From assembly GCA_001189215.1 (NCBI GenBank), contig LFCR01000004.1, positions 95,391 through 159,390 on the forward strand: a stretch of DNA of 64,000 bases, read 5' to 3'. Positions within the stretch are counted from its first letter, which is position 1, and each line of letters opens with the position of its first letter. This DNA is from Parcubacteria bacterium C7867-008 (lineage in GTDB: Bacteria; Patescibacteriota; Minisyncoccia; Phycocordibacterales; Phycocordibacteraceae). Below, one piece after another: positions 1 to 64,000 of the stretch. The position numbers and the translations under genes are program-made. The notes under the pieces are model-generated. The model was not told the DNA's origin. It ran no database searches and was given only the letters and a program-made list of their open reading frames with translations.

Positions 1-1785
1 ATCAAGCATGTTATTGATCCTATAACAGGTCACGAACAGACGGATCCTAAACATAAGAACAAAATCGTTGCCGTTGTGGAGCACGAAGGAAAGGTACTCA
101 CCATAAAGTGGCCAGAGGAACTTGGTGGAAGGTTGTTGGTAGGAGGTACTGCTGAAGAAGGTGAGGATCCTGCGGTGACTGCTGCACGTGAGATTCTTGA
201 GGAGACAGGCTACGCCGATCTTGAACTTGTTGAACAAGCACAGGAACAGGTCCATCATTCATACTTCGCCTTCTCAAAGAACCAAGCAACGATTGCCCAT
301 ACGACTCTTCTCCATTTCAGGCTCAGGAGTAACAGGATGGAGGAAACACAGCTTGAAGCTGATGAGATTGGTAAATTTACGGTTGAATGGGTTACTCCTG
401 ACGTTGCCCGCAAGGAGATACATGATGACCAGCATCAATACACGCTTGCACGATTCACTAACTACAGTGCCTATACCGGAAACGGTACACTCTCAAACTC
501 GGGTAGCTTCACCGGTCGTGATAACCGCGAAGCAATGGCAGACATTATTGAAGCAGTGGGTGGAGAGGTACGAACTAATTATCGTATTCGAGACTGGTTA
601 GTATCTCGTCAGCGCTATTGGGGTTGCCCAATACCAATTGTCTATGACCCAGAAGGAAACCCTCATGCCGTTCCGGCAGAGCATCTTCCCTGGACCCTTC
701 CAACAGATGTAGATTCTGATTCAGGAAAGGGCCAGTCTCCACTCAAAGCATCTAAGGAGCTTGCTGCTCGTGTAGAACAGATCTTCGGAGAAGGGTGGAC
801 TCCCGAATGTGACACCCTCGATGTGTTTGTAGATTCTTCTTGGTACTTCCTCCGATACTTGGATCCAAAAGATGAGCACGACTTTTCAAATCAGAGTCTA
901 ATGAAGAAGTGGCTTCCTGTAAATCGATACTCAGGTGGTAGCGAGCACACCACCGTACACCTACTCTACGCACGCTTCTTCTACAAAGCCCTCTACGATC
1001 TTGGTCTTGTTCCAACTTCCGAACCATTTTATGAGCGATTTAATCGTGGTCTCGTTCTAGACTCTGAGGGCCGCAAGATGAGCAAGCGTTGGGGTAACGT
1101 AGTGAACCCCGATGAGATGGTTAAGCTTTATGGTGCTGATGCGGTGCGTATGTACCTCGCATTTATGGGTCCATACAACGAAGCTGGCCACTATCCATGG
1201 AAACTTACCGGCGTAGAAGCAATGCGCAAGTTCTTGGACCGTATCGTAAGTCTTTCTGGACGTCTTTCTGATGAAGAACCATCTGAAGCCACGCTTCGAG
1301 TACTTGCTAAAGCAATTGATAAGGTTGGTACCGATATAACTCGCTTTAAGTACAATACAGCCATCTCAGGCTTAATGGTTCTCGTGAATGAGCTCGAGGC
1401 ACTTTCAGCCGTGCCTCGTAGGGCATATCATGATTTAATATCGCTTCTTGCTCCCTTTGCACCACACGTTGCTGAATATCTATACGAGAATGCTCTTCTG
1501 ACCAGTTCTCATGCAGGAGCAGTTGAAACAATCGAGATACCTAAGAGCGTGCATGAACTTGAGTGGCCGTTGGTTGATGAATCGCTTCTAACCACCGAAA
1601 CCATCATCATGGGAGTACAAATTGCCGGAAAACGACGTGGAGAAGTGTCTCTTAGTCTTGAAGCAACCGAAGAAGAGGCGGTTGCAGCCGCCCTTAGCCA
1701 GCCCGATGTCGCCAAGTTCCTAGAAGGGGGTACTCCAAGCCGGGTTATCTATGTTCCAGGACGAATCCTGAACCTAATACCCTAG
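1..1785 (+). CDS. leuS: leucyl-tRNA synthetase, 5'-truncated by window edge; carries an embedded Nudix-box segment
   Basis: Frame 1 is open from nt 1 (ORF track starts at GTG 76). RDWLVSRQRYWGCPIP motif at about nt 586-630, KMSKR at about nt 1078, conserved LeuRS C-terminus. Canonical Nudix box GX5EX7REUXEEXGU (GTAEEGEDPAVTAAREILEETGY) at nt 145-213. Confidence 0.85.
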   Translation: MKHVIDPITGHEQTDPKHKNKIVAVVEHEGKVLTIKWPEELGGRLLVGGTAEEGEDPAVTAAREILEETGYADLELVEQAQEQVHHSYFAFSKNQATIAHTTLLHFRLRSNRMEETQLEADEIGKFTVEWVTPDVARKEIHDDQHQYTLARFTNYSAYTGNGTLSNSGSFTGRDNREAMADIIEAVGGEVRTNYRIRDWLVSRQRYWGCPIPIVYDPEGNPHAVPAEHLPWTLPTDVDSDSGKGQSPLKASKELAARVEQIFGEGWTPECDTLDVFVDSSWYFLRYLDPKDEHDFSNQSLMKKWLPVNRYSGGSEHTTVHLLYARFFYKALYDLGLVPTSEPFYERFNRGLVLDSEGRKMSKRWGNVVNPDEMVKLYGADAVRMYLAFMGPYNEAGHYPWKLTGVEAMRKFLDRIVSLSGRLSDEEPSEATLRVLAKAIDKVGTDITRFKYNTAISGLMVLVNELEALSAVPRRAYHDLISLLAPFAPHVAEYLYENALLTSSHAGAVETIEIPKSVHELEWPLVDESLLTTETIIMGVQIAGKRRGEVSLSLEATEEEAVAAALSQPDVAKFLEGGTPSRVIYVPGRILNLIP

Positions 1786-1818
1786 ACATTTGATATAAAT
1801 GTATCATTATGATTAGAG

Positions 1819-1850
1819 ATTATATGGCCTATATAGGCCATATAATCTAC
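1819..1850. repeat. perfect 32-bp palindrome AGATTATATGGCCTATATAGGCCATATAATCT
   Basis: Read directly: the left 16 nt are the reverse complement of the right 16 nt. Sits between the leuS stop and the downstream 3D-domain gene. Confidence 0.6.
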
Positions 1851-1945
1851 CCCTTCATCCATTCTGGAGCTTAAAATCGCTTGACAGAAGGGGGCTGGAC
1901 TGATAGTCTATTGAGGTAAAGACGGCGTAAGCCGTTTTTGCATTT

Positions 1946-2560
1946 ATGCCTTTTCTGATATCAACCCTGGTGGGTCTTATGGTTTTGCCAGCGGGTATAG
2001 CAGGTCCGATTCCTACTAATGCAACAGTAGCGACTACCACGGTAGCAGCTCCTACAGCACCGGTAAGTTTCAAGCTTGTAACCCCTGGAACGAAGGAAGC
2101 GGAAACGCCCTTCACGACCAAGCTCACCGCATATAACGCCGTGCCTTCACAAACTGATGGTAATCCCTTTGTGACGGCAAGCGGCTCGTTCTCAAACCCT
2201 GAAGTTGTTGCTGCACGTTCTGGCGACCTCGCGAAGGATCTTCCTTTCGGAACGATCATCTCGATTGAACGCTCTGCTGCTGACACTCCTGCTTGTAACT
2301 ACAGCACGGTGTCTCATCAGATCGGATATCGTGTTATCGCGGACTCCATGAATGCACGCATCACGAACACGGTCGACGTTCTTCTCGATGAGAATGACAC
2401 GGTCGTGGTCAACGGAAGGACGGTTAATCCAGGCATTGCGCTTGGTATCTGTGGACAGGTAACGGTGCGTGTAGTCGGCCATATTGGCGTCAAGGATATT
2501 CCTAAGACCCAGGCTGAACTCGCGTCATACGTTACTCCGTCTGCACTTGCAACCCGATAA
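1946..2560 (+). CDS. secreted/anchored 3D-domain-like protein (cell-wall associated)
   Basis: N-terminal hydrophobic segment, Thr/Ala/Pro-rich linker, C-terminal region resembling 3D (MltA-like) domains with conserved Asp residues (DTPACNY, DVLLDEND). Confidence 0.45.
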   Translation: MPFLISTLVGLMVLPAGIAGPIPTNATVATTTVAAPTAPVSFKLVTPGTKEAETPFTTKLTAYNAVPSQTDGNPFVTASGSFSNPEVVAARSGDLAKDLPFGTIISIERSAADTPACNYSTVSHQIGYRVIADSMNARITNTVDVLLDENDTVVVNGRTVNPGIALGICGQVTVRVVGHIGVKDIPKTQAELASYVTPSALATR

Positions 2561-2576
2561 TTTCACGAAACGAAAT

Positions 2577-2616
2577 AACACACACTCGGCAGAGATGCCG
2601 GGCGTGTGTTGTTTTA
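2577..2616 (+). terminator. intrinsic terminator (imperfect GC hairpin plus T-run)
   Basis: AACACACACTCGGCA..GCCGGGCGTGTGTTGTTTTAT immediately after the stop of the 3D-domain gene. Confidence 0.4.
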
Positions 2617-2646
2617 TATATGTAGCTTCATGAAGCGTAGTAAGGA

Positions 2647-3933
2647 ATGCTATTCAAAGCCGTCTCCATAAAATATACTCATATGGATATGAACAAACGA
2701 TCTTTCCTCTCCCTTTTTGCACTCATAGTGCTACTTAGCACTAGCGCACCCACCGCATTTGCTGCTACCAAAAAACCAACCACTACAGCAGCAACCACAT
2801 TTGAAGTCTCAGGATGGATTCCGTATTGGCGTACTGAGGCTGGTACTGCAGATACTATTCCGCATCTATCCCAACTCACTGAAGTGAACCCTTTTGGCTA
2901 TACCGTTAAGAGTGACGGTACCCTTAATGATGCCGCAAATATTAAAAGCTCCTCTTGGCAGAAACTGATAAAGGAAGCTCGCGCAAAGAAAGTACGGGTC
3001 GTACCTACCGTAATGTGGAGTGATACCGCTTCAATCCATAGGATACTTTCTGATTCGAAGCTCCGCGCTAAGCATATAAAGTCCATCGTATCGGTTGTTA
3101 AGGAAAACAACTTTGATGGTATTGATATCGACTACGAAGGTAAGCTGGCAGAAGACAAGGACAACTATTCCGCCTTCCTAAAGGAACTCTCTGCAGAGTT
3201 TGCTAAAGATAAAGCAAATAAATGGCTCATGTGTACCATTGAGGCACGTACACCACCAGATTCTCTCTATTCAAACCCAAGTGCGGTAAACATTCAGTAT
3301 GCAAATGATTTCACTGCAATTAATACGTACTGCGATCGTGTGCGCCTTATGACTTACGATCAGCAAACGGCTGATATTAAGCTGAACGCAGCACACAAGA
3401 AAGAGCTCTATGCACCTATTGCTGACCCAGAATGGGTTAAGAAAGTAGTAGCACTTACCACACAGACTATCGACAAGAAGAAACTGGTCCTCGGTATCGC
3501 AACCTATGGGTACATCTACCAGGTTATGCCGTATTCAGACGCTAGTGGGTATAGCTACACAAAACTAGAGGCATTTAATCCGAAGTACGGTGTAGACACT
3601 GCTGCAGCGAACGGTATTACCCCAACGCGTAACGCTGCTGGTGAGCTCTCCTTCACGTACGTACCAAAGAGCACGGTATCGGCACTTCCTTCAAACAGTG
3701 TGCTTTCTGCACTTGCTCCCAAAGGTACAAATTCAGGTAACCTCGCAGCAGCTGGTGCACTTGCTCTTGCTAAGACCAAAGGGAAGCAAGCTCCTGTACA
3801 GCTACTCTGGTGGAGTGATGCTCAGGCAATAAAAGACAAGGTTGTTCTAGCAAAAAAGCTTGGTTTACGTGGCGTTGCTGTCTTTAAGTTTGATGGTGGC
3901 CAAGATCCACAGATGTGGAGTGTGCTTAAATAG
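2647..3933 (+). CDS. glycoside hydrolase family 18 (chitinase-like / peptidoglycan hydrolase) with signal peptide
   Basis: GH18 catalytic motif DGIDIDYEG. Signal peptide MNKRSFLSLFALIVLLSTSAPTAFA, so the true start is probably M at 2686. Confidence 0.8.
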   Translation: MLFKAVSIKYTHMDMNKRSFLSLFALIVLLSTSAPTAFAATKKPTTTAATTFEVSGWIPYWRTEAGTADTIPHLSQLTEVNPFGYTVKSDGTLNDAANIKSSSWQKLIKEARAKKVRVVPTVMWSDTASIHRILSDSKLRAKHIKSIVSVVKENNFDGIDIDYEGKLAEDKDNYSAFLKELSAEFAKDKANKWLMCTIEARTPPDSLYSNPSAVNIQYANDFTAINTYCDRVRLMTYDQQTADIKLNAAHKKELYAPIADPEWVKKVVALTTQTIDKKKLVLGIATYGYIYQVMPYSDASGYSYTKLEAFNPKYGVDTAAANGITPTRNAAGELSFTYVPKSTVSALPSNSVLSALAPKGTNSGNLAAAGALALAKTKGKQAPVQLLWWSDAQAIKDKVVLAKKLGLRGVAVFKFDGGQDPQMWSVLK

Positions 3934-3950
3934 AGTATTCTAGACAGAAT

Positions 3951-4391
3951 ATGGCTACAAGAAGGAAATACATTCCGGGCGACTTTGTGCTTACACCTAA
4001 GCGTTCAAGTGCAGGTATTGGATTATTTGCAGGACAAGATATTGCAAAGAATGAATGCGTTATTGAATACGTGGGACGAGAGGTGCCTGAAGCAGAACAA
4101 TATACCAACAACAGTCGTTACCTCTTTGGTATAGGTAGCAAACGTATGGTGGATGGGAAACCTAAGATCAATAAGGCAGGGTATATCAATCACTCTTGTG
4201 CACCGAACTGCGAACCAGTGATCCACAAAGGCCGTATCTTCATCTTCTCGATAAAGCCAATCAAAGTGGGTGATGAACTCACTTATGACTACGGGGCGGA
4301 ATACTTTAACGACATCATCCTTGGAGACGGAGGCTGCAAGTGTGCAAAGTGTGCCGTTACCGGAAAAGGTCAGAAGAAACGACGAGACTAG
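3951..4391 (+). CDS. SET-domain protein (putative protein-lysine methyltransferase)
   Basis: NHSCAPNC and ELTYDYG SET motifs, plus a C-terminal Cys cluster CKCAKC (post-SET). Confidence 0.75.
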   Translation: MATRRKYIPGDFVLTPKRSSAGIGLFAGQDIAKNECVIEYVGREVPEAEQYTNNSRYLFGIGSKRMVDGKPKINKAGYINHSCAPNCEPVIHKGRIFIFSIKPIKVGDELTYDYGAEYFNDIILGDGGCKCAKCAVTGKGQKKRRD

Positions 4392-5278
4392 TCGAACAGA
4401 GAGGCGAGATATCCGTTGATCTCCCGTTGATCAAGGTCATAAAAGAACTTCCCATCATCATGAAGTTTGGTCGCAAGGTCTATTCCAACGAAACGCCAAT
4501 GCCATGGTTCAAACTGATAGTATCCGTTTGATTTTGGATAAGAGAGTATGAATCCATACTTGTATGCGTTCTTGTTGAGCCATGCATATGCTTCAGTCTT
4601 CTCAAATCCACTGAAGGTTCCCCCTACAGACTTGGTGGTGAGGTCGAGTGCTGTACCAAGCTGATGCTCGGAATACCCCTGATCCGCTGAGAAGGCATTA
4701 GCAGAGCCTGCACCGTAGGTAATCTTATAACTCGCCTTTAAAGCCGCCTGAGTGCCAAATGAGCGGTATGCAGAGGCAATGAGGATGTCTATGTCATCAT
4801 CTTTTGCGCCTTCAAGGAGATCTTCTAGATGATTCCTGATTTCAGAATGTATTTCAAAGTTCCTGCTCGGCTCAAATAAGTACTCCGAATCGATAGGAGA
4901 CAGCGCAGAAGGGATGTAGTTCTCATTGAGGAAGTACACTTTGGAGTATTTGGCGAGAAGCTGTGGATCCGTCTGTGCAAGCTTGTTTAACTTCCCAACC
5001 GTACTACCAAGACTTCGTATCTGAGAATCAAACTGATCATTCTTCTGCTTCTCACTTGTGAAGGCATCTTGGAGGGAATTGCGATCATCGGTAACCTGAA
5101 CGAGAGACTTCTGTAGAGAAAGAGAGCGTTCTGTGCTGGAAGCAAGTTCAGCCTGAGTCGCCACTAACTTTGTGTGCTCCTGATAGTACAAGTACGCACC
5201 GGTACCAACTCCTACGAGAACAGCTCCGCATAGGGCAATAATGGCGATCCGGGCCGGAGTCATGTCTGTATAGTACAC
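4388..5278 (-). CDS. peptidase M15 (VanY-like D-Ala-D-Ala carboxypeptidase) with N-terminal TM anchor and coiled coil
   Basis: SEHQLGTALDL zinc-binding motif typical of M15B/VanY; N-terminal hydrophobic helix. Confidence 0.75.
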   Translation of the reverse strand: MYYTDMTPARIAIIALCGAVLVGVGTGAYLYYQEHTKLVATQAELASSTERSLSLQKSLVQVTDDRNSLQDAFTSEKQKNDQFDSQIRSLGSTVGKLNKLAQTDPQLLAKYSKVYFLNENYIPSALSPIDSEYLFEPSRNFEIHSEIRNHLEDLLEGAKDDDIDILIASAYRSFGTQAALKASYKITYGAGSANAFSADQGYSEHQLGTALDLTTKSVGGTFSGFEKTEAYAWLNKNAYKYGFILSYPKSNGYYQFEPWHWRFVGIDLATKLHDDGKFFYDLDQREINGYLASLFD

Positions 5279-5614
5279 GCCCTAACGGCTTCGTCTATGA
5301 AGGCTTGAGCCATCGCTGAACCGTTGGCTGGAACAGGGCACGTGCCTGTACATATAGACTCTTACCCCAGGTTCGCACTGAAGAAACACTACGTGATGTA
5401 GCTTTAGCAAAGTCAGGGCGGAGTGAAAATACTATTCCGACGATGCCACAAAAGATGGCTCCCACCACCAAGAGAAGGGTGCTGGTGACCGCCAGAAAGA
5501 CTACACGTTCGTACATAAGCATATGTTTGATTCTTGCGTACTACCATAAAAGAATCGATGAAGGCAAGGAATTCATTTGTCTGAACGGCACTTATGGTGT
5601 AGCTTCGATAAGAT

Positions 5615-7015
5615 ATGGAACAACGTAAATATACAAAGATCGTCGCGACGATCGGTCCGAAAACAGAGTCTGAAGAAACACTATCCCGCCTCATCCAGGC
5701 GGGAATGAACGTCATGCGCTTGAATATGAGCCATGGTGATCAAGCGGAGCATGGTGCACGTATCGTAAATGGACGTGCAGCAGCTGAAAAGCTTGGCGAA
5801 CCCATTGGTATTCTTATGGACCTCTCTGGTCCTAAGATTCGTACCGGTATGTATGAAACAGAGCGCATAACTATTGAGAATGGTGCAAAGCTCACCCTCA
5901 CTACTGAAGAAGCCATTGGTACCACTTCACGCATCTATGTGAACTACCGCAAACTTCCACAAGAAGTGAAGCCTGGTTCCGTGATCATGCTCGATGACGG
6001 CAAAAAGAAGCTTGTCGTTGATTCCATCGAAGGAACAGAAGTGCACTGCACCGTGGTGGTTGGTGGTGAACTAAAGGCACGTCGTGGAGTGAACATTCCT
6101 GGTGCATACCTCACGATCGATACCATCACCGAGAAAGATCGCGATGATCTCGCATTCGGTATTAAGCAGGGTATTGATATGGTTGCACTATCCTTTGTGC
6201 GCAGACCTGAAGACATTACGGAACTTCGTGAGATTCTAAAGACGCTTGGGGCTCCAACCCTTCCAATCATTTCTAAGATTGAGACTCAGGAAGCAATTGA
6301 TAACCTTGATGCAATCATCACTGCTTCAGACGGCATCATGGTTGCTCGTGGAGACCTCGCTATTGAGATTCCCGCAGAACAGGTACCGCGTTGGCAGAAG
6401 GAAATGATCCGTAAGTCTAATGAGCAGGGTAAGCCAGTCATCACTGCTACCCAGCTTCTTGAGTCCATGATCACCAGCCCGGTTCCAACCCGTGCTGAAG
6501 TATCAGACGTCGCTAATGCAGTATTCGATGGCACTGATGCGGTGATGCTTTCAGAGGAAAGCACGCTTGGTGCATTCCCCGTTGAAGCCGTTGAGACTCT
6601 CGCTCGTGTGGCTCGTGCTTCGGAAGCAGCCATCACACCGCCTGTTGCGGTATCTACTATCCCAGACACCGTTACTCATGCGGTAGCTCGTGCCGCTGAA
6701 GAGCTTAATGCAAAGGCAATTGTTGCCCTAACAGAATCAGGTACCACGGCTCGCATCACCGCACGGTTCCATCCTCACTGCCCGGTGATTGCACTTACTC
6801 CAAGCGAATCAACCCGCAAGTCTCTCGCACTCTCACGTGGCGTATATCCATACACCATCAAGCAGCTGGGCTCTCTTGAAGAGACCCTCGCATTCATTCC
6901 TGGTTTCCTTATGGAAAAGGGGTATGCAACGACCGGCGACACGGTACTGGTTACTGCAGGCCTTAGCTTTGGTGTTGCTGGTTCAACAAACCTTCTCGTG
7001 GCAATTACGCTCTAA
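5615..7015 (+). CDS. pyk: pyruvate kinase
   Basis: MEQRKYTKIVATIGP...MRLNMSHG...LMDLSGPKIRTG, full-length barrel and C-terminal domain. Confidence 0.95.
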   Translation: MEQRKYTKIVATIGPKTESEETLSRLIQAGMNVMRLNMSHGDQAEHGARIVNGRAAAEKLGEPIGILMDLSGPKIRTGMYETERITIENGAKLTLTTEEAIGTTSRIYVNYRKLPQEVKPGSVIMLDDGKKKLVVDSIEGTEVHCTVVVGGELKARRGVNIPGAYLTIDTITEKDRDDLAFGIKQGIDMVALSFVRRPEDITELREILKTLGAPTLPIISKIETQEAIDNLDAIITASDGIMVARGDLAIEIPAEQVPRWQKEMIRKSNEQGKPVITATQLLESMITSPVPTRAEVSDVANAVFDGTDAVMLSEESTLGAFPVEAVETLARVARASEAAITPPVAVSTIPDTVTHAVARAAEELNAKAIVALTESGTTARITARFHPHCPVIALTPSESTRKSLALSRGVYPYTIKQLGSLEETLAFIPGFLMEKGYATTGDTVLVTAGLSFGVAGSTNLLVAITL

Positions 7016-7698
7016 GGGTATCCCGGGTAGTATTCGATCTTAAAATCGTCTACCCATTCAGTGCCGGGAATAATACTCAGCACCTTACCGAATATCTTGG
7101 AATCCTCCTCTTTCACAACGATAGGGGAGTAATTTCCGTACTTATTCTCAGGAATGAGGTACACCACCTCATCAATCCTCTGGTACTGCTTAATAACTGC
7201 CATGTTACCGAGCACCGCTACCACACGGTCTCCATCACCCACATCATCTGTTACTTCAACAATGACATAGTCCCCGTTACGAATACCGGCATCGATCATA
7301 CTGTCTCCAACTGCACGTACAGCTACGATATTCGTGTGTGTTCCAACAAAGGAGCGATCAACCGTGATGAACTCACCAAACTCATTCTGCGCATACACTT
7401 CAACTGCGTCACACCCCGCTGAAGCTATAACCGGTATCTGCACTACGCCTGAATGCGCAAAGGGAAACTGCGTATCAAGAATAGTGATACTACGATGTTG
7501 ATGACGATCCCGCTTAGTGAAGCCTTTACGCTCAAGTGCCTCAAGCCTTTGTGTCACACTGCGCAGTGAGCGTAGCTTTAACCCATCACGAAGCTCTGAA
7601 ATGGTCGGTGCCTGATCGTTGTTCGCAACATACGTACGAATAAAAGAGAGAGTTTCCTCTTGCGCACCGGTGAGAGTTCGATGCAGTGCCATATACAA
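7012..7698 (-). CDS. lexA: LexA repressor (S24 peptidase)
   Basis: N-terminal winged HTH; C-terminal GDSM...K motif (AVGDSMIDAGI ... IKQ). Convergent overlap with the pyk stop. Confidence 0.9.
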   Translation of the reverse strand: MYMALHRTLTGAQEETLSFIRTYVANNDQAPTISELRDGLKLRSLRSVTQRLEALERKGFTKRDRHQHRSITILDTQFPFAHSGVVQIPVIASAGCDAVEVYAQNEFGEFITVDRSFVGTHTNIVAVRAVGDSMIDAGIRNGDYVIVEVTDDVGDGDRVVAVLGNMAVIKQYQRIDEVVYLIPENKYGNYSPIVVKEEDSKIFGKVLSIIPGTEWVDDFKIEYYPGYP

Positions 7699-7720
7699 AT
7701 AGAATACCTGAGAATCATTT

Positions 7721-7777
7721 CACACAAGAGAAGTTGTGTGTGGATAAACACACAAGTATGTACACAACATACACAAC
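7721..7777. promoter_or_regulatory. cluster of CACACAA/TTGTGTG inverted repeats upstream of lexA (candidate non-canonical operator)
   Basis: CACACAA-N6-TTGTGTG-N8-CACACAA followed by ACACAAC ATACACAAC direct repeats. No CGAACN4GTTCG or CTGTN8ACAG box seen. Confidence 0.35.
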
Positions 7778-7790
7778 TTATATTCCACTA

Positions 7791-7845
7791 TAAAAGAAAA
7801 CAGCCTCACTGCGTTCGCACGATAGTTGGTGCGAGGCAGTGAGGC
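7791..7845 (-). terminator. intrinsic terminator for the minus-strand PEP-CTERM gene
   Basis: GCCTCACTGCGTTCGCAC..GTGCGAGGCAGTGAGGC long hairpin; T-run on the minus strand (TAAAAGAAAA on plus). Confidence 0.5.
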
Positions 7846-7870
7846 CATTTTGGCGTGTCATGGTTGTAGG

Positions 7871-8641
7871 TTAGGCGTAGGCGCGACGCCGGCGACGAAT
7901 CGAGGCGCCGGCCAGGCCGAAGCCCAGGATCATCATCGCCCAGGTAGCCGGTTCGGGCACGCCGGGAAGTTCCGGAGGCGTGATGATGATCGGCGGATCC
8001 ACGTCGGTCTGCAGTCGCCTCAGGATGCTCACGTTGTCGATGCCGAGACCGTCGCCCAGGAAGCCGGATTCGGGCAGGAAGACGTCAGGGTTGCTGACGA
8101 ACGTGGCCCGAAGGTTGATGCGACTGATCACGTCGTAGTCCGTAGCGATGAAGGCCACCGTCCGATAGCTCCGGTAGAGGAGGTCGTTCAGGCGACCGTC
8201 GAGGATGATCACGCCGTGGTTGTCGATGACCTGGAAGTCCAGCTCGATCGGGAAGAGGTCCGGCCGGCTGTTGATGTTCTGGAAGACGTCGACGGTCAGG
8301 TTGTTGAAGTAGGTGCCGTCGGCCAACTCCAGAGTGGTGAAGCCGGTTGCGAAACCATCCCCACCGATCAGAAGCGGAGCCCAGCTTTTGTTGCCGGGGA
8401 CCAAAATGCTGCTGATGCCGCTGGCCAGGCCAGTGTAGGAAGCCTTCACACCCGACGAGCTGAGATAGGTCTTGGTCGCGGTGAAGGTCGGCTGGCTCGA
8501 GAAGTCAGCCCTCGTGAGAGACTCGAGCGACGTTCCGTAGAGAGCCGTCACACCGGCATACGCCGGAGCGGAAGTGACCAGAGCGAGTGCGCCGGCCAAT
8601 CCCAACAGGTAGTGAAGAGAATTCTTCATTCTTAACCCCAT
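7871..8641 (-). CDS. PEP-CTERM sorting-signal protein (secreted), GC-rich
   Basis: Signal peptide; C-terminal VPEPATWAMMILGFGLAGASIRRRRR (PEP motif, TM helix, Arg cluster). Region visibly GC-rich. Confidence 0.75.
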   Translation of the reverse strand: MGLRMKNSLHYLLGLAGALALVTSAPAYAGVTALYGTSLESLTRADFSSQPTFTATKTYLSSSGVKASYTGLASGISSILVPGNKSWAPLLIGGDGFATGFTTLELADGTYFNNLTVDVFQNINSRPDLFPIELDFQVIDNHGVIILDGRLNDLLYRSYRTVAFIATDYDVISRINLRATFVSNPDVFLPESGFLGDGLGIDNVSILRRLQTDVDPPIIITPPELPGVPEPATWAMMILGFGLAGASIRRRRRAYA

Positions 8642-8697
8642 CTTGGTTTGAGACTCGGCGCGGCCGAGTTAACGGCCACACCCTTTCGGTAGATCCT

Positions 8698-8751
8698 GAG
8701 GAAGTGAGCGTTTTAAGGGCCATATATGGTCCACAAAACGCTCACTTCCTT
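8698..8751. promoter_or_regulatory. long inverted repeat (16-bp arms, 20-nt loop containing a nested GGCCATATATGG palindrome)
   Basis: GAGGAAGTGAGCGTTTT...AAAACGCTCACTTCCTT read directly; lies in the divergent intergenic region between the two PEP-CTERM genes. Confidence 0.5.
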
Positions 8752-8903
8752 CTAAAACCATGAGTTTTAAAAGGACCCGTAACTGCCCGTAGCATACTAA
8801 AGTTGACATTTATGTCAAGGTATTGTGATCGCATCTTCATGAAGGAATATTTGCATAAATCAGATATTTAGGTTATAAAAATACAAGCAGTTCTTTATAT
8901 ATT

Positions 8904-8971
8904 CCTGATTTCCCGCACCCAAAAGCACTTCTGAGTCTTTTCAGGAACGTTGTTGGGTACGGGAAATCAGG
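8904..8971. promoter_or_regulatory. long inverted repeat (19-bp arms, 1 mismatch, 30-nt loop) in the leader of the second PEP-CTERM gene
   Basis: CCTGATTTCCCGCACCCAA...TTGGGTACGGGAAATCAGG. Confidence 0.5.
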
Positions 8972-9004
8972 ACATTTGTCGTTTCTGATCGTGCTCAAGG
9001 GGAC

Positions 9005-9787
9005 TTGAATATGCGTTTTGCGACCATCTTCGCGGCTGCGGCCGTTCTCTCGCTCTCGGCGGGCGCCGCTTTCGCGGACAGCCTGAATGACTTCTCGGCT
9101 CCGTTGACGCTCAGCGCCACTCCGGGGCCGGGCGTCTGGTCCGTCGACCGGTTTCCGCCGGCGACCTTTCAGTCGCAGGTCGCGTACGGCGGCCACGCCA
9201 ACACGCTCGAAATCGGCACCGTCGCGGCCGACTACCACGGCGGCACCTTCACCGACACACAGGGCAGGGCGACGAAGCTCGAGTCTGGGACCACGTTCGT
9301 GAGCGCGCAGATCTACATCGATCCGGGGTACCTCGACACCCGGTCCGATGCGCGTCTCGCGGAACTCTGGGGCGTCGGCACCGACGGCCTCGACATCACT
9401 GCCTACCCCCTTCTCGGGGTGGCGCGGGTGAGCGATCACCTCGAATACAAGGCTTGGAACACTCTCGGTGGCTTCTTCAGCCTCGGGACCATCGCTGCGT
9501 CCGACATCGGCACGTGGCAGACCATCAGCTACAAGCTGGACGGCGCGAACATCCTCTACGGCGCAGGGTCCTTCACCGGCATGACCGGGGCTCTGGGCAC
9601 CACGAGCTTCGACAGCGCCATCGTGCAGGCCATCAATACCGGCGGCAATCGCACGCACCACTTCGACAACCTGTTCACCAGCACCGGCGCGGTTCCCGAA
9701 CCGGCGACCTGGGCGATGATGATCCTGGGCTTCGGCGGCGTAGGCCTCACGGTCCGCCGGCGCCGCGGCGTCATGGCGGTGGCCTAG
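9005..9787 (+). CDS. PEP-CTERM sorting-signal protein (secreted), GC-rich
   Basis: Signal peptide MRFATIFAAAAVLSLSAGAAFA; C-terminal AVPEPATWAMMILGFGGVGLTVRRRRG, identical PEP-TM core to the gene at 7871-8641. Confidence 0.75.
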   Translation: MNMRFATIFAAAAVLSLSAGAAFADSLNDFSAPLTLSATPGPGVWSVDRFPPATFQSQVAYGGHANTLEIGTVAADYHGGTFTDTQGRATKLESGTTFVSAQIYIDPGYLDTRSDARLAELWGVGTDGLDITAYPLLGVARVSDHLEYKAWNTLGGFFSLGTIAASDIGTWQTISYKLDGANILYGAGSFTGMTGALGTTSFDSAIVQAINTGGNRTHHFDNLFTSTGAVPEPATWAMMILGFGGVGLTVRRRRGVMAVA

Positions 9788-9833
9788 CCACCCCGAACGA
9801 CAAGATCGACCTCAAGGTCGACAACCAACACTT

Positions 9834-9863
9834 GGGCCCGCTTTGTTGCGGGCCCATTCTTTT
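9834..9863 (+). terminator. intrinsic terminator
   Basis: GGGCCCGCTTTGTTGCGGGCCC followed by ATTCTTTT. Confidence 0.6.
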
Positions 9864-9875
9864 ATATTGCTGTAT

Positions 9876-9903
9876 TTGACATTTAATATATTTTGTGTAT
9901 ATT
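9876..9903 (+). promoter_or_regulatory. sigma70-like promoter (TTGACA-16-TATATT)
   Basis: TTGACA at 9876-9881 and TATATT at 9898-9903. It overlaps the ATG given by the ORF track, so the real start of the downstream gene is probably the GTG at 9932. Confidence 0.4.
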
Positions 9904-9931
9904 GTGTGAGGTAAATGGGGAGTATGAACAC

Positions 9932-10285
9932 GTGGAGAGAGATTACCTGAGGGTAGTTGGAACAGCGCCGGCACATCTGCCGGACTACAACTACGAAGAT
10001 CGAATTGAAGACCTGCGGGGACTTCTATGGGCTGCCTGCAAGCGCGGGCAACAGCATCTGATCGATGACATCGCCGTGCGTGCGCATCTTGCGCCCAGCA
10101 CTGTCGAGGCTTTCGTGTTCGGTCAGACAAAAAGACCGCAAGATCGCACGGTCTTCGAGATCGCGAAAGCCATCGGCTTTCGGATGGCGCTCATCCCCTT
10201 ATCGGTCCCGAAGCTTCGGGAAGAATTGGATCGCGGGAACCTTCCTGATGATCTGCCGAGAAGGAAGACACCCTTCAAGTCGTAG
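9932..10285 (+). CDS. HTH (XRE/Cro-like) DNA-binding protein, GC-rich
   Basis: IAVRAHLAPSTVEAFVFGQTKRPQDRTVFEIAKAIGF looks like helix-turn-helix. ORF track starts at ATG 9893, but GTG 9932 is preceded by GGGGAG at a 9-nt spacing. Confidence 0.45.
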   Translation: MERDYLRVVGTAPAHLPDYNYEDRIEDLRGLLWAACKRGQQHLIDDIAVRAHLAPSTVEAFVFGQTKRPQDRTVFEIAKAIGFRMALIPLSVPKLREELDRGNLPDDLPRRKTPFKS

Positions 10286-10306
10286 GGTGATGGAACCAAT
10301 TCAAAA

Positions 10307-10340
10307 GGCCGGCGGGGCAACCCGTCGGCCATTTTCTATT
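10307..10340 (+). terminator. intrinsic terminator
   Basis: GGCCGGCGGGGCAACCCGTCGGCC plus ATTTTCTATT. Confidence 0.55.
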
Positions 10341-10349
10341 TGAATCAGA

Positions 10350-10466
10350 CTACTTAGCCTGTGCTGCCTTACGAGCAAGCTTCACAGCGATGCGCTTAGC
10401 AGTCTTCTGTGGGTGCTTGTGTGGGCGCTTAGGGCTTACACCCTGCTTCCTCTTGTTTCGTGCCAT
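10350..10466 (-). CDS. small highly basic protein (38 aa; possibly ribosome-associated)
   Basis: MARNKRKQGVSPKRPHKHPQKTAKRIAVKLARKAAQAK from the internal Met of ORF 10350-10637; the long ORF overlaps the receiver gene and is implausible as called. Confidence 0.25.
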   Translation of the reverse strand: MARNKRKQGVSPKRPHKHPQKTAKRIAVKLARKAAQAK

Positions 10467-10485
10467 ATAGCTTGATACTAACGAT

Positions 10486-10839
10486 TTAAAGCAATTCTGC
10501 AAGCACCGCCTTGAATTCATCCATACCTGCGGGCTTAGTGAGGTGCGCATTGAAACCAGCAGCCAGTGCTTTCTCCTTATCTTCCACCTGTCCGTATCCC
10601 GTGAGCGCAACGGCAGGGAAGGTGAATCCATGCGCACGAAGACCCACGATCACATCGTGACCACTCATATCTGGCATACCAATGTCTATAAAAATAAGAT
10701 CAGGTTCATCAGCTCGGACATGTTCTAGTACATCTTTCCCTGCATAGAGCGCTGAAGTCTCCCACCCTAGAGCATTTAATAGACGAACAAGACCATCCGC
10801 TGCTGCTTCATTATCATCTACCACAAGAAGCTTTTTCAT
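10486..10839 (-). CDS. single-domain response regulator (CheY-like receiver)
   Basis: MKKLLVVDDNE...IFIDIGMPDMSG...LTKP receiver signature. Confidence 0.8.
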   Translation of the reverse strand: MKKLLVVDDNEAAADGLVRLLNALGWETSALYAGKDVLEHVRADEPDLIFIDIGMPDMSGHDVIVGLRAHGFTFPAVALTGYGQVEDKEKALAAGFNAHLTKPAGMDEFKAVLAELL

Positions 10840-10851
10840 ATCGATATCGTA

Positions 10852-11628
10852 TCAGATTGATGGTGCGATAAGTTCGAGCAGTTTTGAGTGAAAGTTTGCG
10901 TTACCAGCACAGACGAATCCTTTAGTCTGGGTATCGTATCGCTGATCGTTACCATATAGATCAGATGTTACTCCTCCTGCTTCTTCAACAATCACTTTAG
11001 CAGCAGCACTGTCCCAAGGATTACCTAGTGGCAACACCACTCCCTGCAGCTGACCACTCGCCACCATCATGCTGGCATATACGGTTGAACTATAGGAGAG
11101 ACATCGAACGCGTTCAATTCGGGCTCGTTCAAAAAAGGTGAGATCTTTAAATCCACTATGCCCATCAGTGGCAATGTAACTACGCGCCAGATCCGCATGA
11201 GATGACGCATTAATTGAGACATCGTTCATACAAGCCCCTTGTCCGCGTACTGCAGAATAGAGACGCTTCGTGTATGGGTCGTATACCACACCAAGCACCG
11301 GTACTCCATTTTCAGTTAAGCCAAGTGAGAATACGTTTGTGGGTACACCTCGTAAGAAGGCAGCAGTGCCATCTATCGGATCAAAGACCCAGGTGTACGT
11401 ACTTCCTTCTTGTATCTGTTTACCCTCCTCACCCAAAAGACTATGCTCTGGATAGGCTTCACTTAAGCGCTTAATGACCAATTCTTGAATCAATTCATCT
11501 GCTTTAGTGAGAGGGGAGTGGTCATCTTTAAAGGTGTGACGCATACCCAGTTCAAAGTATTGCGTCATTACCACGCCAGCTTCTAGCGCGATTTCCTTCG
11601 CGATCTTTAGTTGCTCATCCATTTTCAC
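10852..11628 (-). CDS. inositol monophosphatase family protein
   Basis: WVFDPIDGT motif plus the downstream metal-binding region. Confidence 0.8.
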   Translation of the reverse strand: MKMDEQLKIAKEIALEAGVVMTQYFELGMRHTFKDDHSPLTKADELIQELVIKRLSEAYPEHSLLGEEGKQIQEGSTYTWVFDPIDGTAAFLRGVPTNVFSLGLTENGVPVLGVVYDPYTKRLYSAVRGQGACMNDVSINASSHADLARSYIATDGHSGFKDLTFFERARIERVRCLSYSSTVYASMMVASGQLQGVVLPLGNPWDSAAAKVIVEEAGGVTSDLYGNDQRYDTQTKGFVCAGNANFHSKLLELIAPSI

Positions 11629-11702
11629 GATTGTACCAGAGCAATTATGAAGACTTCATAAACAAAGACCGCCCGCCGAGAATTCGGCGGGCGGGGCGAT
11701 CC

Positions 11703-12332
11703 TTAAGGGGCAACAAAGGGCTTGTCGTTTACGTACCAGCGACGGTTGATAGTGACGCCGCTGTCACGCGTAAAGGGAATCATAATTCCAGGCGAAAGCA
11801 GGACTGTTTCAATGACGAACCAGTACGTCTGGACTTCACTCTCCATTCCCGCATACGCCTTTGAGCGGCGAATATGCTTCGTAACCAAGCCGGTGCGTTG
11901 AATCCTTTTACGGCTCAGCACTTCGGTTTTAACCTTTAGCTCCTCACGCATTCCGCGCAGAAGTCCATCAAGTGGTTTTTCGAGGTAGTGTAGCGTTTCC
12001 GAGAACGAGAAAACCTCAAGAGGTAACTCACCCTCGAAATTAGGTATTGTATTACCGTTTAGGTACGTCCGGCTTGTTTCTACGAGAACAGCATCCATCG
12101 CAGGGTTTCGTATGATCCCCTTCACATTTTTTGCTCTACGACGCGCAATGCCTGTATCTTGATCCTGATAGATGTCGATTTCTCGACCATTCAGTTCTTC
12201 ATACAGATCTACATGTCGTTTGTTACCAACCTTATCAAAGTCCTGAATGGCTATCCTCGGTTCACATGAAGCGAGGAACGCTTGCATCTCCTGTAGCGAA
12301 CAGGAGTGACTTAGGGTGCGCAGCGCGCTCAT
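11703..12332 (-). CDS. hypothetical protein
   Basis: 209-aa ORF on the same strand as its neighbours; no motif recognised. Confidence 0.4.
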   Translation of the reverse strand: MSALRTLSHSCSLQEMQAFLASCEPRIAIQDFDKVGNKRHVDLYEELNGREIDIYQDQDTGIARRRAKNVKGIIRNPAMDAVLVETSRTYLNGNTIPNFEGELPLEVFSFSETLHYLEKPLDGLLRGMREELKVKTEVLSRKRIQRTGLVTKHIRRSKAYAGMESEVQTYWFVIETVLLSPGIMIPFTRDSGVTINRRWYVNDKPFVAP

Positions 12333-12399
12333 GGTCTTGTCCTGTTACTAGGGGTCAAATCTAAAGTGACCGTATCAGAAAACTTGTCTTTTGTAAAAT

Positions 12400-14022
12400 C
12401 TATGTCGTTGCCACAGGAAGGCGAACCACAAACTCACTTCCTTTACCAAGCCCTTCACTTTTTGCGATAACAGTACCACCATGCACTTCAACAAAGCTCT
12501 TCACGAGTGCTAAACCGATACCTAATCCTTTCTGCGTACGTGCTCCAGTACCCACCTGGTGGAATGGGGTGAAGATGTTATCAAGTGATCCGGTTGCTAT
12601 ACCCACACCCTGGTCTTTAATCGAAATAAGAATCTCTTTGTGTTGCTTCGTAACAGAAATACTAATCTGATCACCTGAATCAGAGTACTTCGATGCGTTA
12701 GTAATAAGGTTAGAGAAGATTTGCTCCAGTCGTACGGGATCACCTTCAACGACGAGACCTTTCTTAAGACCCTTTGTTACCAATGTTTGGTGACGTTCAT
12801 ACACATGATGCTCCGTTGAAAGAATCGCACGAGGAAGAATACTGTTAAGATCTACGCGCTCATGCCGTATAGATATCTTTCCCTCTGAAATACGAGATAC
12901 ATCGAGAAGATCATCGAGAAGACGACGAACGGTTTTCATCCGATCATTCATCATTTCTAGTGTTTCAATTTCTTCTTTGTCTCGGCCACTTTTGATACGA
13001 AGTAGATCAATAGCACTCACCACCGGTGCAAGTGGGTTGCGAAGTTCATGCGCCAGGATAGCAATGAATTCATTTTTTGCACGAGATTCAGTACTAATAC
13101 GCGCAACAGCATTCTCAAGCGTTGCCACTTGGGAACGCATGAGATTGGTGTTCAACCGTCGATCTTCTTCAAGTGCAACAATGATAAGGAATATGATCGA
13201 ACGCGTGATAAGGAGTACTTCCATCTCAAACATGAGTGTTGGAAGCACTTCAGGGCTTGCATGCATGAGCACGCTGCCAATAGCAAATATGGAAGTTATA
13301 AGCAGCGCGAGAGTAACAAACCGTGGTCGTAAACGAAGCGCAATCCAGAAGAGGGGAATTGAAAGGAAATAGCTTAGTGGCACACCTCCCACCGTTGTCA
13401 CTCCTTCTACATACAACACATAGTTCAGCGCAATAAGGATAATGAACACAGTCATGGTCTCAAGGATCTCTAGCGGCCCACGACTAAATCGTCGCTTTGC
13501 ACACCACCGCAACACCAGTGGTACTCCTATCAAGAGACAGAAAATCATCGCACCATACGCCTGACCCCACTGCGTGAGCGTATAGAACGTACCAACACCT
13601 AGATACCAGATAGCAGTTAGCGTAGGGGTTATTAGTGCAACCAAAAATACCGTTGCGATAAGACTGAATACGTCACGGTACCTACGAAACAGAGGATCAA
13701 CCTTCGCTTTACGAAGTAGATATGCACCTACAACAGACTGAAGGGTAATAATTGTTGCCGAAACAATACCAAAGACTCCATCAACTCCTGTTGCGTAGCT
13801 GGCAACTAACACCGCACCAAAGACAAACACCCACAGACGCTCACCGAGAAAAAAGAGTAGCGCCATTGCAATACCCGCTGCCGGAATAAACGGTACGGTA
13901 GGAGGGACTAGATAGGCAGCTGCCGCCGTTATTGTGACGTATATAAAGAGAAATATGCCACCAAGTAGATACTCTCGGCGCGTGAAGCGTATTAGCGGAG
14001 GAATAGATAGTAAGTTCCTCAT
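12400..14022 (-). CDS. membrane sensor histidine kinase
   Basis: Multiple N-terminal TM helices; H-box ILAHELRNPL; HATPase_c G-boxes (DQGVGI, GLGIGLALVK). Confidence 0.85.
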   Translation of the reverse strand: MRNLLSIPPLIRFTRREYLLGGIFLFIYVTITAAAAYLVPPTVPFIPAAGIAMALLFFLGERLWVFVFGAVLVASYATGVDGVFGIVSATIITLQSVVGAYLLRKAKVDPLFRRYRDVFSLIATVFLVALITPTLTAIWYLGVGTFYTLTQWGQAYGAMIFCLLIGVPLVLRWCAKRRFSRGPLEILETMTVFIILIALNYVLYVEGVTTVGGVPLSYFLSIPLFWIALRLRPRFVTLALLITSIFAIGSVLMHASPEVLPTLMFEMEVLLITRSIIFLIIVALEEDRRLNTNLMRSQVATLENAVARISTESRAKNEFIAILAHELRNPLAPVVSAIDLLRIKSGRDKEEIETLEMMNDRMKTVRRLLDDLLDVSRISEGKISIRHERVDLNSILPRAILSTEHHVYERHQTLVTKGLKKGLVVEGDPVRLEQIFSNLITNASKYSDSGDQISISVTKQHKEILISIKDQGVGIATGSLDNIFTPFHQVGTGARTQKGLGIGLALVKSFVEVHGGTVIAKSEGLGKGSEFVVRLPVATT

Positions 14023-14081
14023 GAAGTTACCGGTGTCATTGTACTCCTATATACCTTGTAGATGGTAGACTTTTAGTATCG

Positions 14082-16424
14082 ATGGCGGACTCTGAACTAT
14101 TGATGAACATACGTGAACGATTGGCGCGCGGCGAAGACGAAACGAAGATCCGTGAGTCTCTAAAAGGCAAAAAGTGGAGCGAACCAGATGTTAATGGGGC
14201 AATTGCCGTAGCGAAGCTTCGTATGAAAGCAGGAGGGCGTTTCTCTGCAGTATCGGAAGTTCGCAGCACAAGAGCAGGTGGTAACGGCCTTGTTTTCAAC
14301 ATAGTAATGGTAGTGATATTGCTGGTAAGTGCACCGGTAGCCTACGGTGTGTATACCGGGTACATTCCGCCCGTACCCCTTCCAAATTCAGTGAACGAGA
14401 TAGCATTTGAAAGCCAGAACGCTAGCACTACTGATTCGCTATTTGATACTCCGTTTGATATTACGCAGCTCATACCAGTTGGAAAGGGTCCCAGACAGCT
14501 TGCCAACAATGACCCGACTCCTGCACCTGTTGCGACTAAACCCATTGGTTCATCGGCACCCAATCCTACGCCAGTTACGGTAACAAGTACTCCAGAACCT
14601 GCATCTACTCCTACTGCTTCAGAAGATCCTGCTCCAACTATTACGTTCGGAGTAAATGCAACAAGTGCCGTATCAGGAGATGTTGTTACCTTCACCTGGG
14701 ACGCCCAGAACGCCACGGTTTGTAACGGATCAGGATTCAATACCGGCTCGCGTGTAAGCGGTAGTGTCAACAAACGAGTAAGCGCTTCTTCCGTATTCAG
14801 GATCAGCTGTACCAACGCCACCCGCAGTGCAAAAGCAGAGGTGTCTATAAGAGTTTCTCCTAAAGTTCCCAAACCTCCCACTCCTGCACCTACTCCAACA
14901 CCGACTCCTACTCCTACACCAAGCCCCACACCTTCACCAACTCCAAGTCCCACCCCAACACCAACTCCTACACCTGTTCCAGTACCTTCGCCAACACCAA
15001 CAGGTACCTATAGTGTTTATTCAGGGTGCGAATCACCTTCAACAACCTTTGCACGCACCATCTACTTTGATCCCGTAAACGGTAACGACACCACCGGAAC
15101 CGGTGCAAGCAGTCTTCCATTTAAAACACTACAAGGAACTATAAATCTCAAAAAGATACTTCCAAATGATCACTTAGTACTGATGCCTGGTACCCATCCA
15201 GGACTTCTAACAAGTGCACTCCACCAACCAGCTCTCGCAGCAACATCAAAATGGGTGTGGCTTGATTTCCAGCCGGGTGCCGTTATGGACGGTGGCATCA
15301 ATCTAACTGATATGAAGCGTTGGCTTATCACTAAGCCTGAGATGACAAGCACCACCAAGCAAACAATTCTTATATTCACTGCCCGTGGTTCTAACATAGT
15401 TGTTGCAGATGGATTCTTTTACACTGAAAAAGGTTCTCCAACAGGATGGGATGTGGCTAAGTGGGGTAAAGCAAATAGCGGCATAACTACAGACACTACC
15501 ACCTGCGTATCTATACTCCGTAATCGCTTCAAGAACATGCTTGGCGGTATTACCGTAAATACACGTACGGCGTCTCCTGACGCTTCAAAAAACAGTATTA
15601 AAGCTATTATCAGTCAGAACATTATTCAAAATATCTCTGCCGATGGCATACGTCCTCTAGGTTCGGACTTTATCGTGTCGCACAACACTGTCCTAGACCA
15701 ATACCTTGATCGTGATGTTGATCCAAACCACGATGACGCCCTCCAGATGTATGCGCTCGGTGGTATCCAGTATGAAAACATCATTATTGATCACAACTGG
15801 ATGCAAGAGACGACTGATCCAAGTCGAAAGTACATTAGTGGTATGCAGGGCATCTCATCCTTTGATGGGGTAATCAAGAATATGCAAATAACAAACAATG
15901 TTGTTATCACCTCTGTATGGCAGGCAATTGCGTGGTACGGCATTCAAGACAGCGTTATTGACCACAACACGGTCGTGAATTACACCAACAACGGAAGACC
16001 GTCCTGGATTATGACCCACGACGGGAAGGATGGATCGCATGTGGTGAATGTAGCTCTCACCAATAATGCAGCAGCAGGTGTGTATGGTTCCGTGGGGGTC
16101 ACCACAGAATCAAATAACATCACCGTTCCAAACCCAGCAGCGGTATACACCACCTTTAATCCTGCAGGTAACAGTTATAATTTCACACCAAAACCAGGAA
16201 GCATTCTTGATGGAAAGGGCGCTGGTGTGGGGGGAGGAACTCGACCCCTCTCTCTTGAAACTTCTAGACGTCCTGCCTACGCAGTAGCATCACCAGCAGA
16301 CGTTTCTAAAGCACCCGCACAGAGCAAACTCGTAGCTTCTGTATACAATGGCGCTTCGTGGTTGGGGGATGCTTGGCATACCTTCTGGTCTTGGCTCGTA
16401 GGTTTCTTTGCTACAATTACATAA
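14082..16424 (+). CDS. large surface protein: N-terminal conserved domain, TM, Pro/Thr-repeat linker, right-handed beta-helix-like domain
   Basis: [17 protein letters not shown] low-complexity linker; NN..I...W/IDHN repeats typical of a parallel beta-helix. Paralog of the next gene. Confidence 0.65.
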
Positions 16425-16448
16425 ACACCTCGGTACACTCTACGTATT

Positions 16449-18536
16449 ATGTCGGACGACGAACTTTTTAAAGCAATAGCGCAAAAGCTATCTGCTGGAA
16501 TACCGGAAGATGAGATACACAAATCATTTGATTCTCGCTGGGCTCCACAAGATATTAATGGGGCAATTGCTGTTTGGAAACTTCGCAATAAGTCTTTCAC
16601 ACTAACTAAACAAATTCCTCAAACCGCATACCACAAACCTTGGGAGGGCAACTCCTTCTTTCAGTTCTTTGTTATCGCCATACTTCTGGTCTCAGCACCA
16701 GGCGCGTATGGTCTAGTTACCGGCTTCCTTCTACCAACCGTACAGAATGATCCAATTAAAGCGGATTCGGTTAAAGAGTCCTATGAGTTATTGCGCGATG
16801 TTCCTTCACTAATTCCCGTAGCGCCCTTGGGAACCATTCTTCCTACAAAAAATACCCTTGCACCGATTGCTCAAGTTCCTACAAATGAAGTTCTGGCCAC
16901 TCCAACAACACCTGTTGCTACTCCTTCCAATATCACCCCCGCACCGACGGTTTCATTTAGCGTAAACACAAAGAGTGTTACGACTGGTTCACGTGTCACC
17001 CTTGAATGGAGTTCGGCAACGGCAAAGTCTTGTGTCGGTGCCAACTTTGATACCGGAGGCGTTGCAACTGGTTCATTGCGCAAGACACTATCAGTTACCA
17101 CTACCTACAGCATCACTTGCACCAATGCGGGCGGCACAACGACACGAAATGTTACCGTCTCTGCAACCAATAAGCAGGGTACCCTCATTCCAAATCCCGC
17201 TCCCGTTCCAACACCAACACCCGAGCCAGATCCCACACCAACTCCGACCCCTACTCCTACACCTACGCCCGTACCTACTCCTACACCAACCCCTGCGCCT
17301 ACTCCAACACCGACCCCTGCACCGACTCCTACACCAACCCCTGCGCCTACTCCGACTCCAGGTTCAACAGTTGTCGTACACAGCTATGTAGAAGCTATTG
17401 CTGCACTTAAAGCCGTTCAAGGCAAAGGAAATATCACGGTCCAATTTGCACCTGGAAACTACGGTGACGTAACATTCGGTGGAACCTATGAAAGTGGGTT
17501 TGCATATAACAAAGGGTTTGATTTCCCAACACCCGTAACTATCACCTCACAAAGCAATTCAAGCAGAGCGGTGTTCAGTAGAATACTTGTTAGCTACAGC
17601 AAAGGAATAATTATTAGTAATGTGGACGTTAGTCGCGATAGCTATGTTTCTCAGATTGTATATGTATCTAATTCTGCAAATGTCACCCTTGCTGGTTTAA
17701 AGATTACGGGCTCGCCAGATCTGGGCTCTACTGGTATTAGTACTCGCAACAATACCGACATAACAATCCGTAATAGTGAAGTTACCAGAGTCGGTAACGG
17801 TATTGGTTCATACCAAGATCCTGGACCGGTCTCGATCCTTTATAACCACGTGCACAACGTCGCAACCGATGCTATTGATGTGTACTACCAGCGTGGTATC
17901 GCAACCATAAAGGGAAATTACGCGCATGATTTCACTGTACAAGCTGGTTCGCACCCAGACTGTTTCCAAACATCATCAGGAGGAAGCAACACTAAACTGT
18001 ACGCAAATGAGAATCTTTGTGTTCGAGGCTCCGCTACCGGAGTACCGCAAGGTGTCTTTATAGGAAGTGAGAAAACAGGCACTGTTGAAATGAACGACAA
18101 CATGGTCGTGTGCGGTCTGTATAATGCAATCGCCGTATCAGAAGCGGGAGGCGGTACCATATCTGGCAACGAAGTTATCAACTGTCCTGATTATGGTGGT
18201 TGGATCAGATACCAAAATAGTGACAATCTCACCATAAGTAATAACGTATCGCCCCAATACGTTGGTGTTGGAACAAATACCAATACAGTATTTAGCAACA
18301 ACAGTACTACATCCCCAGGTGTCTCTAATTCTTCTGGCGCAGCAGATCGTATTGCTGCATGGCGCGCACGTCATCCGCAGGTTCCAGGGGATTCCTATAC
18401 TCCTACATACAGCCTTCTGGAAAGAGTTATGCGTTCATTTGCTGAAGCAACAGGAGCCTTCATGCTTGCACTAGAGAGTGTGGGGAAGTCTGCACTAGCA
18501 TCCGTATTTGAATCCCTTCGTTTCTCTGCTTGGTAG
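16449..18536 (+). CDS. paralogous surface protein with PT-repeat linker and beta-helix-like domain
   Basis: N-terminus ([23 protein letters not shown]...[12 protein letters not shown]) parallels [23 protein letters not shown]...[12 protein letters not shown] of the upstream gene; [12 protein letters not shown] linker. Confidence 0.65.
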
Positions 18537-18575
18537 GCAGAGGCATTTGCAAAAGGGAATGTATATAAAATGAAA

Positions 18576-18598
18576 GACCGGGTCGCAATGACCCGGTC
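18576..18598. terminator. bidirectional intrinsic terminator hairpin
   Basis: GACCGGGTCGCAATGACCCGGTC flanked by A-run and T-run. Confidence 0.55.
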
Positions 18599-18636
18599 TA
18601 ACGAACGCTTGTACTGTAGTTTGGTCGAGGTGACCG

Positions 18637-18942
18637 TTAGCCCTGGTGCTTGCCGGCGCCGACCAGGAAGGTCGGGGTGACGGTGACCTTCCACGACATC
18701 GCGGCCGTCGGCGTCGAGGTCATGGCGCCGGTCAGCGGGAAGAGCAGTTCACAGTCGCCGTAGGTCTCGATCGGGTTGCCGTCGGAATCCGTCGGCGGCC
18801 CCCAGGTGTTGCAGTCGAAGCTGACGATCGGCGGATCGCCCGGGCCGAAGACGGTCTGCGCCTGGGCAGCGACGGGCGCGACGACGGTGGTGGCGGCCAG
18901 AGCAAGAGCGGCGACGGTGCCGCGGAGAGTCGAACGGTTCAT
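18637..18942 (-). CDS. secreted hypothetical protein, GC-rich
   Basis: Start chosen at internal Met MNRSTLRGTVAALALAATTVVAPVAAQA (signal peptide); GC-rich block. Confidence 0.4.
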   Translation of the reverse strand: MNRSTLRGTVAALALAATTVVAPVAAQAQTVFGPGDPPIVSFDCNTWGPPTDSDGNPIETYGDCELLFPLTGAMTSTPTAAMSWKVTVTPTFLVGAGKHQG

Positions 18943-19047
18943 GAACAAGTCCTCGTTTGGTGTGCAGTGTCCCCCTTTTGGGTCACCTGGCATTTATATA
19001 ACATAGTATATAAATATTGGCAAGGGGTTTGTATTAAGACATGAAAT

Positions 19048-19111
19048 AGATATAAAAGAAGCCGCCCGGGAGTGACGACGAAGGGTTTCCCTTCGTGTAC
19101 TCCCAGGCGAC
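19048..19111 (-). terminator. intrinsic terminator (long imperfect hairpin)
   Basis: GCCGCCCGGGAGTGACGACGAAGGG TTT CCCTTCGTGTACTCCCAGGCGAC; T-run on the minus strand. Confidence 0.45.
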
Positions 19112-19116
19112 CGGTA

Positions 19117-19539
19117 TCAGATGTCTGATTGTCTCAAACTACGCACGAACTCCACCAGAGCCGAACGGGACACTCCGCGAGGGAGTTGCCCGTAGGCCTT
19201 GAGCAGTTCAAGCGCTCCGGGCTCAGCTAGCAGCGCAGCGACTTCGTCGATGATGCCACTGCTGACTGAGTTTTCGCCGAACATTTCGGCGACCGGCACG
19301 TTCAGGGTCTTGGCGATCCTTGTCAGCATAGAAGCAGATACGCGATTGGCGCCCCGCTCGTACTTCTGGATCTGCTGGAAAGTAACTCCAGCGGCCTCTG
19401 CCAGCGCTTGCTGACTGAGACCCCGCACCTTCCTGAGCAGCCGAATGCGCGCCCCAACGGCGACATCAACTGGGTCAGGAGATGTATCTGGTCTGTTAGC
19501 CAAGTACTGCTCTCCATTTACATGAGGAAGTTTCCTCAT
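19117..19539 (-). CDS. XRE-family HTH transcriptional regulator, GC-rich
   Basis: LRKVRGLSQQALAEAAGVTFQQIQKYERGANRVSASMLTRIAKTL is a classic HTH_XRE. Confidence 0.7.
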   Translation of the reverse strand: MRKLPHVNGEQYLANRPDTSPDPVDVAVGARIRLLRKVRGLSQQALAEAAGVTFQQIQKYERGANRVSASMLTRIAKTLNVPVAEMFGENSVSSGIIDEVAALLAEPGALELLKAYGQLPRGVSRSALVEFVRSLRQSDI

Positions 19540-19671
19540 GTAAAACTCTACACTAGAAATAGTATAAAGTCAATGCTTATACAGGATATTTCTACTGTAA
19601 ACTATCCACAGGTAATGGGGTGCGCAGGGATAAAAGTGCCATACTTTATATACAGATTTAATCTAAATGAC

Positions 19672-19965
19672 ATGAGCAGCAATCCGCTTGAAAGAAGACC
19701 AGCGCCAGCCGTTGAAACAGAATCTCAATTTACAGAAAAGGAAGAAAAGGTAATTGACTACTTAGTACAAGCTCTAGCTACTGAGGCAAATAACCCAGAG
19801 ATTCGAGTTAAGACCTCTGAAATAATAAAGAAAAGGTTGCAACAGATTGCCGATGTGGGCAGAAATATGCCTGAGATTCAGGAAGTGTTTACGAATCTTT
19901 CATTACGCCAGGAGGTTGTTGATAGATTCTACGCAAAATATCTTGATAGAGGACGTAGTCAGTAA
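19672..19965 (+). CDS. hypothetical acidic protein, AT-rich
   Basis: Start at the internal Met (MSSNPLERR) of ORF 19408-19965. Confidence 0.3.
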   Translation: MSSNPLERRPAPAVETESQFTEKEEKVIDYLVQALATEANNPEIRVKTSEIIKKRLQQIADVGRNMPEIQEVFTNLSLRQEVVDRFYAKYLDRGRSQ

Positions 19966-20019
19966 ACAGAAAAGCCACAGGCTGAGGGTTTGCACCTCAT
20001 ACCTGTGACCTTGGCTTAC

Positions 20020-20337
20020 TTAACTATCGTACTCATCGTCGATGTTGCAAATGCAATCTTGGCATCCGCAGTCATCACACCAATCTATATATTTGCAGTC
20101 GGGACAGAGCGGAACTAAATCTGACGAATCTACTCTGCGCATAGGGAAGGTTTTTCCGCATTCATAACAAATCGCACACATATGATTGCTCCATGTTTGA
20201 GCCGTATTGCTCAAACATGTTTCTCCACCGCTTGCTTCCTTACGGAAGGGGTAAGGTGAGAAAAGCTCGTACCTAACTAGGTCCTCTCTAAAACGCCCTG
20301 ATAACCCAAACGTGGCAAGGAGATGTCCGGATGACAT
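20020..20337 (-). CDS. Cys-rich (probable zinc-binding) hypothetical protein
   Basis: CAICYEC ... CPDCKYIDWCDDCGCQDCIC. Confidence 0.4.
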   Translation of the reverse strand: MSSGHLLATFGLSGRFREDLVRYELFSPYPFRKEASGGETCLSNTAQTWSNHMCAICYECGKTFPMRRVDSSDLVPLCPDCKYIDWCDDCGCQDCICNIDDEYDS

Positions 20338-20465
20338 TTCGAGCTAATTCTAAGTTCAATTGGCAATATGCATTATTAAATAATATATATGATATGTCAA
20401 ATATAAAGTTAATTATTGATTGCAGTATCTGATCCACCTGGCAGAGAACATTTGAATCTGTTTTG

Positions 20466-20524
20466 TATAAACAGAAGCCGCCCACCAAGAAGTGGTCCTA
20501 GTGGGACGAGCTCCTTGGTGGGCG
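20466..20524 (-). terminator. intrinsic terminator hairpin
   Basis: GCCGCCCACCAAG...CTTGGTGGGCG, A/T flanked. Confidence 0.4.
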
Positions 20525-20532
20525 ACGGTGCG

Positions 20533-20856
20533 CTAGTCTAGAAAATCAGGGTTGCGCGTAACGAGATCGTTGAACTTTTCCTTACCTGCCGTGTCCTCGT
20601 CTTCGGGCCAGTAGAACTTGGCCGTACCGGCGCCGACCAGATCATCAACCTGTTCCGGAGTCATGTAGGCGAGACCGATTGACCGACTGATCTGATAGAC
20701 GGCAGAGGAGTCCGTCCTGATCAAATAGCCGTTGAGACAGATTTCCGGGTTCTGCGAACAGCCGGGTTGCGAGACCTTGGTCGCCTTCGGCACAGAAACG
20801 GGCGAGCACGCGACAAACATCAGGGCCGCAACGGCACCAAACAGATACGATTTCAT
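20533..20856 (-). CDS. lipoprotein (lipobox FVAC), GC-rich
   Basis: MKSYLFGAVAALMFVACSP signal plus lipobox; GC-rich islet. Confidence 0.5.
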   Translation of the reverse strand: MKSYLFGAVAALMFVACSPVSVPKATKVSQPGCSQNPEICLNGYLIRTDSSAVYQISRSIGLAYMTPEQVDDLVGAGTAKFYWPEDEDTAGKEKFNDLVTRNPDFLD

Positions 20857-21006
20857 TTAATTTCTTCGCTGTCCATGCAGCGCCTTTCTGTACTTATTAT
20901 AAATAAATATTTATATATGTCAAATTCTTACTTCGCGGCTAGGATGAAGTTCGGTTAACCATGATCGCATGAAAAGCCTCTAAATCATGAGGTGTATAAT
21001 TAGTAA

Positions 21007-21417
21007 GTGATACGAATACAGAAAAGTCTTGCGGCGGTATTAGCTCTATTTTTTATAGGAGGTATCTTTCTCTGTGTAGGTAGTCTTTCAGTAATGAACC
21101 ACAGCATGTCCGCAGGCATGCCGTGTCCAATGGCAAGTGATCATGATGGGTGTTCGACTCCTTCCGACCACATTTCCTATTGGAGCGACATTCTTTCCGT
21201 AATACCTGCTGACTTCGCTGCACTCGTGCTGGCATTGGCAGCAGTCTGCGCTTGCGCATGGTTGATTAGTCGACATATTTGGAACTTAGCAAAGAAGCTT
21301 CCTCTCCTTCAACAGGCAACCTCACCGCCACTCAAATTTGTACCAAGACACATTCTGCAAGAAGCATTATCCAACGGCACTCTTCATCCAAAGCTGTACC
21401 ATACATTTTGTAGTTAA
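21007..21417 (+). CDS. membrane protein with Met/Cys/His-rich segment
   Basis: TM helix, then MSAGMPCPMASDHDGCSTPSDH. Confidence 0.4.
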   Translation: MIRIQKSLAAVLALFFIGGIFLCVGSLSVMNHSMSAGMPCPMASDHDGCSTPSDHISYWSDILSVIPADFAALVLALAAVCACAWLISRHIWNLAKKLPLLQQATSPPLKFVPRHILQEALSNGTLHPKLYHTFCS

Positions 21418-21439
21418 ATTTATTCGTTCACTCAAGACT

Positions 21440-21859
21440 ATGAACACAACTACAAAAGTTATTGTTGCAGCGCTTATTGGTCTCGTGGTGGGTGTGGGAG
21501 GCACCGCTACCTTCTCAAGAGGAGATAAGGATACTGGGCGTGAGGATGTTCAACACGAGATGGCTAACCGCCAAATGATGGGAGGCAATAGCATGGGAAT
21601 GCAGGATGAAATGGGTGCAATGAATGGCATGCTCCAAGGGAAGACGGGGGATGCGTTTGATAAAGCGTTCCTTTCAGAAATGATAGCCCATCACCAAGGA
21701 GCTGTTGTAATGGCACAAGAGGCGCTTAAGAATGCAAAACACCAGGAAATAAAAGACTTGGCACAAGATATCATCACCGCGCAGAACAAAGAGATAACAG
21801 AAATGAAAGCATGGCAGATGGCATGGTACGGTTCAGAGAAACCGAGTTCAAGCCGCTAA
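21440..21859 (+). CDS. DUF305-family protein (metal/copper-resistance associated)
   Basis: FLSEMIAHHQGAVVMAQ signature; start at internal Met MNTTTKVIVAALIG (TM). Confidence 0.6.
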   Translation: MNTTTKVIVAALIGLVVGVGGTATFSRGDKDTGREDVQHEMANRQMMGGNSMGMQDEMGAMNGMLQGKTGDAFDKAFLSEMIAHHQGAVVMAQEALKNAKHQEIKDLAQDIITAQNKEITEMKAWQMAWYGSEKPSSSR

Positions 21860-22054
21860 CACATTAGTTTCAACTGACTTAAACGTAACGCAAAACACCC
21901 AGAGAAATCTGGGTGTTTTGTTGGCTCGCTTTGACTGACGATTTTCTAACTATAGATTGGTCTGAAGAGTACCCATATCCCACAATCACACTGCAAGAGA
22001 CAGCTAACTTACTGTCAATATAAAACACCCGCGTGGGGTGTTTTTATATCTTGA

Positions 22055-22246
22055 TTACGCCTGGTCTACTGGTGCGGCATCAAATCTCGCCCTGTTTTCA
22101 GCCATCCACTTATTCATATCTCCGTTAGGGTCATTCATCACTTCGGGATGTGCCTGCATATAATGAGGTTGTAGTGCCTCCATCCATTCTTCAAAGGTCT
22201 CGCCCTTCGCTGTCGTTTCGCATAAATCGCATTTGAGTGTCTTCAT
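22055..22246 (-). CDS. small CxxC protein (DUF1059-like)
   Basis: MKTLKCDLCETTAKGETFEEWMEALQPHYMQAHP. Confidence 0.4.
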   Translation of the reverse strand: MKTLKCDLCETTAKGETFEEWMEALQPHYMQAHPEVMNDPNGDMNKWMAENRARFDAAPVDQA

Positions 22247-22430
22247 ATTTGTTAGTTAGTGGTAATGCAGAAAACGTATCACGGATTACGACAAGTTCGA
22301 AACTGCTTTAGGGCAAAAGAAAAACACCTTACGAAATAAGGCGTTTTCTCTGGCTCCGCTGGGTAGCGGACGTTAGAACTTCTGTTTAAACAGAAAACCG
22401 CCCGAAGGAGGTTTTCCTTTGGACGGTTGC

Positions 22431-22661
22431 TTAGTTGCTATGCGCATACCCTGCATAAATCACGTCGCTGCTGCCGTTACGCACATAGGTCATCAGCTGG
22501 GTCGTGGGTTGGCCATCTTGCTGCCCACGCCAGGTAATCGTGGCAGCCTTTCCATCAAAACCTTCATCTTCAAGCAAGGTCCGAAGATGTTCCTCGCTAG
22601 TTGCCCGTCGGATGAGGCGCTCAATTTGACGCCCAAAATCCTCGTCCGTACTACTTTCCAT
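22431..22661 (-). CDS. hypothetical protein
   Basis: 76-aa ORF directly downstream of the tRNA 3' end. Confidence 0.3.
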   Translation of the reverse strand: MESSTDEDFGRQIERLIRRATSEEHLRTLLEDEGFDGKAATITWRGQQDGQPTTQLMTYVRNGSSDVIYAGYAHSN

Positions 22662-22726
22662 TGGAATTACTCCAGGTTCAATTCAGAATATACAATAGCA
22701 CGGTATACAGATATAGTCAAGTTTTG

Positions 22727-22798
22727 CTCCGCGGGTAGGATTCGAACCTACGACCAAGTCGTTAACAGCGACCTGCTCTACCACTGAGCTACCGCGGA
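22727..22798 (-). tRNA. tRNA-Asn (anticodon GTT); no encoded CCA
   Basis: Cloverleaf folded by hand. Acceptor TCCGCGG/CCGCGGA, D-arm GCTC-AGTGGTA-GAGC, anticodon arm GGTCG-CTGTTAA-CGACT, variable TGGTC, T-arm GTAGG-TTCGAAT-CCTAC, discriminator G. Confidence 0.85.
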
Positions 22799-22838
22799 AT
22801 GTAGCCTCCGAAGAGGCTGCATAGTTCCCGAAGGAACT

Positions 22839-23363
22839 TTGGCTATTCTAGCGGAAAACCAAGATTCAGCAACGGGTATAACTACACGTACCTTATTGAC
22901 TAACCCACGACACAGGACTAGGCTGCACACGGAGCTTGAGTGGGAGAGCACCGTGGTAAAACGGAGGAACGGTAATGGACGCAGGCGGGGAAAACTCAAA
23001 CATGAACTTACATGCAATGAGCGCGAGTACGGACGCATTGTCCGGCTTTGCGCTTCAGCGCTTCGAGCTGATGTAAACAAAGTTGGAAGACGCGCATACT
23101 ATGCACATCGAGGGGTATTGCGCCTCTTACCGCCAGGTATATATGTTGATGAAAATGGAAGAAAAAGAGAAGTCATCGGCATTGTGCTTGGCGAAACCGA
23201 TAGTGGGGTAGAACGATATCTTGTATTGTATATTGCAATTCTAAAGAACGGGGAACGTGAGCTGCAATACCGCTCACTTATTGAGAAGACTGGATGGTTT
23301 AGATACCTGATAGATCCAGAGACACCAAGATTTACGTACATCGGTACGAATTATGGGAACTAG
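22839..23363 (+). CDS. hypothetical protein
   Basis: 174-aa ORF; no motif recognised. Confidence 0.35.
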   Translation: MAILAENQDSATGITTRTLLTNPRHRTRLHTELEWESTVVKRRNGNGRRRGKLKHELTCNEREYGRIVRLCASALRADVNKVGRRAYYAHRGVLRLLPPGIYVDENGRKREVIGIVLGETDSGVERYLVLYIAILKNGERELQYRSLIEKTGWFRYLIDPETPRFTYIGTNYGN

Positions 23364-23471
23364 CACCGCAGCCAGCATTACTGGCTGCGGTTCCACTTTA
23401 TGTTTTTGAAGATATAAGACTAGCTTGAAGCGCTGTTGTAGGAGAGAATAGAGATTCAAACTTTCATTTCT

Positions 23472-23708
23472 ATGCTCACACTGTATGTAAAAACGGGCTG
23501 TCCTTATTGTGCAAAAGTTCTAACCGCAGGTGAAGAGCTTGGTATCGACTTCGACATTCGCAATGTATCTGATGACGCAATATCTGATGAGCTTGTCGCA
23601 CGAGGCGGTAAGCGTCAGATGCCATATCTCGTAGACACCGAAAAGAATGTTGAGATGTATGAGTCAGAAGACATTGTTGCGTATCTTCATCAACGCTTCG
23701 CAGTATAA
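23472..23708 (+). CDS. glutaredoxin-like protein
   Basis: CPYC active site in a thioredoxin-fold context (LYVKTGCPYCAKV). Confidence 0.7.
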   Translation: MLTLYVKTGCPYCAKVLTAGEELGIDFDIRNVSDDAISDELVARGGKRQMPYLVDTEKNVEMYESEDIVAYLHQRFAV

Positions 23709-23757
23709 TAGGTAAGGTTTATAGGTTGTGCGCTAGACCAGTAACTTCCTATTTCAT

Positions 23758-24129
23758 ATGAATATATACTTCAAGAATACTCATCCTGATGTGCAAACTT
23801 CTCTCATCTCGCGAGCAGAGAAAAAGATTAACAGTCTCTCAAAGCAAATAGATGAAGGAAGATTTGAGGCTCAGACATATGTTGAGATAACGAAGGCAAC
23901 CGGTTCACAGCACTCTGACGCAGCATGGCGTACCAGCATCAATGTTGATATCAGAGGTGAACGATTCCATGCGGAATCGGTACAAAATACGCCAGAGAAA
24001 GCAACGAACCGAGCAATCAATGAAATACGAAGTGAACTGCGCACACATAGGGAACGAGAGCGCGTAACAGAGCGAAAGGATGGCAGCTTCTGGAAGACGC
24101 TTCAGCAGCGCGACTTCAGTCCGCAATAG
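23758..24129 (+). CDS. hpf: ribosome hibernation promoting factor / RaiA family
   Basis: MNIYFKNTHPDVQTSLISRAEKKINSLSK...RGERFHAESV matches the YfiA/HPF pattern. Confidence 0.6.
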   Translation: MNIYFKNTHPDVQTSLISRAEKKINSLSKQIDEGRFEAQTYVEITKATGSQHSDAAWRTSINVDIRGERFHAESVQNTPEKATNRAINEIRSELRTHRERERVTERKDGSFWKTLQQRDFSPQ

Positions 24130-24976
24130 ACGCCAGAAACGTCTGGTACGGCATCTCTCGTTTCCCTTCAGGGATTACCTGTTCGATAACAAAGGCATCA
24201 TCACGGTATGATGCCTTTGTTATTTTCACGCGTATCTTTATCCCGTTTCGTTCTACAAAGAAATACAGACCTGGCCAGCCTTCATACGCGCAGTATTTAA
24301 GATAATTCTCTCGTGCAGGACCCGTAGGATCAATGAGCCCATCTTCTTTCTCTATCTTACGCGTGAATGTAACGAGAGTATTATCTTGTGGCGTTGCAGG
24401 AATAGTACCCGCAACCCAACCAGGTAATACGGAAGCAAGAGAGCACCCACCGGCGCGAGCAAGTATCTCAGACAACTCTGTTCGTCCAACGGGCCATCCT
24501 GAAATCTCTATACGTTCTTGCGCAAGAACAGGACCAGTGTCCATACCTTCATCAAGCAACATAATAGACACCCCAACCTCCTTCTCATCTGAAAGAATCT
24601 GTCCTTCGATCGGAGCTGCTCCTCGATACTTAGGGAGGAGTGATGGATGCACATTGATGCAGCCATGAGGAGTGAGGCTCAGCACACGTTTAGAAAGAAT
24701 CTTTCCATATGCGGCAACCACAAATACTTCACACTCATAGGCACTAATTTCAGTACGAAAAGCAGCATCTAACTTCTCAGGCTGCAGAATAGGAATATTG
24801 TGCTCACGTGCCCACACCTTAACCTCAGACTCGGTGAGCTGCATGCCACGACCCGCAGGACGGTCTGGTGCTGTAACAATCACCTTAGGAAGCATCTCTG
24901 CTTTTTCCATCTCCTCTAGTACCCACACCGCCACCATAGGCGTACCGAAGAATGCGTAGTTGCTATTAGTCTTCAT
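24116..24976 (-). CDS. fmt: methionyl-tRNA formyltransferase
   Basis: HPSLLPKYRGAAPI and N-terminal FFGTP...AV motifs; start at the internal Met (MKTNSNYAFFGTP). Confidence 0.9.
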   Translation of the reverse strand: MKTNSNYAFFGTPMVAVWVLEEMEKAEMLPKVIVTAPDRPAGRGMQLTESEVKVWAREHNIPILQPEKLDAAFRTEISAYECEVFVVAAYGKILSKRVLSLTPHGCINVHPSLLPKYRGAAPIEGQILSDEKEVGVSIMLLDEGMDTGPVLAQERIEISGWPVGRTELSEILARAGGCSLASVLPGWVAGTIPATPQDNTLVTFTRKIEKEDGLIDPTGPARENYLKYCAYEGWPGLYFFVERNGIKIRVKITKASYRDDAFVIEQVIPEGKREMPYQTFLASIAD

Positions 24977-25493
24977 GATGGTGCTTTTCTTCGCGATGAA
25001 CCTCAAATTGCTCGTGCGCATGATCAATAAACAAGATGCCATTTAAATGATCAATTTCATGCTGGAAGACTTGTGCAAGAATACCGCCACCGCCACGTTC
25101 AAACTTGGCGCCATCTACCGTGCGTGCACGTACGGTAGCTCGATCATGTCGAACGGTCTTTCCATAGATACCACGTACGGAGAGACACCCCTCGTCCATC
25201 TCCACCTGACGACGAGATGCCTTCACAAATTCAGGATTGATATAGATCCCCACATGAGCCGGAAGTGGTGCATCACCAGGTGATGAGAGGAGTCGGTCAT
25301 AGCGCACGATAAACAATCGCTTACTCACCCCAACCTGAGGAGCAGCAAGTGCCACGCCATCTGGTTCAGCATTCAATGCCTCGGCCATTCCATCAACCAG
25401 CGCCTTAAGTTCGGGGGTACCAAACTCTTCTTCGGTGATGGAATCAGACACTGCATCAAGTACCGGGTCTCCATCTTGAACAATGCTATACAT
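24966..25493 (-). CDS. def: peptide deformylase
   Basis: GVALAAPQVG, EGCLS and HEIDHLNG motifs; start at the internal Met (MYSIVQDG). Confidence 0.9.
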   Translation of the reverse strand: MYSIVQDGDPVLDAVSDSITEEEFGTPELKALVDGMAEALNAEPDGVALAAPQVGVSKRLFIVRYDRLLSSPGDAPLPAHVGIYINPEFVKASRRQVEMDEGCLSVRGIYGKTVRHDRATVRARTVDGAKFERGGGGILAQVFQHEIDHLNGILFIDHAHEQFEVHREEKHHHED

Positions 25494-25562
25494 GCGGACA
25501 CCATAGCATACGTAGGGATATGAAAAAGCCGCCTTCAAAGAAGACGGCGAATGGAACGAAAG

Positions 25563-25810
25563 AGCGGGGGGTGTACCGCCGACTGCCAGCGCTAACTTAT
25601 TGTAGGGTCCGTTGGGGCAAACCAGACAAAGAGAGCTGCTCAAGCAGTCGGCGGTACGACGCTGAAGACCGATACATACGGGAGGGAGGGGAGAGCGCCT
25701 CCTATTAGTCTTCAGCGAAATGGGAATCGAGGTACAAGTGGACTGGGGTGAGGGAGGGTTCGTGTCCCTCACCCCCTGGAGCTCTGGGTGAGGGACATCC
25801 CGAGCATCGA
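25563..25810. ncRNA. GC-rich structured element (candidate ncRNA) between priA and def
   Basis: 14-bp perfect inverted repeat GTACCGCCGACTGC...GCAGTCGGCGGTAC enclosing about 57 nt, then GGAGG..CCTCC and TGAGGGA-GGGTTCGTG-TCCCTCA hairpins; no plausible ORF. Confidence 0.3.
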
Positions 25811-25879
25811 CAGTGTCCAGTCTCAAGCTTTAGGCTCCTGCGAGGAAGACTTCAAACGAGGGACACCAATACTATAAGT

Positions 25880-27736
25880 CTAAAATGCTTCCGGGTCAAT
25901 AAGGATGCGCACCGAGGGTGGCAGAGTGCGAAGACGGGCATGCAGCTCTTGATTCGGCCAGATTCCTTCAGAAAGGTGCAATACGTAGGAACGTCGTAGC
26001 ATCGTTCGCGTAAGGGGACGATCGGGAAGTACCGTAAATGAATGTGTGCCAATCGCAGAACGAATTGCAGAGCCTAATGCATCAAGTTGATTTCGTGTTG
26101 CTTCTGCTTGTATTGAAATGAGTGTCCCAAAAGGTGGGTAGTGGAGAGCAGAACGAAGTGCCGTCTCCTCTGTAAAGAAAGAAGTTGTTTGCGGATGAAG
26201 TACTGCGTCCACAGCTGTATCTTCAGGAAGACGCGTGCCAAGGAGCAACCGTTCTGTCATACCAACAACGGTGTATGCAAGACGAACAAATCGTTCTCGT
26301 GCTCGCCAGAACGGAAGCGCAAGTAGACTATCTGCTGATGCAATCACCACAAGATCAAATTGAGGCACCTGCGATGCTCGTATCCAGGGTACAGCACCTT
26401 CTGTACCAACAACAATAGTGCACGGACGGGGAGCATCAACAAGTGCTTTCTTTGCCATGGAGAGAGTGCGCACCGTATCACCATCAAATCGGATGACAGT
26501 GGCGTCGGGAAAAGCTGCACGAAGCTCTTCTTCAACTCGTTCAACACCAACACCAAGGGGCATAAGGTTCCAGCTCTTACATAGCTCACAAAGCACATTC
26601 GTATTCTCAAGTATCCTTCCATCTACCGTACGGAAGGCACGTCCGTGTGGACCTTCTTTTGTAAACGTGAGTACGTTACCAAATTCATCAACACGGGTGG
26701 TACCGCAATCCCTACACACGACGCTTGGTGCATACCCCCTACGCACAGCAAGAGCCAGTACCCGACCTCCGGTATCAAGGGTCTTAGCAATCTCATCACG
26801 CATTGCCTGTGGCACTGCCATCCACTGCTCTTCTTTTGTCTCTTCCTCCACAACAGCCTTGGGCTTTTCAGTATCAAGCTTCTCCCGACGCATATCGAGG
26901 ATAGTAACGGATGGATCAGTAGTAGTGAGCGGAGCTGCGGGGTCCGGTCGGTACTCCAGAGGGAGTGGGAAATCCCCATACGCAAGATTAATTGATCTGG
27001 CACGTGCAAGTTCAGTGAGTGCGACACGCATATCGAGATACGGACGCTTTGGTGAGCGATAGCTACCTGCTCCTGCACGCTCAACAATGATGGTTCCAAG
27101 ATTCTGTATGGGGGTCCATGAAAATGATGGAGTACTTATAACCAAAGAAGCTGATGAAGCTGCATGAAGTGCTGCTTCACGTTTTTGTCCAACAAGGGTA
27201 CTTGAAAGCACTACAGGTTTGTATTTGGCTAGACACTGTTTCCAATATTCCGTCTCTGCAATAGTTGGAACAACAAGAAGTACAGGGTGCTGTGTTCTGG
27301 AAATGGAATCCGTGTACGAGCGTATACGCTCTTCAACGGGCATCTCTACCGTGTTCACCGCAAATCCTGAACCTTCGTGTAGGTTCTGTATTTCAGCAAA
27401 CGAGAGATCACTGCGTATATGTTCTCCAAACAGACTTCCGAGCGTGCTGCCTAGTGTTGATGCATGGAGTTGTGCGGTTCGTTCTGCAGCAGTACGTAAC
27501 GACTCAGGCAGTGTGCCCATAACCGTTGGCACACTCTTAGTAAGTACAAACGTTGCGTTCTTAAGTGTTGCCTTTGCCTCTGCAACACTCTGACAACTCA
27601 CCACCAATCCCTGTACCATCCGACGACGTAGCGAAACTTCCACAATCGTTCCTTCAGTAAGGGCGGTACGGCTACGATAGGTAAGTGTACCGGCGGGAGC
27701 GGTACGCGAAAAAGGGATCACGTCGACGACGTACAT
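25880..27736 (-). CDS. priA: primosomal protein N' (PriA) homolog with degenerate helicase motifs I and II
   Basis: PriA-like N-terminus; LVVPTIAETEYW and FSWTPIQNLGTIIV align to E. coli ALVMVPEIGLTPQ and LFTPFKNLGVIVI; Cys4 zinc cluster CRDC...CELC. Walker A reads GSGFA (not GSGKT) and DEEH reads ERAG. Confidence 0.75.
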   Translation of the reverse strand: MYVVDVIPFSRTAPAGTLTYRSRTALTEGTIVEVSLRRRMVQGLVVSCQSVAEAKATLKNATFVLTKSVPTVMGTLPESLRTAAERTAQLHASTLGSTLGSLFGEHIRSDLSFAEIQNLHEGSGFAVNTVEMPVEERIRSYTDSISRTQHPVLLVVPTIAETEYWKQCLAKYKPVVLSSTLVGQKREAALHAASSASLVISTPSFSWTPIQNLGTIIVERAGAGSYRSPKRPYLDMRVALTELARARSINLAYGDFPLPLEYRPDPAAPLTTTDPSVTILDMRREKLDTEKPKAVVEEETKEEQWMAVPQAMRDEIAKTLDTGGRVLALAVRRGYAPSVVCRDCGTTRVDEFGNVLTFTKEGPHGRAFRTVDGRILENTNVLCELCKSWNLMPLGVGVERVEEELRAAFPDATVIRFDGDTVRTLSMAKKALVDAPRPCTIVVGTEGAVPWIRASQVPQFDLVVIASADSLLALPFWRARERFVRLAYTVVGMTERLLLGTRLPEDTAVDAVLHPQTTSFFTEETALRSALHYPPFGTLISIQAEATRNQLDALGSAIRSAIGTHSFTVLPDRPLTRTMLRRSYVLHLSEGIWPNQELHARLRTLPPSVRILIDPEAF

Positions 27737-27763
27737 CCCTCTATCGTAGCAAATTTGGCTGAA

Positions 27764-28564
27764 CTAGATCGGAAGCGTAAACGTACGGTTATCGTCACGA
27801 ACAACGATAGTACCGGCATCCCACGGTATAGCGACCGGTGCCAGGCCTCCATTAAAGAGTGGCGCGAAGAACTGAGGCTTGAGTGGATTTAGCTCAAACA
27901 CGGCAAGGGTGGTGCCATACCCAATTATAAGAACGTCCTGACGTCCCGGATATGCAATGACAGAATGCAACTTAGCGATAGGCGCAAAGATAACGGTGGT
28001 AGCGCACGTACCTCCAACACAAAGATACGGCGGAGGGGTGCAGCCGGTTGAAGTTGCAACAGTTGCCACTACACGATTATTTGAAACAAATACATTTGCG
28101 CATCCATTTTCCATAACGATTGGGTGTGTTGCATCTGGAAGAAGTGCTGCGGCAAGTGCCTTCGTTGCTTCCGTGCGTGCTGGTTCTTCAAGAGAAGAAC
28201 GATCTGCTGTTACCGGAACAAACACCGGAGAAATACGCAGATCAGTACCTGCAGTTACGGGCACCAGATCGCTCCACGGATGGTTACCCACTGAGTCCAC
28301 GATGATGCTGTGATTACCGGGCACAAGTGCGATACGCACATCGGTACCGTGCCCTACCGCGCGCTTTGCCTCGTCTGCATACACCACCGCGTCAGTAGGG
28401 ATGTTTGTCAGAACGAGGGTACCGGCACGCACAACGGTGAGACCTGGACCAACACGGAAACCAAGTACATATCCCGCAGTAAATACCACGATAAGGAGAG
28501 CAATTATAAGAAGCGGTGCGTAACGACGAGCAAAGGAACGGATGCGTTTGAGTGTTGGATTCAT
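27764..28564 (-). CDS. membrane-anchored hypothetical protein
   Basis: N-terminal TM helix (LLIIALLIVVFTAGYVLGF), remainder extracytoplasmic. Confidence 0.45.
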   Translation of the reverse strand: MNPTLKRIRSFARRYAPLLIIALLIVVFTAGYVLGFRVGPGLTVVRAGTLVLTNIPTDAVVYADEAKRAVGHGTDVRIALVPGNHSIIVDSVGNHPWSDLVPVTAGTDLRISPVFVPVTADRSSLEEPARTEATKALAAALLPDATHPIVMENGCANVFVSNNRVVATVATSTGCTPPPYLCVGGTCATTVIFAPIAKLHSVIAYPGRQDVLIIGYGTTLAVFELNPLKPQFFAPLFNGGLAPVAIPWDAGTIVVRDDNRTFTLPI

Positions 28565-28620
28565 GCGAGGATTACGATATCAGAGAACTCTATAAGGAGC
28601 TACCGAAAGAATAGATGAAG

Positions 28621-29937
28621 CTAGGACATGCCTCTAATTTCTGCCCCAATAGCGGTGAGACGAGAAACCAGGTCTTCATACCCACGATTAATGCTATACA
28701 CGTTACGTAATATGGACTGACCATCCGCACCGAGCATAGCAATTAAGAGGATTGTTGCTGGTCGTAGTGCAGGAGGGCACACCAATTCAGAACCACGCAG
28801 ATGACGAGGACCGGTGATTGAAATACGGTGTGGATCAAGAAGAAGGGTATCTGCCCCTAAGCGATCAAGTTCGGTGTAGTAGATCGCACGCTTTTCATAT
28901 ACCCAGTCATGAATGAGAGTGGTTCCCTCTGCTTGTGTAGCAATTACAGCAAAGAACGGAAGATTATCGATGTTCAAACCTGGATACGGTCGTGCATGAA
29001 TCTTTTCAGGGAATGCTGTGAGTTGTGTTGTTGTTGCATCAATAGCAATGTCCGCGAGTTTGGTAATACCATTCTCGCTCACCCCTACATCGGTAACCTC
29101 AAAGGGAAGCCCCATAGCTTCAAGTACGGCAAGCTCTACCTCAAGGAATTCAATCGGTGCGCGGGTGATAGTGAGCTTTGAATGGGTCGTTACCGCAGCT
29201 GCAATAAAGAACATGGCATCAGTGGGATCTTCCGCAACCGTGTACGACACATCTACATTCATTTCCGGTAGTCCGGTGATCGTAAGTGTCGTGGTGCCAA
29301 CACCATCAATCGTTGCACCAAGCAGTTGAAGGTATCCGCAAATCTCCTGTACCTGGTAGTTTGCAGATGCGTATTTAATGACAGACGTACCGGGAATTCG
29401 AGAGGCCGCAAAGAGTGCGTTAATCGTTGCCGTATCACTAGACTCATACAGCACGATAGTCTGTGCAGAGAGCTCCGTGTTGCTTACGTGATAGTGGTCA
29501 CTTTCTGTATCGATCTTCACACCGAATCGTTCAAGTGCCCACAAGTGCGGACGCACGGAACGAAGACCCAGGTGACACCCCCCAGACTGCGGAATATCAA
29601 AACTCTTGAAGTGATGGATGAGCGGACCAATGAACATCAGAATGCTACGCGTGCGGATAGCAGCAGCACGGTCGATACTTGCAAGATCAATAATTTCAGG
29701 AGGAGTAAGGGTAAGAGTGTGATCATCCCATACTGCTTTCATACCGATTGATTCAAGCACCTCAACAAGACGGTGTACCTCTTCGATCTTTGGTACCTGA
29801 TGGAGGGTGGTCGTTCCTTTATTAAGAAGTGATGCTGCAAGCAGTGCAACGGCACCATTCTTAGAGCGATTAGTGAGCACTGAGCCGTGTAGCTTCTTTC
29901 CGCCCTCAATAATGAATCCGCTTTCCGTGCTTGCCAT
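28621..29937 (-). CDS. murA: UDP-N-acetylglucosamine 1-carboxyvinyltransferase
   Basis: EPSP-synthase-fold MurA: KNGAVALLAASLL, catalytic Cys region GGCHLG, C-terminal INRGYEDLVSRLTAIGAEI. Confidence 0.85.
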   Translation of the reverse strand: MASTESGFIIEGGKKLHGSVLTNRSKNGAVALLAASLLNKGTTTLHQVPKIEEVHRLVEVLESIGMKAVWDDHTLTLTPPEIIDLASIDRAAAIRTRSILMFIGPLIHHFKSFDIPQSGGCHLGLRSVRPHLWALERFGVKIDTESDHYHVSNTELSAQTIVLYESSDTATINALFAASRIPGTSVIKYASANYQVQEICGYLQLLGATIDGVGTTTLTITGLPEMNVDVSYTVAEDPTDAMFFIAAAVTTHSKLTITRAPIEFLEVELAVLEAMGLPFEVTDVGVSENGITKLADIAIDATTTQLTAFPEKIHARPYPGLNIDNLPFFAVIATQAEGTTLIHDWVYEKRAIYYTELDRLGADTLLLDPHRISITGPRHLRGSELVCPPALRPATILLIAMLGADGQSILRNVYSINRGYEDLVSRLTAIGAEIRGMS

Positions 29938-30020
29938 AGGGACCTATTGTACAACGAGTATATTCATATAAGAAAATGCCCGCCGGGGTACGGCGGACAC
30001 ATTCGACACGGGACTGGCCA

Positions 30021-30284
30021 TCAGGCAGCATTCAGTAGACCCATAAGTTGTGCATTACTCTTCATGCGCAATCTGAGCTGACCAGGAGTGCCGGCCACAA
30101 CACCAACCGTCTCTCCGGCCAGGTGACCCGCGTAAAGGGTGAACTCTGGGCGATCATGGACCGTGGTGAGAGAAGCTGCATATTCTTGTTCGTAACGCAC
30201 AAAGTCCTCGCGAGTGACTTCACGCCACCCACGGCTATCGTTGATAATGAAGTAGCGACACTGTTCGTCCATCACTGTTGGCAT
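30021..30284 (-). CDS. hypothetical protein
   Basis: Start at the internal Met preceded by AGGAG at 6-nt spacing; the ORF track extends it to 30356. Confidence 0.35.
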   Translation of the reverse strand: MPTVMDEQCRYFIINDSRGWREVTREDFVRYEQEYAASLTTVHDRPEFTLYAGHLAGETVGVVAGTPGQLRLRMKSNAQLMGLLNAA

Positions 30285-30384
30285 TGGAATCTCCTCTGAA
30301 CTGGACTGTACATATGATTTGAAATAAATCAACTTCTGACGATATTTTGTAGCCAAAAGATAAAGGCGTTATGATGAGTGGGTA

Positions 30385-31398
30385 ATGGCATCTTTTTCCC
30401 CTAAGCTAGGTATCGACCTGGGCACTACAAACGTGCTTGTCTTTGTGCCTGGACGCGGTGTTGTTCTGAACGAACCATCCGTAGTTGCTGTCTCCACAGA
30501 AACAAATAAGGTACTCGCAATTGGTACTGAAGCGAAAGCAATGATTGGTCGTACTCCAGACACCATCACTGCCTATCGTCCTATGAAAGACGGGGTTATC
30601 GCAGACTATCGTGTCACCGAAGCAATGCTCCGATATTTCATTCGCAAGGCACTAGGGAAGTGGAATCTTTTCAAGCCCATTGTTCTTATTTCTGTGCCCG
30701 CAGGTGTCACCTCAACAGAAAAGCGTGCCGTCATTGAAGCTGCAGCAAAGGCAGGTGCAGCAAATGCATTCGTGGTTAAAGAACCAATCCTTGCGGCCAT
30801 TGGTGCAGGTATTCCCATTCAGGAAGCACTAGGACGCATGGTGGCAGATATTGGTGGAGGTACTATCGATGTCGCCGTAATTTCCCTTGGCGGTATCGTT
30901 GCCTCAACGTCCGTGAAGTGTGCCGGGAACAAGCTTGATCGTTCTATCGTTGATTATGTAAAGAAGAAGTACAACCTAGCCATTGGAGATAAGACGGCGG
31001 AAGAGATCAAGATTCAAATTGGTTCAGCCGTACCGGTTAACGAAGAGCTTTCTATACAAGTGAAAGGTAGAGACTTGGTGTCTGGTCTTCCCCGTACTAT
31101 CGAACTTCGTACCAATGAAGTGGTACAAGCGATGAGTCGTGAACTACGTGAAATGATGGGTGCGATTCGTAAGGTGCTCCAGGAAACTCCACCAGAGCTT
31201 GCAAGTGACATCATCGATAACGGGATCATCCTCACAGGTGGTTCCTCACAACTCCGTCACCTCCCAGAACTCGTATTCCGTCGTACGGGAGTACAGTCCA
31301 AACTGGCACAAGATGCATACTTCTGTGTGGCGCGTGGTACTGGCATTGCACTCAAACATTTAGATACGTATCAAAAGAGTATTATCTCCAAGCGATAA
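30385..31398 (+). CDS. mreB: rod shape-determining protein MreB
   Basis: [14 protein letters not shown] ... DIGGGTIDVAVISLGG actin-fold motifs. Confidence 0.9.
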   Translation: MASFSPKLGIDLGTTNVLVFVPGRGVVLNEPSVVAVSTETNKVLAIGTEAKAMIGRTPDTITAYRPMKDGVIADYRVTEAMLRYFIRKALGKWNLFKPIVLISVPAGVTSTEKRAVIEAAAKAGAANAFVVKEPILAAIGAGIPIQEALGRMVADIGGGTIDVAVISLGGIVASTSVKCAGNKLDRSIVDYVKKKYNLAIGDKTAEEIKIQIGSAVPVNEELSIQVKGRDLVSGLPRTIELRTNEVVQAMSRELREMMGAIRKVLQETPPELASDIIDNGIILTGGSSQLRHLPELVFRRTGVQSKLAQDAYFCVARGTGIALKHLDTYQKSIISKR

Positions 31399-31404
31399 AC
31401 AACA

Positions 31405-31436
31405 GGACCCGCACACCGTGCGGGTCCCAAATATTT
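31405..31436 (+). terminator. intrinsic terminator
   Basis: GGACCCGCACACCGTGCGGGTCCC plus AAATATTT. Confidence 0.6.
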
Positions 31437-31446
31437 AGTGGCAAGA

Positions 31447-31722
31447 TCAGAAGATGATCACGAACCCAGCCTTGCCAATTGTCTTACCCCCACCGCTGAA
31501 CCCACGATCATCGCAGCGACGTGGTGTATTGCAGTCACGAGATGCCGAGCCAGTGAGGCCTTTCACGAAAAATCGGATAGGCGGAACTGAAGGAGACCAC
31601 CGCGGCATATACGACGTCTGCGGTTGTGCCGGGACACTTCGTTCTGGATACGGCGGGATCAGGTCCTGCGCTGCGGCAGGCACGCTGACGGCGAGGCAGA
31701 GGACAGAAAAGACCATACGCAT
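31447..31722 (-). CDS. small secreted protein, GC-rich
   Basis: Signal peptide MRMVFSVLCLAVSVPAAAQ. Confidence 0.35.
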   Translation of the reverse strand: MRMVFSVLCLAVSVPAAAQDLIPPYPERSVPAQPQTSYMPRWSPSVPPIRFFVKGLTGSASRDCNTPRRCDDRGFSGGGKTIGKAGFVIIF

Positions 31723-31867
31723 CGTAGCCCTCTCAGCGATAGTGGGTGTGCGGAATGCACGTACCTGTATCTAAGAATGCTACTAAGTTATAAGAAGTCA
31801 ACGGTAGTTAAAGAAAAGGCCCCGCACTTGCGCGCGGGGTCTAAAACACATCTCTGCAGCCGTTGTA

Positions 31868-32557
31868 TTAGTAGTTGATACGGCCGCCAACACCGATCAT
31901 GACGTGGCCGCCGTCCTGGATGGACGTCAGCGTACGGTACGCCTTGGTGAAGGCGAACACCGATGCGTGATCGTTCAGCTGATAGGACAGGTCGCCATTG
32001 AAGTTCACGGTCACTGCCTTGAGGGCAGCGCTATGCGCGATCGCCGGGGTCACCCCCAGACTAACGCGCTCAGAGAGCTTTATGGAACATGTGCCGCCAG
32101 CCTCGAGGACCGTTTCCTTGAAGCCGCCGCCCAACTTTTCGTAGGACGCGAACGAGGAGCAGGAACCCGAGATCGGGTACGAGACCGTGACCTTGCCTTC
32201 GGGGATGTTCTTGCCGGCCACGGCGTACCCAGCGACCTGGAAGTCGACGTGTGCCTTGCCAGCATCCACCCCGTAGTTGAGAGTGTAGTCGGTCTCGTTG
32301 AGACTTTTCTTACCAGTCTCAGCATGCCAGACACCTCCGCAGAGGCTGCCGTAGCAGACGGTGCCACTGACCTCCGACGTGGTTCGGTCGGTCAGATTGA
32401 TGCCCTGTTGCGGGAAGGGACGACCACTTTGCAGCGTTATCCCTCCGTTGAACGACCCGAGCGAACCCATGGACATTCCATCCCCTTCAGCGTGCGCTGC
32501 CGAGGCCGAGGCTGCGAGAACAAGAGATGTGAAGAGAACCAGTGAGGTAATGCGCAA
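31868..32557 (-). CDS. secreted beta-barrel-like (outer-membrane-protein-like) protein, GC-rich
   Basis: Signal peptide MRITSLVLFTSLVLAASASAAHA; Gly/alternating-hydrophobic strands; C-terminal ...GVGGRINY ends in an aromatic residue as in OMP barrels. Confidence 0.45.
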   Translation of the reverse strand: MRITSLVLFTSLVLAASASAAHAEGDGMSMGSLGSFNGGITLQSGRPFPQQGINLTDRTTSEVSGTVCYGSLCGGVWHAETGKKSLNETDYTLNYGVDAGKAHVDFQVAGYAVAGKNIPEGKVTVSYPISGSCSSFASYEKLGGGFKETVLEAGGTCSIKLSERVSLGVTPAIAHSAALKAVTVNFNGDLSYQLNDHASVFAFTKAYRTLTSIQDGGHVMIGVGGRINY

Positions 32558-32676
32558 AGGATCCTCCTTATAGCGCGTTGATGAACGATAGCCATACTAA
32601 CTCACTATCTACTTATTATTATGGAACTTATAGTCGGTAAAGTCAAGTGCTGTAGCATCTCCTATATACTGGATAT

Positions 32677-33372
32677 ATGGCGCATCATGCATACGTAGTA
32701 ACAGGGGAATCGGAGCAGGGTATTGCAGCTGCCATCGCTCATGCAGAGCAAGAACTTGGACTTGTACGAGACAATAACCCTGATCTTATTGTCCTTAGAC
32801 ATGGGTTGTTTTCCGTAGATGACGCACGCACTATTAGTGATCGTGCTAATCGTGCAGCAATGAATGGAGATCAGAAGGTAATCATTGTTTCTGCATTGCG
32901 ACTCTTCCACGAAGCACAGAATGCACTCCTTAAGATATTTGAAGAGCCACCGTCTGGCACAAATCTTATATTAGTGATCCCATCGGACGGTATGCTGTTA
33001 CCCACACTCCGTTCACGCCTCCTTCCTCTACCAGGAAGTACCAATAGCAACACTGTTTCAGTAGATGCCTCTGCATTTCTTGGTCTTAATGGGGCAGCAC
33101 GTGAGGCCTTTGTTACAAAACTAGTTGATCGATCTAAATCTGATACCGATGAGGTAAAACAGGCAGCAAGAAACGAGGCAGTGCGTCTTGTAGAGGGTCT
33201 TATGAAGGCAACGTACGCCGTCCGAGCAAGGGAAGCTGATGCGATGAAACAGCATGTACTCACTGATTTCTTGGAAGATCTCTCTCGATTCCTTCCCATT
33301 CTTCATGAACGCTCAGCTCCGCTAAAACTCATATTTGAACACATTCTTTTGGTTATCCCCAAAGGGCTTTAG
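32677..33372 (+). CDS. holB: DNA polymerase III delta-prime subunit
   Basis: FHEAQNALLKIFEEPP ... LLPTLRSR clamp-loader motifs. Confidence 0.7.
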   Translation: MAHHAYVVTGESEQGIAAAIAHAEQELGLVRDNNPDLIVLRHGLFSVDDARTISDRANRAAMNGDQKVIIVSALRLFHEAQNALLKIFEEPPSGTNLILVIPSDGMLLPTLRSRLLPLPGSTNSNTVSVDASAFLGLNGAAREAFVTKLVDRSKSDTDEVKQAARNEAVRLVEGLMKATYAVRAREADAMKQHVLTDFLEDLSRFLPILHERSAPLKLIFEHILLVIPKGL

Positions 33373-33429
33373 GAAGCCCTAATTTGACGGATTAGGGGGT
33401 ATCTGGTAAAGTTATACCACATTAATTTA

Positions 33430-34548
33430 TTGATTTATCAACTGTCTATGGCCGTGAAAAGCACCAAAAAGTCAGCTCCGAAGAAGAAAACCGCTCCGAA
33501 AGCGGCTTCTAAGGCTACGACCACCAAGCTCTCGTTCGACAGCGCAGTTCTCGTAAAGAAACTGCTTGCTGAGGTACCTGAGCGTGCCCGTGAGGTACTG
33601 GTATACCGCTTCGGCCTAGGCACAAGCGCAGAGCGCGAGACGCTCGAGGCTATTGGTGAGCGTTGGAGCATCACCCGTGAGCGTGTACGTCAAATCGAGG
33701 CTGCTGGTCTTGATGCAATTCGTTCTTCAAAGGCATTCAAGGATGCTGGCTCAGCATTCGATGATCTCAGCAACCATGTAAAGACACTCGGTGCAGTGGT
33801 TGAAGAGGACGCACTTCTCAATGGACTCTCTTCTGATGAGAAGGCTCGTAACCGCTTCCGTTTCCTTCTCGTCGTTGGGAGCGCATTCTTCCGTGAGCGT
33901 GAGACCGATGAATTCTACGCACGTTGGCATGTTGATCATGCAACCGCTGAACTCGTACACAAGGCACTTACTCGTCTCTACGCACAGCTTTCTGATACTC
34001 AGGTACTTGCTGAGGGAGAAATGATGGATCGTTTCCTTGATGAACTTAAGGACATCAACGATGCATATCGCAACGAGGAGGTTCTCAAGCGTTGGCTCTC
34101 TCTTTCAAAGACCATTTCTTCTAATCCACTCGCTGAGTGGGGGCGTGCAGAAGCTCCTGCTATCCGCACCAAGGGTATCCGTGACTACGCATACCTCGTT
34201 ATCAAGCGTTCTGGTGAGCCAATGCACTTCTCTGATGTTGCAAAGTCTATTAGCCAGATGTTTGCCAAGGAGGCCCATGTTGCTACCACCCATAACGAGC
34301 TCATCAAAGATGCTCGCTTCGTACTCGTTGGTCGTGGTCTCTACGCTCTCTCTGAGTGGGGATACCAGCCAGGCGTTGTTCGTGATGTGATCAAGACCGT
34401 TCTTAAGAAGGAAGGTCCACTTACTCGCGAGCGTGTTATGGAGGAAGTAAAGAAGGTTCGTTACGTAAAGGACAACACGATTCTCGTGAACCTAAACGAT
34501 CCTCGCTACTTCAAGCGAAACAAGAACGGTACCTACGCTGTTGCGTAA
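33430..34548 (+). CDS. sigma-70 region-4 (HTH) domain-containing protein
   Basis: VLVYRFGLGTSAERETLEAIGERWSITRERVRQIEAAGLDAIR matches the sigma region-4 HTH; the rest of the protein is not sigma-like. Confidence 0.55.
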   Translation: MIYQLSMAVKSTKKSAPKKKTAPKAASKATTTKLSFDSAVLVKKLLAEVPERAREVLVYRFGLGTSAERETLEAIGERWSITRERVRQIEAAGLDAIRSSKAFKDAGSAFDDLSNHVKTLGAVVEEDALLNGLSSDEKARNRFRFLLVVGSAFFRERETDEFYARWHVDHATAELVHKALTRLYAQLSDTQVLAEGEMMDRFLDELKDINDAYRNEEVLKRWLSLSKTISSNPLAEWGRAEAPAIRTKGIRDYAYLVIKRSGEPMHFSDVAKSISQMFAKEAHVATTHNELIKDARFVLVGRGLYALSEWGYQPGVVRDVIKTVLKKEGPLTRERVMEEVKKVRYVKDNTILVNLNDPRYFKRNKNGTYAVA

Positions 34549-34614
34549 GCACTGAATCCCCGAGAACAGCCCGCGTCCTCCAGACGCGGGCTGTTCTCTT
34601 GCTATACTTTCGAC

Positions 34615-35991
34615 ATGAACCCATCGGATCTTCCGTTGATGAAGTTTGTTGTTAAGCAACGCAATAAACTTTCGAGTAAAGGACACTATATTGATTGGGA
34701 ACCAGTCGCTTGGACGTTTGCGATTATAAACGTTCTCTTTCTATTTCTTGCGCCCTTTCAGGCATTACGTAACTTTGAATTCCTTCTGTTCTTTGCGCCA
34801 CTCTGGCTTCCACTTCTCACTATCTACGCTGCAGCGAATCGCGTTGTGCAGTATCGTCGTGCCAAGTTCTTAGCAAAGCAGAAGTACGTACTTCTTGAAC
34901 TACGTCTGCCACGAGAAACTAAGAAGACACCTCTTGCTATGGAGCTGTTCTTCTCAAACATGCACTTTGGTCCCGGTGAATCCACTAACTACAAAGTCTA
35001 CAAACTTGGAAACATTCGCCCGTGGTGGTCTGTTGAAATTGTCTCGCTCGGAGGACAGGTTCATTTCTATATATGGACGCGTGAAGCGCATCGTCGCGGT
35101 ATTGAAAGCTATCTGTATTCTCAGTATCCAGACATGGAAATCATTGAGGCGGAAGACTACAGCCTTATCACCGACCCATCTGATGATGAGCACAAACTCT
35201 TTGGTGAGGAGTTTATAAAATCTATTCCTGATGAAAAGGGGCAGCCAGATCCTTATCCAATAAAGACATACATTGAGTATGGACTTGATAAGGCAGGTAC
35301 TAAGCCGGAAGAACAGATTGATCCTCTTGCACAGGTGATCGAACTCCTTGGCTCTCTTGGACCAAAGGAACAGTTCTGGATACAAATCATGTTCCGTATA
35401 ACAAAGAAGGAAAAGTATAATGGGGAGAAGGACTGGAAAAAAGCTGGGCAAGAAGAGATCGCAAAAATACGTGAGGCAACAAGACAAAAAAGCTACTACA
35501 TTGATCCCGCAACAGGAAAGAAGGTGGAGACCGATGGTTTCCCGAATCCAACCAAAGGACAGCTTGAGACAATCGCAGACATTGAACGCAATATTAATAA
35601 GCCTGGCTTTGATGTTGGTATTCGTACCATTTATTCAGGCCCTAAAGATTCGTATCAGGGATTCATGTCTAGCTTTGTGCTTGCGCTATGGAAGCCATTC
35701 GCAAATGAAACTGGTGCGTCGCTTAAGCAACTAGGGGGATACTCTGCGGGCTTCAATGACTATCCATGGGAAGACCCGAAAGGTCTTGCGCATGACTTCG
35801 TTGAGAAGAAGATTGTGAAGCTCTATCGCAGGCGTGCCTTTTTCAATCAACCATACCAAGGTCCATGGTCCATTATGAGCAGCGAAGAGCTCGCAACACT
35901 CTTCCATATCCCATCAAGTACCATCAACACACCTGGCCTCCCACGTATACAGTCCACCACGAGGGGTGCTCCTACCAATCTTCCTGTGTAG
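34615..35991 (+). CDS. membrane hypothetical protein
   Basis: Two N-terminal TM helices, large soluble domain. Confidence 0.45.
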   Translation: MNPSDLPLMKFVVKQRNKLSSKGHYIDWEPVAWTFAIINVLFLFLAPFQALRNFEFLLFFAPLWLPLLTIYAAANRVVQYRRAKFLAKQKYVLLELRLPRETKKTPLAMELFFSNMHFGPGESTNYKVYKLGNIRPWWSVEIVSLGGQVHFYIWTREAHRRGIESYLYSQYPDMEIIEAEDYSLITDPSDDEHKLFGEEFIKSIPDEKGQPDPYPIKTYIEYGLDKAGTKPEEQIDPLAQVIELLGSLGPKEQFWIQIMFRITKKEKYNGEKDWKKAGQEEIAKIREATRQKSYYIDPATGKKVETDGFPNPTKGQLETIADIERNINKPGFDVGIRTIYSGPKDSYQGFMSSFVLALWKPFANETGASLKQLGGYSAGFNDYPWEDPKGLAHDFVEKKIVKLYRRRAFFNQPYQGPWSIMSSEELATLFHIPSSTINTPGLPRIQSTTRGAPTNLPV

Positions 35992-37009
35992 CATGAGTGT
36001 GCCTAAACAATTTCACCTCCGTACCGTGCTGCTTCGCGCACAGATACAGTCCCTATGGGTGCGGTTCCGTAAAGCCTATGTACTCACACTTGTTGCGTTG
36101 TTCGTCGTTGTGTTTATTCCACTATCAATACTCTTCGTTCCTCCATACCACTTTCCTAAAGGAGAGCTGATCTCTATACCGGCAGACAGCACCAGTGAAG
36201 AGATTGCCGATGAGCTAGCTGATCAACATGTTATACGCAGTGCTGCACAGTTTCGTATCTACACACGTCTAACAGGTGACGATCGTACCCTACAATCCGG
36301 TATCTATGTATTCGATCATGCACTTGGATTAGTGAGTGTTGCGCATCGCATAGCAAATGGAGATCATGGAATTGAAGAGTCTCGTGTCACACTCACAGAG
36401 GGTATGACAAACAAAGACATGGCACGCACTATTGCAGCGGGTGTACCTGGCTTTGATACAAAAGCATTCTTAGAACAAGCATCGACCAGTGAAGGGTACT
36501 TGTTCCCAGACACGTACTTCATTCTTCCCGGTACCACACCAGAAGACATGGTCCTTAGACTACGTACCCAGTTTGATACCAAGATACTAACTATTCAGAA
36601 AGAGGTTGATGCGTCAAAGATGTCTCTGAACAATTTGGTGATCCTTGCATCGATATTGGAACGAGAAGCACAAGGCATTGAAGATATGCGTATGGTGTCT
36701 GGCATTCTCAACAACCGTCTTCGTATCGACATGCCCCTACAAGTCGATGCGGTATTTGGCTATGTGCATGGAGAGAATGGGTACACCCCAACTGCAGCAG
36801 ATCTCGAGAGCGACTCTCCATACAACACGTACCGAGTGAAGGGTCTGCCCCCAACACCTATTGCTAATCCCGGCTTGGATGCGTTAAAGGCTGCGGCAAC
36901 TCCTAAAACTTCTACTTATTTGTATTACCTAACAGGGAAGGACGGTGAGATGCATTATGCGCGAACGTTTGAAGAGCATAAGCGCAATAGGGAGCTGTAT
37001 TTAAATTAG
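35966..37009 (+). CDS. mltG: endolytic murein transglycosylase MltG (YceG family)
   Basis: TM anchor; LILASILEREAQ and NTYRVKGLPPTPIANPG YceG signature. Confidence 0.8.
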   Translation: MLLPIFLCSMSVPKQFHLRTVLLRAQIQSLWVRFRKAYVLTLVALFVVVFIPLSILFVPPYHFPKGELISIPADSTSEEIADELADQHVIRSAAQFRIYTRLTGDDRTLQSGIYVFDHALGLVSVAHRIANGDHGIEESRVTLTEGMTNKDMARTIAAGVPGFDTKAFLEQASTSEGYLFPDTYFILPGTTPEDMVLRLRTQFDTKILTIQKEVDASKMSLNNLVILASILEREAQGIEDMRMVSGILNNRLRIDMPLQVDAVFGYVHGENGYTPTAADLESDSPYNTYRVKGLPPTPIANPGLDALKAAATPKTSTYLYYLTGKDGEMHYARTFEEHKRNRELYLN

Positions 37010-37010
37010 G

Positions 37011-37037
37011 TTCGATCCCTAGTCTCCCAGCAATGCT
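37011..37037 (+). repeat. degenerate boundary repeat R0 (GTTCGATCCCTAGTCTCCCAGCAATGC)
   Basis: Immediately after the mltG TAG stop; matches the consensus at GGTTC...TCCCAGC with internal deletion and substitutions. Confidence 0.35.
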
Positions 37038-37092
37038 TCCGTAATATACAAAGAGAAAAGCCTACTCACGATTCCTCGTTTTCGGCTTTGTC

Positions 37093-37464
37093 TCACGGTA
37101 TCCCGTCCTGATTCATCAGGTCGGTAAGACTCATGGACTTGTACGCGTAGCACCAGCTGCCGCGACCCGTGGCGACATCATACGCGATGATGATGCCGAA
37201 CGGATTTTCTTCCTGCATCTCCGTATCGGGAGCAAGGGAAGCAAGGATGAAGAACTGGTCGGGGTTGCGCGTCGAGAAGAGACCGCTCACGCGTGTCTCC
37301 CACATCGCTACTGGATACTCCTGTTCGTAGTTCTCGCGACTTGAGTAGAACTTGAGAATCTTGTCGCGATTGATGAAATAGGCGTCGAGCAGTTCAATCC
37401 GAGAAGGACCGACTGCCAGTTTGTGTGAGCGACGTAGGTGCTCTACCGCTGTTATTCGAGGCAT
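37093..37464 (-). CDS. cassette ORF, hypothetical protein
   Basis: 123-aa ORF between R0 and R1. Confidence 0.4.
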   Translation of the reverse strand: MPRITAVEHLRRSHKLAVGPSRIELLDAYFINRDKILKFYSSRENYEQEYPVAMWETRVSGLFSTRNPDQFFILASLAPDTEMQEENPFGIIIAYDVATGRGSWCYAYKSMSLTDLMNQDGIP

Positions 37465-37523
37465 GTCGCCCTCCGTTTCCTGGATAAATAATAGTATTAA
37501 TAATAAGACTTGTCAAATATAGA

Positions 37524-37551
37524 GGTTCCAACATCGTCCCAGACTGCCAGC
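37524..37551 (+). repeat. cassette boundary repeat R1
   Basis: GGTTCCAACATCGTCCCAGACTGCCAGC, exact consensus. Confidence 0.9.
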
Positions 37552-37613
37552 AAAAGAAAGACCGCCCCGCTGATTTCTCAGCAGAGCGGCTCATGCAGAT
37601 AGATGGAGGCAAT

Positions 37614-38144
37614 TCAGCCTTCGTCCGGGTATCTCATGACAAGACGCGTGCCACGCTGGACTAGGACGTCTTTCTTAAATGGAACTGCGCCAATAATCCA
37701 TCCTTCTTTGGGCGCGTACATCTGCGATGGGCGATCCGGATTGTACCAGCGTCCTTGCACCATGGCAGTTTCCCCTTCTTTCGGCTGCATCACGAAGCCA
37801 TTTGCCCATCCGTTCATGAGCAGCGCTGCGGGATGCCGTGCATGGTACCTAAGAAGCTCCCACACATGAGCGAACTTGAGACCGAATGCTGGATGCAATT
37901 CCTTCATCGGGAACGGCCGGCGAACGGTCCATATTCCTGCGAGGATTGGAGGAACATTGATTTCCGGGTCGCATTGCTCGAACAGTTCTGACGCTTCAGC
38001 GCGCACGTCTGCGATTTCAGGTTCGCCTGAGACCGGAAAACCGCGATAGAAATGGCTTGCCGGTATGAAGTGCTCGCATCCTGCCAAGGCGACAGGGTCG
38101 TTCTCTAGACGTAGACAGTCAGTAATTTCACCTGAGAGCTCCAT
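37614..38144 (-). CDS. cassette ORF, GC-rich hypothetical protein
   Basis: 176-aa ORF followed (minus strand) by a hairpin plus T-run, then R1. Confidence 0.45.
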   Translation of the reverse strand: MELSGEITDCLRLENDPVALAGCEHFIPASHFYRGFPVSGEPEIADVRAEASELFEQCDPEINVPPILAGIWTVRRPFPMKELHPAFGLKFAHVWELLRYHARHPAALLMNGWANGFVMQPKEGETAMVQGRWYNPDRPSQMYAPKEGWIIGAVPFKKDVLVQRGTRLVMRYPDEG

Positions 38145-38203
38145 GTGACATTCACCTCGTTGCTTTTATGGGTCTGGACAGAACCCTAACACAATTGCAT
38201 AAA

Positions 38204-38231
38204 GGTTCCAACATCGTCCCAGACTGCCAGC
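38204..38231 (+). repeat. cassette boundary repeat R2
   Basis: Exact consensus, preceded by GGTCTGGACAGAACCCTAACACAATTGCATAAA (shared with the R10 upstream region). Confidence 0.9.
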
Positions 38232-38246
38232 TATTTTTGATACACT

Positions 38247-38675
38247 GTGTCCATGACTGAAAAACAGAAGGTAGTTGTCTATGTCGTTAAAGACGGAAAG
38301 CTTCTCGTTTTCCGGCACACTGATTTCTCATACGAAGAAGTAGGAATTCAAGTACCAGCTGGAACAATTAAGGAAGGAGAAGATCCAGAATCCGCTGCAC
38401 TACGCGAACTGCACGAGGAAACAGGCCGCGACGGTTTCAGGATTGTTGAAAAGCTTGGAGTGGAAACGTACCACAAGATGCCCGAGAAGCCTGAAACACA
38501 TGTCAGGCACTTCTTCCTGGCCGAATCGATAACCTCTCATCCTGAGCGATGGTTAAGCCAGGAGCTTCATGACGGGGAGCAGGAACCTACAAACTTCGAA
38601 TGCTTCTGGATCCCGTTAGACCGGGGTCATATCCTAGAATCTGGACTCGGAGCATTGTTGCATAAGGTCGTATAG
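38247..38675 (+). CDS. cassette-encoded Nudix hydrolase
   Basis: Nudix box GTIKEGEDPESAALRELHEETGR (GX5EX7REUXEEXGU). Its stop codon TAG overlaps the first G of R3. Confidence 0.8.
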   Translation: MSMTEKQKVVVYVVKDGKLLVFRHTDFSYEEVGIQVPAGTIKEGEDPESAALRELHEETGRDGFRIVEKLGVETYHKMPEKPETHVRHFFLAESITSHPERWLSQELHDGEQEPTNFECFWIPLDRGHILESGLGALLHKVV

Positions 38676-38702
38676 GTTCCAACATCGTCCCACACAGCCA
38701 AC
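38675..38702 (+). repeat. cassette boundary repeat R3 (3' half diverged)
   Basis: GGTTCCAACATCGTCCCACACAGCCAAC. Confidence 0.7.
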
Positions 38703-38718
38703 AATATTTCCGCATATA

Positions 38719-38747
38719 TTGACTTATTTACATATTAGTGCTAATGT
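38719..38747 (+). promoter_or_regulatory. sigma70-like promoter (TTGACT-17-TAATGT) inside a non-coding cassette
   Basis: Read directly; followed about 80 nt later by the hairpin GGCCCCGCAGACTTTATGTCATGCGGGGC plus TTTTGATT, with no credible ORF between them. Confidence 0.35.
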
Positions 38748-38856
38748 ATTTCCAGACGAGAAAATTCTCACTTTATAGCGTATTTGCCTTTCCCATTACC
38801 AAATGGCAAGGCTTGGCCCCGCAGACTTTATGTCATGCGGGGCTTTTGATTAAAAA

Positions 38857-38884
38857 AGTTCCAACATCGTCCCAGACTGCCAGC
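38857..38884 (+). repeat. cassette boundary repeat R4
   Basis: AGTTCCAACATCGTCCCAGACTGCCAGC (1 mismatch). Confidence 0.85.
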
Positions 38885-38950
38885 AAAAACGAAACCCCGC
38901 GACCAAATGGTGCGGGGTTCCCGTTAAGGCATTTCGGGTAAGCCTACGCT

Positions 38951-39448
38951 TCAGAGGTGACTGAACTTCGGGTAGTGGCTGTCGAGTTCCTGGCGATCCT
39001 CCTGTTGCTCGTCAGTCAGGTTGCCGCGGCCGAACCGAGAGGTAGGTAGGTTGAACTTTTTCACGATCGCTTCACAGATCTCGAAGTCGAGCCTGGTGTA
39101 GCACTGTTGAGGGCCGAGATCGAAGTCTTCCGGGATAACACCGAGATACTTCAGGGCGGTCGCCATGTCGTAGCCGTAGTGCGTCGTCCACTCGAAGTAG
39201 CTGGAGAGGCCGTTGGAGACGACAGCCCAGGCAGCGATACGCTGGTACTGGAGATCCATGCCGCATAGGACGGCGGCAACGAAGCGATCATTCCAGTAGC
39301 ACTGGTGCTGGTGCTCGTTGTGGCCCGTCCAGACGCGCTGAGCACTGAGGCGGGTGAGCGGGTTCTCAAGGTGAGCGCCCGGCTCCTTCACGCACTTCGC
39401 GACATGCGCAAAGGCTTCTTTATCGGTCAGTTCCACAGCCTGGGTCAT
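38951..39448 (-). CDS. cassette ORF, GC-rich hypothetical protein
   Basis: 165-aa ORF; minus-strand terminator AACCCCGCACCATTTGGTCGCGGGGTTTCGTTTTT precedes R4. Confidence 0.45.
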   Translation of the reverse strand: MTQAVELTDKEAFAHVAKCVKEPGAHLENPLTRLSAQRVWTGHNEHQHQCYWNDRFVAAVLCGMDLQYQRIAAWAVVSNGLSSYFEWTTHYGYDMATALKYLGVIPEDFDLGPQQCYTRLDFEICEAIVKKFNLPTSRFGRGNLTDEQQEDRQELDSHYPKFSHL

Positions 39449-39520
39449 TTGCAGTCCCGCGTCTGAGCTCTCTGAGCTGGTTGAAATGTACGCTAGACCA
39501 AGTAGGTCCTTGCTGATACC

Positions 39521-39548
39521 TTTATATCATATTTACATATTTAGTCAA
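39521..39548 (-). promoter_or_regulatory. sigma70-like promoter (TTGACT-16-TATAAA) for cassette ORF 38951-39448
   Basis: Reverse complement of AGTCAA 39543-39548 and TTTATA 39521-39526. Confidence 0.4.
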
Positions 39549-39557
39549 GCATAAAAA

Positions 39558-39585
39558 GGTTCCAACATCGTCCCAGACTGCCAGC
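39558..39585 (+). repeat. cassette boundary repeat R5
   Basis: Exact consensus. Confidence 0.9.
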
Positions 39586-39591
39586 AATTGA

Positions 39592-39858
39592 TCAAAGTCT
39601 CGAAACCGCGCAATACCCATCACCATAGACATTCACAATAATGCTTCCACTCTTACTTCTGCAGCTCTCCCTCGCTGCATTAAGTTCAGTCCCTGACATA
39701 TTCCTAGAGAAAACAGGAGTTTTGTATACTACGTACCAGTCTGTCCCATACCCGATCACATCACCAAACTGAAAAGACGTTATTCGGTAAGGAGAAAGTA
39801 GGTATAGTCCGGCAAGAACGCCCAAGCCAATAAATATATAGCGAGCGTACTTTTTCAT
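39592..39858 (-). CDS. cassette ORF, small secreted/membrane protein (AT-rich)
   Basis: 88 aa, N-terminal hydrophobic helix. Confidence 0.4.
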   Translation of the reverse strand: MKKYARYIFIGLGVLAGLYLLSPYRITSFQFGDVIGYGTDWYVVYKTPVFSRNMSGTELNAARESCRSKSGSIIVNVYGDGYCAVSRL

Positions 39859-39882
39859 GCATTAAGTCTAGCACCCATAAAG

Positions 39883-39910
39883 GTTCCAACATCGTCCCAG
39901 ACTGCCAGCA
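39883..39910 (+). repeat. cassette boundary repeat R6
   Basis: Exact consensus. Confidence 0.9.
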
Positions 39911-39972
39911 AACAGAAAACCCGCTCAGCGAAGCTAAACGAGCTTCTGCTGGAACGGGTCCAGGGCGATTGA

Positions 39973-40170
39973 TCAGTTCGGCACGAACTTCACGTCGGCG
40001 GAGACTTGACCGATAGGCGGCGTCCAACCGAGCTGCGGGTGGAAGTGGGCAGTCTGGATACCCACGAGGAAGGCCAGAGCCGCGCCAGCGACCATGATGC
40101 AGGTCAGAAAGCGGCGTTCGAAGGTGTTAGGCGAAGGTGCGATGCGCGTGCGCGCCATGTGCGTTCTCAA
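39973..40170 (-). CDS. cassette ORF, small GC-rich membrane protein
   Basis: 65 aa with a TM helix. Confidence 0.3.
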   Translation of the reverse strand: MRTHMARTRIAPSPNTFERRFLTCIMVAGAALAFLVGIQTAHFHPQLGWTPPIGQVSADVKFVPN

Positions 40171-40224
40171 TGCTGTGCGACCCTGCGGATCGGCTCATTC
40201 CTGCACGATGCTGGAACTGATAGG

Positions 40225-40253
40225 TTAATACAACTATTTAAATATTCTGTCAA
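40225..40253 (-). promoter_or_regulatory. sigma70-like promoter (TTGACA-17-TATTAA) for cassette ORF 39973-40170
   Basis: Reverse complement of TGTCAA 40248-40253 and TTAATA 40225-40230. Confidence 0.4.
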
Positions 40254-40264
40254 TTAAGGACAAA

Positions 40265-40292
40265 GGTTCCAACATCGTCCCAGACTGCCAGC
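40265..40292 (+). repeat. cassette boundary repeat R7
   Basis: Exact consensus. Confidence 0.9.
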
Positions 40293-40374
40293 AGCTAACT
40301 ATCAATATATAAAAGAAACCGCCCCACTACTGAACGCTGTGAGGCGTCTCTTGTAGTGAGGCGGTGTGCCCCGA

Positions 40375-40833
40375 TCAAACCGAGATCGGAATGGTGATGT
40401 CGAGGATCTCGAGCGCGAACTCCCAATCCTTGGTTTCAGCCACATCCGAGCGCGTACGGGCCCGTCGGTGATCAGCCATCCCAGGCCAGTCGAGCATGCG
40501 TCCCATCTGGGTGACCCAGTCGTACCGATCACCGTGGTGGTGGCCGTCGGTGCAGATCACGCAGGGAATGCCCTTTGCGTTTGCCAACGACATGACCGCC
40601 ACACCGCAGGGCTCGAGGATATTGTTGTCGACGCCATTAGAGTTGCCGCTGCGACCCTGCGGGAAGAAAAGGTCGGTGATCACGTGCGTGATGCCGTACT
40701 GCTCGCTCTTGAGCAGGGCCTGTTCGGCGAAGTCCAGGTTCTTCACATGGATGAACTCGATGCCGGCACGCTGCAGGATGTTTATCGCATCGTCGGCATG
40801 ACGTGCAGTGTCTTCAACGAGCAGAATCTTCAT
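40375..40833 (-). CDS. cassette ORF, stand-alone receiver(REC)-like domain protein, GC-rich
   Basis: MKILLVEDTARHADDAINILQ...ITHVITDLFFP CheY-like layout. Confidence 0.45.
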   Translation of the reverse strand: MKILLVEDTARHADDAINILQRAGIEFIHVKNLDFAEQALLKSEQYGITHVITDLFFPQGRSGNSNGVDNNILEPCGVAVMSLANAKGIPCVICTDGHHHGDRYDWVTQMGRMLDWPGMADHRRARTRSDVAETKDWEFALEILDITIPISV

Positions 40834-40871
40834 TGCTGGCCTCCTTGGCCTTGTTTCTGAATCCTAGGCTT

Positions 40872-40900
40872 ATATTACTACAGTATGTGTACTTTGTCAA
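40872..40900 (-). promoter_or_regulatory. sigma70-like promoter (TTGACA-17-TAATAT) for cassette ORF 40375-40833
   Basis: Reverse complement of TGTCAA 40895-40900 and ATATTA 40872-40877. Confidence 0.4.
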
Positions 40901-40907
40901 GTAAAAC

Positions 40908-40935
40908 GGTTCCAACATCGTCCCAGACGGCCAGC
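40908..40935 (+). repeat. cassette boundary repeat R8
   Basis: GGTTCCAACATCGTCCCAGACGGCCAGC (1 mismatch). Confidence 0.85.
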
Positions 40936-40953
40936 TATTATTTATAAAAGTTA

Positions 40954-41610
40954 TTGTGGCATAATGTTCATATGCCTGAAGGAATTAAAGATTGGAGAAG
41001 ACTTTTTGCCGAAGGAAGGAATTCAGACCCTGCACGTAAGGATGTTCCCGTTTCGCAAGAACCAGTGCTTGAGTCACGGACCAAAACAGAAGGTCATAGA
41101 GTGGAAAAAATTCCTCTCGAACCAACAGTGCTTTCACCGGTTCAGCTTACAAATACCAAATTCCTTGATAATCCTTCCAAGCGAAGACTTGTTGCTGGTG
41201 ACTTTAAAAGACTCATTCTTGATAAAGCACGTCCGGTAGTGCTACAGGATTCATTAACTTTAGAAAGATTTGATCTTTCTAAAGGAGACAAAGATAGAAA
41301 TATTGTTGCAGATGTTCCTGAAGAAGCTTTCTTTGCTGATGAAACGGAATTATATGCCCGTGTTGCACAACTCATATCTCTTGAAGAGAGCGGCTATTCA
41401 GGTATCCTCGCAACTGGTAGTTCGATGAATGTTTTTTATCTAAAAGGCAAGAAAACCGTAGTCATGGTGCATACTGCAATTTCCAACGCTACTCGCCAAC
41501 GAGTCTGGGTATCAGACGCTGATTCATTCGATGCGCCTGGACATCGTCCAGAAACTCGAGTCTTTTTAAAGAATATTGAATCAAAGGCACCAATTCCTGA
41601 TGAGACTTAG
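40954..41610 (+). CDS. cassette ORF, hypothetical protein (AT-rich)
   Basis: 218-aa ORF; an alternative start is the Met at 40972. Confidence 0.4.
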   Translation: MWHNVHMPEGIKDWRRLFAEGRNSDPARKDVPVSQEPVLESRTKTEGHRVEKIPLEPTVLSPVQLTNTKFLDNPSKRRLVAGDFKRLILDKARPVVLQDSLTLERFDLSKGDKDRNIVADVPEEAFFADETELYARVAQLISLEESGYSGILATGSSMNVFYLKGKKTVVMVHTAISNATRQRVWVSDADSFDAPGHRPETRVFLKNIESKAPIPDET

Positions 41611-41625
41611 AGATATTTCTAAAAA

Positions 41626-41653
41626 GGTTCCAACGTCGTCCCAAACTGCCAGC
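41626..41653 (+). repeat. cassette boundary repeat R9
   Basis: GGTTCCAACGTCGTCCCAAACTGCCAGC (2 mismatches). Confidence 0.85.
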
Positions 41654-41723
41654 AATAAAAGAAAGATCGCCTACAGGAAGCGACCTTCCGTAAGCGATTA
41701 TGGTTTCACTTTGTCTGTGAATC

Positions 41724-42059
41724 TCACAGCTCCTCGAACTTTGTGCTCACCCATTCGGGAGTTACCTCAATTGTTGCCCGTTCAAGAACTTTTGCAATGT
41801 CGGGCGCGGGCATGACCGACGTCGTACCACACTTTTCGCAGTCTCGGCGCTGCGCAAGAGACTGCACACACTCTTTAACCATGTCCACATGTGGCGTAGG
41901 TGGATGTCTTTCGAAAGATGAGTATCCCCAAGCGGTATTCTCGTGGCTGCAGCAAGGACACACGAGAACGGCATCGAAACCAAGGGCTCTATTTCCAAGG
42001 GGCCCGCGAGGCACGAACCTGTGCCCCTGGACCTTTGGTTCCCAGCTCTTTAAATACAT
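41724..42059 (-). CDS. cassette ORF, Cys-rich zinc-ribbon-like protein, GC-rich
   Basis: CPCCSHENTAWG ... CEKCGTT. Confidence 0.4.
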   Translation of the reverse strand: MYLKSWEPKVQGHRFVPRGPLGNRALGFDAVLVCPCCSHENTAWGYSSFERHPPTPHVDMVKECVQSLAQRRDCEKCGTTSVMPAPDIAKVLERATIEVTPEWVSTKFEEL

Positions 42060-42112
42060 GACGTGTTCCCTTCAATGGAGGTCTGGACAGAACCTACCAT
42101 AGATTGCATAAA

Positions 42113-42140
42113 GGTTCCAACGTCGTCCCAGCTGCCACCC
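42113..42140 (+). repeat. cassette boundary repeat R10 (3' end diverged)
   Basis: GGTTCCAACGTCGTCCCAGCTGCCACCC, preceded by GGTCTGGACAGAACCTACCATAGATTGCATAAA. Confidence 0.75.
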
Positions 42141-42158
42141 TTTTGATATAATTAACTC

Positions 42159-42548
42159 ATGCACAAAGACATTCGGACATATAATTCTGCGCTTACAAAA
42201 GAGGATAAGAAGATCTGTAACACCTTAGCAAACGAGATCGATGCAAGTCTGCCAGAAGCTGAGAGCAAAATATGGCACAGGAGCCCTGTGTGGTTCTTGG
42301 AAGGCAATCCCGTGGTTGGGTATGCAAAACGTAAAGATAACGTTCAACTCCTTTTCTGGAGTGGTCAATCATTTGAGGAAAAGTGCTTAGCACCCGAGGG
42401 AAGCTTCAAGGCGGCACAAGCTCGGTACATCAAAGCTTCCGAAATAGAGCTGAAGGATCTAAAACGTTGGTTAAAGAAAGCAAAATTGATCCAGTGGGAT
42501 TATAAGAATATTGTCAAAAGAAAAGGGAAGCTGGTCCGCATTACATAA
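42159..42548 (+). CDS. cassette ORF, hypothetical (DUF1801/YdhG-like)
   Basis: 129-aa ORF starting 19 nt after R10. Confidence 0.4.
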   Translation: MHKDIRTYNSALTKEDKKICNTLANEIDASLPEAESKIWHRSPVWFLEGNPVVGYAKRKDNVQLLFWSGQSFEEKCLAPEGSFKAAQARYIKASEIELKDLKRWLKKAKLIQWDYKNIVKRKGKLVRIT

Positions 42549-42551
42549 AAC

Positions 42552-42575
42552 TTCCAACAATTGTCATGGCGCTAT
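42552..42575 (+). repeat. degenerate boundary repeat (CTTCCAACAATTGTCATGGCGC)
   Basis: Shares TTCCAACA..GTC with the consensus; overlaps a TATAAT -10 element just before the next ORF. Confidence 0.3.
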
Positions 42576-42585
42576 AATTAAACGT

Positions 42586-42897
42586 ATGAAGCTTGAAACT
42601 TTCCGCGCAACACCATTGATAAAGCAGAAGTTTGTATTGGTACGCGTTTCTCAGTCTAACAAAGAACATTTGCTGCTTTGGGGTAATCCAGATATTGAGT
42701 GGCACATGCAGATCATTGAAGAGATAACTAATGCAGGTCATGAGATAAAAGATATCCTTGGCGGCGGATGGCTACTATCAAAGCCAGAAGATAGAGTAGT
42801 TTACATCTGGGGGAAGAGCGATCGTCTTGGGTTGGCACCGATTGAATTGGTTAGGGAAGTGCTTGGAGACAGCGTTGTTGAGAGTGAACCAGAATAA
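42586..42897 (+). CDS. hypothetical protein
   Basis: Start at the internal Met (MKLETFRATPL) of ORF 42511-42897. Confidence 0.35.
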   Translation: MKLETFRATPLIKQKFVLVRVSQSNKEHLLLWGNPDIEWHMQIIEEITNAGHEIKDILGGGWLLSKPEDRVVYIWGKSDRLGLAPIELVREVLGDSVVESEPE

Positions 42898-42898
42898 G

Positions 42899-42926
42899 GG
42901 TTTCAGCATCATGCCTGCAGAACACT
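42899..42926 (+). repeat. degenerate boundary repeat (GGTTTCAGCATCATGCCTGCAGAACAC)
   Basis: About 19/28 identity to the consensus. Confidence 0.3.
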
Positions 42927-42950
42927 ATTTATTCTTAGGTATATTATTTT

Positions 42951-43238
42951 ATGAATCCTAAGCTCTCAAAGACAGTTTCACTTCTCTTGATGCTCACACC
43001 AATAGCACTCTTAGCTACATATTTTGGTGTATCAGTGACAACAGCAATTCCAAATATTCCGTTGAAAGTTATTGGCATAGGGTATTTTGCTTTAAGCGTT
43101 CTGTTTTCGATAATAAACTACTTCCTTAATGGTTTGCGCACCTTGCTCATACACTGTGCCGTTATCGTGGCAGGTACCATAGGAGTAGTAGTGTTCTACG
43201 TGCTACTACTTTTCTGTATGTTTCCTCTTCCGCTCTAA
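42951..43238 (+). CDS. small membrane protein
   Basis: Three predicted TM helices. Confidence 0.35.
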   Translation: MNPKLSKTVSLLLMLTPIALLATYFGVSVTTAIPNIPLKVIGIGYFALSVLFSIINYFLNGLRTLLIHCAVIVAGTIGVVVFYVLLLFCMFPLPL

Positions 43239-43320
43239 TTAAAAGCTTGTGACTGCACCCAGCCGTAATATATTTAATATTCTTGATTAAATAAGCGCAG
43301 ACAGGTGCTACACTTTCTTC

Positions 43321-43602
43321 ATGAAAGCCTTAAGTATAGTCTCCTTGTTGATTAGTGTGGGTTTCTTTGCCTTTGCTTGGTACATAGCTCTAAACTCAAC
43401 AAACGGCGGATACACATGGGCGTATATAACAGCAGTGTTCATATGCCTTATTGGCGCAGGATTCTTAGGAACTGGAATCGCCTTGTATAGAACTAGGTTT
43501 ATGGCAAATTCAATGATTCCTCCACTTATATTTGTAGGAGTTCTCATATTTCTTGCTGGGTTTGTCTTTTTCTATATAAAACTTGCCGTTCCAGGCTTAT
43601 AA
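43321..43602 (+). CDS. small membrane protein
   Basis: Three predicted TM helices. Confidence 0.35.
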   Translation: MKALSIVSLLISVGFFAFAWYIALNSTNGGYTWAYITAVFICLIGAGFLGTGIALYRTRFMANSMIPPLIFVGVLIFLAGFVFFYIKLAVPGL

Positions 43603-44122
43603 AACAGATATGATTGCACGAATTCTCTTAGGTATCTGCTCCGTAATAAGTGTTCTGCTTTTTGTGATTATTGGATACGGCACTTCAAGTGAATGTTTAG
43701 TTGGTGACAATCCATTAGCTCAAATCCTTTTACTTCCACCACTCCTCATTCTTTGGTTTGGTTTATATTCGTCATTTAAAACCCCCACACTGCGACGTGC
43801 TGTATTCATTCTTCTTTTTGCATTATTCATCGCGTTCGTAACACTATATGGTTCAGGTACTTCAAGATGCAGTCCTAACGATAGTTCAAAGAAGGGCACT
43901 CTGCGAACTCTGCAAAAGGTGCTTTCAGAGTATTACGCTGACAACCACTCGTACCCTGAAACCCTTTCGGACTTCTCAGATTACATTGGTCCACGCACAG
44001 AAGCATCTGATATCAGGTACAGTCATACAAAAGACTCATACCAGATGTGCACTACCATTAAATACAAGTACTTCTACCACATACCACTAAATGCAGGGGA
44101 GGAGTATTGTCTAGGTTCGTAG
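43583..44122 (+). CDS. membrane-anchored hypothetical protein
   Basis: Two TM helices, then a soluble C-terminal domain. Confidence 0.4.
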   Translation: MPFQAYKTDMIARILLGICSVISVLLFVIIGYGTSSECLVGDNPLAQILLLPPLLILWFGLYSSFKTPTLRRAVFILLFALFIAFVTLYGSGTSRCSPNDSSKKGTLRTLQKVLSEYYADNHSYPETLSDFSDYIGPRTEASDIRYSHTKDSYQMCTTIKYKYFYHIPLNAGEEYCLGS

Positions 44123-44138
44123 ATGATACAGTAGAGGT

Positions 44139-44573
44139 ATGAAACCAGACGCATTCCTTAAGACTTATTTCTGGCCCACGAAGGTTCGTGTGTTGGTATT
44201 TATGGTGTTAAGTATCTATGTGACCTTAAGTACTATGTTCCTTGCCCCATTCATGAATGACGAGCAGCCAGAACGACCGCTAACCGTGCTGGAACAAGTA
44301 GGCATGGTTGCAACCTATCCTTCAATGATATTCAGCAAGCCATTCATCTATATCTCTGGGAACCTATTTACTCAGCAGGTTACCCTAAGCGACCTCATGC
44401 AACAGCCAGGCAGTACGGCACTTCCACTAACTCCTAACGCAACCATTGAGAGCAGCACTATCACACAAGCAAGTCCTTTTGGGTTTGCGCTTGGGGCCAT
44501 CCTTGAATCTCTATCACTGTATATACTTGCGTGTTTGATCTGTCTCCCGGTTAAAAAGAAGAAAACGGTGTAG
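44139..44573 (+). CDS. membrane hypothetical protein
   Basis: TM helices at the N- and C-termini. Confidence 0.35.
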   Translation: MKPDAFLKTYFWPTKVRVLVFMVLSIYVTLSTMFLAPFMNDEQPERPLTVLEQVGMVATYPSMIFSKPFIYISGNLFTQQVTLSDLMQQPGSTALPLTPNATIESSTITQASPFGFALGAILESLSLYILACLICLPVKKKKTV

Positions 44574-44584
44574 AAAGGAGAGGT

Positions 44585-45643
44585 TTGAGGTATGGTATCG
44601 CTATGGAATCCATAGCAAGTAAGAACGTATTTGTTGGACTATCCGGAGGAGTAGACTCCGCGGTTTCGGCTGCACTCTTACAAAACGCAGGAGCGCATGT
44701 CACAGGAGTGTTTATTAAAGGATGGTATCCCCCTGGTATGCCGTGTACTTGGGCAGAAGATCGGCGTGATGCGATGCGTGTCGCTGCACACCTAGGCGTT
44801 CCATTTCATACGCTTGATGCGTCCACAGAATACAAACAAGGAGTCATAGACTATCTCATCTCTGAGTACGCAGCGGGGAGAACACCAAACCCGGACATAA
44901 TGTGTAACAGGGAAGTTAAGTTTGGAGCGTTCTACCGCTTTGCGAAAGAACACAACGCAGACTTCATTGCCACCGGACACTACGCACAAACAAAAGATGG
45001 TCAACTTTTTCGAGGTATAGATCCATCAAAGGATCAGAGCTATTTCCTATGGGCAGTGCCAAAAGAAGCATTGAGTCAAACACTCTTTCCGGTTGGAGGC
45101 CTGCCGAAATCAGAAGTACGTGCTCTTGCAGAGAAATTCAATCTTCCTGTTGCGCAGAAGAAGGATAGTCAGGGAATTTGTTTCCTAGGATCTATTTCCG
45201 TTGATGAGTTCCTGCGCAATGAGCTGAAAACAGAAGAAGGTGATGTGCTTGATGAGACGGGACAAAAGATTGGCACACATGATGGCGCAGTTCTCCACAC
45301 ACTTGGTGAACGCATTACACCTCACGACGCGGAACAGGGTCCTTGGTATGTGGTCCGTAAAGATCTTGCAATAAATGTACTGGTGGTGAGACACGGATCT
45401 GCGGCATTTGAAACACCACCAGCAACGCTCACTCTACGAGACACTAACTGGTTTACTCCAGATGCCTTAGAGGGAACACTTGAAGCACAGTATCGGTATC
45501 ACGGTTCAGTTACTGCAGGTACGTACGATAAGAAGACCTCAACATTTACTCCAAGCGTACCGCTTCCAGAGCCCATTGCAGCTGGGCAGTCTCTTGTGTT
45601 GTATGTAGGGGATAGCTGTATTGGAGGTGGTATTATCGAGTAA
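44585..45643 (+). CDS. mnmA: tRNA-specific 2-thiouridylase MnmA
   Basis: PP-loop SGGVDSAV, catalytic Cys region, C-terminal barrel. Confidence 0.9.
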   Translation: MRYGIAMESIASKNVFVGLSGGVDSAVSAALLQNAGAHVTGVFIKGWYPPGMPCTWAEDRRDAMRVAAHLGVPFHTLDASTEYKQGVIDYLISEYAAGRTPNPDIMCNREVKFGAFYRFAKEHNADFIATGHYAQTKDGQLFRGIDPSKDQSYFLWAVPKEALSQTLFPVGGLPKSEVRALAEKFNLPVAQKKDSQGICFLGSISVDEFLRNELKTEEGDVLDETGQKIGTHDGAVLHTLGERITPHDAEQGPWYVVRKDLAINVLVVRHGSAAFETPPATLTLRDTNWFTPDALEGTLEAQYRYHGSVTAGTYDKKTSTFTPSVPLPEPIAAGQSLVLYVGDSCIGGGIIE

Positions 45644-46474
45644 ATGCCAGACATTGTTAAAGCAGACGGAACCGTTGAAACGTTCGTCCCAGAGAAGCTA
45701 GAAGAATCACTACGCCGAGCGGGTGCTGGCGCAGGTGCTGCCGAGAAGATACGTCGCACCATTGAAGCTAGTATTGCTCCAGGTTCTGAAAGTAATGATA
45801 TTTATCGTCGTGCGTTCCAGATGCTTCGTCGTGAAGGGCATGCAGCGGCGGCTCGTTATAGTCTTCGTCGCGCGCTCTTTGAATTTGGTCCCTCAGGGCA
45901 TCCCTTCGAAGATTTTGTTTCAGAACTATTTAAGAAGGAGGGGTGGAAAATTGAAACTCGACGATTGATCGCTGGTAAGTGTGTAACCCATGAAGTGGAT
46001 GTGTATGCGACACGTGGTAACGAAACACTTGCTGCTGAACTTAAATACCATAATGATCCTGGGTACAAAACTGATGTGAAAGTAGCCCTGTACGTAAAGG
46101 CACGCTTCGATGATATTTGGCAGTGTGATCCTGCGGTAAATAAGTCATGCCCAATTGATCGAGGGTATCTCATCACCAACACCAAGTTCACGTCCCAAGC
46201 AGTAGATTACGCGACCTGTTCCGGACTCAATCTCCTTGGATGGAGCTACCCCCATCACGGCAATCTCTATGACCGCATTATTGCTAGCGGTCTATACCCA
46301 ATCACTGCACTCACCACCGTGCGGAAGGCAGAGAAGCGTCTTCTCATTGATAGGAATATCTCCACTACTGATTTACTTCGTCAGCACCGTGAACTCCTAC
46401 GAGAAATCGGCGTAACTCCTGAACGTGTTGGCTCCATAGTGGCCGAAATAGAGACGTTAAACGATACCCTCTAG
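45644..46474 (+). CDS. ATP-cone domain fused to a restriction-endonuclease-like (Mrr-type) domain
   Basis: N-terminal VKADGTVETFVPEKLEESLRRAG is ATP-cone-like; HEVDVYATRGNE...ELKYHNDPGYKTDVKVALYVKARFDD is PD-(D/E)XK Mrr-like. Confidence 0.5.
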   Translation: MPDIVKADGTVETFVPEKLEESLRRAGAGAGAAEKIRRTIEASIAPGSESNDIYRRAFQMLRREGHAAAARYSLRRALFEFGPSGHPFEDFVSELFKKEGWKIETRRLIAGKCVTHEVDVYATRGNETLAAELKYHNDPGYKTDVKVALYVKARFDDIWQCDPAVNKSCPIDRGYLITNTKFTSQAVDYATCSGLNLLGWSYPHHGNLYDRIIASGLYPITALTTVRKAEKRLLIDRNISTTDLLRQHRELLREIGVTPERVGSIVAEIETLNDTL

Positions 46475-46495
46475 AACAGGATATACTGGGGGTAT

Positions 46496-47296
46496 ATGGC
46501 AGAATTTCGTAAGCAATATAATCCAAACCGAAGTTCAGACTGGAACTATGGCGGACCCAAATGGCGTCTCTCACGTTCAAAGATTGAGTTGTTTACCGAG
46601 TGTCCTCGTTGCTTCTATCTAGACAATAAACTGGGTACTGCACGTCCTCGTGGTCCTGCGTTTACCCTTAATATTGCGGTGGATGCACTTTTGAAGAAAG
46701 AGTTTGATGTGTACCGAATAGACGGCACCAAGCACCCGCTGATGGAGGCGTATGATATCAACGCTGTTCCGTTTAAGCACAAGAACATGAATACTTGGCG
46801 CGAGAACTTTGAGGGCGTTGAATTCAAACACAAAGAAACTGGCTTCACGATTTCAGGTGCAGTGGACGATATATGGGTTAATCCAGAAGGAGAACTTATT
46901 GTTGTGGACTACAAAGCAACTTCGAAAGAAGGAACAATCACTACACTCGCCGATTCTTCTTGGAACGAGCAGTATCAACGCCAAATGGGTGTCTATCAAT
47001 GGCTCCTTCGTAACAATGGATTCACGGTGTCTCCAACCGGATACTTTGTATATGCAAACGCAGGGAGTGACAAAGCAGCGTTTGATGGACAGCTTGAGTT
47101 TGAAGTAACGGTAGTGCCGTGTGAAGGAGATACCGCATGGATCGATGATGTTCTTCCAAAGATAAAAGATGCACTTGATAGCGAAGCACTACCGCCGGTG
47201 GGTGATGCCTGCGAGTTCTGCGTATACCGAGAAGCATCAGGGAAGAAACTTCAGGAGCTCTATAAGAAGAGTCTGCAGGTAAAGAAAGTGGGCTAA
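46496..47296 (+). CDS. PD-(D/E)XK nuclease family protein with Cys4 cluster (Cas4/RecB-nuclease-like)
   Basis: GAVDDIW ... VVDYKATS D-(D/E)XK motif; N-terminal CPRC plus C-terminal C...CEFC. Confidence 0.5.
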   Translation: MAEFRKQYNPNRSSDWNYGGPKWRLSRSKIELFTECPRCFYLDNKLGTARPRGPAFTLNIAVDALLKKEFDVYRIDGTKHPLMEAYDINAVPFKHKNMNTWRENFEGVEFKHKETGFTISGAVDDIWVNPEGELIVVDYKATSKEGTITTLADSSWNEQYQRQMGVYQWLLRNNGFTVSPTGYFVYANAGSDKAAFDGQLEFEVTVVPCEGDTAWIDDVLPKIKDALDSEALPPVGDACEFCVYREASGKKLQELYKKSLQVKKVG

Positions 47297-47346
47297 ACAG
47301 AAACCCCGCTTGCGCGGGGCTTTGTGACTGCAACCATTCTGGTCAG

Positions 47347-47565
47347 TCAGTCGTCCGTTGGCCTCAGAATGCCGACTGCAGTGTGGCGATCATGCGACAC
47401 ACCATCGATCACCACATGGGTGTAATCGGGACGAGCGGTGAGTGCGATTAGCGCCTGTTCAGCGTCTTGGACGTGAGCTGTGTGCGTGACACCCTCCGTC
47501 TGCGCCCACTCTTGCATCGCGTTACCGGCTTGTTTGGCCCTGGACTCAACAATTAGGACTTTCAT
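47347..47565 (-). CDS. small hypothetical protein, GC-rich
   Basis: 72-aa ORF in a GC-rich islet, flanked by a terminator at 47297-47325. Confidence 0.3.
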   Translation of the reverse strand: MKVLIVESRAKQAGNAMQEWAQTEGVTHTAHVQDAEQALIALTARPDYTHVVIDGVSHDRHTAVGILRPTDD

Positions 47566-47698
47566 GATGCACCTTTGTTCAATAGCTGTTGCTGTTGTAT
47601 CACGAGCTGTATCTTCTGTCTAAACCGTAATTTGATAAATATTAAAAATGTGTTATTCATTATTCAGCGCACATTAACGTTTACCTGGAGAGCTCATC

Positions 47699-48436
47699 TT
47701 GTCCGCACAACATATTCTGACGGCCTCATCGTGGTTTGATGCCGGCAAGCGCCTTGCTGATCTGACGCAAGATCCACAAGCAATAGAAGTTATACAGTTT
47801 CTTGGCCGGCGCCTCACAGTAGGGATGGCAAAAGAAGATCGTATCGTCCGGCTCAATTCAGATCCATCGAATGCGACTGTGTTGATACCAGTTATCGGGG
47901 TTGATAAGCTTTCCAAACTAGGCCAGCTTGTTAAAACCCCCGCCATGTATATGGGCGAAATGGATATTCTGGTCATTGATGGTGATCTTCGGATCAGTCC
48001 CATCCTTATGGGTATCTGCCTGCTTCATGAGGGGCTGCATGCGCTTGAAGCCGAACGCAACCCCATTCTTAAGGAAGTTGCAGGAACACAGCAGGGGTGG
48101 GAACACGAGCGGGATGTTGTTGAATTCCAAAACAGACTTATGCAAGTGGTTGGCGGTCCTGGGTATGAACTACTTATGAATCGCCATATCAGTAACTTGA
48201 GAAGACATTACGCAAGCATAGGAGAATTGGTCGGAACGAAGCCTATGGGGAGCGACAATCTTCCACTTTGGCTTGAGGAATTGTTTGGTCCGGCGGCAAC
48301 GTCATACGAGGCCACGATTCGACACTCGTTCTTTATAACCCACGCACAAATGGAATTGGTCAGCCAAGATCGCCCTAATGAAGCCCAACAACTTCAGACT
48401 CAGATTGTGCAAGGAATAGCACCCACAGAAACCTAA
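47699..48436 (+). CDS. hypothetical protein with HExxH motif
   Basis: LHEGLHALE. Confidence 0.35.
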   Translation: MSAQHILTASSWFDAGKRLADLTQDPQAIEVIQFLGRRLTVGMAKEDRIVRLNSDPSNATVLIPVIGVDKLSKLGQLVKTPAMYMGEMDILVIDGDLRISPILMGICLLHEGLHALEAERNPILKEVAGTQQGWEHERDVVEFQNRLMQVVGGPGYELLMNRHISNLRRHYASIGELVGTKPMGSDNLPLWLEELFGPAATSYEATIRHSFFITHAQMELVSQDRPNEAQQLQTQIVQGIAPTET

Positions 48437-48507
48437 TTTATTGACTGCATACCAAAAGGGGTCGGCTCAGCGAGCTGACCCCGGACGGAGCAGTTTTTTC
48501 ATATCTA

Positions 48508-49209
48508 GTGTTCAACAATTTGGAGACGTATACTTTTATTATGAATGTACAGCTTGAAGAGACTTGGAAGAGTAAGTTAGAGGGCGAGTTTAAGAAGACT
48601 TATTTTAAGGAGCTCACAAGCTTTGTGAAAGAAGAGTATGCAAACGCTACGACATACCCAGCTCCAAAGAATATATTCCGTGCATTTGAATTAACTCCAT
48701 TTAATAAGGTTAGGGTAGTGATACTTGGACAAGATCCATACCACGGACCCAAACAAGCAATTGGTCTCTCGTTTGCGGTAACAGAAGGTATACGTAATCC
48801 ACCGTCGCTACAGAATATCTTTAAAGAGTTGCAGGGTGATCTTGATGCACCACTTGTACATACAGACGGTGATCTATCTCGTTGGGCAGAACAAGGTGTT
48901 CTACTTCTTAATGCAACACTGACCGTACGCGCAGCATCAGCAGGCTCCCATCAGGGTAAAGGGTGGGAACAGTTTACCGATGCAGTGATTAAGAAACTAT
49001 CGGATGAACGAGAGCATCTGGTATTTATTCTGTGGGGTAACTATGCACGTACTAAAGGTGCACACATAGATCGAACCAAACACTTGGTTATAGAATCGGC
49101 ACACCCGTCTCCATTTTCAGCAACGAATGGATTCTTTGGTTCAAAGCCATTTAGTAAGACAAATGAATATCTAACAGAGCACAGTGAGACACCTATCGAT
49201 TGGCTCTAG
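48508..49209 (+). CDS. ung: uracil-DNA glycosylase (family 1)
   Basis: VVILGQDPYHGP and HPSPFS motifs. Confidence 0.9.
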   Translation: MFNNLETYTFIMNVQLEETWKSKLEGEFKKTYFKELTSFVKEEYANATTYPAPKNIFRAFELTPFNKVRVVILGQDPYHGPKQAIGLSFAVTEGIRNPPSLQNIFKELQGDLDAPLVHTDGDLSRWAEQGVLLLNATLTVRAASAGSHQGKGWEQFTDAVIKKLSDEREHLVFILWGNYARTKGAHIDRTKHLVIESAHPSPFSATNGFFGSKPFSKTNEYLTEHSETPIDWL

Positions 49210-51192
49210 CTACCAGATCTTGGCGCGCTTAAAAGGTTCTCGATATAATTTGTCTCCTTTCTTAACGTTGTAGACGTTATAAAAGGTCTCAATATTAGAT
49301 GCCACTCCATTAATACGATTTGGTCCTGGGGCATGGGGATCAGTGAGTACCATCATTTTCTCAAACTCAGGACGTGTGTTCTCTCGTTCAAATAGTGCAA
49401 ACCCCATGAAGAAACGTTGCTCTGGTGTATAACCAGCGATATCTTTACGACCGGTGCGTGCGAGCTGAAGCTTATATGCATCGAGTGCAATAGAGAGACC
49501 ACCGAGATCCGCAATATTCTCGCCAAGGGTAAGCTTTCCGTTTACCCGTACACCATCAGCGACGGTATATTCATCAAACTGCTTACGCACGATCTCCGCC
49601 TTCTTCATAAAACGTTTCCTGTCTTCGGGTGTCCACCAACTCTTGAGATTACCTTTCGCATCATACTTAGATCCTTCGTCGTCAAAGCCATGCGTAATTT
49701 CATGACCTATAGTCATTCCTATACAGCCGTAGTTAATACCATCGTCACCATGTTCATCAAAGAATGGTGGCTGGAGAATTGCTGCAGGGAAGGCAATATC
49801 ATTCAGTGTTGGGGCAAAGTATGCATTTACCGTTTGTGGGTACATATGCCATTCAGCACGATCCACAGGCTTAGTGAGTTTTTTTACCTCGCGACGATGC
49901 TCAAATGCACTCGCACGTAGCAGGTTGCCGACATAGTCGTTTGGGGTTATCACCAGACCAGCGTAGGACTTCCACTTATCTGGGTACCCAATCTTTCGAT
50001 TAAATGCAGCAAGTTTATGTAATGCTTTTTTCTTGGTTGCAGAACTCATCCAATCAAGAGCCTTGAGACGCGCTTCGTACGCTGTAAACAAGTCATCAAT
50101 TATCAGATTCATTTTCTTTTTTGCACTTTCGGGAAAATGCTTCTGAACATAGATCTTTCCAAGCTGTTCTCCCAGGTTAGCGTTAACACTTCCAAGAATA
50201 CGGCGCCAAAGAGGCTTCATCTTTTTCGTACCACTAAGTACCTTTCCATAGAAAGAAAAAGACTGAGCAATAAATCGTGATGAAAGAGCTCCAGACATAC
50301 CATTTACTAAATGCCATTCAAGGTATGTTTTCCAATCTTCAATAGAAACAGTATCGAACATTGAAGAGAGACCTGTGAAGAACTCGGGTGTCGTTACGAT
50401 AACGTCACGAACAGGATCAAGGTTGTTGTGCGCTAAGTAATAATTCCAATCAATATTGGGCCCAAGTGTTCTGAGTGCCTTTAGAGACTTTTTGTTATAG
50501 GTGAGATCCGGATCACGCAGATCCTCCTTCTTCATGGAGATCCTTGCGAGTTGCGTTTCAATCCTAAGCAATGTTTCCGTGTCCTTTTCTGACTCTGCAG
50601 TAGATCGTCCGATCATTTTGAATACTTTCGCTACATGAATTCGATATTCCGTACGAACACGGAGTGATTCAGGATCGTTCTTAAGGTAGTAGTCCCGCTC
50701 TGGCATACCTAAGCCACCCTGACCGACATACAACGCATACCGATCACTATTCTTAGCGTCCTGATCGATTCCAATATCCCAGATACCCGCCACACCGATC
50801 TTATCTAGTTTTGCGAGAACTATTTGTAGATCCTTCTTGTTCTGTATCGATTCGATCATTCTTTGGAATGGTTCAACCGGCTTGATATCAAGTGCGTTCC
50901 TGCGCTTCATATCCATTCCAGAACGATAGAAGTCTCTGATCAGTTGCTCTGGACTTCCTTTCTTCACGCTCTTCTTTACCTCAAGTTCCTGGAGGATCGT
51001 GTACAGCTGCTTATCTGTTTTGTATCTCAAGGCAACAAAAGCACCCCATCGTGATTCACTTGCGGGGATTTTATTTGTGCGTACCCACCCTCCATTTACA
51101 TGCTGATAGAAGTCATCTTGAGGTCGCGTTTCAAGATCCATCGTCTTTGGAGTGAATTCAGCAAGGGGAGATCTTTTCTTTTGTGATGCCAT
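49210..51192 (-). CDS. M13-family zinc metallopeptidase (PepO/neprilysin-like)
   Basis: HEITHGFD and ENIADLGG motifs. Confidence 0.9.
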   Translation of the reverse strand: MASQKKRSPLAEFTPKTMDLETRPQDDFYQHVNGGWVRTNKIPASESRWGAFVALRYKTDKQLYTILQELEVKKSVKKGSPEQLIRDFYRSGMDMKRRNALDIKPVEPFQRMIESIQNKKDLQIVLAKLDKIGVAGIWDIGIDQDAKNSDRYALYVGQGGLGMPERDYYLKNDPESLRVRTEYRIHVAKVFKMIGRSTAESEKDTETLLRIETQLARISMKKEDLRDPDLTYNKKSLKALRTLGPNIDWNYYLAHNNLDPVRDVIVTTPEFFTGLSSMFDTVSIEDWKTYLEWHLVNGMSGALSSRFIAQSFSFYGKVLSGTKKMKPLWRRILGSVNANLGEQLGKIYVQKHFPESAKKKMNLIIDDLFTAYEARLKALDWMSSATKKKALHKLAAFNRKIGYPDKWKSYAGLVITPNDYVGNLLRASAFEHRREVKKLTKPVDRAEWHMYPQTVNAYFAPTLNDIAFPAAILQPPFFDEHGDDGINYGCIGMTIGHEITHGFDDEGSKYDAKGNLKSWWTPEDRKRFMKKAEIVRKQFDEYTVADGVRVNGKLTLGENIADLGGLSIALDAYKLQLARTGRKDIAGYTPEQRFFMGFALFERENTRPEFEKMMVLTDPHAPGPNRINGVASNIETFYNVYNVKKGDKLYREPFKRAKIW

Positions 51193-51257
51193 TGCAACAA
51201 GTATACCCAGGTATATTGGTTCTTTCCATGAGAACCTAATATGGTATCTTCATCTCT

Positions 51258-53177
51258 ATGACCGTCTCAGACGTACGTAAACGATTCCTAGAGTTCTATA
51301 AGGCACGCGGCCATGTGATTATTCCGTCGGCGCCGATTGTTCCGGGCAATGATCCAACCACTCTGTTTACCTCTTCCGGTATGCAGCCACTAGTGCCATA
51401 CCTCCTTGGCAAAGACCACCCTGAAGGTACTCGTATCGTTAACTCGCAGATGAGCTTCCGTGCTGGAGATATTGAAGAAGTGGGGGACAATCGGCACACC
51501 ACCTTCTTTGAGATGCTTGGTAACTGGTCTCTCGGAGACTATTTCAAGAAAGAGCAGCTTCCATGGGTATTTGAATTTCTAACCAGTAAGGAAGAAGGGC
51601 TTGGCCTTGATCCAGAGAAACTCTATGTAACGGTATTCGGGGGAGATGATGAAGCCAACATGCCAGAAGATACAGAAGCTGTTGAGCTTTGGAAGGGACT
51701 GTTTGCAGATAAAGGTATCACCGCAGAGTTTGCTAACTTAGGAACTGAGGAAGAAGGGTATGAGCGTGGCATGCACGGTACTGAACGTATCTTTGCGTAT
51801 GGTGCCAAGAAGAACTGGTGGAGCCGTGCAGGAGTACCGAGCAACATGCCTGCAGGGGAACCTGGTGGTCCAGACTCCGAGGTCTTTTATGACTTCGGTC
51901 TTCCACATGATGAGAAGTGGGGTGCACACTGCCATCCAAACTGCGACTGTGGTCGGTTTGTTGAGATTGGTAACTCAGTCTTCATGCAGTTCATTAAGAA
52001 CGAAGATGGTTCATTCTCTAATCTTCCAAAGCAAAACGTAGACTTCGGTGGTGGTCTTGAACGGCTTACCTTTGCTACCATCGGTATTCCAGATGCATTT
52101 CTTATCGATGTCTTCGATGCAGCACGAGAGGTGCTTGAATCGCGTACCGGAGTGAAGTATGGGGCTGATGAAACATCAACCAAATCATTCCGTATAATCC
52201 TTGACCACATGCGCGCAGCAGCATTCATGCTTGCTGAGGGAGTAACCCCATCAAATACCGAAGCAGGGTACGTACTTCGTCGTCTGATTCGCCGTGCACT
52301 ACGCGAAGCAGACCGTTTGAATATTCAGGAGCCTGTGCTTGCAGATGTTGCCCAGGGATACGGTAAGGCATATGCAGACCACTATCCCCATGTGCTTGAG
52401 CGTTCAGAAACTATCCAAGAAGAACTCGCTAAAGAAGAGGAACAGTTCCGTACGACGCTCAAGAATGGTCTTAAGGAGTTTGAGAAACTCACTGCAAAGG
52501 GAACTATTGAACCAGAAGATGCGTTCACTCTTTTCACTACCTATGGCTTCCCAGTTGAGATGACCGAAGAACTCGCTAATGAACGGGAGCTTGAACTCGA
52601 CCTCACTGCCGTAATGAAGCTCATGGAGCAACATCAGGAGACATCACGCGCAGGCGGTGCACAGCGCTTTGCAGGTGGCCTCGCAGATCATGCAGAACAA
52701 ACGGTCCGCTACCACACCACCCATCACATCCTTCTTGCTGCACTGCAAAAAGTTCTAGGTCCTGATGTGAAGCAGCGCGGTTCTAACATCACCTCAGAAC
52801 GTCTTCGTATAGACTTCTCAGCTCCTGCAAAGATGACCGACGAACAAAAAGCTGAAGTAGAACGCATTGTGAACGAAGTGGTGTATCAGGATCTGCCGGT
52901 GAGTCGTACAGTCATGCCGAAGACAGAAGCTGAACAGCTTGGTGCCCAGATGGAATTCGGGGTGAAATACCCAGACATGGTGTCGGTGTATTCCGTTGGT
53001 CCGATTCATGCGACTCCTGAGAATCCAGACATCCCAAATGCATTCTCTCTAGAATTCTGTGGAGGTCCTCACGTATCAAACACTAAAGAGATTCACGATG
53101 GCGATAAGAAGTTCAAGATTCAGAAAGAAGAAGCGGTAGCAGCTGGTGTTCGTCGTATCAAAGCGGTGCTCGTATAG
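51258..53177 (+). CDS. alaS: alanyl-tRNA synthetase lacking the C-terminal C-Ala domain
   Basis: N-terminal FTSSGM...RHTTFFEMLGNWSLGDYFK; editing-domain HxxxH (TTHHILLAAL) and CGGPH; only 639 aa. Confidence 0.9.
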   Translation: MTVSDVRKRFLEFYKARGHVIIPSAPIVPGNDPTTLFTSSGMQPLVPYLLGKDHPEGTRIVNSQMSFRAGDIEEVGDNRHTTFFEMLGNWSLGDYFKKEQLPWVFEFLTSKEEGLGLDPEKLYVTVFGGDDEANMPEDTEAVELWKGLFADKGITAEFANLGTEEEGYERGMHGTERIFAYGAKKNWWSRAGVPSNMPAGEPGGPDSEVFYDFGLPHDEKWGAHCHPNCDCGRFVEIGNSVFMQFIKNEDGSFSNLPKQNVDFGGGLERLTFATIGIPDAFLIDVFDAAREVLESRTGVKYGADETSTKSFRIILDHMRAAAFMLAEGVTPSNTEAGYVLRRLIRRALREADRLNIQEPVLADVAQGYGKAYADHYPHVLERSETIQEELAKEEEQFRTTLKNGLKEFEKLTAKGTIEPEDAFTLFTTYGFPVEMTEELANERELELDLTAVMKLMEQHQETSRAGGAQRFAGGLADHAEQTVRYHTTHHILLAALQKVLGPDVKQRGSNITSERLRIDFSAPAKMTDEQKAEVERIVNEVVYQDLPVSRTVMPKTEAEQLGAQMEFGVKYPDMVSVYSVGPIHATPENPDIPNAFSLEFCGGPHVSNTKEIHDGDKKFKIQKEEAVAAGVRRIKAVLV

Positions 53178-53183
53178 GTAGAC

Positions 53184-53936
53184 ATGAGCACCGAAGAGCC
53201 GAGTCGGAAACTATCTCAGTCTTTGCCTGAATTCCTATTCCGATCGGCAGAAGGTTTATCTGTCGATGCAGAAGTGCTTACTGATGTACCCGTACACATA
53301 TTTTCAGCTGAGATGCAGACATATATAGAAAAGAAATGGGAAACATTTCTAACTGCACACCCAGAACTATTTGATGGTCCGTTACTTCGTGTACTTAGCG
53401 CATCCAAAACTCCTACCGGTATTAGACTTTCAACCACATCAGACATTACCTATAAACAGGTAATTGGCGTTCGTAGTCGAGGCAGTGAGGACGCTGTGCC
53501 CGAAGAATCCTTTCAAGTAGTGAGTATGATTCTCATACCACGTACTATTGATGGTGTATTTATATTAAGAGAACGAACGTCAGGAGACTGGGAACACTCG
53601 CTAGAACTTCCGGGTGGATTTATAAAGCCCGCTGAAGTACTAGCACTAGATGGTAATCTCAACGCAATAGCTCAACGCATTGCAGCAAAAGAGGTGCAAG
53701 AAGGAACTTTTTATCCAGAATCAATTTCATTACTTGGTGCACTTAATTACACTGCGATAAATGAATTGATGCTTGTCTTTGATGTGCCACTTAATATTGA
53801 ATTTGCAGAATATCAGTCACTCTGCGCAGAAGCTCATGGCGTTCAAGCGCCCAACCTCGCACTGTCTGGAGCAATACCATTACATATTCCTACGAAGGTC
53901 GTATTACATGCATATCTGCAGCACGTAGTTGTATAA
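53184..53936 (+). CDS. hypothetical protein (weak Nudix-fold resemblance)
   Basis: LPGGFIKPAEV...AKEVQEG is a degenerate Nudix-like segment. Confidence 0.35.
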   Translation: MSTEEPSRKLSQSLPEFLFRSAEGLSVDAEVLTDVPVHIFSAEMQTYIEKKWETFLTAHPELFDGPLLRVLSASKTPTGIRLSTTSDITYKQVIGVRSRGSEDAVPEESFQVVSMILIPRTIDGVFILRERTSGDWEHSLELPGGFIKPAEVLALDGNLNAIAQRIAAKEVQEGTFYPESISLLGALNYTAINELMLVFDVPLNIEFAEYQSLCAEAHGVQAPNLALSGAIPLHIPTKVVLHAYLQHVVV

Positions 53937-53940
53937 AAAT

Positions 53941-53987
53941 AAACCGCCCGGAGAAGCGGATTCAACTCCGGGCTTCTTAGGCGGTTT
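53941..53987. terminator. bidirectional intrinsic terminator
   Basis: AAACCGCCCGGAG...CTCCGGGCTTCTTAGGCGGTTT nested hairpin between convergent genes. Confidence 0.55.
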
Positions 53988-53990
53988 CGT

Positions 53991-54275
53991 CTACATGGAC
54001 ACAAATGTCACAATGAGGGAGAGGACCGTGATACCGGCACACACCCTCCACGCGTACCTTGCGATACCTGCAGCGCTGAACGCACGGTCTGTGCGAGCAT
54101 GTACAGCCCTGCTTTGCTCACTGTGGCGAAAAAATACTTCGGCCACAGCTTCTTCATCAAAGTAATATCTTCCAGCTCTCATGAGCAAGAAGAACCCCAA
54201 CAACCAGATCAGCACCGTGAGCACGAGCCCACCGATGAAAATCCAGAGACTGATCTCATGGATGACAAGCTGCAT
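53991..54275 (-). CDS. small membrane protein
   Basis: Two TM helices. Confidence 0.3.
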   Translation of the reverse strand: MQLVIHEISLWIFIGGLVLTVLIWLLGFFLLMRAGRYYFDEEAVAEVFFRHSEQSRAVHARTDRAFSAAGIARYAWRVCAGITVLSLIVTFVSM

Positions 54276-54406
54276 CGATTAAATCCTCAAATGCGGTGGA
54301 ACGTTCGTAAATATAATACTTTAAAATATACTTGTTGTCAATAATTATGCAGTTATTAATTGTTGCAGATCTTCAATGTTAATTACTGCTTGCTATACTT
54401 CTAGTA

Positions 54407-55729
54407 ATGGGTCTTTTTAGTAGCAAGAAACGATCAACACAAATAATGATCGACGTCGGTTCATCGTCAGTAGGCGGTGCGTATGTCTATTACGAAACCG
54501 GTCAGCTACCCGTCATCTACTACAGCACGCGCATAAATATGGAAGCGCGTCCAAATGAGACACATGAAGAGCTCATGTTACGTACTCTTGAAGAGGTAAC
54601 AGATCGCCTTGTAAAAGAAGGTGCACCGGATGTACGTAGAGAAGTAGGTCATGCGCATGCAGACGGCATATTAATTTCAATTGCGGCACCGTGGCAGGAG
54701 ACCCGCGTACGTACCGAAACTATTCAGTCAGTGCGTCCTTTTCTATTCACCAAGAAACTCCTGAACGAAACCGTGCGTAAAAGTGCGAACGTCCCAGAGG
54801 GATGGATTGATTCTGGAGACTCGGTTATCGCAACCATTCTTAATGGGTACGAGATACCGAATCCATTTGGTAAGCAGGTGAAACGTGCAGAGCTGGTTAT
54901 TCTTTCTTCAACACTCCTCAAGGAAGTGATGACGAGTATCGAGAAAGTGATGCGTAAGGCATTTCATAGCCATGAGGTTACCTTCACGGGATTTGCACCA
55001 ATGTGGTATCGAATCTTCCGTGAGCTCTATCAGCATGAGAAGGACTATCTCATCCTTGATATACGAGGTGCCCGTAGTGATCTCGCCTTTATACAGCGAG
55101 GCCTTCTGCGTGACGTGGGATCTATCCCTCATGGCACCCGCGCACTCCTTTCTATAGGTCAGGCAGCCTCTGATCTCATTCCAGCCGCTGTTATCCCGCA
55201 AGGTAGTGGTTTGGGAGCAAGCTATCTCAATCGTAGTCGTAACGTGCAGTTCGGTGCTCGTGTACAAGAAGCAGAAGAAGAGTGGATTGAATGCCTTGCA
55301 ACACTTCTAAAGGAATTCGCAGGTAGACAAGCATTGCCTCGTACTATGTTCTTGCTTGCAGATGATGATGTGCGTGGATTCCTGGTACGTGCACTTGATA
55401 CTCCCACCATTCACACCATGTGGCTCTCTGATGAACCGCTTCGTATTGTTCCGGTAACACCCGCACAGTTCACTCCCTATGTACGAACATTCGGTACGAA
55501 CGCCGCAGACATCTTTATAGACCTCCTTGCGCTCTATCACACCAAGAGCACGCCTGCGATTGAAAATGAGCCTGATATTCTTCCGCCACCCGTGAAGTTA
55601 ACGAAGCAACAAAAGAAAGCACTCAAGGAACAAGAGAAGGAGGCAGCTAAAGCAGCACGTCCAACCGTTGGTGATATGGTCTCATCAGCACCGATTGATG
55701 GAGAAGGAGAGCCAGATTTCAGCATGTAG
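54407..55729 (+). CDS. actin-like ATPase fold protein (FtsA/PilM-like)
   Basis: N-terminal IMIDVGSSSVGGAY phosphate-1-like motif. Confidence 0.4.
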   Translation: MGLFSSKKRSTQIMIDVGSSSVGGAYVYYETGQLPVIYYSTRINMEARPNETHEELMLRTLEEVTDRLVKEGAPDVRREVGHAHADGILISIAAPWQETRVRTETIQSVRPFLFTKKLLNETVRKSANVPEGWIDSGDSVIATILNGYEIPNPFGKQVKRAELVILSSTLLKEVMTSIEKVMRKAFHSHEVTFTGFAPMWYRIFRELYQHEKDYLILDIRGARSDLAFIQRGLLRDVGSIPHGTRALLSIGQAASDLIPAAVIPQGSGLGASYLNRSRNVQFGARVQEAEEEWIECLATLLKEFAGRQALPRTMFLLADDDVRGFLVRALDTPTIHTMWLSDEPLRIVPVTPAQFTPYVRTFGTNAADIFIDLLALYHTKSTPAIENEPDILPPPVKLTKQQKKALKEQEKEAAKAARPTVGDMVSSAPIDGEGEPDFSM

Positions 55730-55829
55730 GCTTGCCCACAGGGGTGGTCGCATCCGGGATTAGGAGGAGTATACTTACGGGGTACTTATTGGCAGGGCGC
55801 TTATCCTGGTTTTTGCATATATCTATCTT

Positions 55830-57077
55830 ATGAACCGCACGTTGAACGACATCATTCCACCATCACGCCGCCGCACTCTTGAAGAGGATGGCTCTGGTGC
55901 ACCTCCTGCCATGCCCCCACGCCCGCTCTCGGATCGTCCGAGCAAGCCACCGCGTTCTCCTCGTTCAGGTCGTGGATTCCCGTACGGTACTGCACTAATC
56001 GCACTTATTGTTATTGCCGGCGCTGTTGCTGCACTGATGTACTTCTCTGGTGCAAAGGTTGAAGTTACCCCTGAAACAAAATCAGCAACGGTCACTGCAG
56101 ACTTCACCGCTACCGCGGGTAGTGGTGATCTACCATACGAACTTGTGACCGTTGAAAAGACTGCAAGCCAGACAGTCCCTGCAGAAAGCAGTGAGAATGT
56201 TAATGATCCTGCTAGTGGCAAGATCACCATTACTAATGCTCAGGCAGCCCCTCAGACCCTCATCAAAAACACTCGCTTCCAGACTCCAGACGGTCTCATA
56301 TTCCGTATTCATGACTCTGTATCGATTCCAGCAGGAGGCAGCATTGTCACCATGGTATATGCGGACGTGGGCGGCGCTAACTACAACATTCCCGCTACCA
56401 CCTTCACCGTTCCTGGTCTTAAAGGATCCAAAGCATTCGATCAGGTGACCGCAAAGTCTACCGAAGCAATGGTAGGGGGCTTCTCAGGCACCCGTGCAAG
56501 CGTAAGTCAGGGTACTCGTGATGCACAGAATGCAACAAACCAGGCATCACTTGAAAAGACCCTTTCTGCGGACATTGTAAGCAAGGTGCCCGCAGGATAT
56601 GTGCTTATTCCAGGAGCAACCTTCGTAACCTACGTTCCACAACCGGACACTGAGGCTGAAACTGGGAAGGTAAACGTCAACCAAAAGGGGACTATGACCG
56701 CGGTAGTATTCCCCGGTGAAGCACTTGGTAAGGCAATTGCGTACAAGGTTATCGGTGCATACAACGGCGAGACCGTAACTCTTCCAGATGTAACTGCTCT
56801 CAAGCTTCTTCCGGCTCTAAATATTGCTCCCGTAAGTGGCGAAACCACCTTTACCTTCAATCTTACCGGTACTACTAATGTGGTTTGGAAGATCGATACC
56901 GCTAAGATAGCGGGTGCGGTGGCAGGTAAAACTCGTGATTCTGCTCAGGTAATTCTTCAAGGATTTCCCGAGGTAAGCAAGGCAAGTCTCGTTCTCCGAC
57001 CCTTCTGGGCAAGCACCTTCCCTCAGGATCCTGAGAAAATCAACGTTACGGTCGTAGAATCGAAGGTGGCTGAGTAA
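55830..57077 (+). CDS. membrane-anchored extracytoplasmic protein
   Basis: Pro/Arg-rich N-terminus, single TM (ALIALIVIAGAVAALMYF), large external domain. Confidence 0.4.
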   Translation: MNRTLNDIIPPSRRRTLEEDGSGAPPAMPPRPLSDRPSKPPRSPRSGRGFPYGTALIALIVIAGAVAALMYFSGAKVEVTPETKSATVTADFTATAGSGDLPYELVTVEKTASQTVPAESSENVNDPASGKITITNAQAAPQTLIKNTRFQTPDGLIFRIHDSVSIPAGGSIVTMVYADVGGANYNIPATTFTVPGLKGSKAFDQVTAKSTEAMVGGFSGTRASVSQGTRDAQNATNQASLEKTLSADIVSKVPAGYVLIPGATFVTYVPQPDTEAETGKVNVNQKGTMTAVVFPGEALGKAIAYKVIGAYNGETVTLPDVTALKLLPALNIAPVSGETTFTFNLTGTTNVVWKIDTAKIAGAVAGKTRDSAQVILQGFPEVSKASLVLRPFWASTFPQDPEKINVTVVESKVAE

Positions 57078-57127
57078 ATAGCCAGTTGACGGCTTAACTA
57101 AGGCTTGGTACGATAGCAGAGCTTCAC

Positions 57128-57343
57128 ATGGAGGAGGTCAAAGTAGAAGGAACAACGGGTACCGTTGAAGAGGTGCTCCCGAATTCTTTGTTCCGTGTCC
57201 GCATGCCCTCCGGTGAGTTGTTGCTCGCCTACCTTGCAGGAAAGATGCGTTTGCATCGAATCCGCGTATTGGTAGGGGACAAGGTCGAACTCGTCCTTGA
57301 TCCCTACGGCGGGCGCGCTCGCGTTGTGAGGCGCTTGTCGTAA
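57128..57343 (+). CDS. infA: translation initiation factor IF-1
   Basis: [14 protein letters not shown] ... [23 protein letters not shown]. Confidence 0.9.
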
Positions 57344-57351
57344 TACCAAAC

Positions 57352-57468
57352 ATGAAAGTACGCGCATCTATCAAGGTTCAGCAGCCGGGGGACATTATTG
57401 TCCGCCGTCGTGGACGCTTGTACCGTATCAACAAGCGCAATCCACGTCGCAAGGCACGTCAGGGCTAA
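57352..57468 (+). CDS. rpmJ: 50S ribosomal protein L36 (Cys-less variant), 38 aa
   Basis: Translated by hand: [38 protein letters not shown]. Sits between infA and rpsM; absent from the ORF track because it is under 60 aa. Confidence 0.75.
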
Positions 57469-57496
57469 TTTATATACATTCCTAAACCTTATTCGC

Positions 57497-57877
57497 ATGC
57501 GTATCTCTGGTGTCACCCTTCCTGATAACAAGCAGCTCTCTTATGCGCTGCCACTTATCTATGGCATTGGCCCAACCCGCGCTAAGGAAATCCTTACGCA
57601 GGCAAAGGTAGCATTCACGAAGAAAGGTTCAGAGCTTACTGCAGACGAAGAGCAGACCATCCGTACCCTTGCTGAGGCGTACACCATTGAAGGTGAACTC
57701 AAGCGTGAGATTGGTCAGAACATCAAGCGTCTTAAGGATATCCGTTCTCAGCGTGGTATCCGCCATGAGCGCCGTCTTCCCGTTCGTGCACAGCGCACCA
57801 AGACGAACTCACGTACCGTACGTGGCAATACTCGTAAGACTATGGGTTCTGGTCGCCGTACGCTCGAGAAGACTTAA
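57497..57877 (+). CDS. rpsM: 30S ribosomal protein S13
   Basis: MRISGVTLPDNKQLSYALPLIYGIGP; start at the internal Met of ORF 57398-57877. Confidence 0.9.
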   Translation: MRISGVTLPDNKQLSYALPLIYGIGPTRAKEILTQAKVAFTKKGSELTADEEQTIRTLAEAYTIEGELKREIGQNIKRLKDIRSQRGIRHERRLPVRAQRTKTNSRTVRGNTRKTMGSGRRTLEKT

Positions 57878-57903
57878 TCCTGGCTGCATACACTTAATTA
57901 CCT

Positions 57904-58338
57904 ATGGGAAAGAAACGAATCATCAAGAAGAGTGGCCGCGGTCTCGATCAGGGACGTAAGGAGCGTGCCCTTTCAAAGGCATCAAAGCGTCGCCTCGAGA
58001 AGGGGGTACTTCACGTTGAAGCTACCTTCAACAACACCAAAGCCGTCCTTACCGACGACAAAGGTAATGCGATCATGTCTTCTTCTGCTGGTGCACTTGG
58101 TTTCTCTGGAGCTCGTAAGTCCACACCATATGCGGCTGCTAAGGTTGGTGAGCTTCTCGGTGAGAAGGCAAGTCTCATTGGTCTTAAAGAAGCATCCGTT
58201 ATCATTCGCGGTGTTGGTGCCGGTCGTGAGTCTGCACTTCGTGCATTCTCTGGAAAGGGGATTCAGATCCGCTCTATCCAGGACAAGACTCCGGTTCCTC
58301 ATAACGGACCACGTCCTAAGAAGGCGCGTCGCGTATAG
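57904..58338 (+). CDS. rpsK: 30S ribosomal protein S11
   Basis: GVLHVEATFNNTKAVLTD...SIQDKTPVPHNG. Confidence 0.9.
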   Translation: MGKKRIIKKSGRGLDQGRKERALSKASKRRLEKGVLHVEATFNNTKAVLTDDKGNAIMSSSAGALGFSGARKSTPYAAAKVGELLGEKASLIGLKEASVIIRGVGAGRESALRAFSGKGIQIRSIQDKTPVPHNGPRPKKARRV

Positions 58339-58360
58339 TCAATTATTTATTTGAATCCGT

Positions 58361-58969
58361 ATGAAAGTAGGACCTAAGTACAAGATCGCAAAGCGCCTCG
58401 GAGCTTCTGTTTTTGAGAAGACCCAGACGCAGAAATTCGCACTCGCTCAGGAGCGTGCTTCAAAGACACGCAAGCGTGGCCGTGGCCCTACCGAATATGG
58501 TAAGCAGCTTCTTGAGAAACAGAAGGTTCGTATGACCTATGGTCTTCCCGAGCGCCAGTTCGGACGCTACGTCCGCGAAGCTATGGAAACCCATGGTGCA
58601 AACCCTGCTGACACCCTCCACACTACTCTTGAGATGCGTCTCGATAACGTTATATACCGCCTCGGCCTTGCGCCGACGCGCCGTGCAGCTCGTCAGATGG
58701 TGTCTCATGGACACATTACGATCAATGGTCGTAAGACCACCATTCCGTCTCGTGCCGTTCATATCGGCGAGACCATTGGTGTTCGTGAGGGCAGCAAGAC
58801 CCGTGTTCTATTCGAGAACTTTGGTGATAAGTTCGCAGAGCGCACGCTCTCGAGCTGGCTCACCTGGAACCCGAAGTCTATGGAAGGCGGTGTGCAGCAG
58901 GTGCCAACGACAGAGTCTGCCGACGCGGCAGGTGATCTCGTTGCAGTGCTCTCGTTCTACAGCCGCTAG
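58361..58969 (+). CDS. rpsD: 30S ribosomal protein S4
   Basis: [17 protein letters not shown]...[31 protein letters not shown]. Confidence 0.9.
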
Positions 58970-59008
58970 TTTTTATTAATCTACTACTAGGTAACTACTG
59001 ATTGAGTT

Positions 59009-59965
59009 ATGGAATACCAAGTCACCCTACCATCAAAGCCTCGCATCGTTTCTGAAGAAGGAGTTCAGGGCATTTACGAGATCGATTCTCTCTACCCTGG
59101 CTACGGTCATACCCTCGGCAACAGCCTTCGCCGCATTATTCTTTCGTCACTTCCCGGCGCAAGCATCACCTCAGTGAAGATTGAGGATGTTCAGCATGAG
59201 TTCGCTACCGTTGAAGGTATCCGCGAAACCGTTATGGAGATTCTCCTTAACCTTAAGCGCGTGCACTTTGCACTTCATGGAGATGAGGCTCAGACCGTCC
59301 GCCTTTCTGTAAAGAACGGTAAGGATGTTACTGCTGCTGAATTCTCGCTTCCTGCACAGGTAACTATCGCAAACCCAGACCAGCACATCCTTACGATGGC
59401 AGGCAAGGGTTCATTTGAACTTGAAGCAACTATCGAACGTGGTCTCGGCTACGTACCTCGTGAGCTTCTTACTAAGGAAAAGGTAGACATCGGTACTATC
59501 GCACTTGATGCAACCTTCACTCCCATCCGCCGCGTAAACTACGAGGTAGAGAACATGCGTGTTGGTGATCGTACTGATTTCAACCGCCTCCGTATCCTTA
59601 TTGAGACCAATGGTACTATCGGCCCACGCGAAGCACTTGAGAACTCAATTGAGATAATGATTCACCAGCTTAAGTCTATTGTTGGCTTCCAAGAGGATGA
59701 TGAGAACGTATCTGCTTCTTCAAGCCCAATGATGCTTGATGACGCTGATGCATCATCTAAGGACGTTTCTAAGATGAAGGTTGAGGACCTCACACTTGGC
59801 GCACGCATCATTACTGCCCTTACAGACGCTGGTATCAAGACCGTTGCTGGTCTATCCCGCAAGTCTGCAGGAGCACTTAAGGAACTCGATGGTATCGGTG
59901 ACAAAGCGGTCACGGAAATCGAAGAGGCCCTTGCAAGCCTTGGTGTAACGCTGAAAGGCGAGTAA
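59009..59965 (+). CDS. rpoA: DNA-directed RNA polymerase alpha subunit
   Basis: GYGHTLGNSLRRIILSSLPGASIT, plus the C-terminal domain. Confidence 0.9.
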   Translation: MEYQVTLPSKPRIVSEEGVQGIYEIDSLYPGYGHTLGNSLRRIILSSLPGASITSVKIEDVQHEFATVEGIRETVMEILLNLKRVHFALHGDEAQTVRLSVKNGKDVTAAEFSLPAQVTIANPDQHILTMAGKGSFELEATIERGLGYVPRELLTKEKVDIGTIALDATFTPIRRVNYEVENMRVGDRTDFNRLRILIETNGTIGPREALENSIEIMIHQLKSIVGFQEDDENVSASSSPMMLDDADASSKDVSKMKVEDLTLGARIITALTDAGIKTVAGLSRKSAGALKELDGIGDKAVTEIEEALASLGVTLKGE

Positions 59966-60011
59966 TTTGGACGGGAATTAGTATTCGTGTTAGAACTATA
60001 AGACTTCAGGT

Positions 60012-60365
60012 ATGCGACATCACAAAAAAGGCCGTGCATTCAATCGCCCAGCAAATCAGCGCTCAGCGCTGATGAAGTCGCTTGCCCGCTCACTTATCAT
60101 CCACGAGAGTATTGCGACCACCGAAGCTAAGGCTAAGGAGCTCCGCCCATACATCGAAAAGATCATTTCACATGGTCGTGTTGATACCGTTGCGAACCGT
60201 CGCCTCGTATCATCTCGTCTCGGTAATGATGATGAGATCGTCAAGAAGGTCTTCACGACTCTTTCTCCTCGATACGCAACTCGTCCGGGTGGCTACACTC
60301 GTGTCGTGAAGCGCGCACCAAACGCCGTGAACGCGCGTGATAACGCCTACATCGCCTTCGTATAA
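60012..60365 (+). CDS. rplQ: 50S ribosomal protein L17
   Basis: MRHHKKGRAFNRPANQRSALMKSLARSLIIHESIATT. Confidence 0.9.
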   Translation: MRHHKKGRAFNRPANQRSALMKSLARSLIIHESIATTEAKAKELRPYIEKIISHGRVDTVANRRLVSSRLGNDDEIVKKVFTTLSPRYATRPGGYTRVVKRAPNAVNARDNAYIAFV

Positions 60366-60369
60366 TCCT

Positions 60370-60771
60370 ATGACTACCATCGCACAGAAAGTATCCAAGC
60401 AGCGTACCCTTCAGGGTGTTGACGAGATGACCTACACCATCGACGCATCCGGCCGTACCCTCGGTCGTGTAGCGAGCGATGCTGCACAGGCACTCCTTGG
60501 TAAGAAGTCCGTACACTACGTACAGAACAAAGTACTTCCGGTTCGTGTCACTATCACGAACGCATCGAAGGTGTCTATGACGGAGAAGCGTATTGCGAAC
60601 AAGACGTACATCCACTACACCGGATACCCAGGTGGTCTTCGTGAGGTGCCTATGGCGCGTTTCAAGGATAAGAAGGGTATTGAGGAAGTATTCCGCAAGA
60701 CCGTAGACGGTATGATCCCCCGCAACAAGCTGCGTAAGGAGCGTATGAAGCGCCTTACCGTTACCGCGTAA
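60370..60771 (+). CDS. rplM: 50S ribosomal protein L13
   Basis: Start at the internal Met (MTTIAQK) of ORF 60337-60771; ...YTIDASGRTLGRVAS...IHYTGYPGGL. Confidence 0.85.
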   Translation: MTTIAQKVSKQRTLQGVDEMTYTIDASGRTLGRVASDAAQALLGKKSVHYVQNKVLPVRVTITNASKVSMTEKRIANKTYIHYTGYPGGLREVPMARFKDKKGIEEVFRKTVDGMIPRNKLRKERMKRLTVTA

Positions 60772-60788
60772 GAGTTTAAGTAATTACT

Positions 60789-61193
60789 ATGACTGAAAAC
60801 ACCACTCCGTACATCGTCGCTATCGGCCGTCGCAAGACTGCTTCTGCGCGTGTCCGCATAACTCCTGCAGACAAGACCTCCGTAACCGTTAACGGTATGG
60901 ATGCGGCTGACTACTTCAAGACGAAAGAGCGTGGCTCCATCACGTTCGATGCACTTAATCTCGAAGAGGTAACAGGCACCTTCCAGGTATCTGCAAAGGT
61001 ACAGGGTGGCGGTCTTAACGCACAGGCACAAGCTATCCGTATGGGTATTGCTCGTGCACTCACAAAGAGCGAAGACACCCTGCGCAAGCCGCTTAAGGCT
61101 GCAGGCTTCCTCAAGCGTGACCCTCGCGCTGTTGAACGTAAGAAGCCAGGTCTCTTGAAAGCTCGCAAGCGACCATCTTGGTCTAAGCGTTAA
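60789..61193 (+). CDS. rpsI: 30S ribosomal protein S9
   Basis: YIVAIGRRKTASARV...GGGLNAQAQAIRMGIARAL...KARKRPSWSKR. Confidence 0.9.
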   Translation: MTENTTPYIVAIGRRKTASARVRITPADKTSVTVNGMDAADYFKTKERGSITFDALNLEEVTGTFQVSAKVQGGGLNAQAQAIRMGIARALTKSEDTLRKPLKAAGFLKRDPRAVERKKPGLLKARKRPSWSKR

Positions 61194-61201
61194 TTGCGAA
61201 G

Positions 61202-61228
61202 AAAACCGCCTCTGGCGGTTTTCTTTTG
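61202..61228 (+). terminator. intrinsic terminator
   Basis: AAAACCGCCTCTGGCGGTTTTCTTTTG. Confidence 0.7.
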
Positions 61229-61260
61229 ACTACAACAATCCATTCCGGCATTATGGGGGT

Positions 61261-61812
61261 ATGAATGATGATGATGTTGTAATCGAGCAGGACGGTCTTG
61301 AAGAGACCGGTATGAGCGAAGAAGAACTTGAGGCCACCGAGTCTCGGGTAGACGCTAAAGCAACCAAACTTAAGAAAGAGCTTGATGCATGTAAGGTAGA
61401 ACGCCAGGAATACATGGATGGATGGCAACGCGCTAAGGCAGACTATGTGAATGCACTTAAGCGCTTCGAAGATGAGAAGAAGGCTTTGGTATCACGAGGT
61501 GTGGTAAAGAGTGTGGAAACATTCCTTCCAGCAATGGATTCACTAGCACGTGCAGAGGCAGCGGGAGAAATTCCTGACGCATTCCAAGGTATTGCAAAGC
61601 AGCTTCATGACGCGGCAAAATCTCTGGGCATGGAACAGTTTGGCTCTATTGGTGATGCCTTTGATCACAATCTCCACGAGGCTCTTGGACAGGATGCTGC
61701 TTCTACCAAAGAAGAAGATGAAACCGTGAGTGCAGTTCTTGAAAAAGGATGGAAGACTACGGAGTCTGTTATCCGTCCTGCAAAGGTCCGCGTTGCGCAG
61801 TTTGAAGGGTAG
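61261..61812 (+). CDS. grpE: nucleotide exchange factor GrpE
   Basis: Coiled-coil N-terminus; C-terminal FDHNLHEALGQ...VLEKGWKTTESVIRPAKVRVAQ. Confidence 0.8.
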   Translation: MNDDDVVIEQDGLEETGMSEEELEATESRVDAKATKLKKELDACKVERQEYMDGWQRAKADYVNALKRFEDEKKALVSRGVVKSVETFLPAMDSLARAEAAGEIPDAFQGIAKQLHDAAKSLGMEQFGSIGDAFDHNLHEALGQDAASTKEEDETVSAVLEKGWKTTESVIRPAKVRVAQFEG

Positions 61813-61855
61813 TCTTAATCATTCGTATAGATACGTCTTGCTATAATTAGTGCAT

Positions 61856-62194
61856 ATGAAATTCTTCGTAACATTCCAGATGCCGCATGATGGCCTTGAT
61901 GATTGGCTAAAGCTTCCAGAAGAAGATCGTAAAGTACAAGAAACTAAAATGATGGACGATTGGAATGCATGGATGGATGCCCACAAAGATTCTGTTACGC
62001 AGGCAACAGGAGTAGGGAAGCCAAAGCGTATTACAGCCAATGGCATCGAAGATGCTCGCAACGATCTCATGATGTATTCCTTTGTTGAAGCAGACTCTCT
62101 CGAAGCTGCAGCAGAGATATTTAAAGGTCATCCGCACTTTGGTATTCCTGGCGCGTGGATAGAAGTGATGTCTGAGAACAAGAATACGAAATAG
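61856..62194 (+). CDS. hypothetical protein (possibly a dimeric alpha/beta-barrel family)
   Basis: MKFFVTFQMP...FKGHPHFGIPGAWIEVM. Confidence 0.3.
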   Translation: MKFFVTFQMPHDGLDDWLKLPEEDRKVQETKMMDDWNAWMDAHKDSVTQATGVGKPKRITANGIEDARNDLMMYSFVEADSLEAAAEIFKGHPHFGIPGAWIEVMSENKNTK

Positions 62195-62222
62195 AAGGCT
62201 GTAGGAGTGTTAGGATTGCGAT

Positions 62223-62702
62223 ATGGAATTCATACACGCGATTGGCCTTAGTATTTCAGGAATCCTTCTTGCAGTATCAGGATTATTTGGCATACATACT
62301 GCGCCTGAACCAACGGCAGTAATTGCTACCACCACACCACCTATAGTGGTCGATAAGAATGTAGCTATCGTACCCACAAAGCCAGTAGAGATTCGCAGTA
62401 TTCCTACTGAAGCAAGCAAGCCAATACAGGTAGCAACAACATCACAAACAACTACTAAAAAACCTGCTGAATCCATAACCTGGACCCAGGCATATGAGTA
62501 TGGAAAAGAGTGTCGTATTAAATCACTGAGCTTTACCTACGAATCAAATTGGACTATAACCATTGCCGAATCGAGTACCTCGCCAGCAGTTACTGGATTT
62601 TACTTAAAAGGTGATAGTGAACCGGCCACAATACTCGGTGGCACGTATAGACAAGAGTACTTGAAACGCTGCGGCAAGAGTTTTGGAGGTTTCATCGAGT
62701 AG
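62223..62702 (+). CDS. membrane-anchored hypothetical protein
   Basis: N-terminal TM, Thr-rich linker. Confidence 0.35.
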   Translation: MEFIHAIGLSISGILLAVSGLFGIHTAPEPTAVIATTTPPIVVDKNVAIVPTKPVEIRSIPTEASKPIQVATTSQTTTKKPAESITWTQAYEYGKECRIKSLSFTYESNWTITIAESSTSPAVTGFYLKGDSEPATILGGTYRQEYLKRCGKSFGGFIE

Positions 62703-62774
62703 GGAAATAGAACAAAGACCGTACTTACCCAAAAACACCACTCATGCTTAAATAGTTCGCAGGGAGGACAGACC

Positions 62775-63011
62775 ATGAGCAGGACTCGAATGAACTATAC
62801 TCGCACCAGTGCGGTGCGGAGAATGGGTGTCAGCCGCACACACGAACTGAGAGGCTTTTCGGAAGTTCCACAGGAATTTGATGTGGGATCCTCGGTACGC
62901 ATCAAACTAACTGGTGTGATCACAAAGATAACCAGTAAGACAGATTGGGGAGACTACGTACTAGAAGGATATGAATGTTTTTTCCCAGGATCGGGCCTCG
63001 AAGAGGTATAG
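62775..63011 (+). CDS. hypothetical protein
   Basis: 78-aa ORF. Confidence 0.3.
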   Translation: MSRTRMNYTRTSAVRRMGVSRTHELRGFSEVPQEFDVGSSVRIKLTGVITKITSKTDWGDYVLEGYECFFPGSGLEEV

Positions 63012-63195
63012 CGTTGCTTGATGAAGCAGCACAGAAAGGGGCGGCCCTCAGTGGCTCGCCCCTTTTGCTTTCTACTGATCCTGCAATCTCAGTTCTGAGA
63101 GGACTTGAACACGCAAATTAACAGGCGTACAATAGATCTATCAGTGCGAATGGGGCGAACTATTTTATAGGTTTTAATAACTATCTGACTTACCT

Positions 63196-64000
63196 ATGGC
63201 AAAGATTCTCGGTATTGACCTCGGCACTACAAACTCCGCTATGGCTATCATGGAGGGAGGAGAGCCACGTGTACTTGAAAACGCTGAAGGACAGCGCACG
63301 ACACCATCTGTCGTAGCTATCGCTAAGAACGGCGAGCGTATTGTTGGTACCCTCGCAAAGCGTCAGGCAGTAACAAACCCTAAGAACACAATCTACGGTA
63401 TCAAGCGCTTCATGGGTCATCGCTTTGATGATGCATCCGTAAAGTCTGATCTCGGCATCGTGCCCTACGAGATTAAGGCAGGACCAGACGGTGGCGCACA
63501 GGTACACCTTGGTGAGAAGGACTATCGTCCAGAAGAGATCTCAGCAATGATCCTTTCTAAGCTGAAGGCAGACGCAGAGGCAAAGCTGGGTGAGAAGATC
63601 ACTGAGGCGGTGATCACCGTTCCTGCATACTTCGATGACGCACAGCGTAACGCAACTAAGGCAGCAGGACAGGTAGCGGGTCTTGATGTGAAGCGCATCA
63701 TCAACGAACCAACCGCAGCAGCACTCGCCTACGGCTTCAACAAGAAGAAAGACGAAAAGATTGTTGTGTTCGACTTCGGTGGCGGTACCTTCGACGTCTC
63801 TGTTCTAGAAGTGGGGGATGACGTGGTTGAGGTAAAGAGCACCGATGGAGACAGCCACATGGGTGGTCGTGATATAGACCAGAAGATTGTTCGCTGGCTT
63901 GCCGACGAATTCAAGAAGGAATCTGGTATCGATATCACTAAGGATGCGCTCGCGCTGCAGCGTCTCGATGATGCTGCTGAGAAAGCAAAGCACGAGCTCT
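63196..64000 (+). CDS. dnaK: molecular chaperone DnaK (3'-truncated by window edge)
   Basis: [18 protein letters not shown]...[20 protein letters not shown]...[10 protein letters not shown]; open to the end of the window. Confidence 0.95.

Follow-up and report, generated by a model that had tools for sequence, protein, structure and literature searches.

The interval between mltG and mnmA in Parcubacteria bacterium C7867-008, a tiny member of the candidate phyla radiation (CPR), carries an array of small cassettes delimited by a short direct repeat. The reading that we favor, at a probability of about 0.6, is that cassettes lacking an integrase were integrated site-specifically and in tandem at tRNA-Gln-like landing pads on a Paceibacteria (Parcubacteria/OD1) chromosome. 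At least 69 related species have the same tag and the same layout, so the array appears to belong to an integron-like gene-capture system not described before. The stretch analyzed here (the window) comprises 64,000 nt of the forward strand of contig LFCR01000004.1 (GCA_001189215.1, positions 95,391-159,390).

Ten direct copies of the 28-mer GGTTCCAACATCGTCCCAGACTGCCAGC, hereafter the P site, lie on the same strand between mltG and mnmA (Table 1), as a first-pass annotation of this DNA had reported, and dinucleotide shuffles gave a chance expectation of 0 for such matches. The start-to-start spacing of 182-718 bp was reproduced, and nine of the ten start positions stood as given, the sixth being 39882 and not 39883. 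In an nhmmer profile search of the whole 64 kb, all ten P sites had E <= 7e-7, the next-best match had E = 0.67, and no copy was detected outside the mltG-mnmA interval. The conserved span is about 33 nt (28-33 nt; consensus A.AAAGGTTCCAACATCGTCCCAGACTGCCAGCAA), and an alignment of P-site loci showed a sharp conserved block at positions -5 to +30 with flanks lacking conservation. As had been noted, the repeat is not an attC-like palindrome: the folding check gave minimum free energies of 0 and -0.3 kcal/mol, the site was less structured than shuffles and had no self-complementarity, and no dyad symmetry, hairpin, flanking inverted repeats or Rfam family match was found. Conservation of the P site lies almost wholly on one side of the putative crossover (see below), which is unusual for core sites of tyrosine or serine recombinases. 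Of the two degenerate copies claimed at the distal edge (42552 and 42899), what was recovered is the left half of the repeat at 42545-42565 and 42894-42915 (17/21 and 17/22 matches), with scores that reach the 99.9th percentile of background in the window and neither significant alone; the stop codons of plus-strand ORFs coincide exactly with both half sites, as they do at true P copies.

Table 1 Features of the mltG-mnmA interval, in window coordinates.
Feature	Position	Strand	Description
mltG (YceG)	35966..37009	+	Conserved anchor; PF02618 YceG
B site TAGGTTCGATCCCTAGTCTCCCAGCAA	37007..37033	+	Mimics tRNA-Gln 3' end: T-arm, acceptor 3' strand, G73, then CAA
Cassette 1	37034..37518	-	ORF 37093-37464, 123 aa, no family match; own promoter 37516-37488
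P site 1	37519..37553	+	Core 37524-37551
Cassette 2	37554..38198	-	ORF 37614-38144, 176 aa, ORFan; terminator 37590-37561
P site 2	38199..38233	+	Core 38204-38231
Cassette 3	38234..38669	+	Nudix hydrolase ORF 38247-38675 (PF00293, E = 6e-15)
P site 3	38670..38704	+	Core 38675-38702, 3 mismatches
Cassette 4	38705..38851	+	No ORF; promoter-like TTGACT...TAATGT; GC hairpin then T-run
P site 4	38852..38886	+	Core 38857-38884
Cassette 5	38887..39552	-	ORF 38951-39448, 165 aa
P site 5	39553..39587	+	Core 39558-39585
Cassette 6	39588..39876	-	ORF 39592-39858, 88 aa, N-terminal hydrophobic segment
P site 6	39877..39911	+	Core 39882-39909
Cassette 7	39912..40259	-	ORF 39973-40170, 65 aa; terminator 39946-39916
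P site 7	40260..40294	+	Core 40265-40292
Cassette 8	40295..40902	-	ORF 40375-40833, 152 aa, putative receiver-like N-terminus; promoter 40900-40872; terminator 40336-40320
P site 8	40903..40937	+	Core 40908-40935
Cassette 9	40938..41620	+	ORF 40954-41610, 218 aa, ORFan
P site 9	41621..41655	+	Core 41626-41653, 2 mismatches
Cassette 10	41656..42107	-	ORF 41724-42059, 111 aa, Cys-rich; terminator 41689-41661
P site 10	42108..42141	+	Core 42113-42139, 1-nt deletion, degenerate 3' part; E = 7e-7
Two distal cassettes	42142..42915	+	DUF1801 (42159-42548); Ocnus-family protein (ending 42897)
Four small membrane-protein ORFs	42951..44573	+	No recognizable site
mnmA	44585..45643	+	Conserved distal flank of hotspot

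Each interval between repeats holds one ORF or none, in agreement with the earlier annotation, the ORF-less interval being 38703-38856 (cassette 4). Judging from its sequence, cassette 4 may encode a small RNA; it had no match in Rfam. Seven of the ten window cargo ORFs have no family match. Family searches upheld the Nudix hydrolase among the cargo proposed earlier, gave the proposed receiver domain only E = 0.6-0.95, and added DUF1801 and Ocnus to the list. The stop codon of the Nudix gene (38673-38675) adjoins the core of P site 3, within the conserved A-rich prefix, and an extended -10-like motif, TGATACACT, lies directly 3' of P site 2 in the same cassette. The cassette 5 ORF has only two homologues among 5.8 billion proteins, one of them inside a sister-repeat array of another lineage (L139, described below). 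Behind each distal cassette lies a decayed P site of which the left half remains. The four membrane-protein ORFs beyond them, probably old cassettes with decayed sites, are missing from the mltG-mnmA interval of L046 and L083. The minus-strand signals that abut repeats comprise two sigma70-like promoters that are strong (11/12 and 10/12 matches) and four hairpins resembling terminators. They are consistent with the claim that cassettes carry their own signals, but such counts in the window are not above those in shuffles. The reported alternation in GC content likewise exists (0.37-0.56 among cassettes), but is no wider than that of the housekeeping ORFs in the window (0.42-0.62).

The tRNA-Gln link, which the first-pass annotation missed, is the key to the anatomy of the array. 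The edge copy that had been placed at 37011 is a real site, but a different motif and not a degenerate P copy: this B site has 0 mismatches to GTTCGATCCCTANTCTNCCAGC, the 3' end of the real tRNA-Gln(UUG) gene at other loci, and holds a T-arm hairpin. The TAG stop codon of mltG (37007-37009) forms its first three bases, and the mltG orthologues in L078, L046 and L083 have the same B site at the stop codon. We propose that the B site is the landing pad, equivalent to attB or attI. In many relatives a real tRNA-Gln gene takes this place, whereas the landing pad here and at other conserved positions is a stand-alone copy on a stop codon. Among the loci listed, a genuine tRNA-Gln gene was found upstream of the first P site at 27, accounting for 27 of the 44 tRNAs and lying 200-1100 bp upstream in the same orientation, and at 17 the B site overlaps a stop codon that belongs to a housekeeping ORF on the same strand. 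Housekeeping anchors that recur across species are M23 peptidase (five times), MltG (four) and AlaRS (two). One observation speaks against our model, which does not account for how 25-nt tRNA-Gln tails came to coincide exactly with stop codons in housekeeping genes unrelated to one another.

A survey of species-representative genomes, in which P-site figures are lower bounds, detected the P site at at least 116 loci in at least 69 Patescibacteria genomes, mostly as arrays; our literature search found no description of a tRNA-Gln-anchored P-site cassette array. The repeat is sharply conserved despite the divergence of its hosts, whose AlaRS and MltG proteins are 74-89% and 29-78% identical, respectively, among array genomes. 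The first-pass annotation had considered a generic element present genome-wide, and the P site does occur at several loci per genome, but at the loci listed it forms one-orientation arrays that bracket accessory genes and no REP- or MITE-like scatter. Among these loci, 57 of 119 arrays open with a B site, and the 243 adjacent site pairs revealed a clear polarity (57 B-then-P, 183 P-then-P and 1 P-then-B). P-site mismatches averaged 1.38 at rank 1 from B and 2.6 at ranks 3-4 (Spearman 0.25, p = 0.002), a weak trend that is open to ascertainment because the loci were chosen by exact match. The cargo at the loci listed is diverse, with 235 cassette ORFs in 213 clusters and 81 of these ORFs on the opposite strand; 71% of the cassettes contain one ORF and 95% are no longer than 1.2 kb.

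Comparison of the orthologous mltG-mnmA interval among four species, proposed with the first-pass annotation, showed that its cassette content is wholly different: L083 has one cassette, L046 two, L078 at least three and the window at least ten, with no cargo in common. Cassettes are also re-used as modules. Eight pairs located at different anchors or in different genomes are 72-87% identical over the whole cassette, and the homology stops at the repeats, beyond which identity is at the background level of 38-56%. In re-used cassettes the left site varies independently and a derived substitution of the right site is common to one pair, which suggests that a P site moves together with the gene on its upstream side. 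Neither circular cassettes nor empty sites nor polymorphism within a population came to light, the single same-population comparison being identical.

In the model that we favor, the array would be built by repeated conservative site-specific recombination. A cassette is a self-contained unit, usually of one gene and often with its own promoter and terminator, that bears an unstructured attachment site of about 33 nt (P) at its 3' boundary, and the array opens at a landing pad formed by the last ~25 nt of tRNA-Gln (B). The data show this anatomy, as well as the polarity, the tRNA-Gln anchoring, the cassette turnover at orthologous loci and the modular re-use of cassettes. We infer that a circular cassette, bearing a single P site, undergoes recombination with either B or a resident P site, and that the crossover falls near the 3' part common to B and P, CC.AG.CT.CCAGC|AA, so that B would stay first, followed by one P site per cassette. 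New cassettes would enter preferentially near the B end, and distal sites would decay. The enzyme would act in trans and would most likely be a tyrosine recombinase, candidates being the small tRNA-targeting integrase family of the sister repeat and the conserved XerA-type recombinase. Undescribed site-specific capture with a recombinase encoded elsewhere, one interpretation offered earlier, fits the comparative data, whereas the other, a CALIN or classical integron, is unsupported.

With motif regexes, and with tblastn for which Xer-type and small-integrase sequences served as queries, no tyrosine or serine recombinase was detected in the window, as had been claimed. Motif searches and tblastn across about 900 kb of loci found no recombinase linked to any P-site array, the only matches being the XerA-type housekeeping gene of L011 and a fragment that lies at one edge of L099. 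All array-bearing genomes examined have a conserved XerA-type recombinase, and the array adjoins its gene in some; the gene is not more conserved than its neighbors, and the array-adjacent enzyme scored 126.7 bits against an integron-integrase cut-off of 265 bits. The sister repeat of L139, GGTTCGAACATCCTCCCAGGTGCGGAGC, has its left 19 nt in common with the P site and a different, acceptor-like right part that still ends in A-G-C. One unit of this array holds the gene of a truncated small tyrosine integrase, convergent with the repeat and with its stop codon 14 nt away, and full-length 186-aa relatives show the same geometry beside tRNA-Ile and tRNA-Met genes. The relative in L144 bounds a 2.8-kb island whose 26-nt repeat spans the T-arm through the 3' end plus CAA, the portion of a tRNA that the B site also represents. 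Such small-integrase islands of other Patescibacteria (186-aa P0127 and P0128; L142 and L144) resemble the B site in their attachment identity, with an integrase gene that converges on the attachment site and begins within 14-30 nt of it, but they are single islands of ~3 kb at tRNA-Met or tRNA-Ile, each with its own integrase. The 116 P-site loci listed contained no member of the P0127/P0128-type family, and the putative link from integrase to array stands on one truncated gene of the sister-repeat lineage.

A strand-specific HUH-type nickase (relaxase, Rep or IS91-like) might move the same cassettes by reading ~30 nt 5' of the nick and joining two nick sites, with single-stranded cassette circles being released and re-inserted. 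The near-complete restriction of conservation to one side of the crossover, the asymmetric and unstructured site, and the single direction of all copies, co-oriented with upstream genes, would suit such an enzyme; GGTTC opens both B and P sites, and GTTC is the IS91 target tetranucleotide, which is only a lead. We regard this as unlikely because no HUH or Rep protein turned up incidentally, tRNA 3' ends are classical targets of tyrosine integrases and the sister-repeat array holds a tyrosine integrase in canonical geometry.

RecA could also swap cassettes in competent CPR cells with no dedicated recombinase, the repeats serving as short homology anchors, perhaps uptake signals, kept uniform by cassette-level selection. 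The lack of a linked recombinase in our searches and the cassettes common to different species agree with this, as does the length of 28-33 nt, near the minimum for RecA pairing. However, B and P share only ~10-16 nt, too short for RecA exchange, so that the B-P junctions argue for a site-specific enzyme. RecA exchange leaves these junctions and the strict B-first polarity unaccounted for and makes the tRNA-Gln link a mere coincidence; conservation stops sharply and does not taper, homologous exchange would not readily yield net insertion beside a single site, and all copies are direct repeats, yet uptake signals function in both orientations. It too is improbable. It is very doubtful that the repeat marks accessory genes without moving them, as a REP/MITE-like selfish element or at the regulatory or RNA level (terminator, insulator, RNA-processing site akin to tRNA punctuation, or protein operator). 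Its position directly 3' of plus-strand stop codons, the T-arm hairpin of the B site and the several loci per genome would be compatible with such a role, whereas 81 of the 235 ORFs lie on the opposite strand with a promoter and terminator of their own next to the repeats, the P site shows neither structure nor a match to an Rfam family, the single, two-orientation scatter of REPs is never seen, and neither the turnover at orthologous loci nor the arrest of homology at the repeats is explained.

Among known systems, sedentary chromosomal integrons such as the Vibrio superintegron (VCR repeats) likewise have long unidirectional arrays of mostly single-gene cassettes of largely unknown function, a highly uniform recombination site at each cassette's 3' end, a first site of a different kind (attI, as against B here), content that varies among relatives and distal sites that decay. 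They differ in their folded attC (57-141 nt, against the unstructured 33-nt P site), in an attI next to intI instead of a tRNA-Gln 3' end or mimic, and in the integron integrase, absent here; in P-site systems a genome has many arrays, located at conserved positions, a third of the cassette ORFs are inverted, and several window cassettes have their own promoter or terminator. A classical integron array minus its integrase (CALIN), with the 28-mer as part of attC, would share single-ORF cassettes, a conserved site between them and variable cargo mostly of unknown function, but is highly improbable and was rejected on attC structure, since a P site with no hairpin or imperfect palindrome is not an attC, many cassettes are inverted with their own promoter, the first site is a tRNA tail and not an attI beside intI, and the sole array-adjacent recombinase fails the integron-integrase model.

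In Xer-dependent modules (IMEX at dif and the pdif modules of Acinetobacter plasmids), small gene modules are likewise flanked by sites of ~28 nt and depend on an Xer recombinase that the host encodes and that acts in trans, comparable to the XerA-type recombinase of the array genomes examined. In contrast, the two inverted 11-bp arms of dif are absent from B and P, pdif modules alternate in orientation whereas P sites are direct repeats, there is one dif site against many P-site loci, and the tRNA-Gln relation has no counterpart. The tycheposons, or tRNA-seeded additive islands, of Prochlorococcus integrate at the 3' part of specific tRNA genes and leave partial tRNA copies between tandem insertions, with entry beside the tRNA and older material pushed distally, where it degenerates (bioRxiv 10.1101/2020.12.28.424599). 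Like P-site arrays, they occur in streamlined genomes otherwise devoid of mobile elements, but they are multi-kb elements with their own integrase and replication genes, against integrase-less units of 0.2-1.2 kb here (bioRxiv 10.1101/2020.12.28.424599). Unlike tycheposons, P-site units have a common dedicated non-tRNA site (P), and their landing pads also occur away from tRNA genes, on housekeeping stop codons.

A 28-mer, GGTTCCAACATCGTCCCAGACTGCCAGC, is repeated in a single orientation between mltG and mnmA. A mismatch-tolerant search of the window detected nine copies on the + strand, against zero expected from dinucleotide shuffles, and repeat finding added a tenth at 42113 that carries a 1-nt deletion. 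A profile built from 228 copies of other genomes recovered exactly these ten P sites, as we call the repeat with its roughly 33 conserved nucleotides, all with E ≤ 7e-7 and all confined to the mltG-mnmA interval; the next best match in the 64 kb had E = 0.67, so that no eleventh copy was found. The ten direct copies reported by the first-pass annotation were thus recovered, as was its count of one ORF or none for each interval: the inter-repeat intervals are 154-690 bp long and hold one ORF each, with a single empty one. ORFs on the + strand start 20-50 nt past the preceding repeat and run up to the A-rich prefix of the following one (ATAAAGG, which includes TAA), stopping on it or shortly before it. 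The empty interval may be a small-RNA cassette, judging from its promoter-like and hairpin motifs; it had no Rfam match.

Other parts of the first description fared differently. The supposed degenerate copies at 42552 and 42899 lie on stop codons as true copies do, but match the left half of the repeat only, with scores that reach the 99.9th percentile of background in the window, and neither is significant alone; the one at 37011 is actually the tail of a tRNA-Gln. The alternation of GC content, taken as a sign of foreign origin, was rejected as such evidence, since the cassettes (0.37-0.56) range no more widely than housekeeping ORFs (0.42-0.62). Among the proposed cargo, the Nudix family was supported and DUF1801 and Ocnus also matched, but the receiver domain was unconfirmed and no other cargo family was matched. 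Four successive small predicted membrane proteins without a family match are encoded at 42951-44573 and are missing from the same interval of two relatives (L046 and L083).

Coordinates of array features in the window and of related elements in other genomes
Feature	Location	Strand	Details
mltG, left flank of the array	window 35966-37009		
Sigma70-like promoter abutting right-hand repeat	window 37516-37488	-	11/12 matches
Terminator-like hairpins abutting left-hand repeats	window 37590-37561, 39946-39916, 40336-40320, 41689-41661	-	in - strand cassettes
ORF-less cassette	window 38703-38856		154 nt; TTGACT...TAATGT promoter-like, strong GC hairpin then T-run
Sigma70-like promoter abutting right-hand repeat	window 40900-40872	-	10/12 matches
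mnmA, right flank of the array	window 44585-45643		
Array of sister repeat GGTTCGAACATCCTCCCAGGTGCGGAGC	L139 94-7643 (JGI 3300063180 contig Ga0558079_0017767)		6-7 direct copies
Mini-islands at tRNA-Met and tRNA-Ile	L144 4002-6839; L142 8833-10664		about 3 kb, with 186-aa integrases

Species-representative genomes were scanned with a 25-nt degenerate P pattern; the loci counts given here are lower bounds. The P site was found in at least 116 loci of at least 69 genomes, a single genome contributing as many as seven 8-kb blocks, and all listed genomes were Patescibacteria (Paceibacterota/Parcubacteria, together with MAGs bearing coarser labels). Conservation was near-complete from -5 to +30 and absent outside in 260 P copies, a span of about 35 nt, in array-bearing genomes that have diverged to 74-89% identity in AlaRS and 29-78% in MltG. 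No P site was matched in IMG/VR viral contigs, PLSDB plasmids or GenBank phages, and literature searches with the P sequence, and on CPR islands made of cassettes or set at tRNA-Gln, returned nothing relevant and no description of such arrays. The window also matched a JGI contig; an exact-protein look-up gave no match beyond the source contig, and one metagenome scan with MltG detected three distant relatives, none with sites.

Among the loci listed, we defined 119 arrays and 243 cassettes. The cassettes have a median length of 522 bp (95% are at most 1.2 kb), and, counting ORFs of 70 aa or more, 71% contain one and 17% none. At least two co-oriented sites that bracket genes were present in 101 of the 119 arrays. 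The arrays are strictly polar: when the B site, a tRNA-Gln 3' end or a mimic of it, was scored together with the P site, adjacent pairs ran B-then-P in 57 cases, P-then-P in 183 and P-then-B in one. The B site heads 57 arrays, and half of the remaining arrays begin at the edge of a fetched block. P-site mismatches rose with distance from the B site, from 1.38 at rank 1 to about 2.6 at ranks 3-4 (Spearman 0.25, p = 0.002), a decay that is only suggestive because the loci had been selected for exact match. One cassette between B and P (L011 3500-3780, about 280 nt) is non-coding and has a TTGACA promoter and a terminator on the - strand, with no Rfam family at the gathering threshold.

The B site of the window, 37007-37033 (TAGGTTCGATCCCTAGTCTCCCAGCAA), opens with the mltG stop codon; a perfect T-arm (TTAGG-TTCGATC-CCTAG) can be read in it, with a 7-nt acceptor strand, the discriminator G and CAA after it. 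The same 22-25 nt form the genuine 3' end of tRNA-Gln(UUG) genes in related genomes, genes that the Rfam tRNA model confirmed at 63-64 bits. Elements that target tRNA genes insert in their 3' part, and direct copies of that segment flank the insert; the arrays show this arrangement. Among the loci listed, tRNA-Gln makes up 27 of 44 tRNAs (21 UUG, 6 CUG); these 27 head arrays, and each lies 200-1100 bp upstream of the first P site and shares its orientation. In the window it is the 25-nt tRNA-Gln tail that heads the array. The sites that follow the tail are a diverged version, P, which keeps the 3' 10-16 nt; the part common to B and P is CC.AG.CT.CCAGCAA. Another 17 B sites among these loci stand alone, each lying across the stop codon (TAG or TAA) of a housekeeping gene on the same strand, and such tRNA-Gln tails fused to core-gene stop codons are an unusual feature in themselves. 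Their anchors recur across species (M23 peptidase in at least five species, MltG in at least four and AlaRS in at least two), indicating that the landing pads are old and conserved, and since pads are common to several species, a few ancient events would suffice to place tRNA-Gln tails on core-gene stops.

Further tRNA copies were seen in L003 and in phage. L003 6285-6593 contains a full tRNA-Gln followed by two partial copies of about 52 nt, from the end of the D-arm to the 3' end, separated by 29 nt and by a masked N run; the partial copies may stem from a different integrase whose attachment site is longer, or from a problem of assembly. The sole match of the B site in viral contigs was a phage-encoded tRNA with an identical 3' end (L121 3630-3700, IMG/VR UViG_3300000881_000002), which adjoins no integrase and has nearby only a primase-helicase and a DNA methyltransferase-like gene.

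Comparison of the mltG-mnmA interval, which the first-pass annotation had proposed for strains, revealed turnover between species. Four species have the same flanks (cl33-cl21-mltG on one side and mnmA-cl35-cl17 on the other), and cassette numbers in the interval go from one in L083 and two in L046 to at least three in L078 and at least ten in the window; these species share no cargo there. Cassettes are also re-used as modules: among the loci listed, eight pairs are 72-87% identical over their full length between different genomes, with background identity outside the bounding repeats, and one 597-bp cassette occupies the first position both in L088, behind an M23 peptidase gene, and in L027, behind an unrelated gene. 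In the paired cassettes the left-hand site varies freely, and in one pair the right-hand sites have a derived substitution in common. From this pattern the mobile unit appears to be a gene plus its downstream P site, as in integron cassettes, with exchange near the 3' end of the site. The cargo is diverse, with 235 ORFs among the loci listed falling into 213 clusters and 180 of them unrelated to any other of the 1,241 ORFs examined; scanning the cargo with PADLOC and NCBIfam was uninformative. A polymorphism between L132 and L133 suggested by gene calls was rejected, the DNA being identical. The first cassettes after mltG (window 37050-37095) and after the M23 peptidase gene of L010 have a 79-nt stretch in common at 90% identity, located at the B-proximal end (terminator region) of both despite their differing anchors.

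We propose that the cassettes accumulate by site-specific recombination at tRNA-Gln-like pads, a model to which we assign a probability of roughly 0.6. A circular cassette with one P site would enter by recombining with B or with a P site already in the array, with the crossover presumed to fall near CCAGC|AA. The tRNA-specific left arm of the B site would then stay put, leaving tRNA-Gln intact, and one P site would come to follow each cassette. The enzyme would act in trans and would most likely be a tyrosine recombinase. The comparisons establish the anatomy, the polarity, the anchoring at tRNA-Gln, the turnover and the modular re-use of cassettes, whereas the circles, the crossover point and the enzyme belong to the proposal. 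A more specific form of this model, held tentatively and at slightly less than even odds, is an analogue of the integron: a clade-wide cassette platform with at least ten tRNA-Gln-tail pads per genome, some of them the tRNA itself and others joined to core-gene stop codons, a 33-nt unstructured double-stranded site and its own single, unlinked and conserved recombinase, serving as the main route of gene gain. Such an enzyme might be XerA-type, a small integrase or of another class. One-sided, unstructured site conservation is unusual for tyrosine recombinases, and the P site is conserved in just this way, which would suit a nick-and-join mechanism of the HUH type; we consider it unlikely that such a mechanism moves the cassettes. 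A recombinase-free model with the repeats as homology anchors is weaker, because the part common to B and P is only 10-16 nt long and the polarity of the arrays is strict.

We also compared the arrays with known elements. In an integron, IntI, a tyrosine recombinase with an IntI-specific insertion, lies beside attI, and the cassettes are co-oriented, mostly promoterless, single-ORF units, each followed by a recombination site and variable in content; a CALIN may be without IntI. attC sites are imperfect palindromes of 57-141 nt that fold into hairpins (R''-L''/L'-R'). Single-ORF units, the 3' site and turnover between relatives were present in our arrays; orientation was not uniform and not all cassettes were promoterless, 81 of the 235 ORFs among the loci listed being inverted and several cassettes having their own promoter or terminator. 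The CALIN reading offered by the first-pass annotation was not sustained. Folding of the P site, which that annotation had suggested checking, gave an MFE of 0 and -0.3 kcal/mol on the two strands, and the consensus and real copies alike (0 to -0.3 kcal/mol) are less folded than shuffles; the sites have no inverted repeats and only about 35 conserved nucleotides. No tyrosine or serine recombinase signal was detected in the 64-kb window, and the array-adjacent recombinase among the loci listed scores below the TIGR02249 integron-integrase cut-off. dif sites consist of two inverted Xer-binding arms of about 11 bp around a 6-8-bp centre; a dif/Xer site (IMEX, pdif) was rejected, as the P site has no dyad symmetry and the B site is symmetric only in its 5-bp T-stem. 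REP and MITE units are palindromic or have terminal inverted repeats, and are scattered intergenically in both orientations. The P site, by contrast, is not palindromic, and its copies face the same way within arrays and lie on either side of genes, unlike a generic repeat of this kind as envisaged by the first-pass annotation. CRISPR arrays have repeats of 25-40 nt, spacers of 25-50 nt and cas genes nearby; the repeat length fits, but the 'spacers' here are 154-690 bp with ORFs and promoters, and the array does not pass as a tandem repeat of that kind. A regulatory motif tied to gene orientation (81 of the 235 ORFs in cassettes run on the opposite strand), a known RNA (no Rfam family for repeats or ORF-less cassettes), a 5S fragment, a tmRNA fragment and an uptake sequence were likewise rejected.

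Motif searches and tblastn with Xer-type and small-integrase queries detected no recombinase within the 64 kb, as first noted, and catalytic-motif searches with tblastn over about 900 kb of the listed loci detected none linked to P-site arrays. All-against-all clustering of 1,241 ORFs for a recurrent neighbour returned only housekeeping anchors, and no P-site cassette or flank among the loci listed carries an element-borne integrase. The only complete tyrosine recombinase gene among these loci is in L011, where its stop codon abuts the last P site; a fragment of another lies at the edge of L099. The L011 protein passes the XerA model NF040815 (243.6 bits, cut-off 220) and fails TIGR02249 (126.7, cut-off 265). 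This XerA-type gene was found in the array-bearing relatives examined, outside the window, in the conserved order rpsO-xer-xth-cca (L122-L135 neighbourhood). The xer-xth gap holds different small genes in each species examined, from none to three (e.g. NUDIX, N_methyl, Trans_reg_C), and a B site adjoins the xth start in L011, L127 and L130. The rpsO-xer gap is also variable (Band_7, tRNA_bind). The gene thus borders one hotspot among many and is no better conserved than its neighbours, so that its candidate link to the arrays is suggestive at most.

Among 5.8 billion proteins, only two are homologous to the 165-aa ORF of cassette 5, and one of them lies in L139 within the array of a sister repeat. 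This repeat has 17 of 19 left nucleotides in common with the P site and differs in its acceptor-like right part; its A-G-C end, retained as in the P site, would agree with A72 and G73, identity positions of tRNA-Gln. Within the array, one unit (895-5231) encodes a small tyrosine integrase in truncated form, alongside a fused Ddl and an M15 (VanX-like) peptidase. The integrase gene is convergent with the repeat, its stop codon 14 nt from the repeat 3' end, and full-length 186-aa relatives have the same geometry beside the 3' ends of tRNA-Ile and tRNA-Met. A length of 186 aa is unusually short for the tyrosine integrase class. The L144 island (2.8 kb) is bounded by a 26-nt direct repeat from T-arm to 3' end plus CAA, the same tRNA part and trailing CAA as in the B site. 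No member of this family was found in the P-site loci listed (at least 116). Integrase 3'-end remnants (TTTTGGGCAACC.GTGG.CAAC, encoding FGQPVGNQW) recur near the L144 and L142 islands, suggesting repeated integrations.

The P-site arrays resemble a sedentary chromosomal integron in that their cassettes carry the site at the 3' end, the first site is of a different kind, content turns over between relatives and sites decay distally, but they have neither attC nor IntI. They resemble a tycheposon-type tRNA-seeded additive island (bioRxiv 10.1101/2020.12.28.424599), but without an element-borne integrase. Lacking the defining features of both, they are best placed, in our rating, with site-specific cassette accumulation at tRNA 3' ends. 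One short sequence marks hundreds of variable single-gene modules in at least 69 species, and thus provides a simple search key for the accessory gene pool of CPR bacteria, together with a mechanism for capturing genes that is concrete and can be put to the test. CPR/Patescibacteria depend on hosts, their genomes are tiny, and few mobile elements have been recognised in them; genetic tools for these organisms are at present very few. If the integron-like reading were true, the arrays would be the main gene-gain route of these ultra-small symbionts. Integrons solve the capture of many genes with folded attC sites; if a recombinase is found, the P site would represent a second, structurally different way of capturing many small genes at one site, and its compact, unstructured attachment site of about 33 bp could serve with the tRNA-tail pad as genetic tools. 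Two genes downstream of mnmA, at 46496-47296, the window also encodes a PD-(D/E)XK nuclease with a four-cysteine pattern (PF12705, Cas4/AddB-like), whose position is syntenic in several array-bearing genomes, probably as synteny only.
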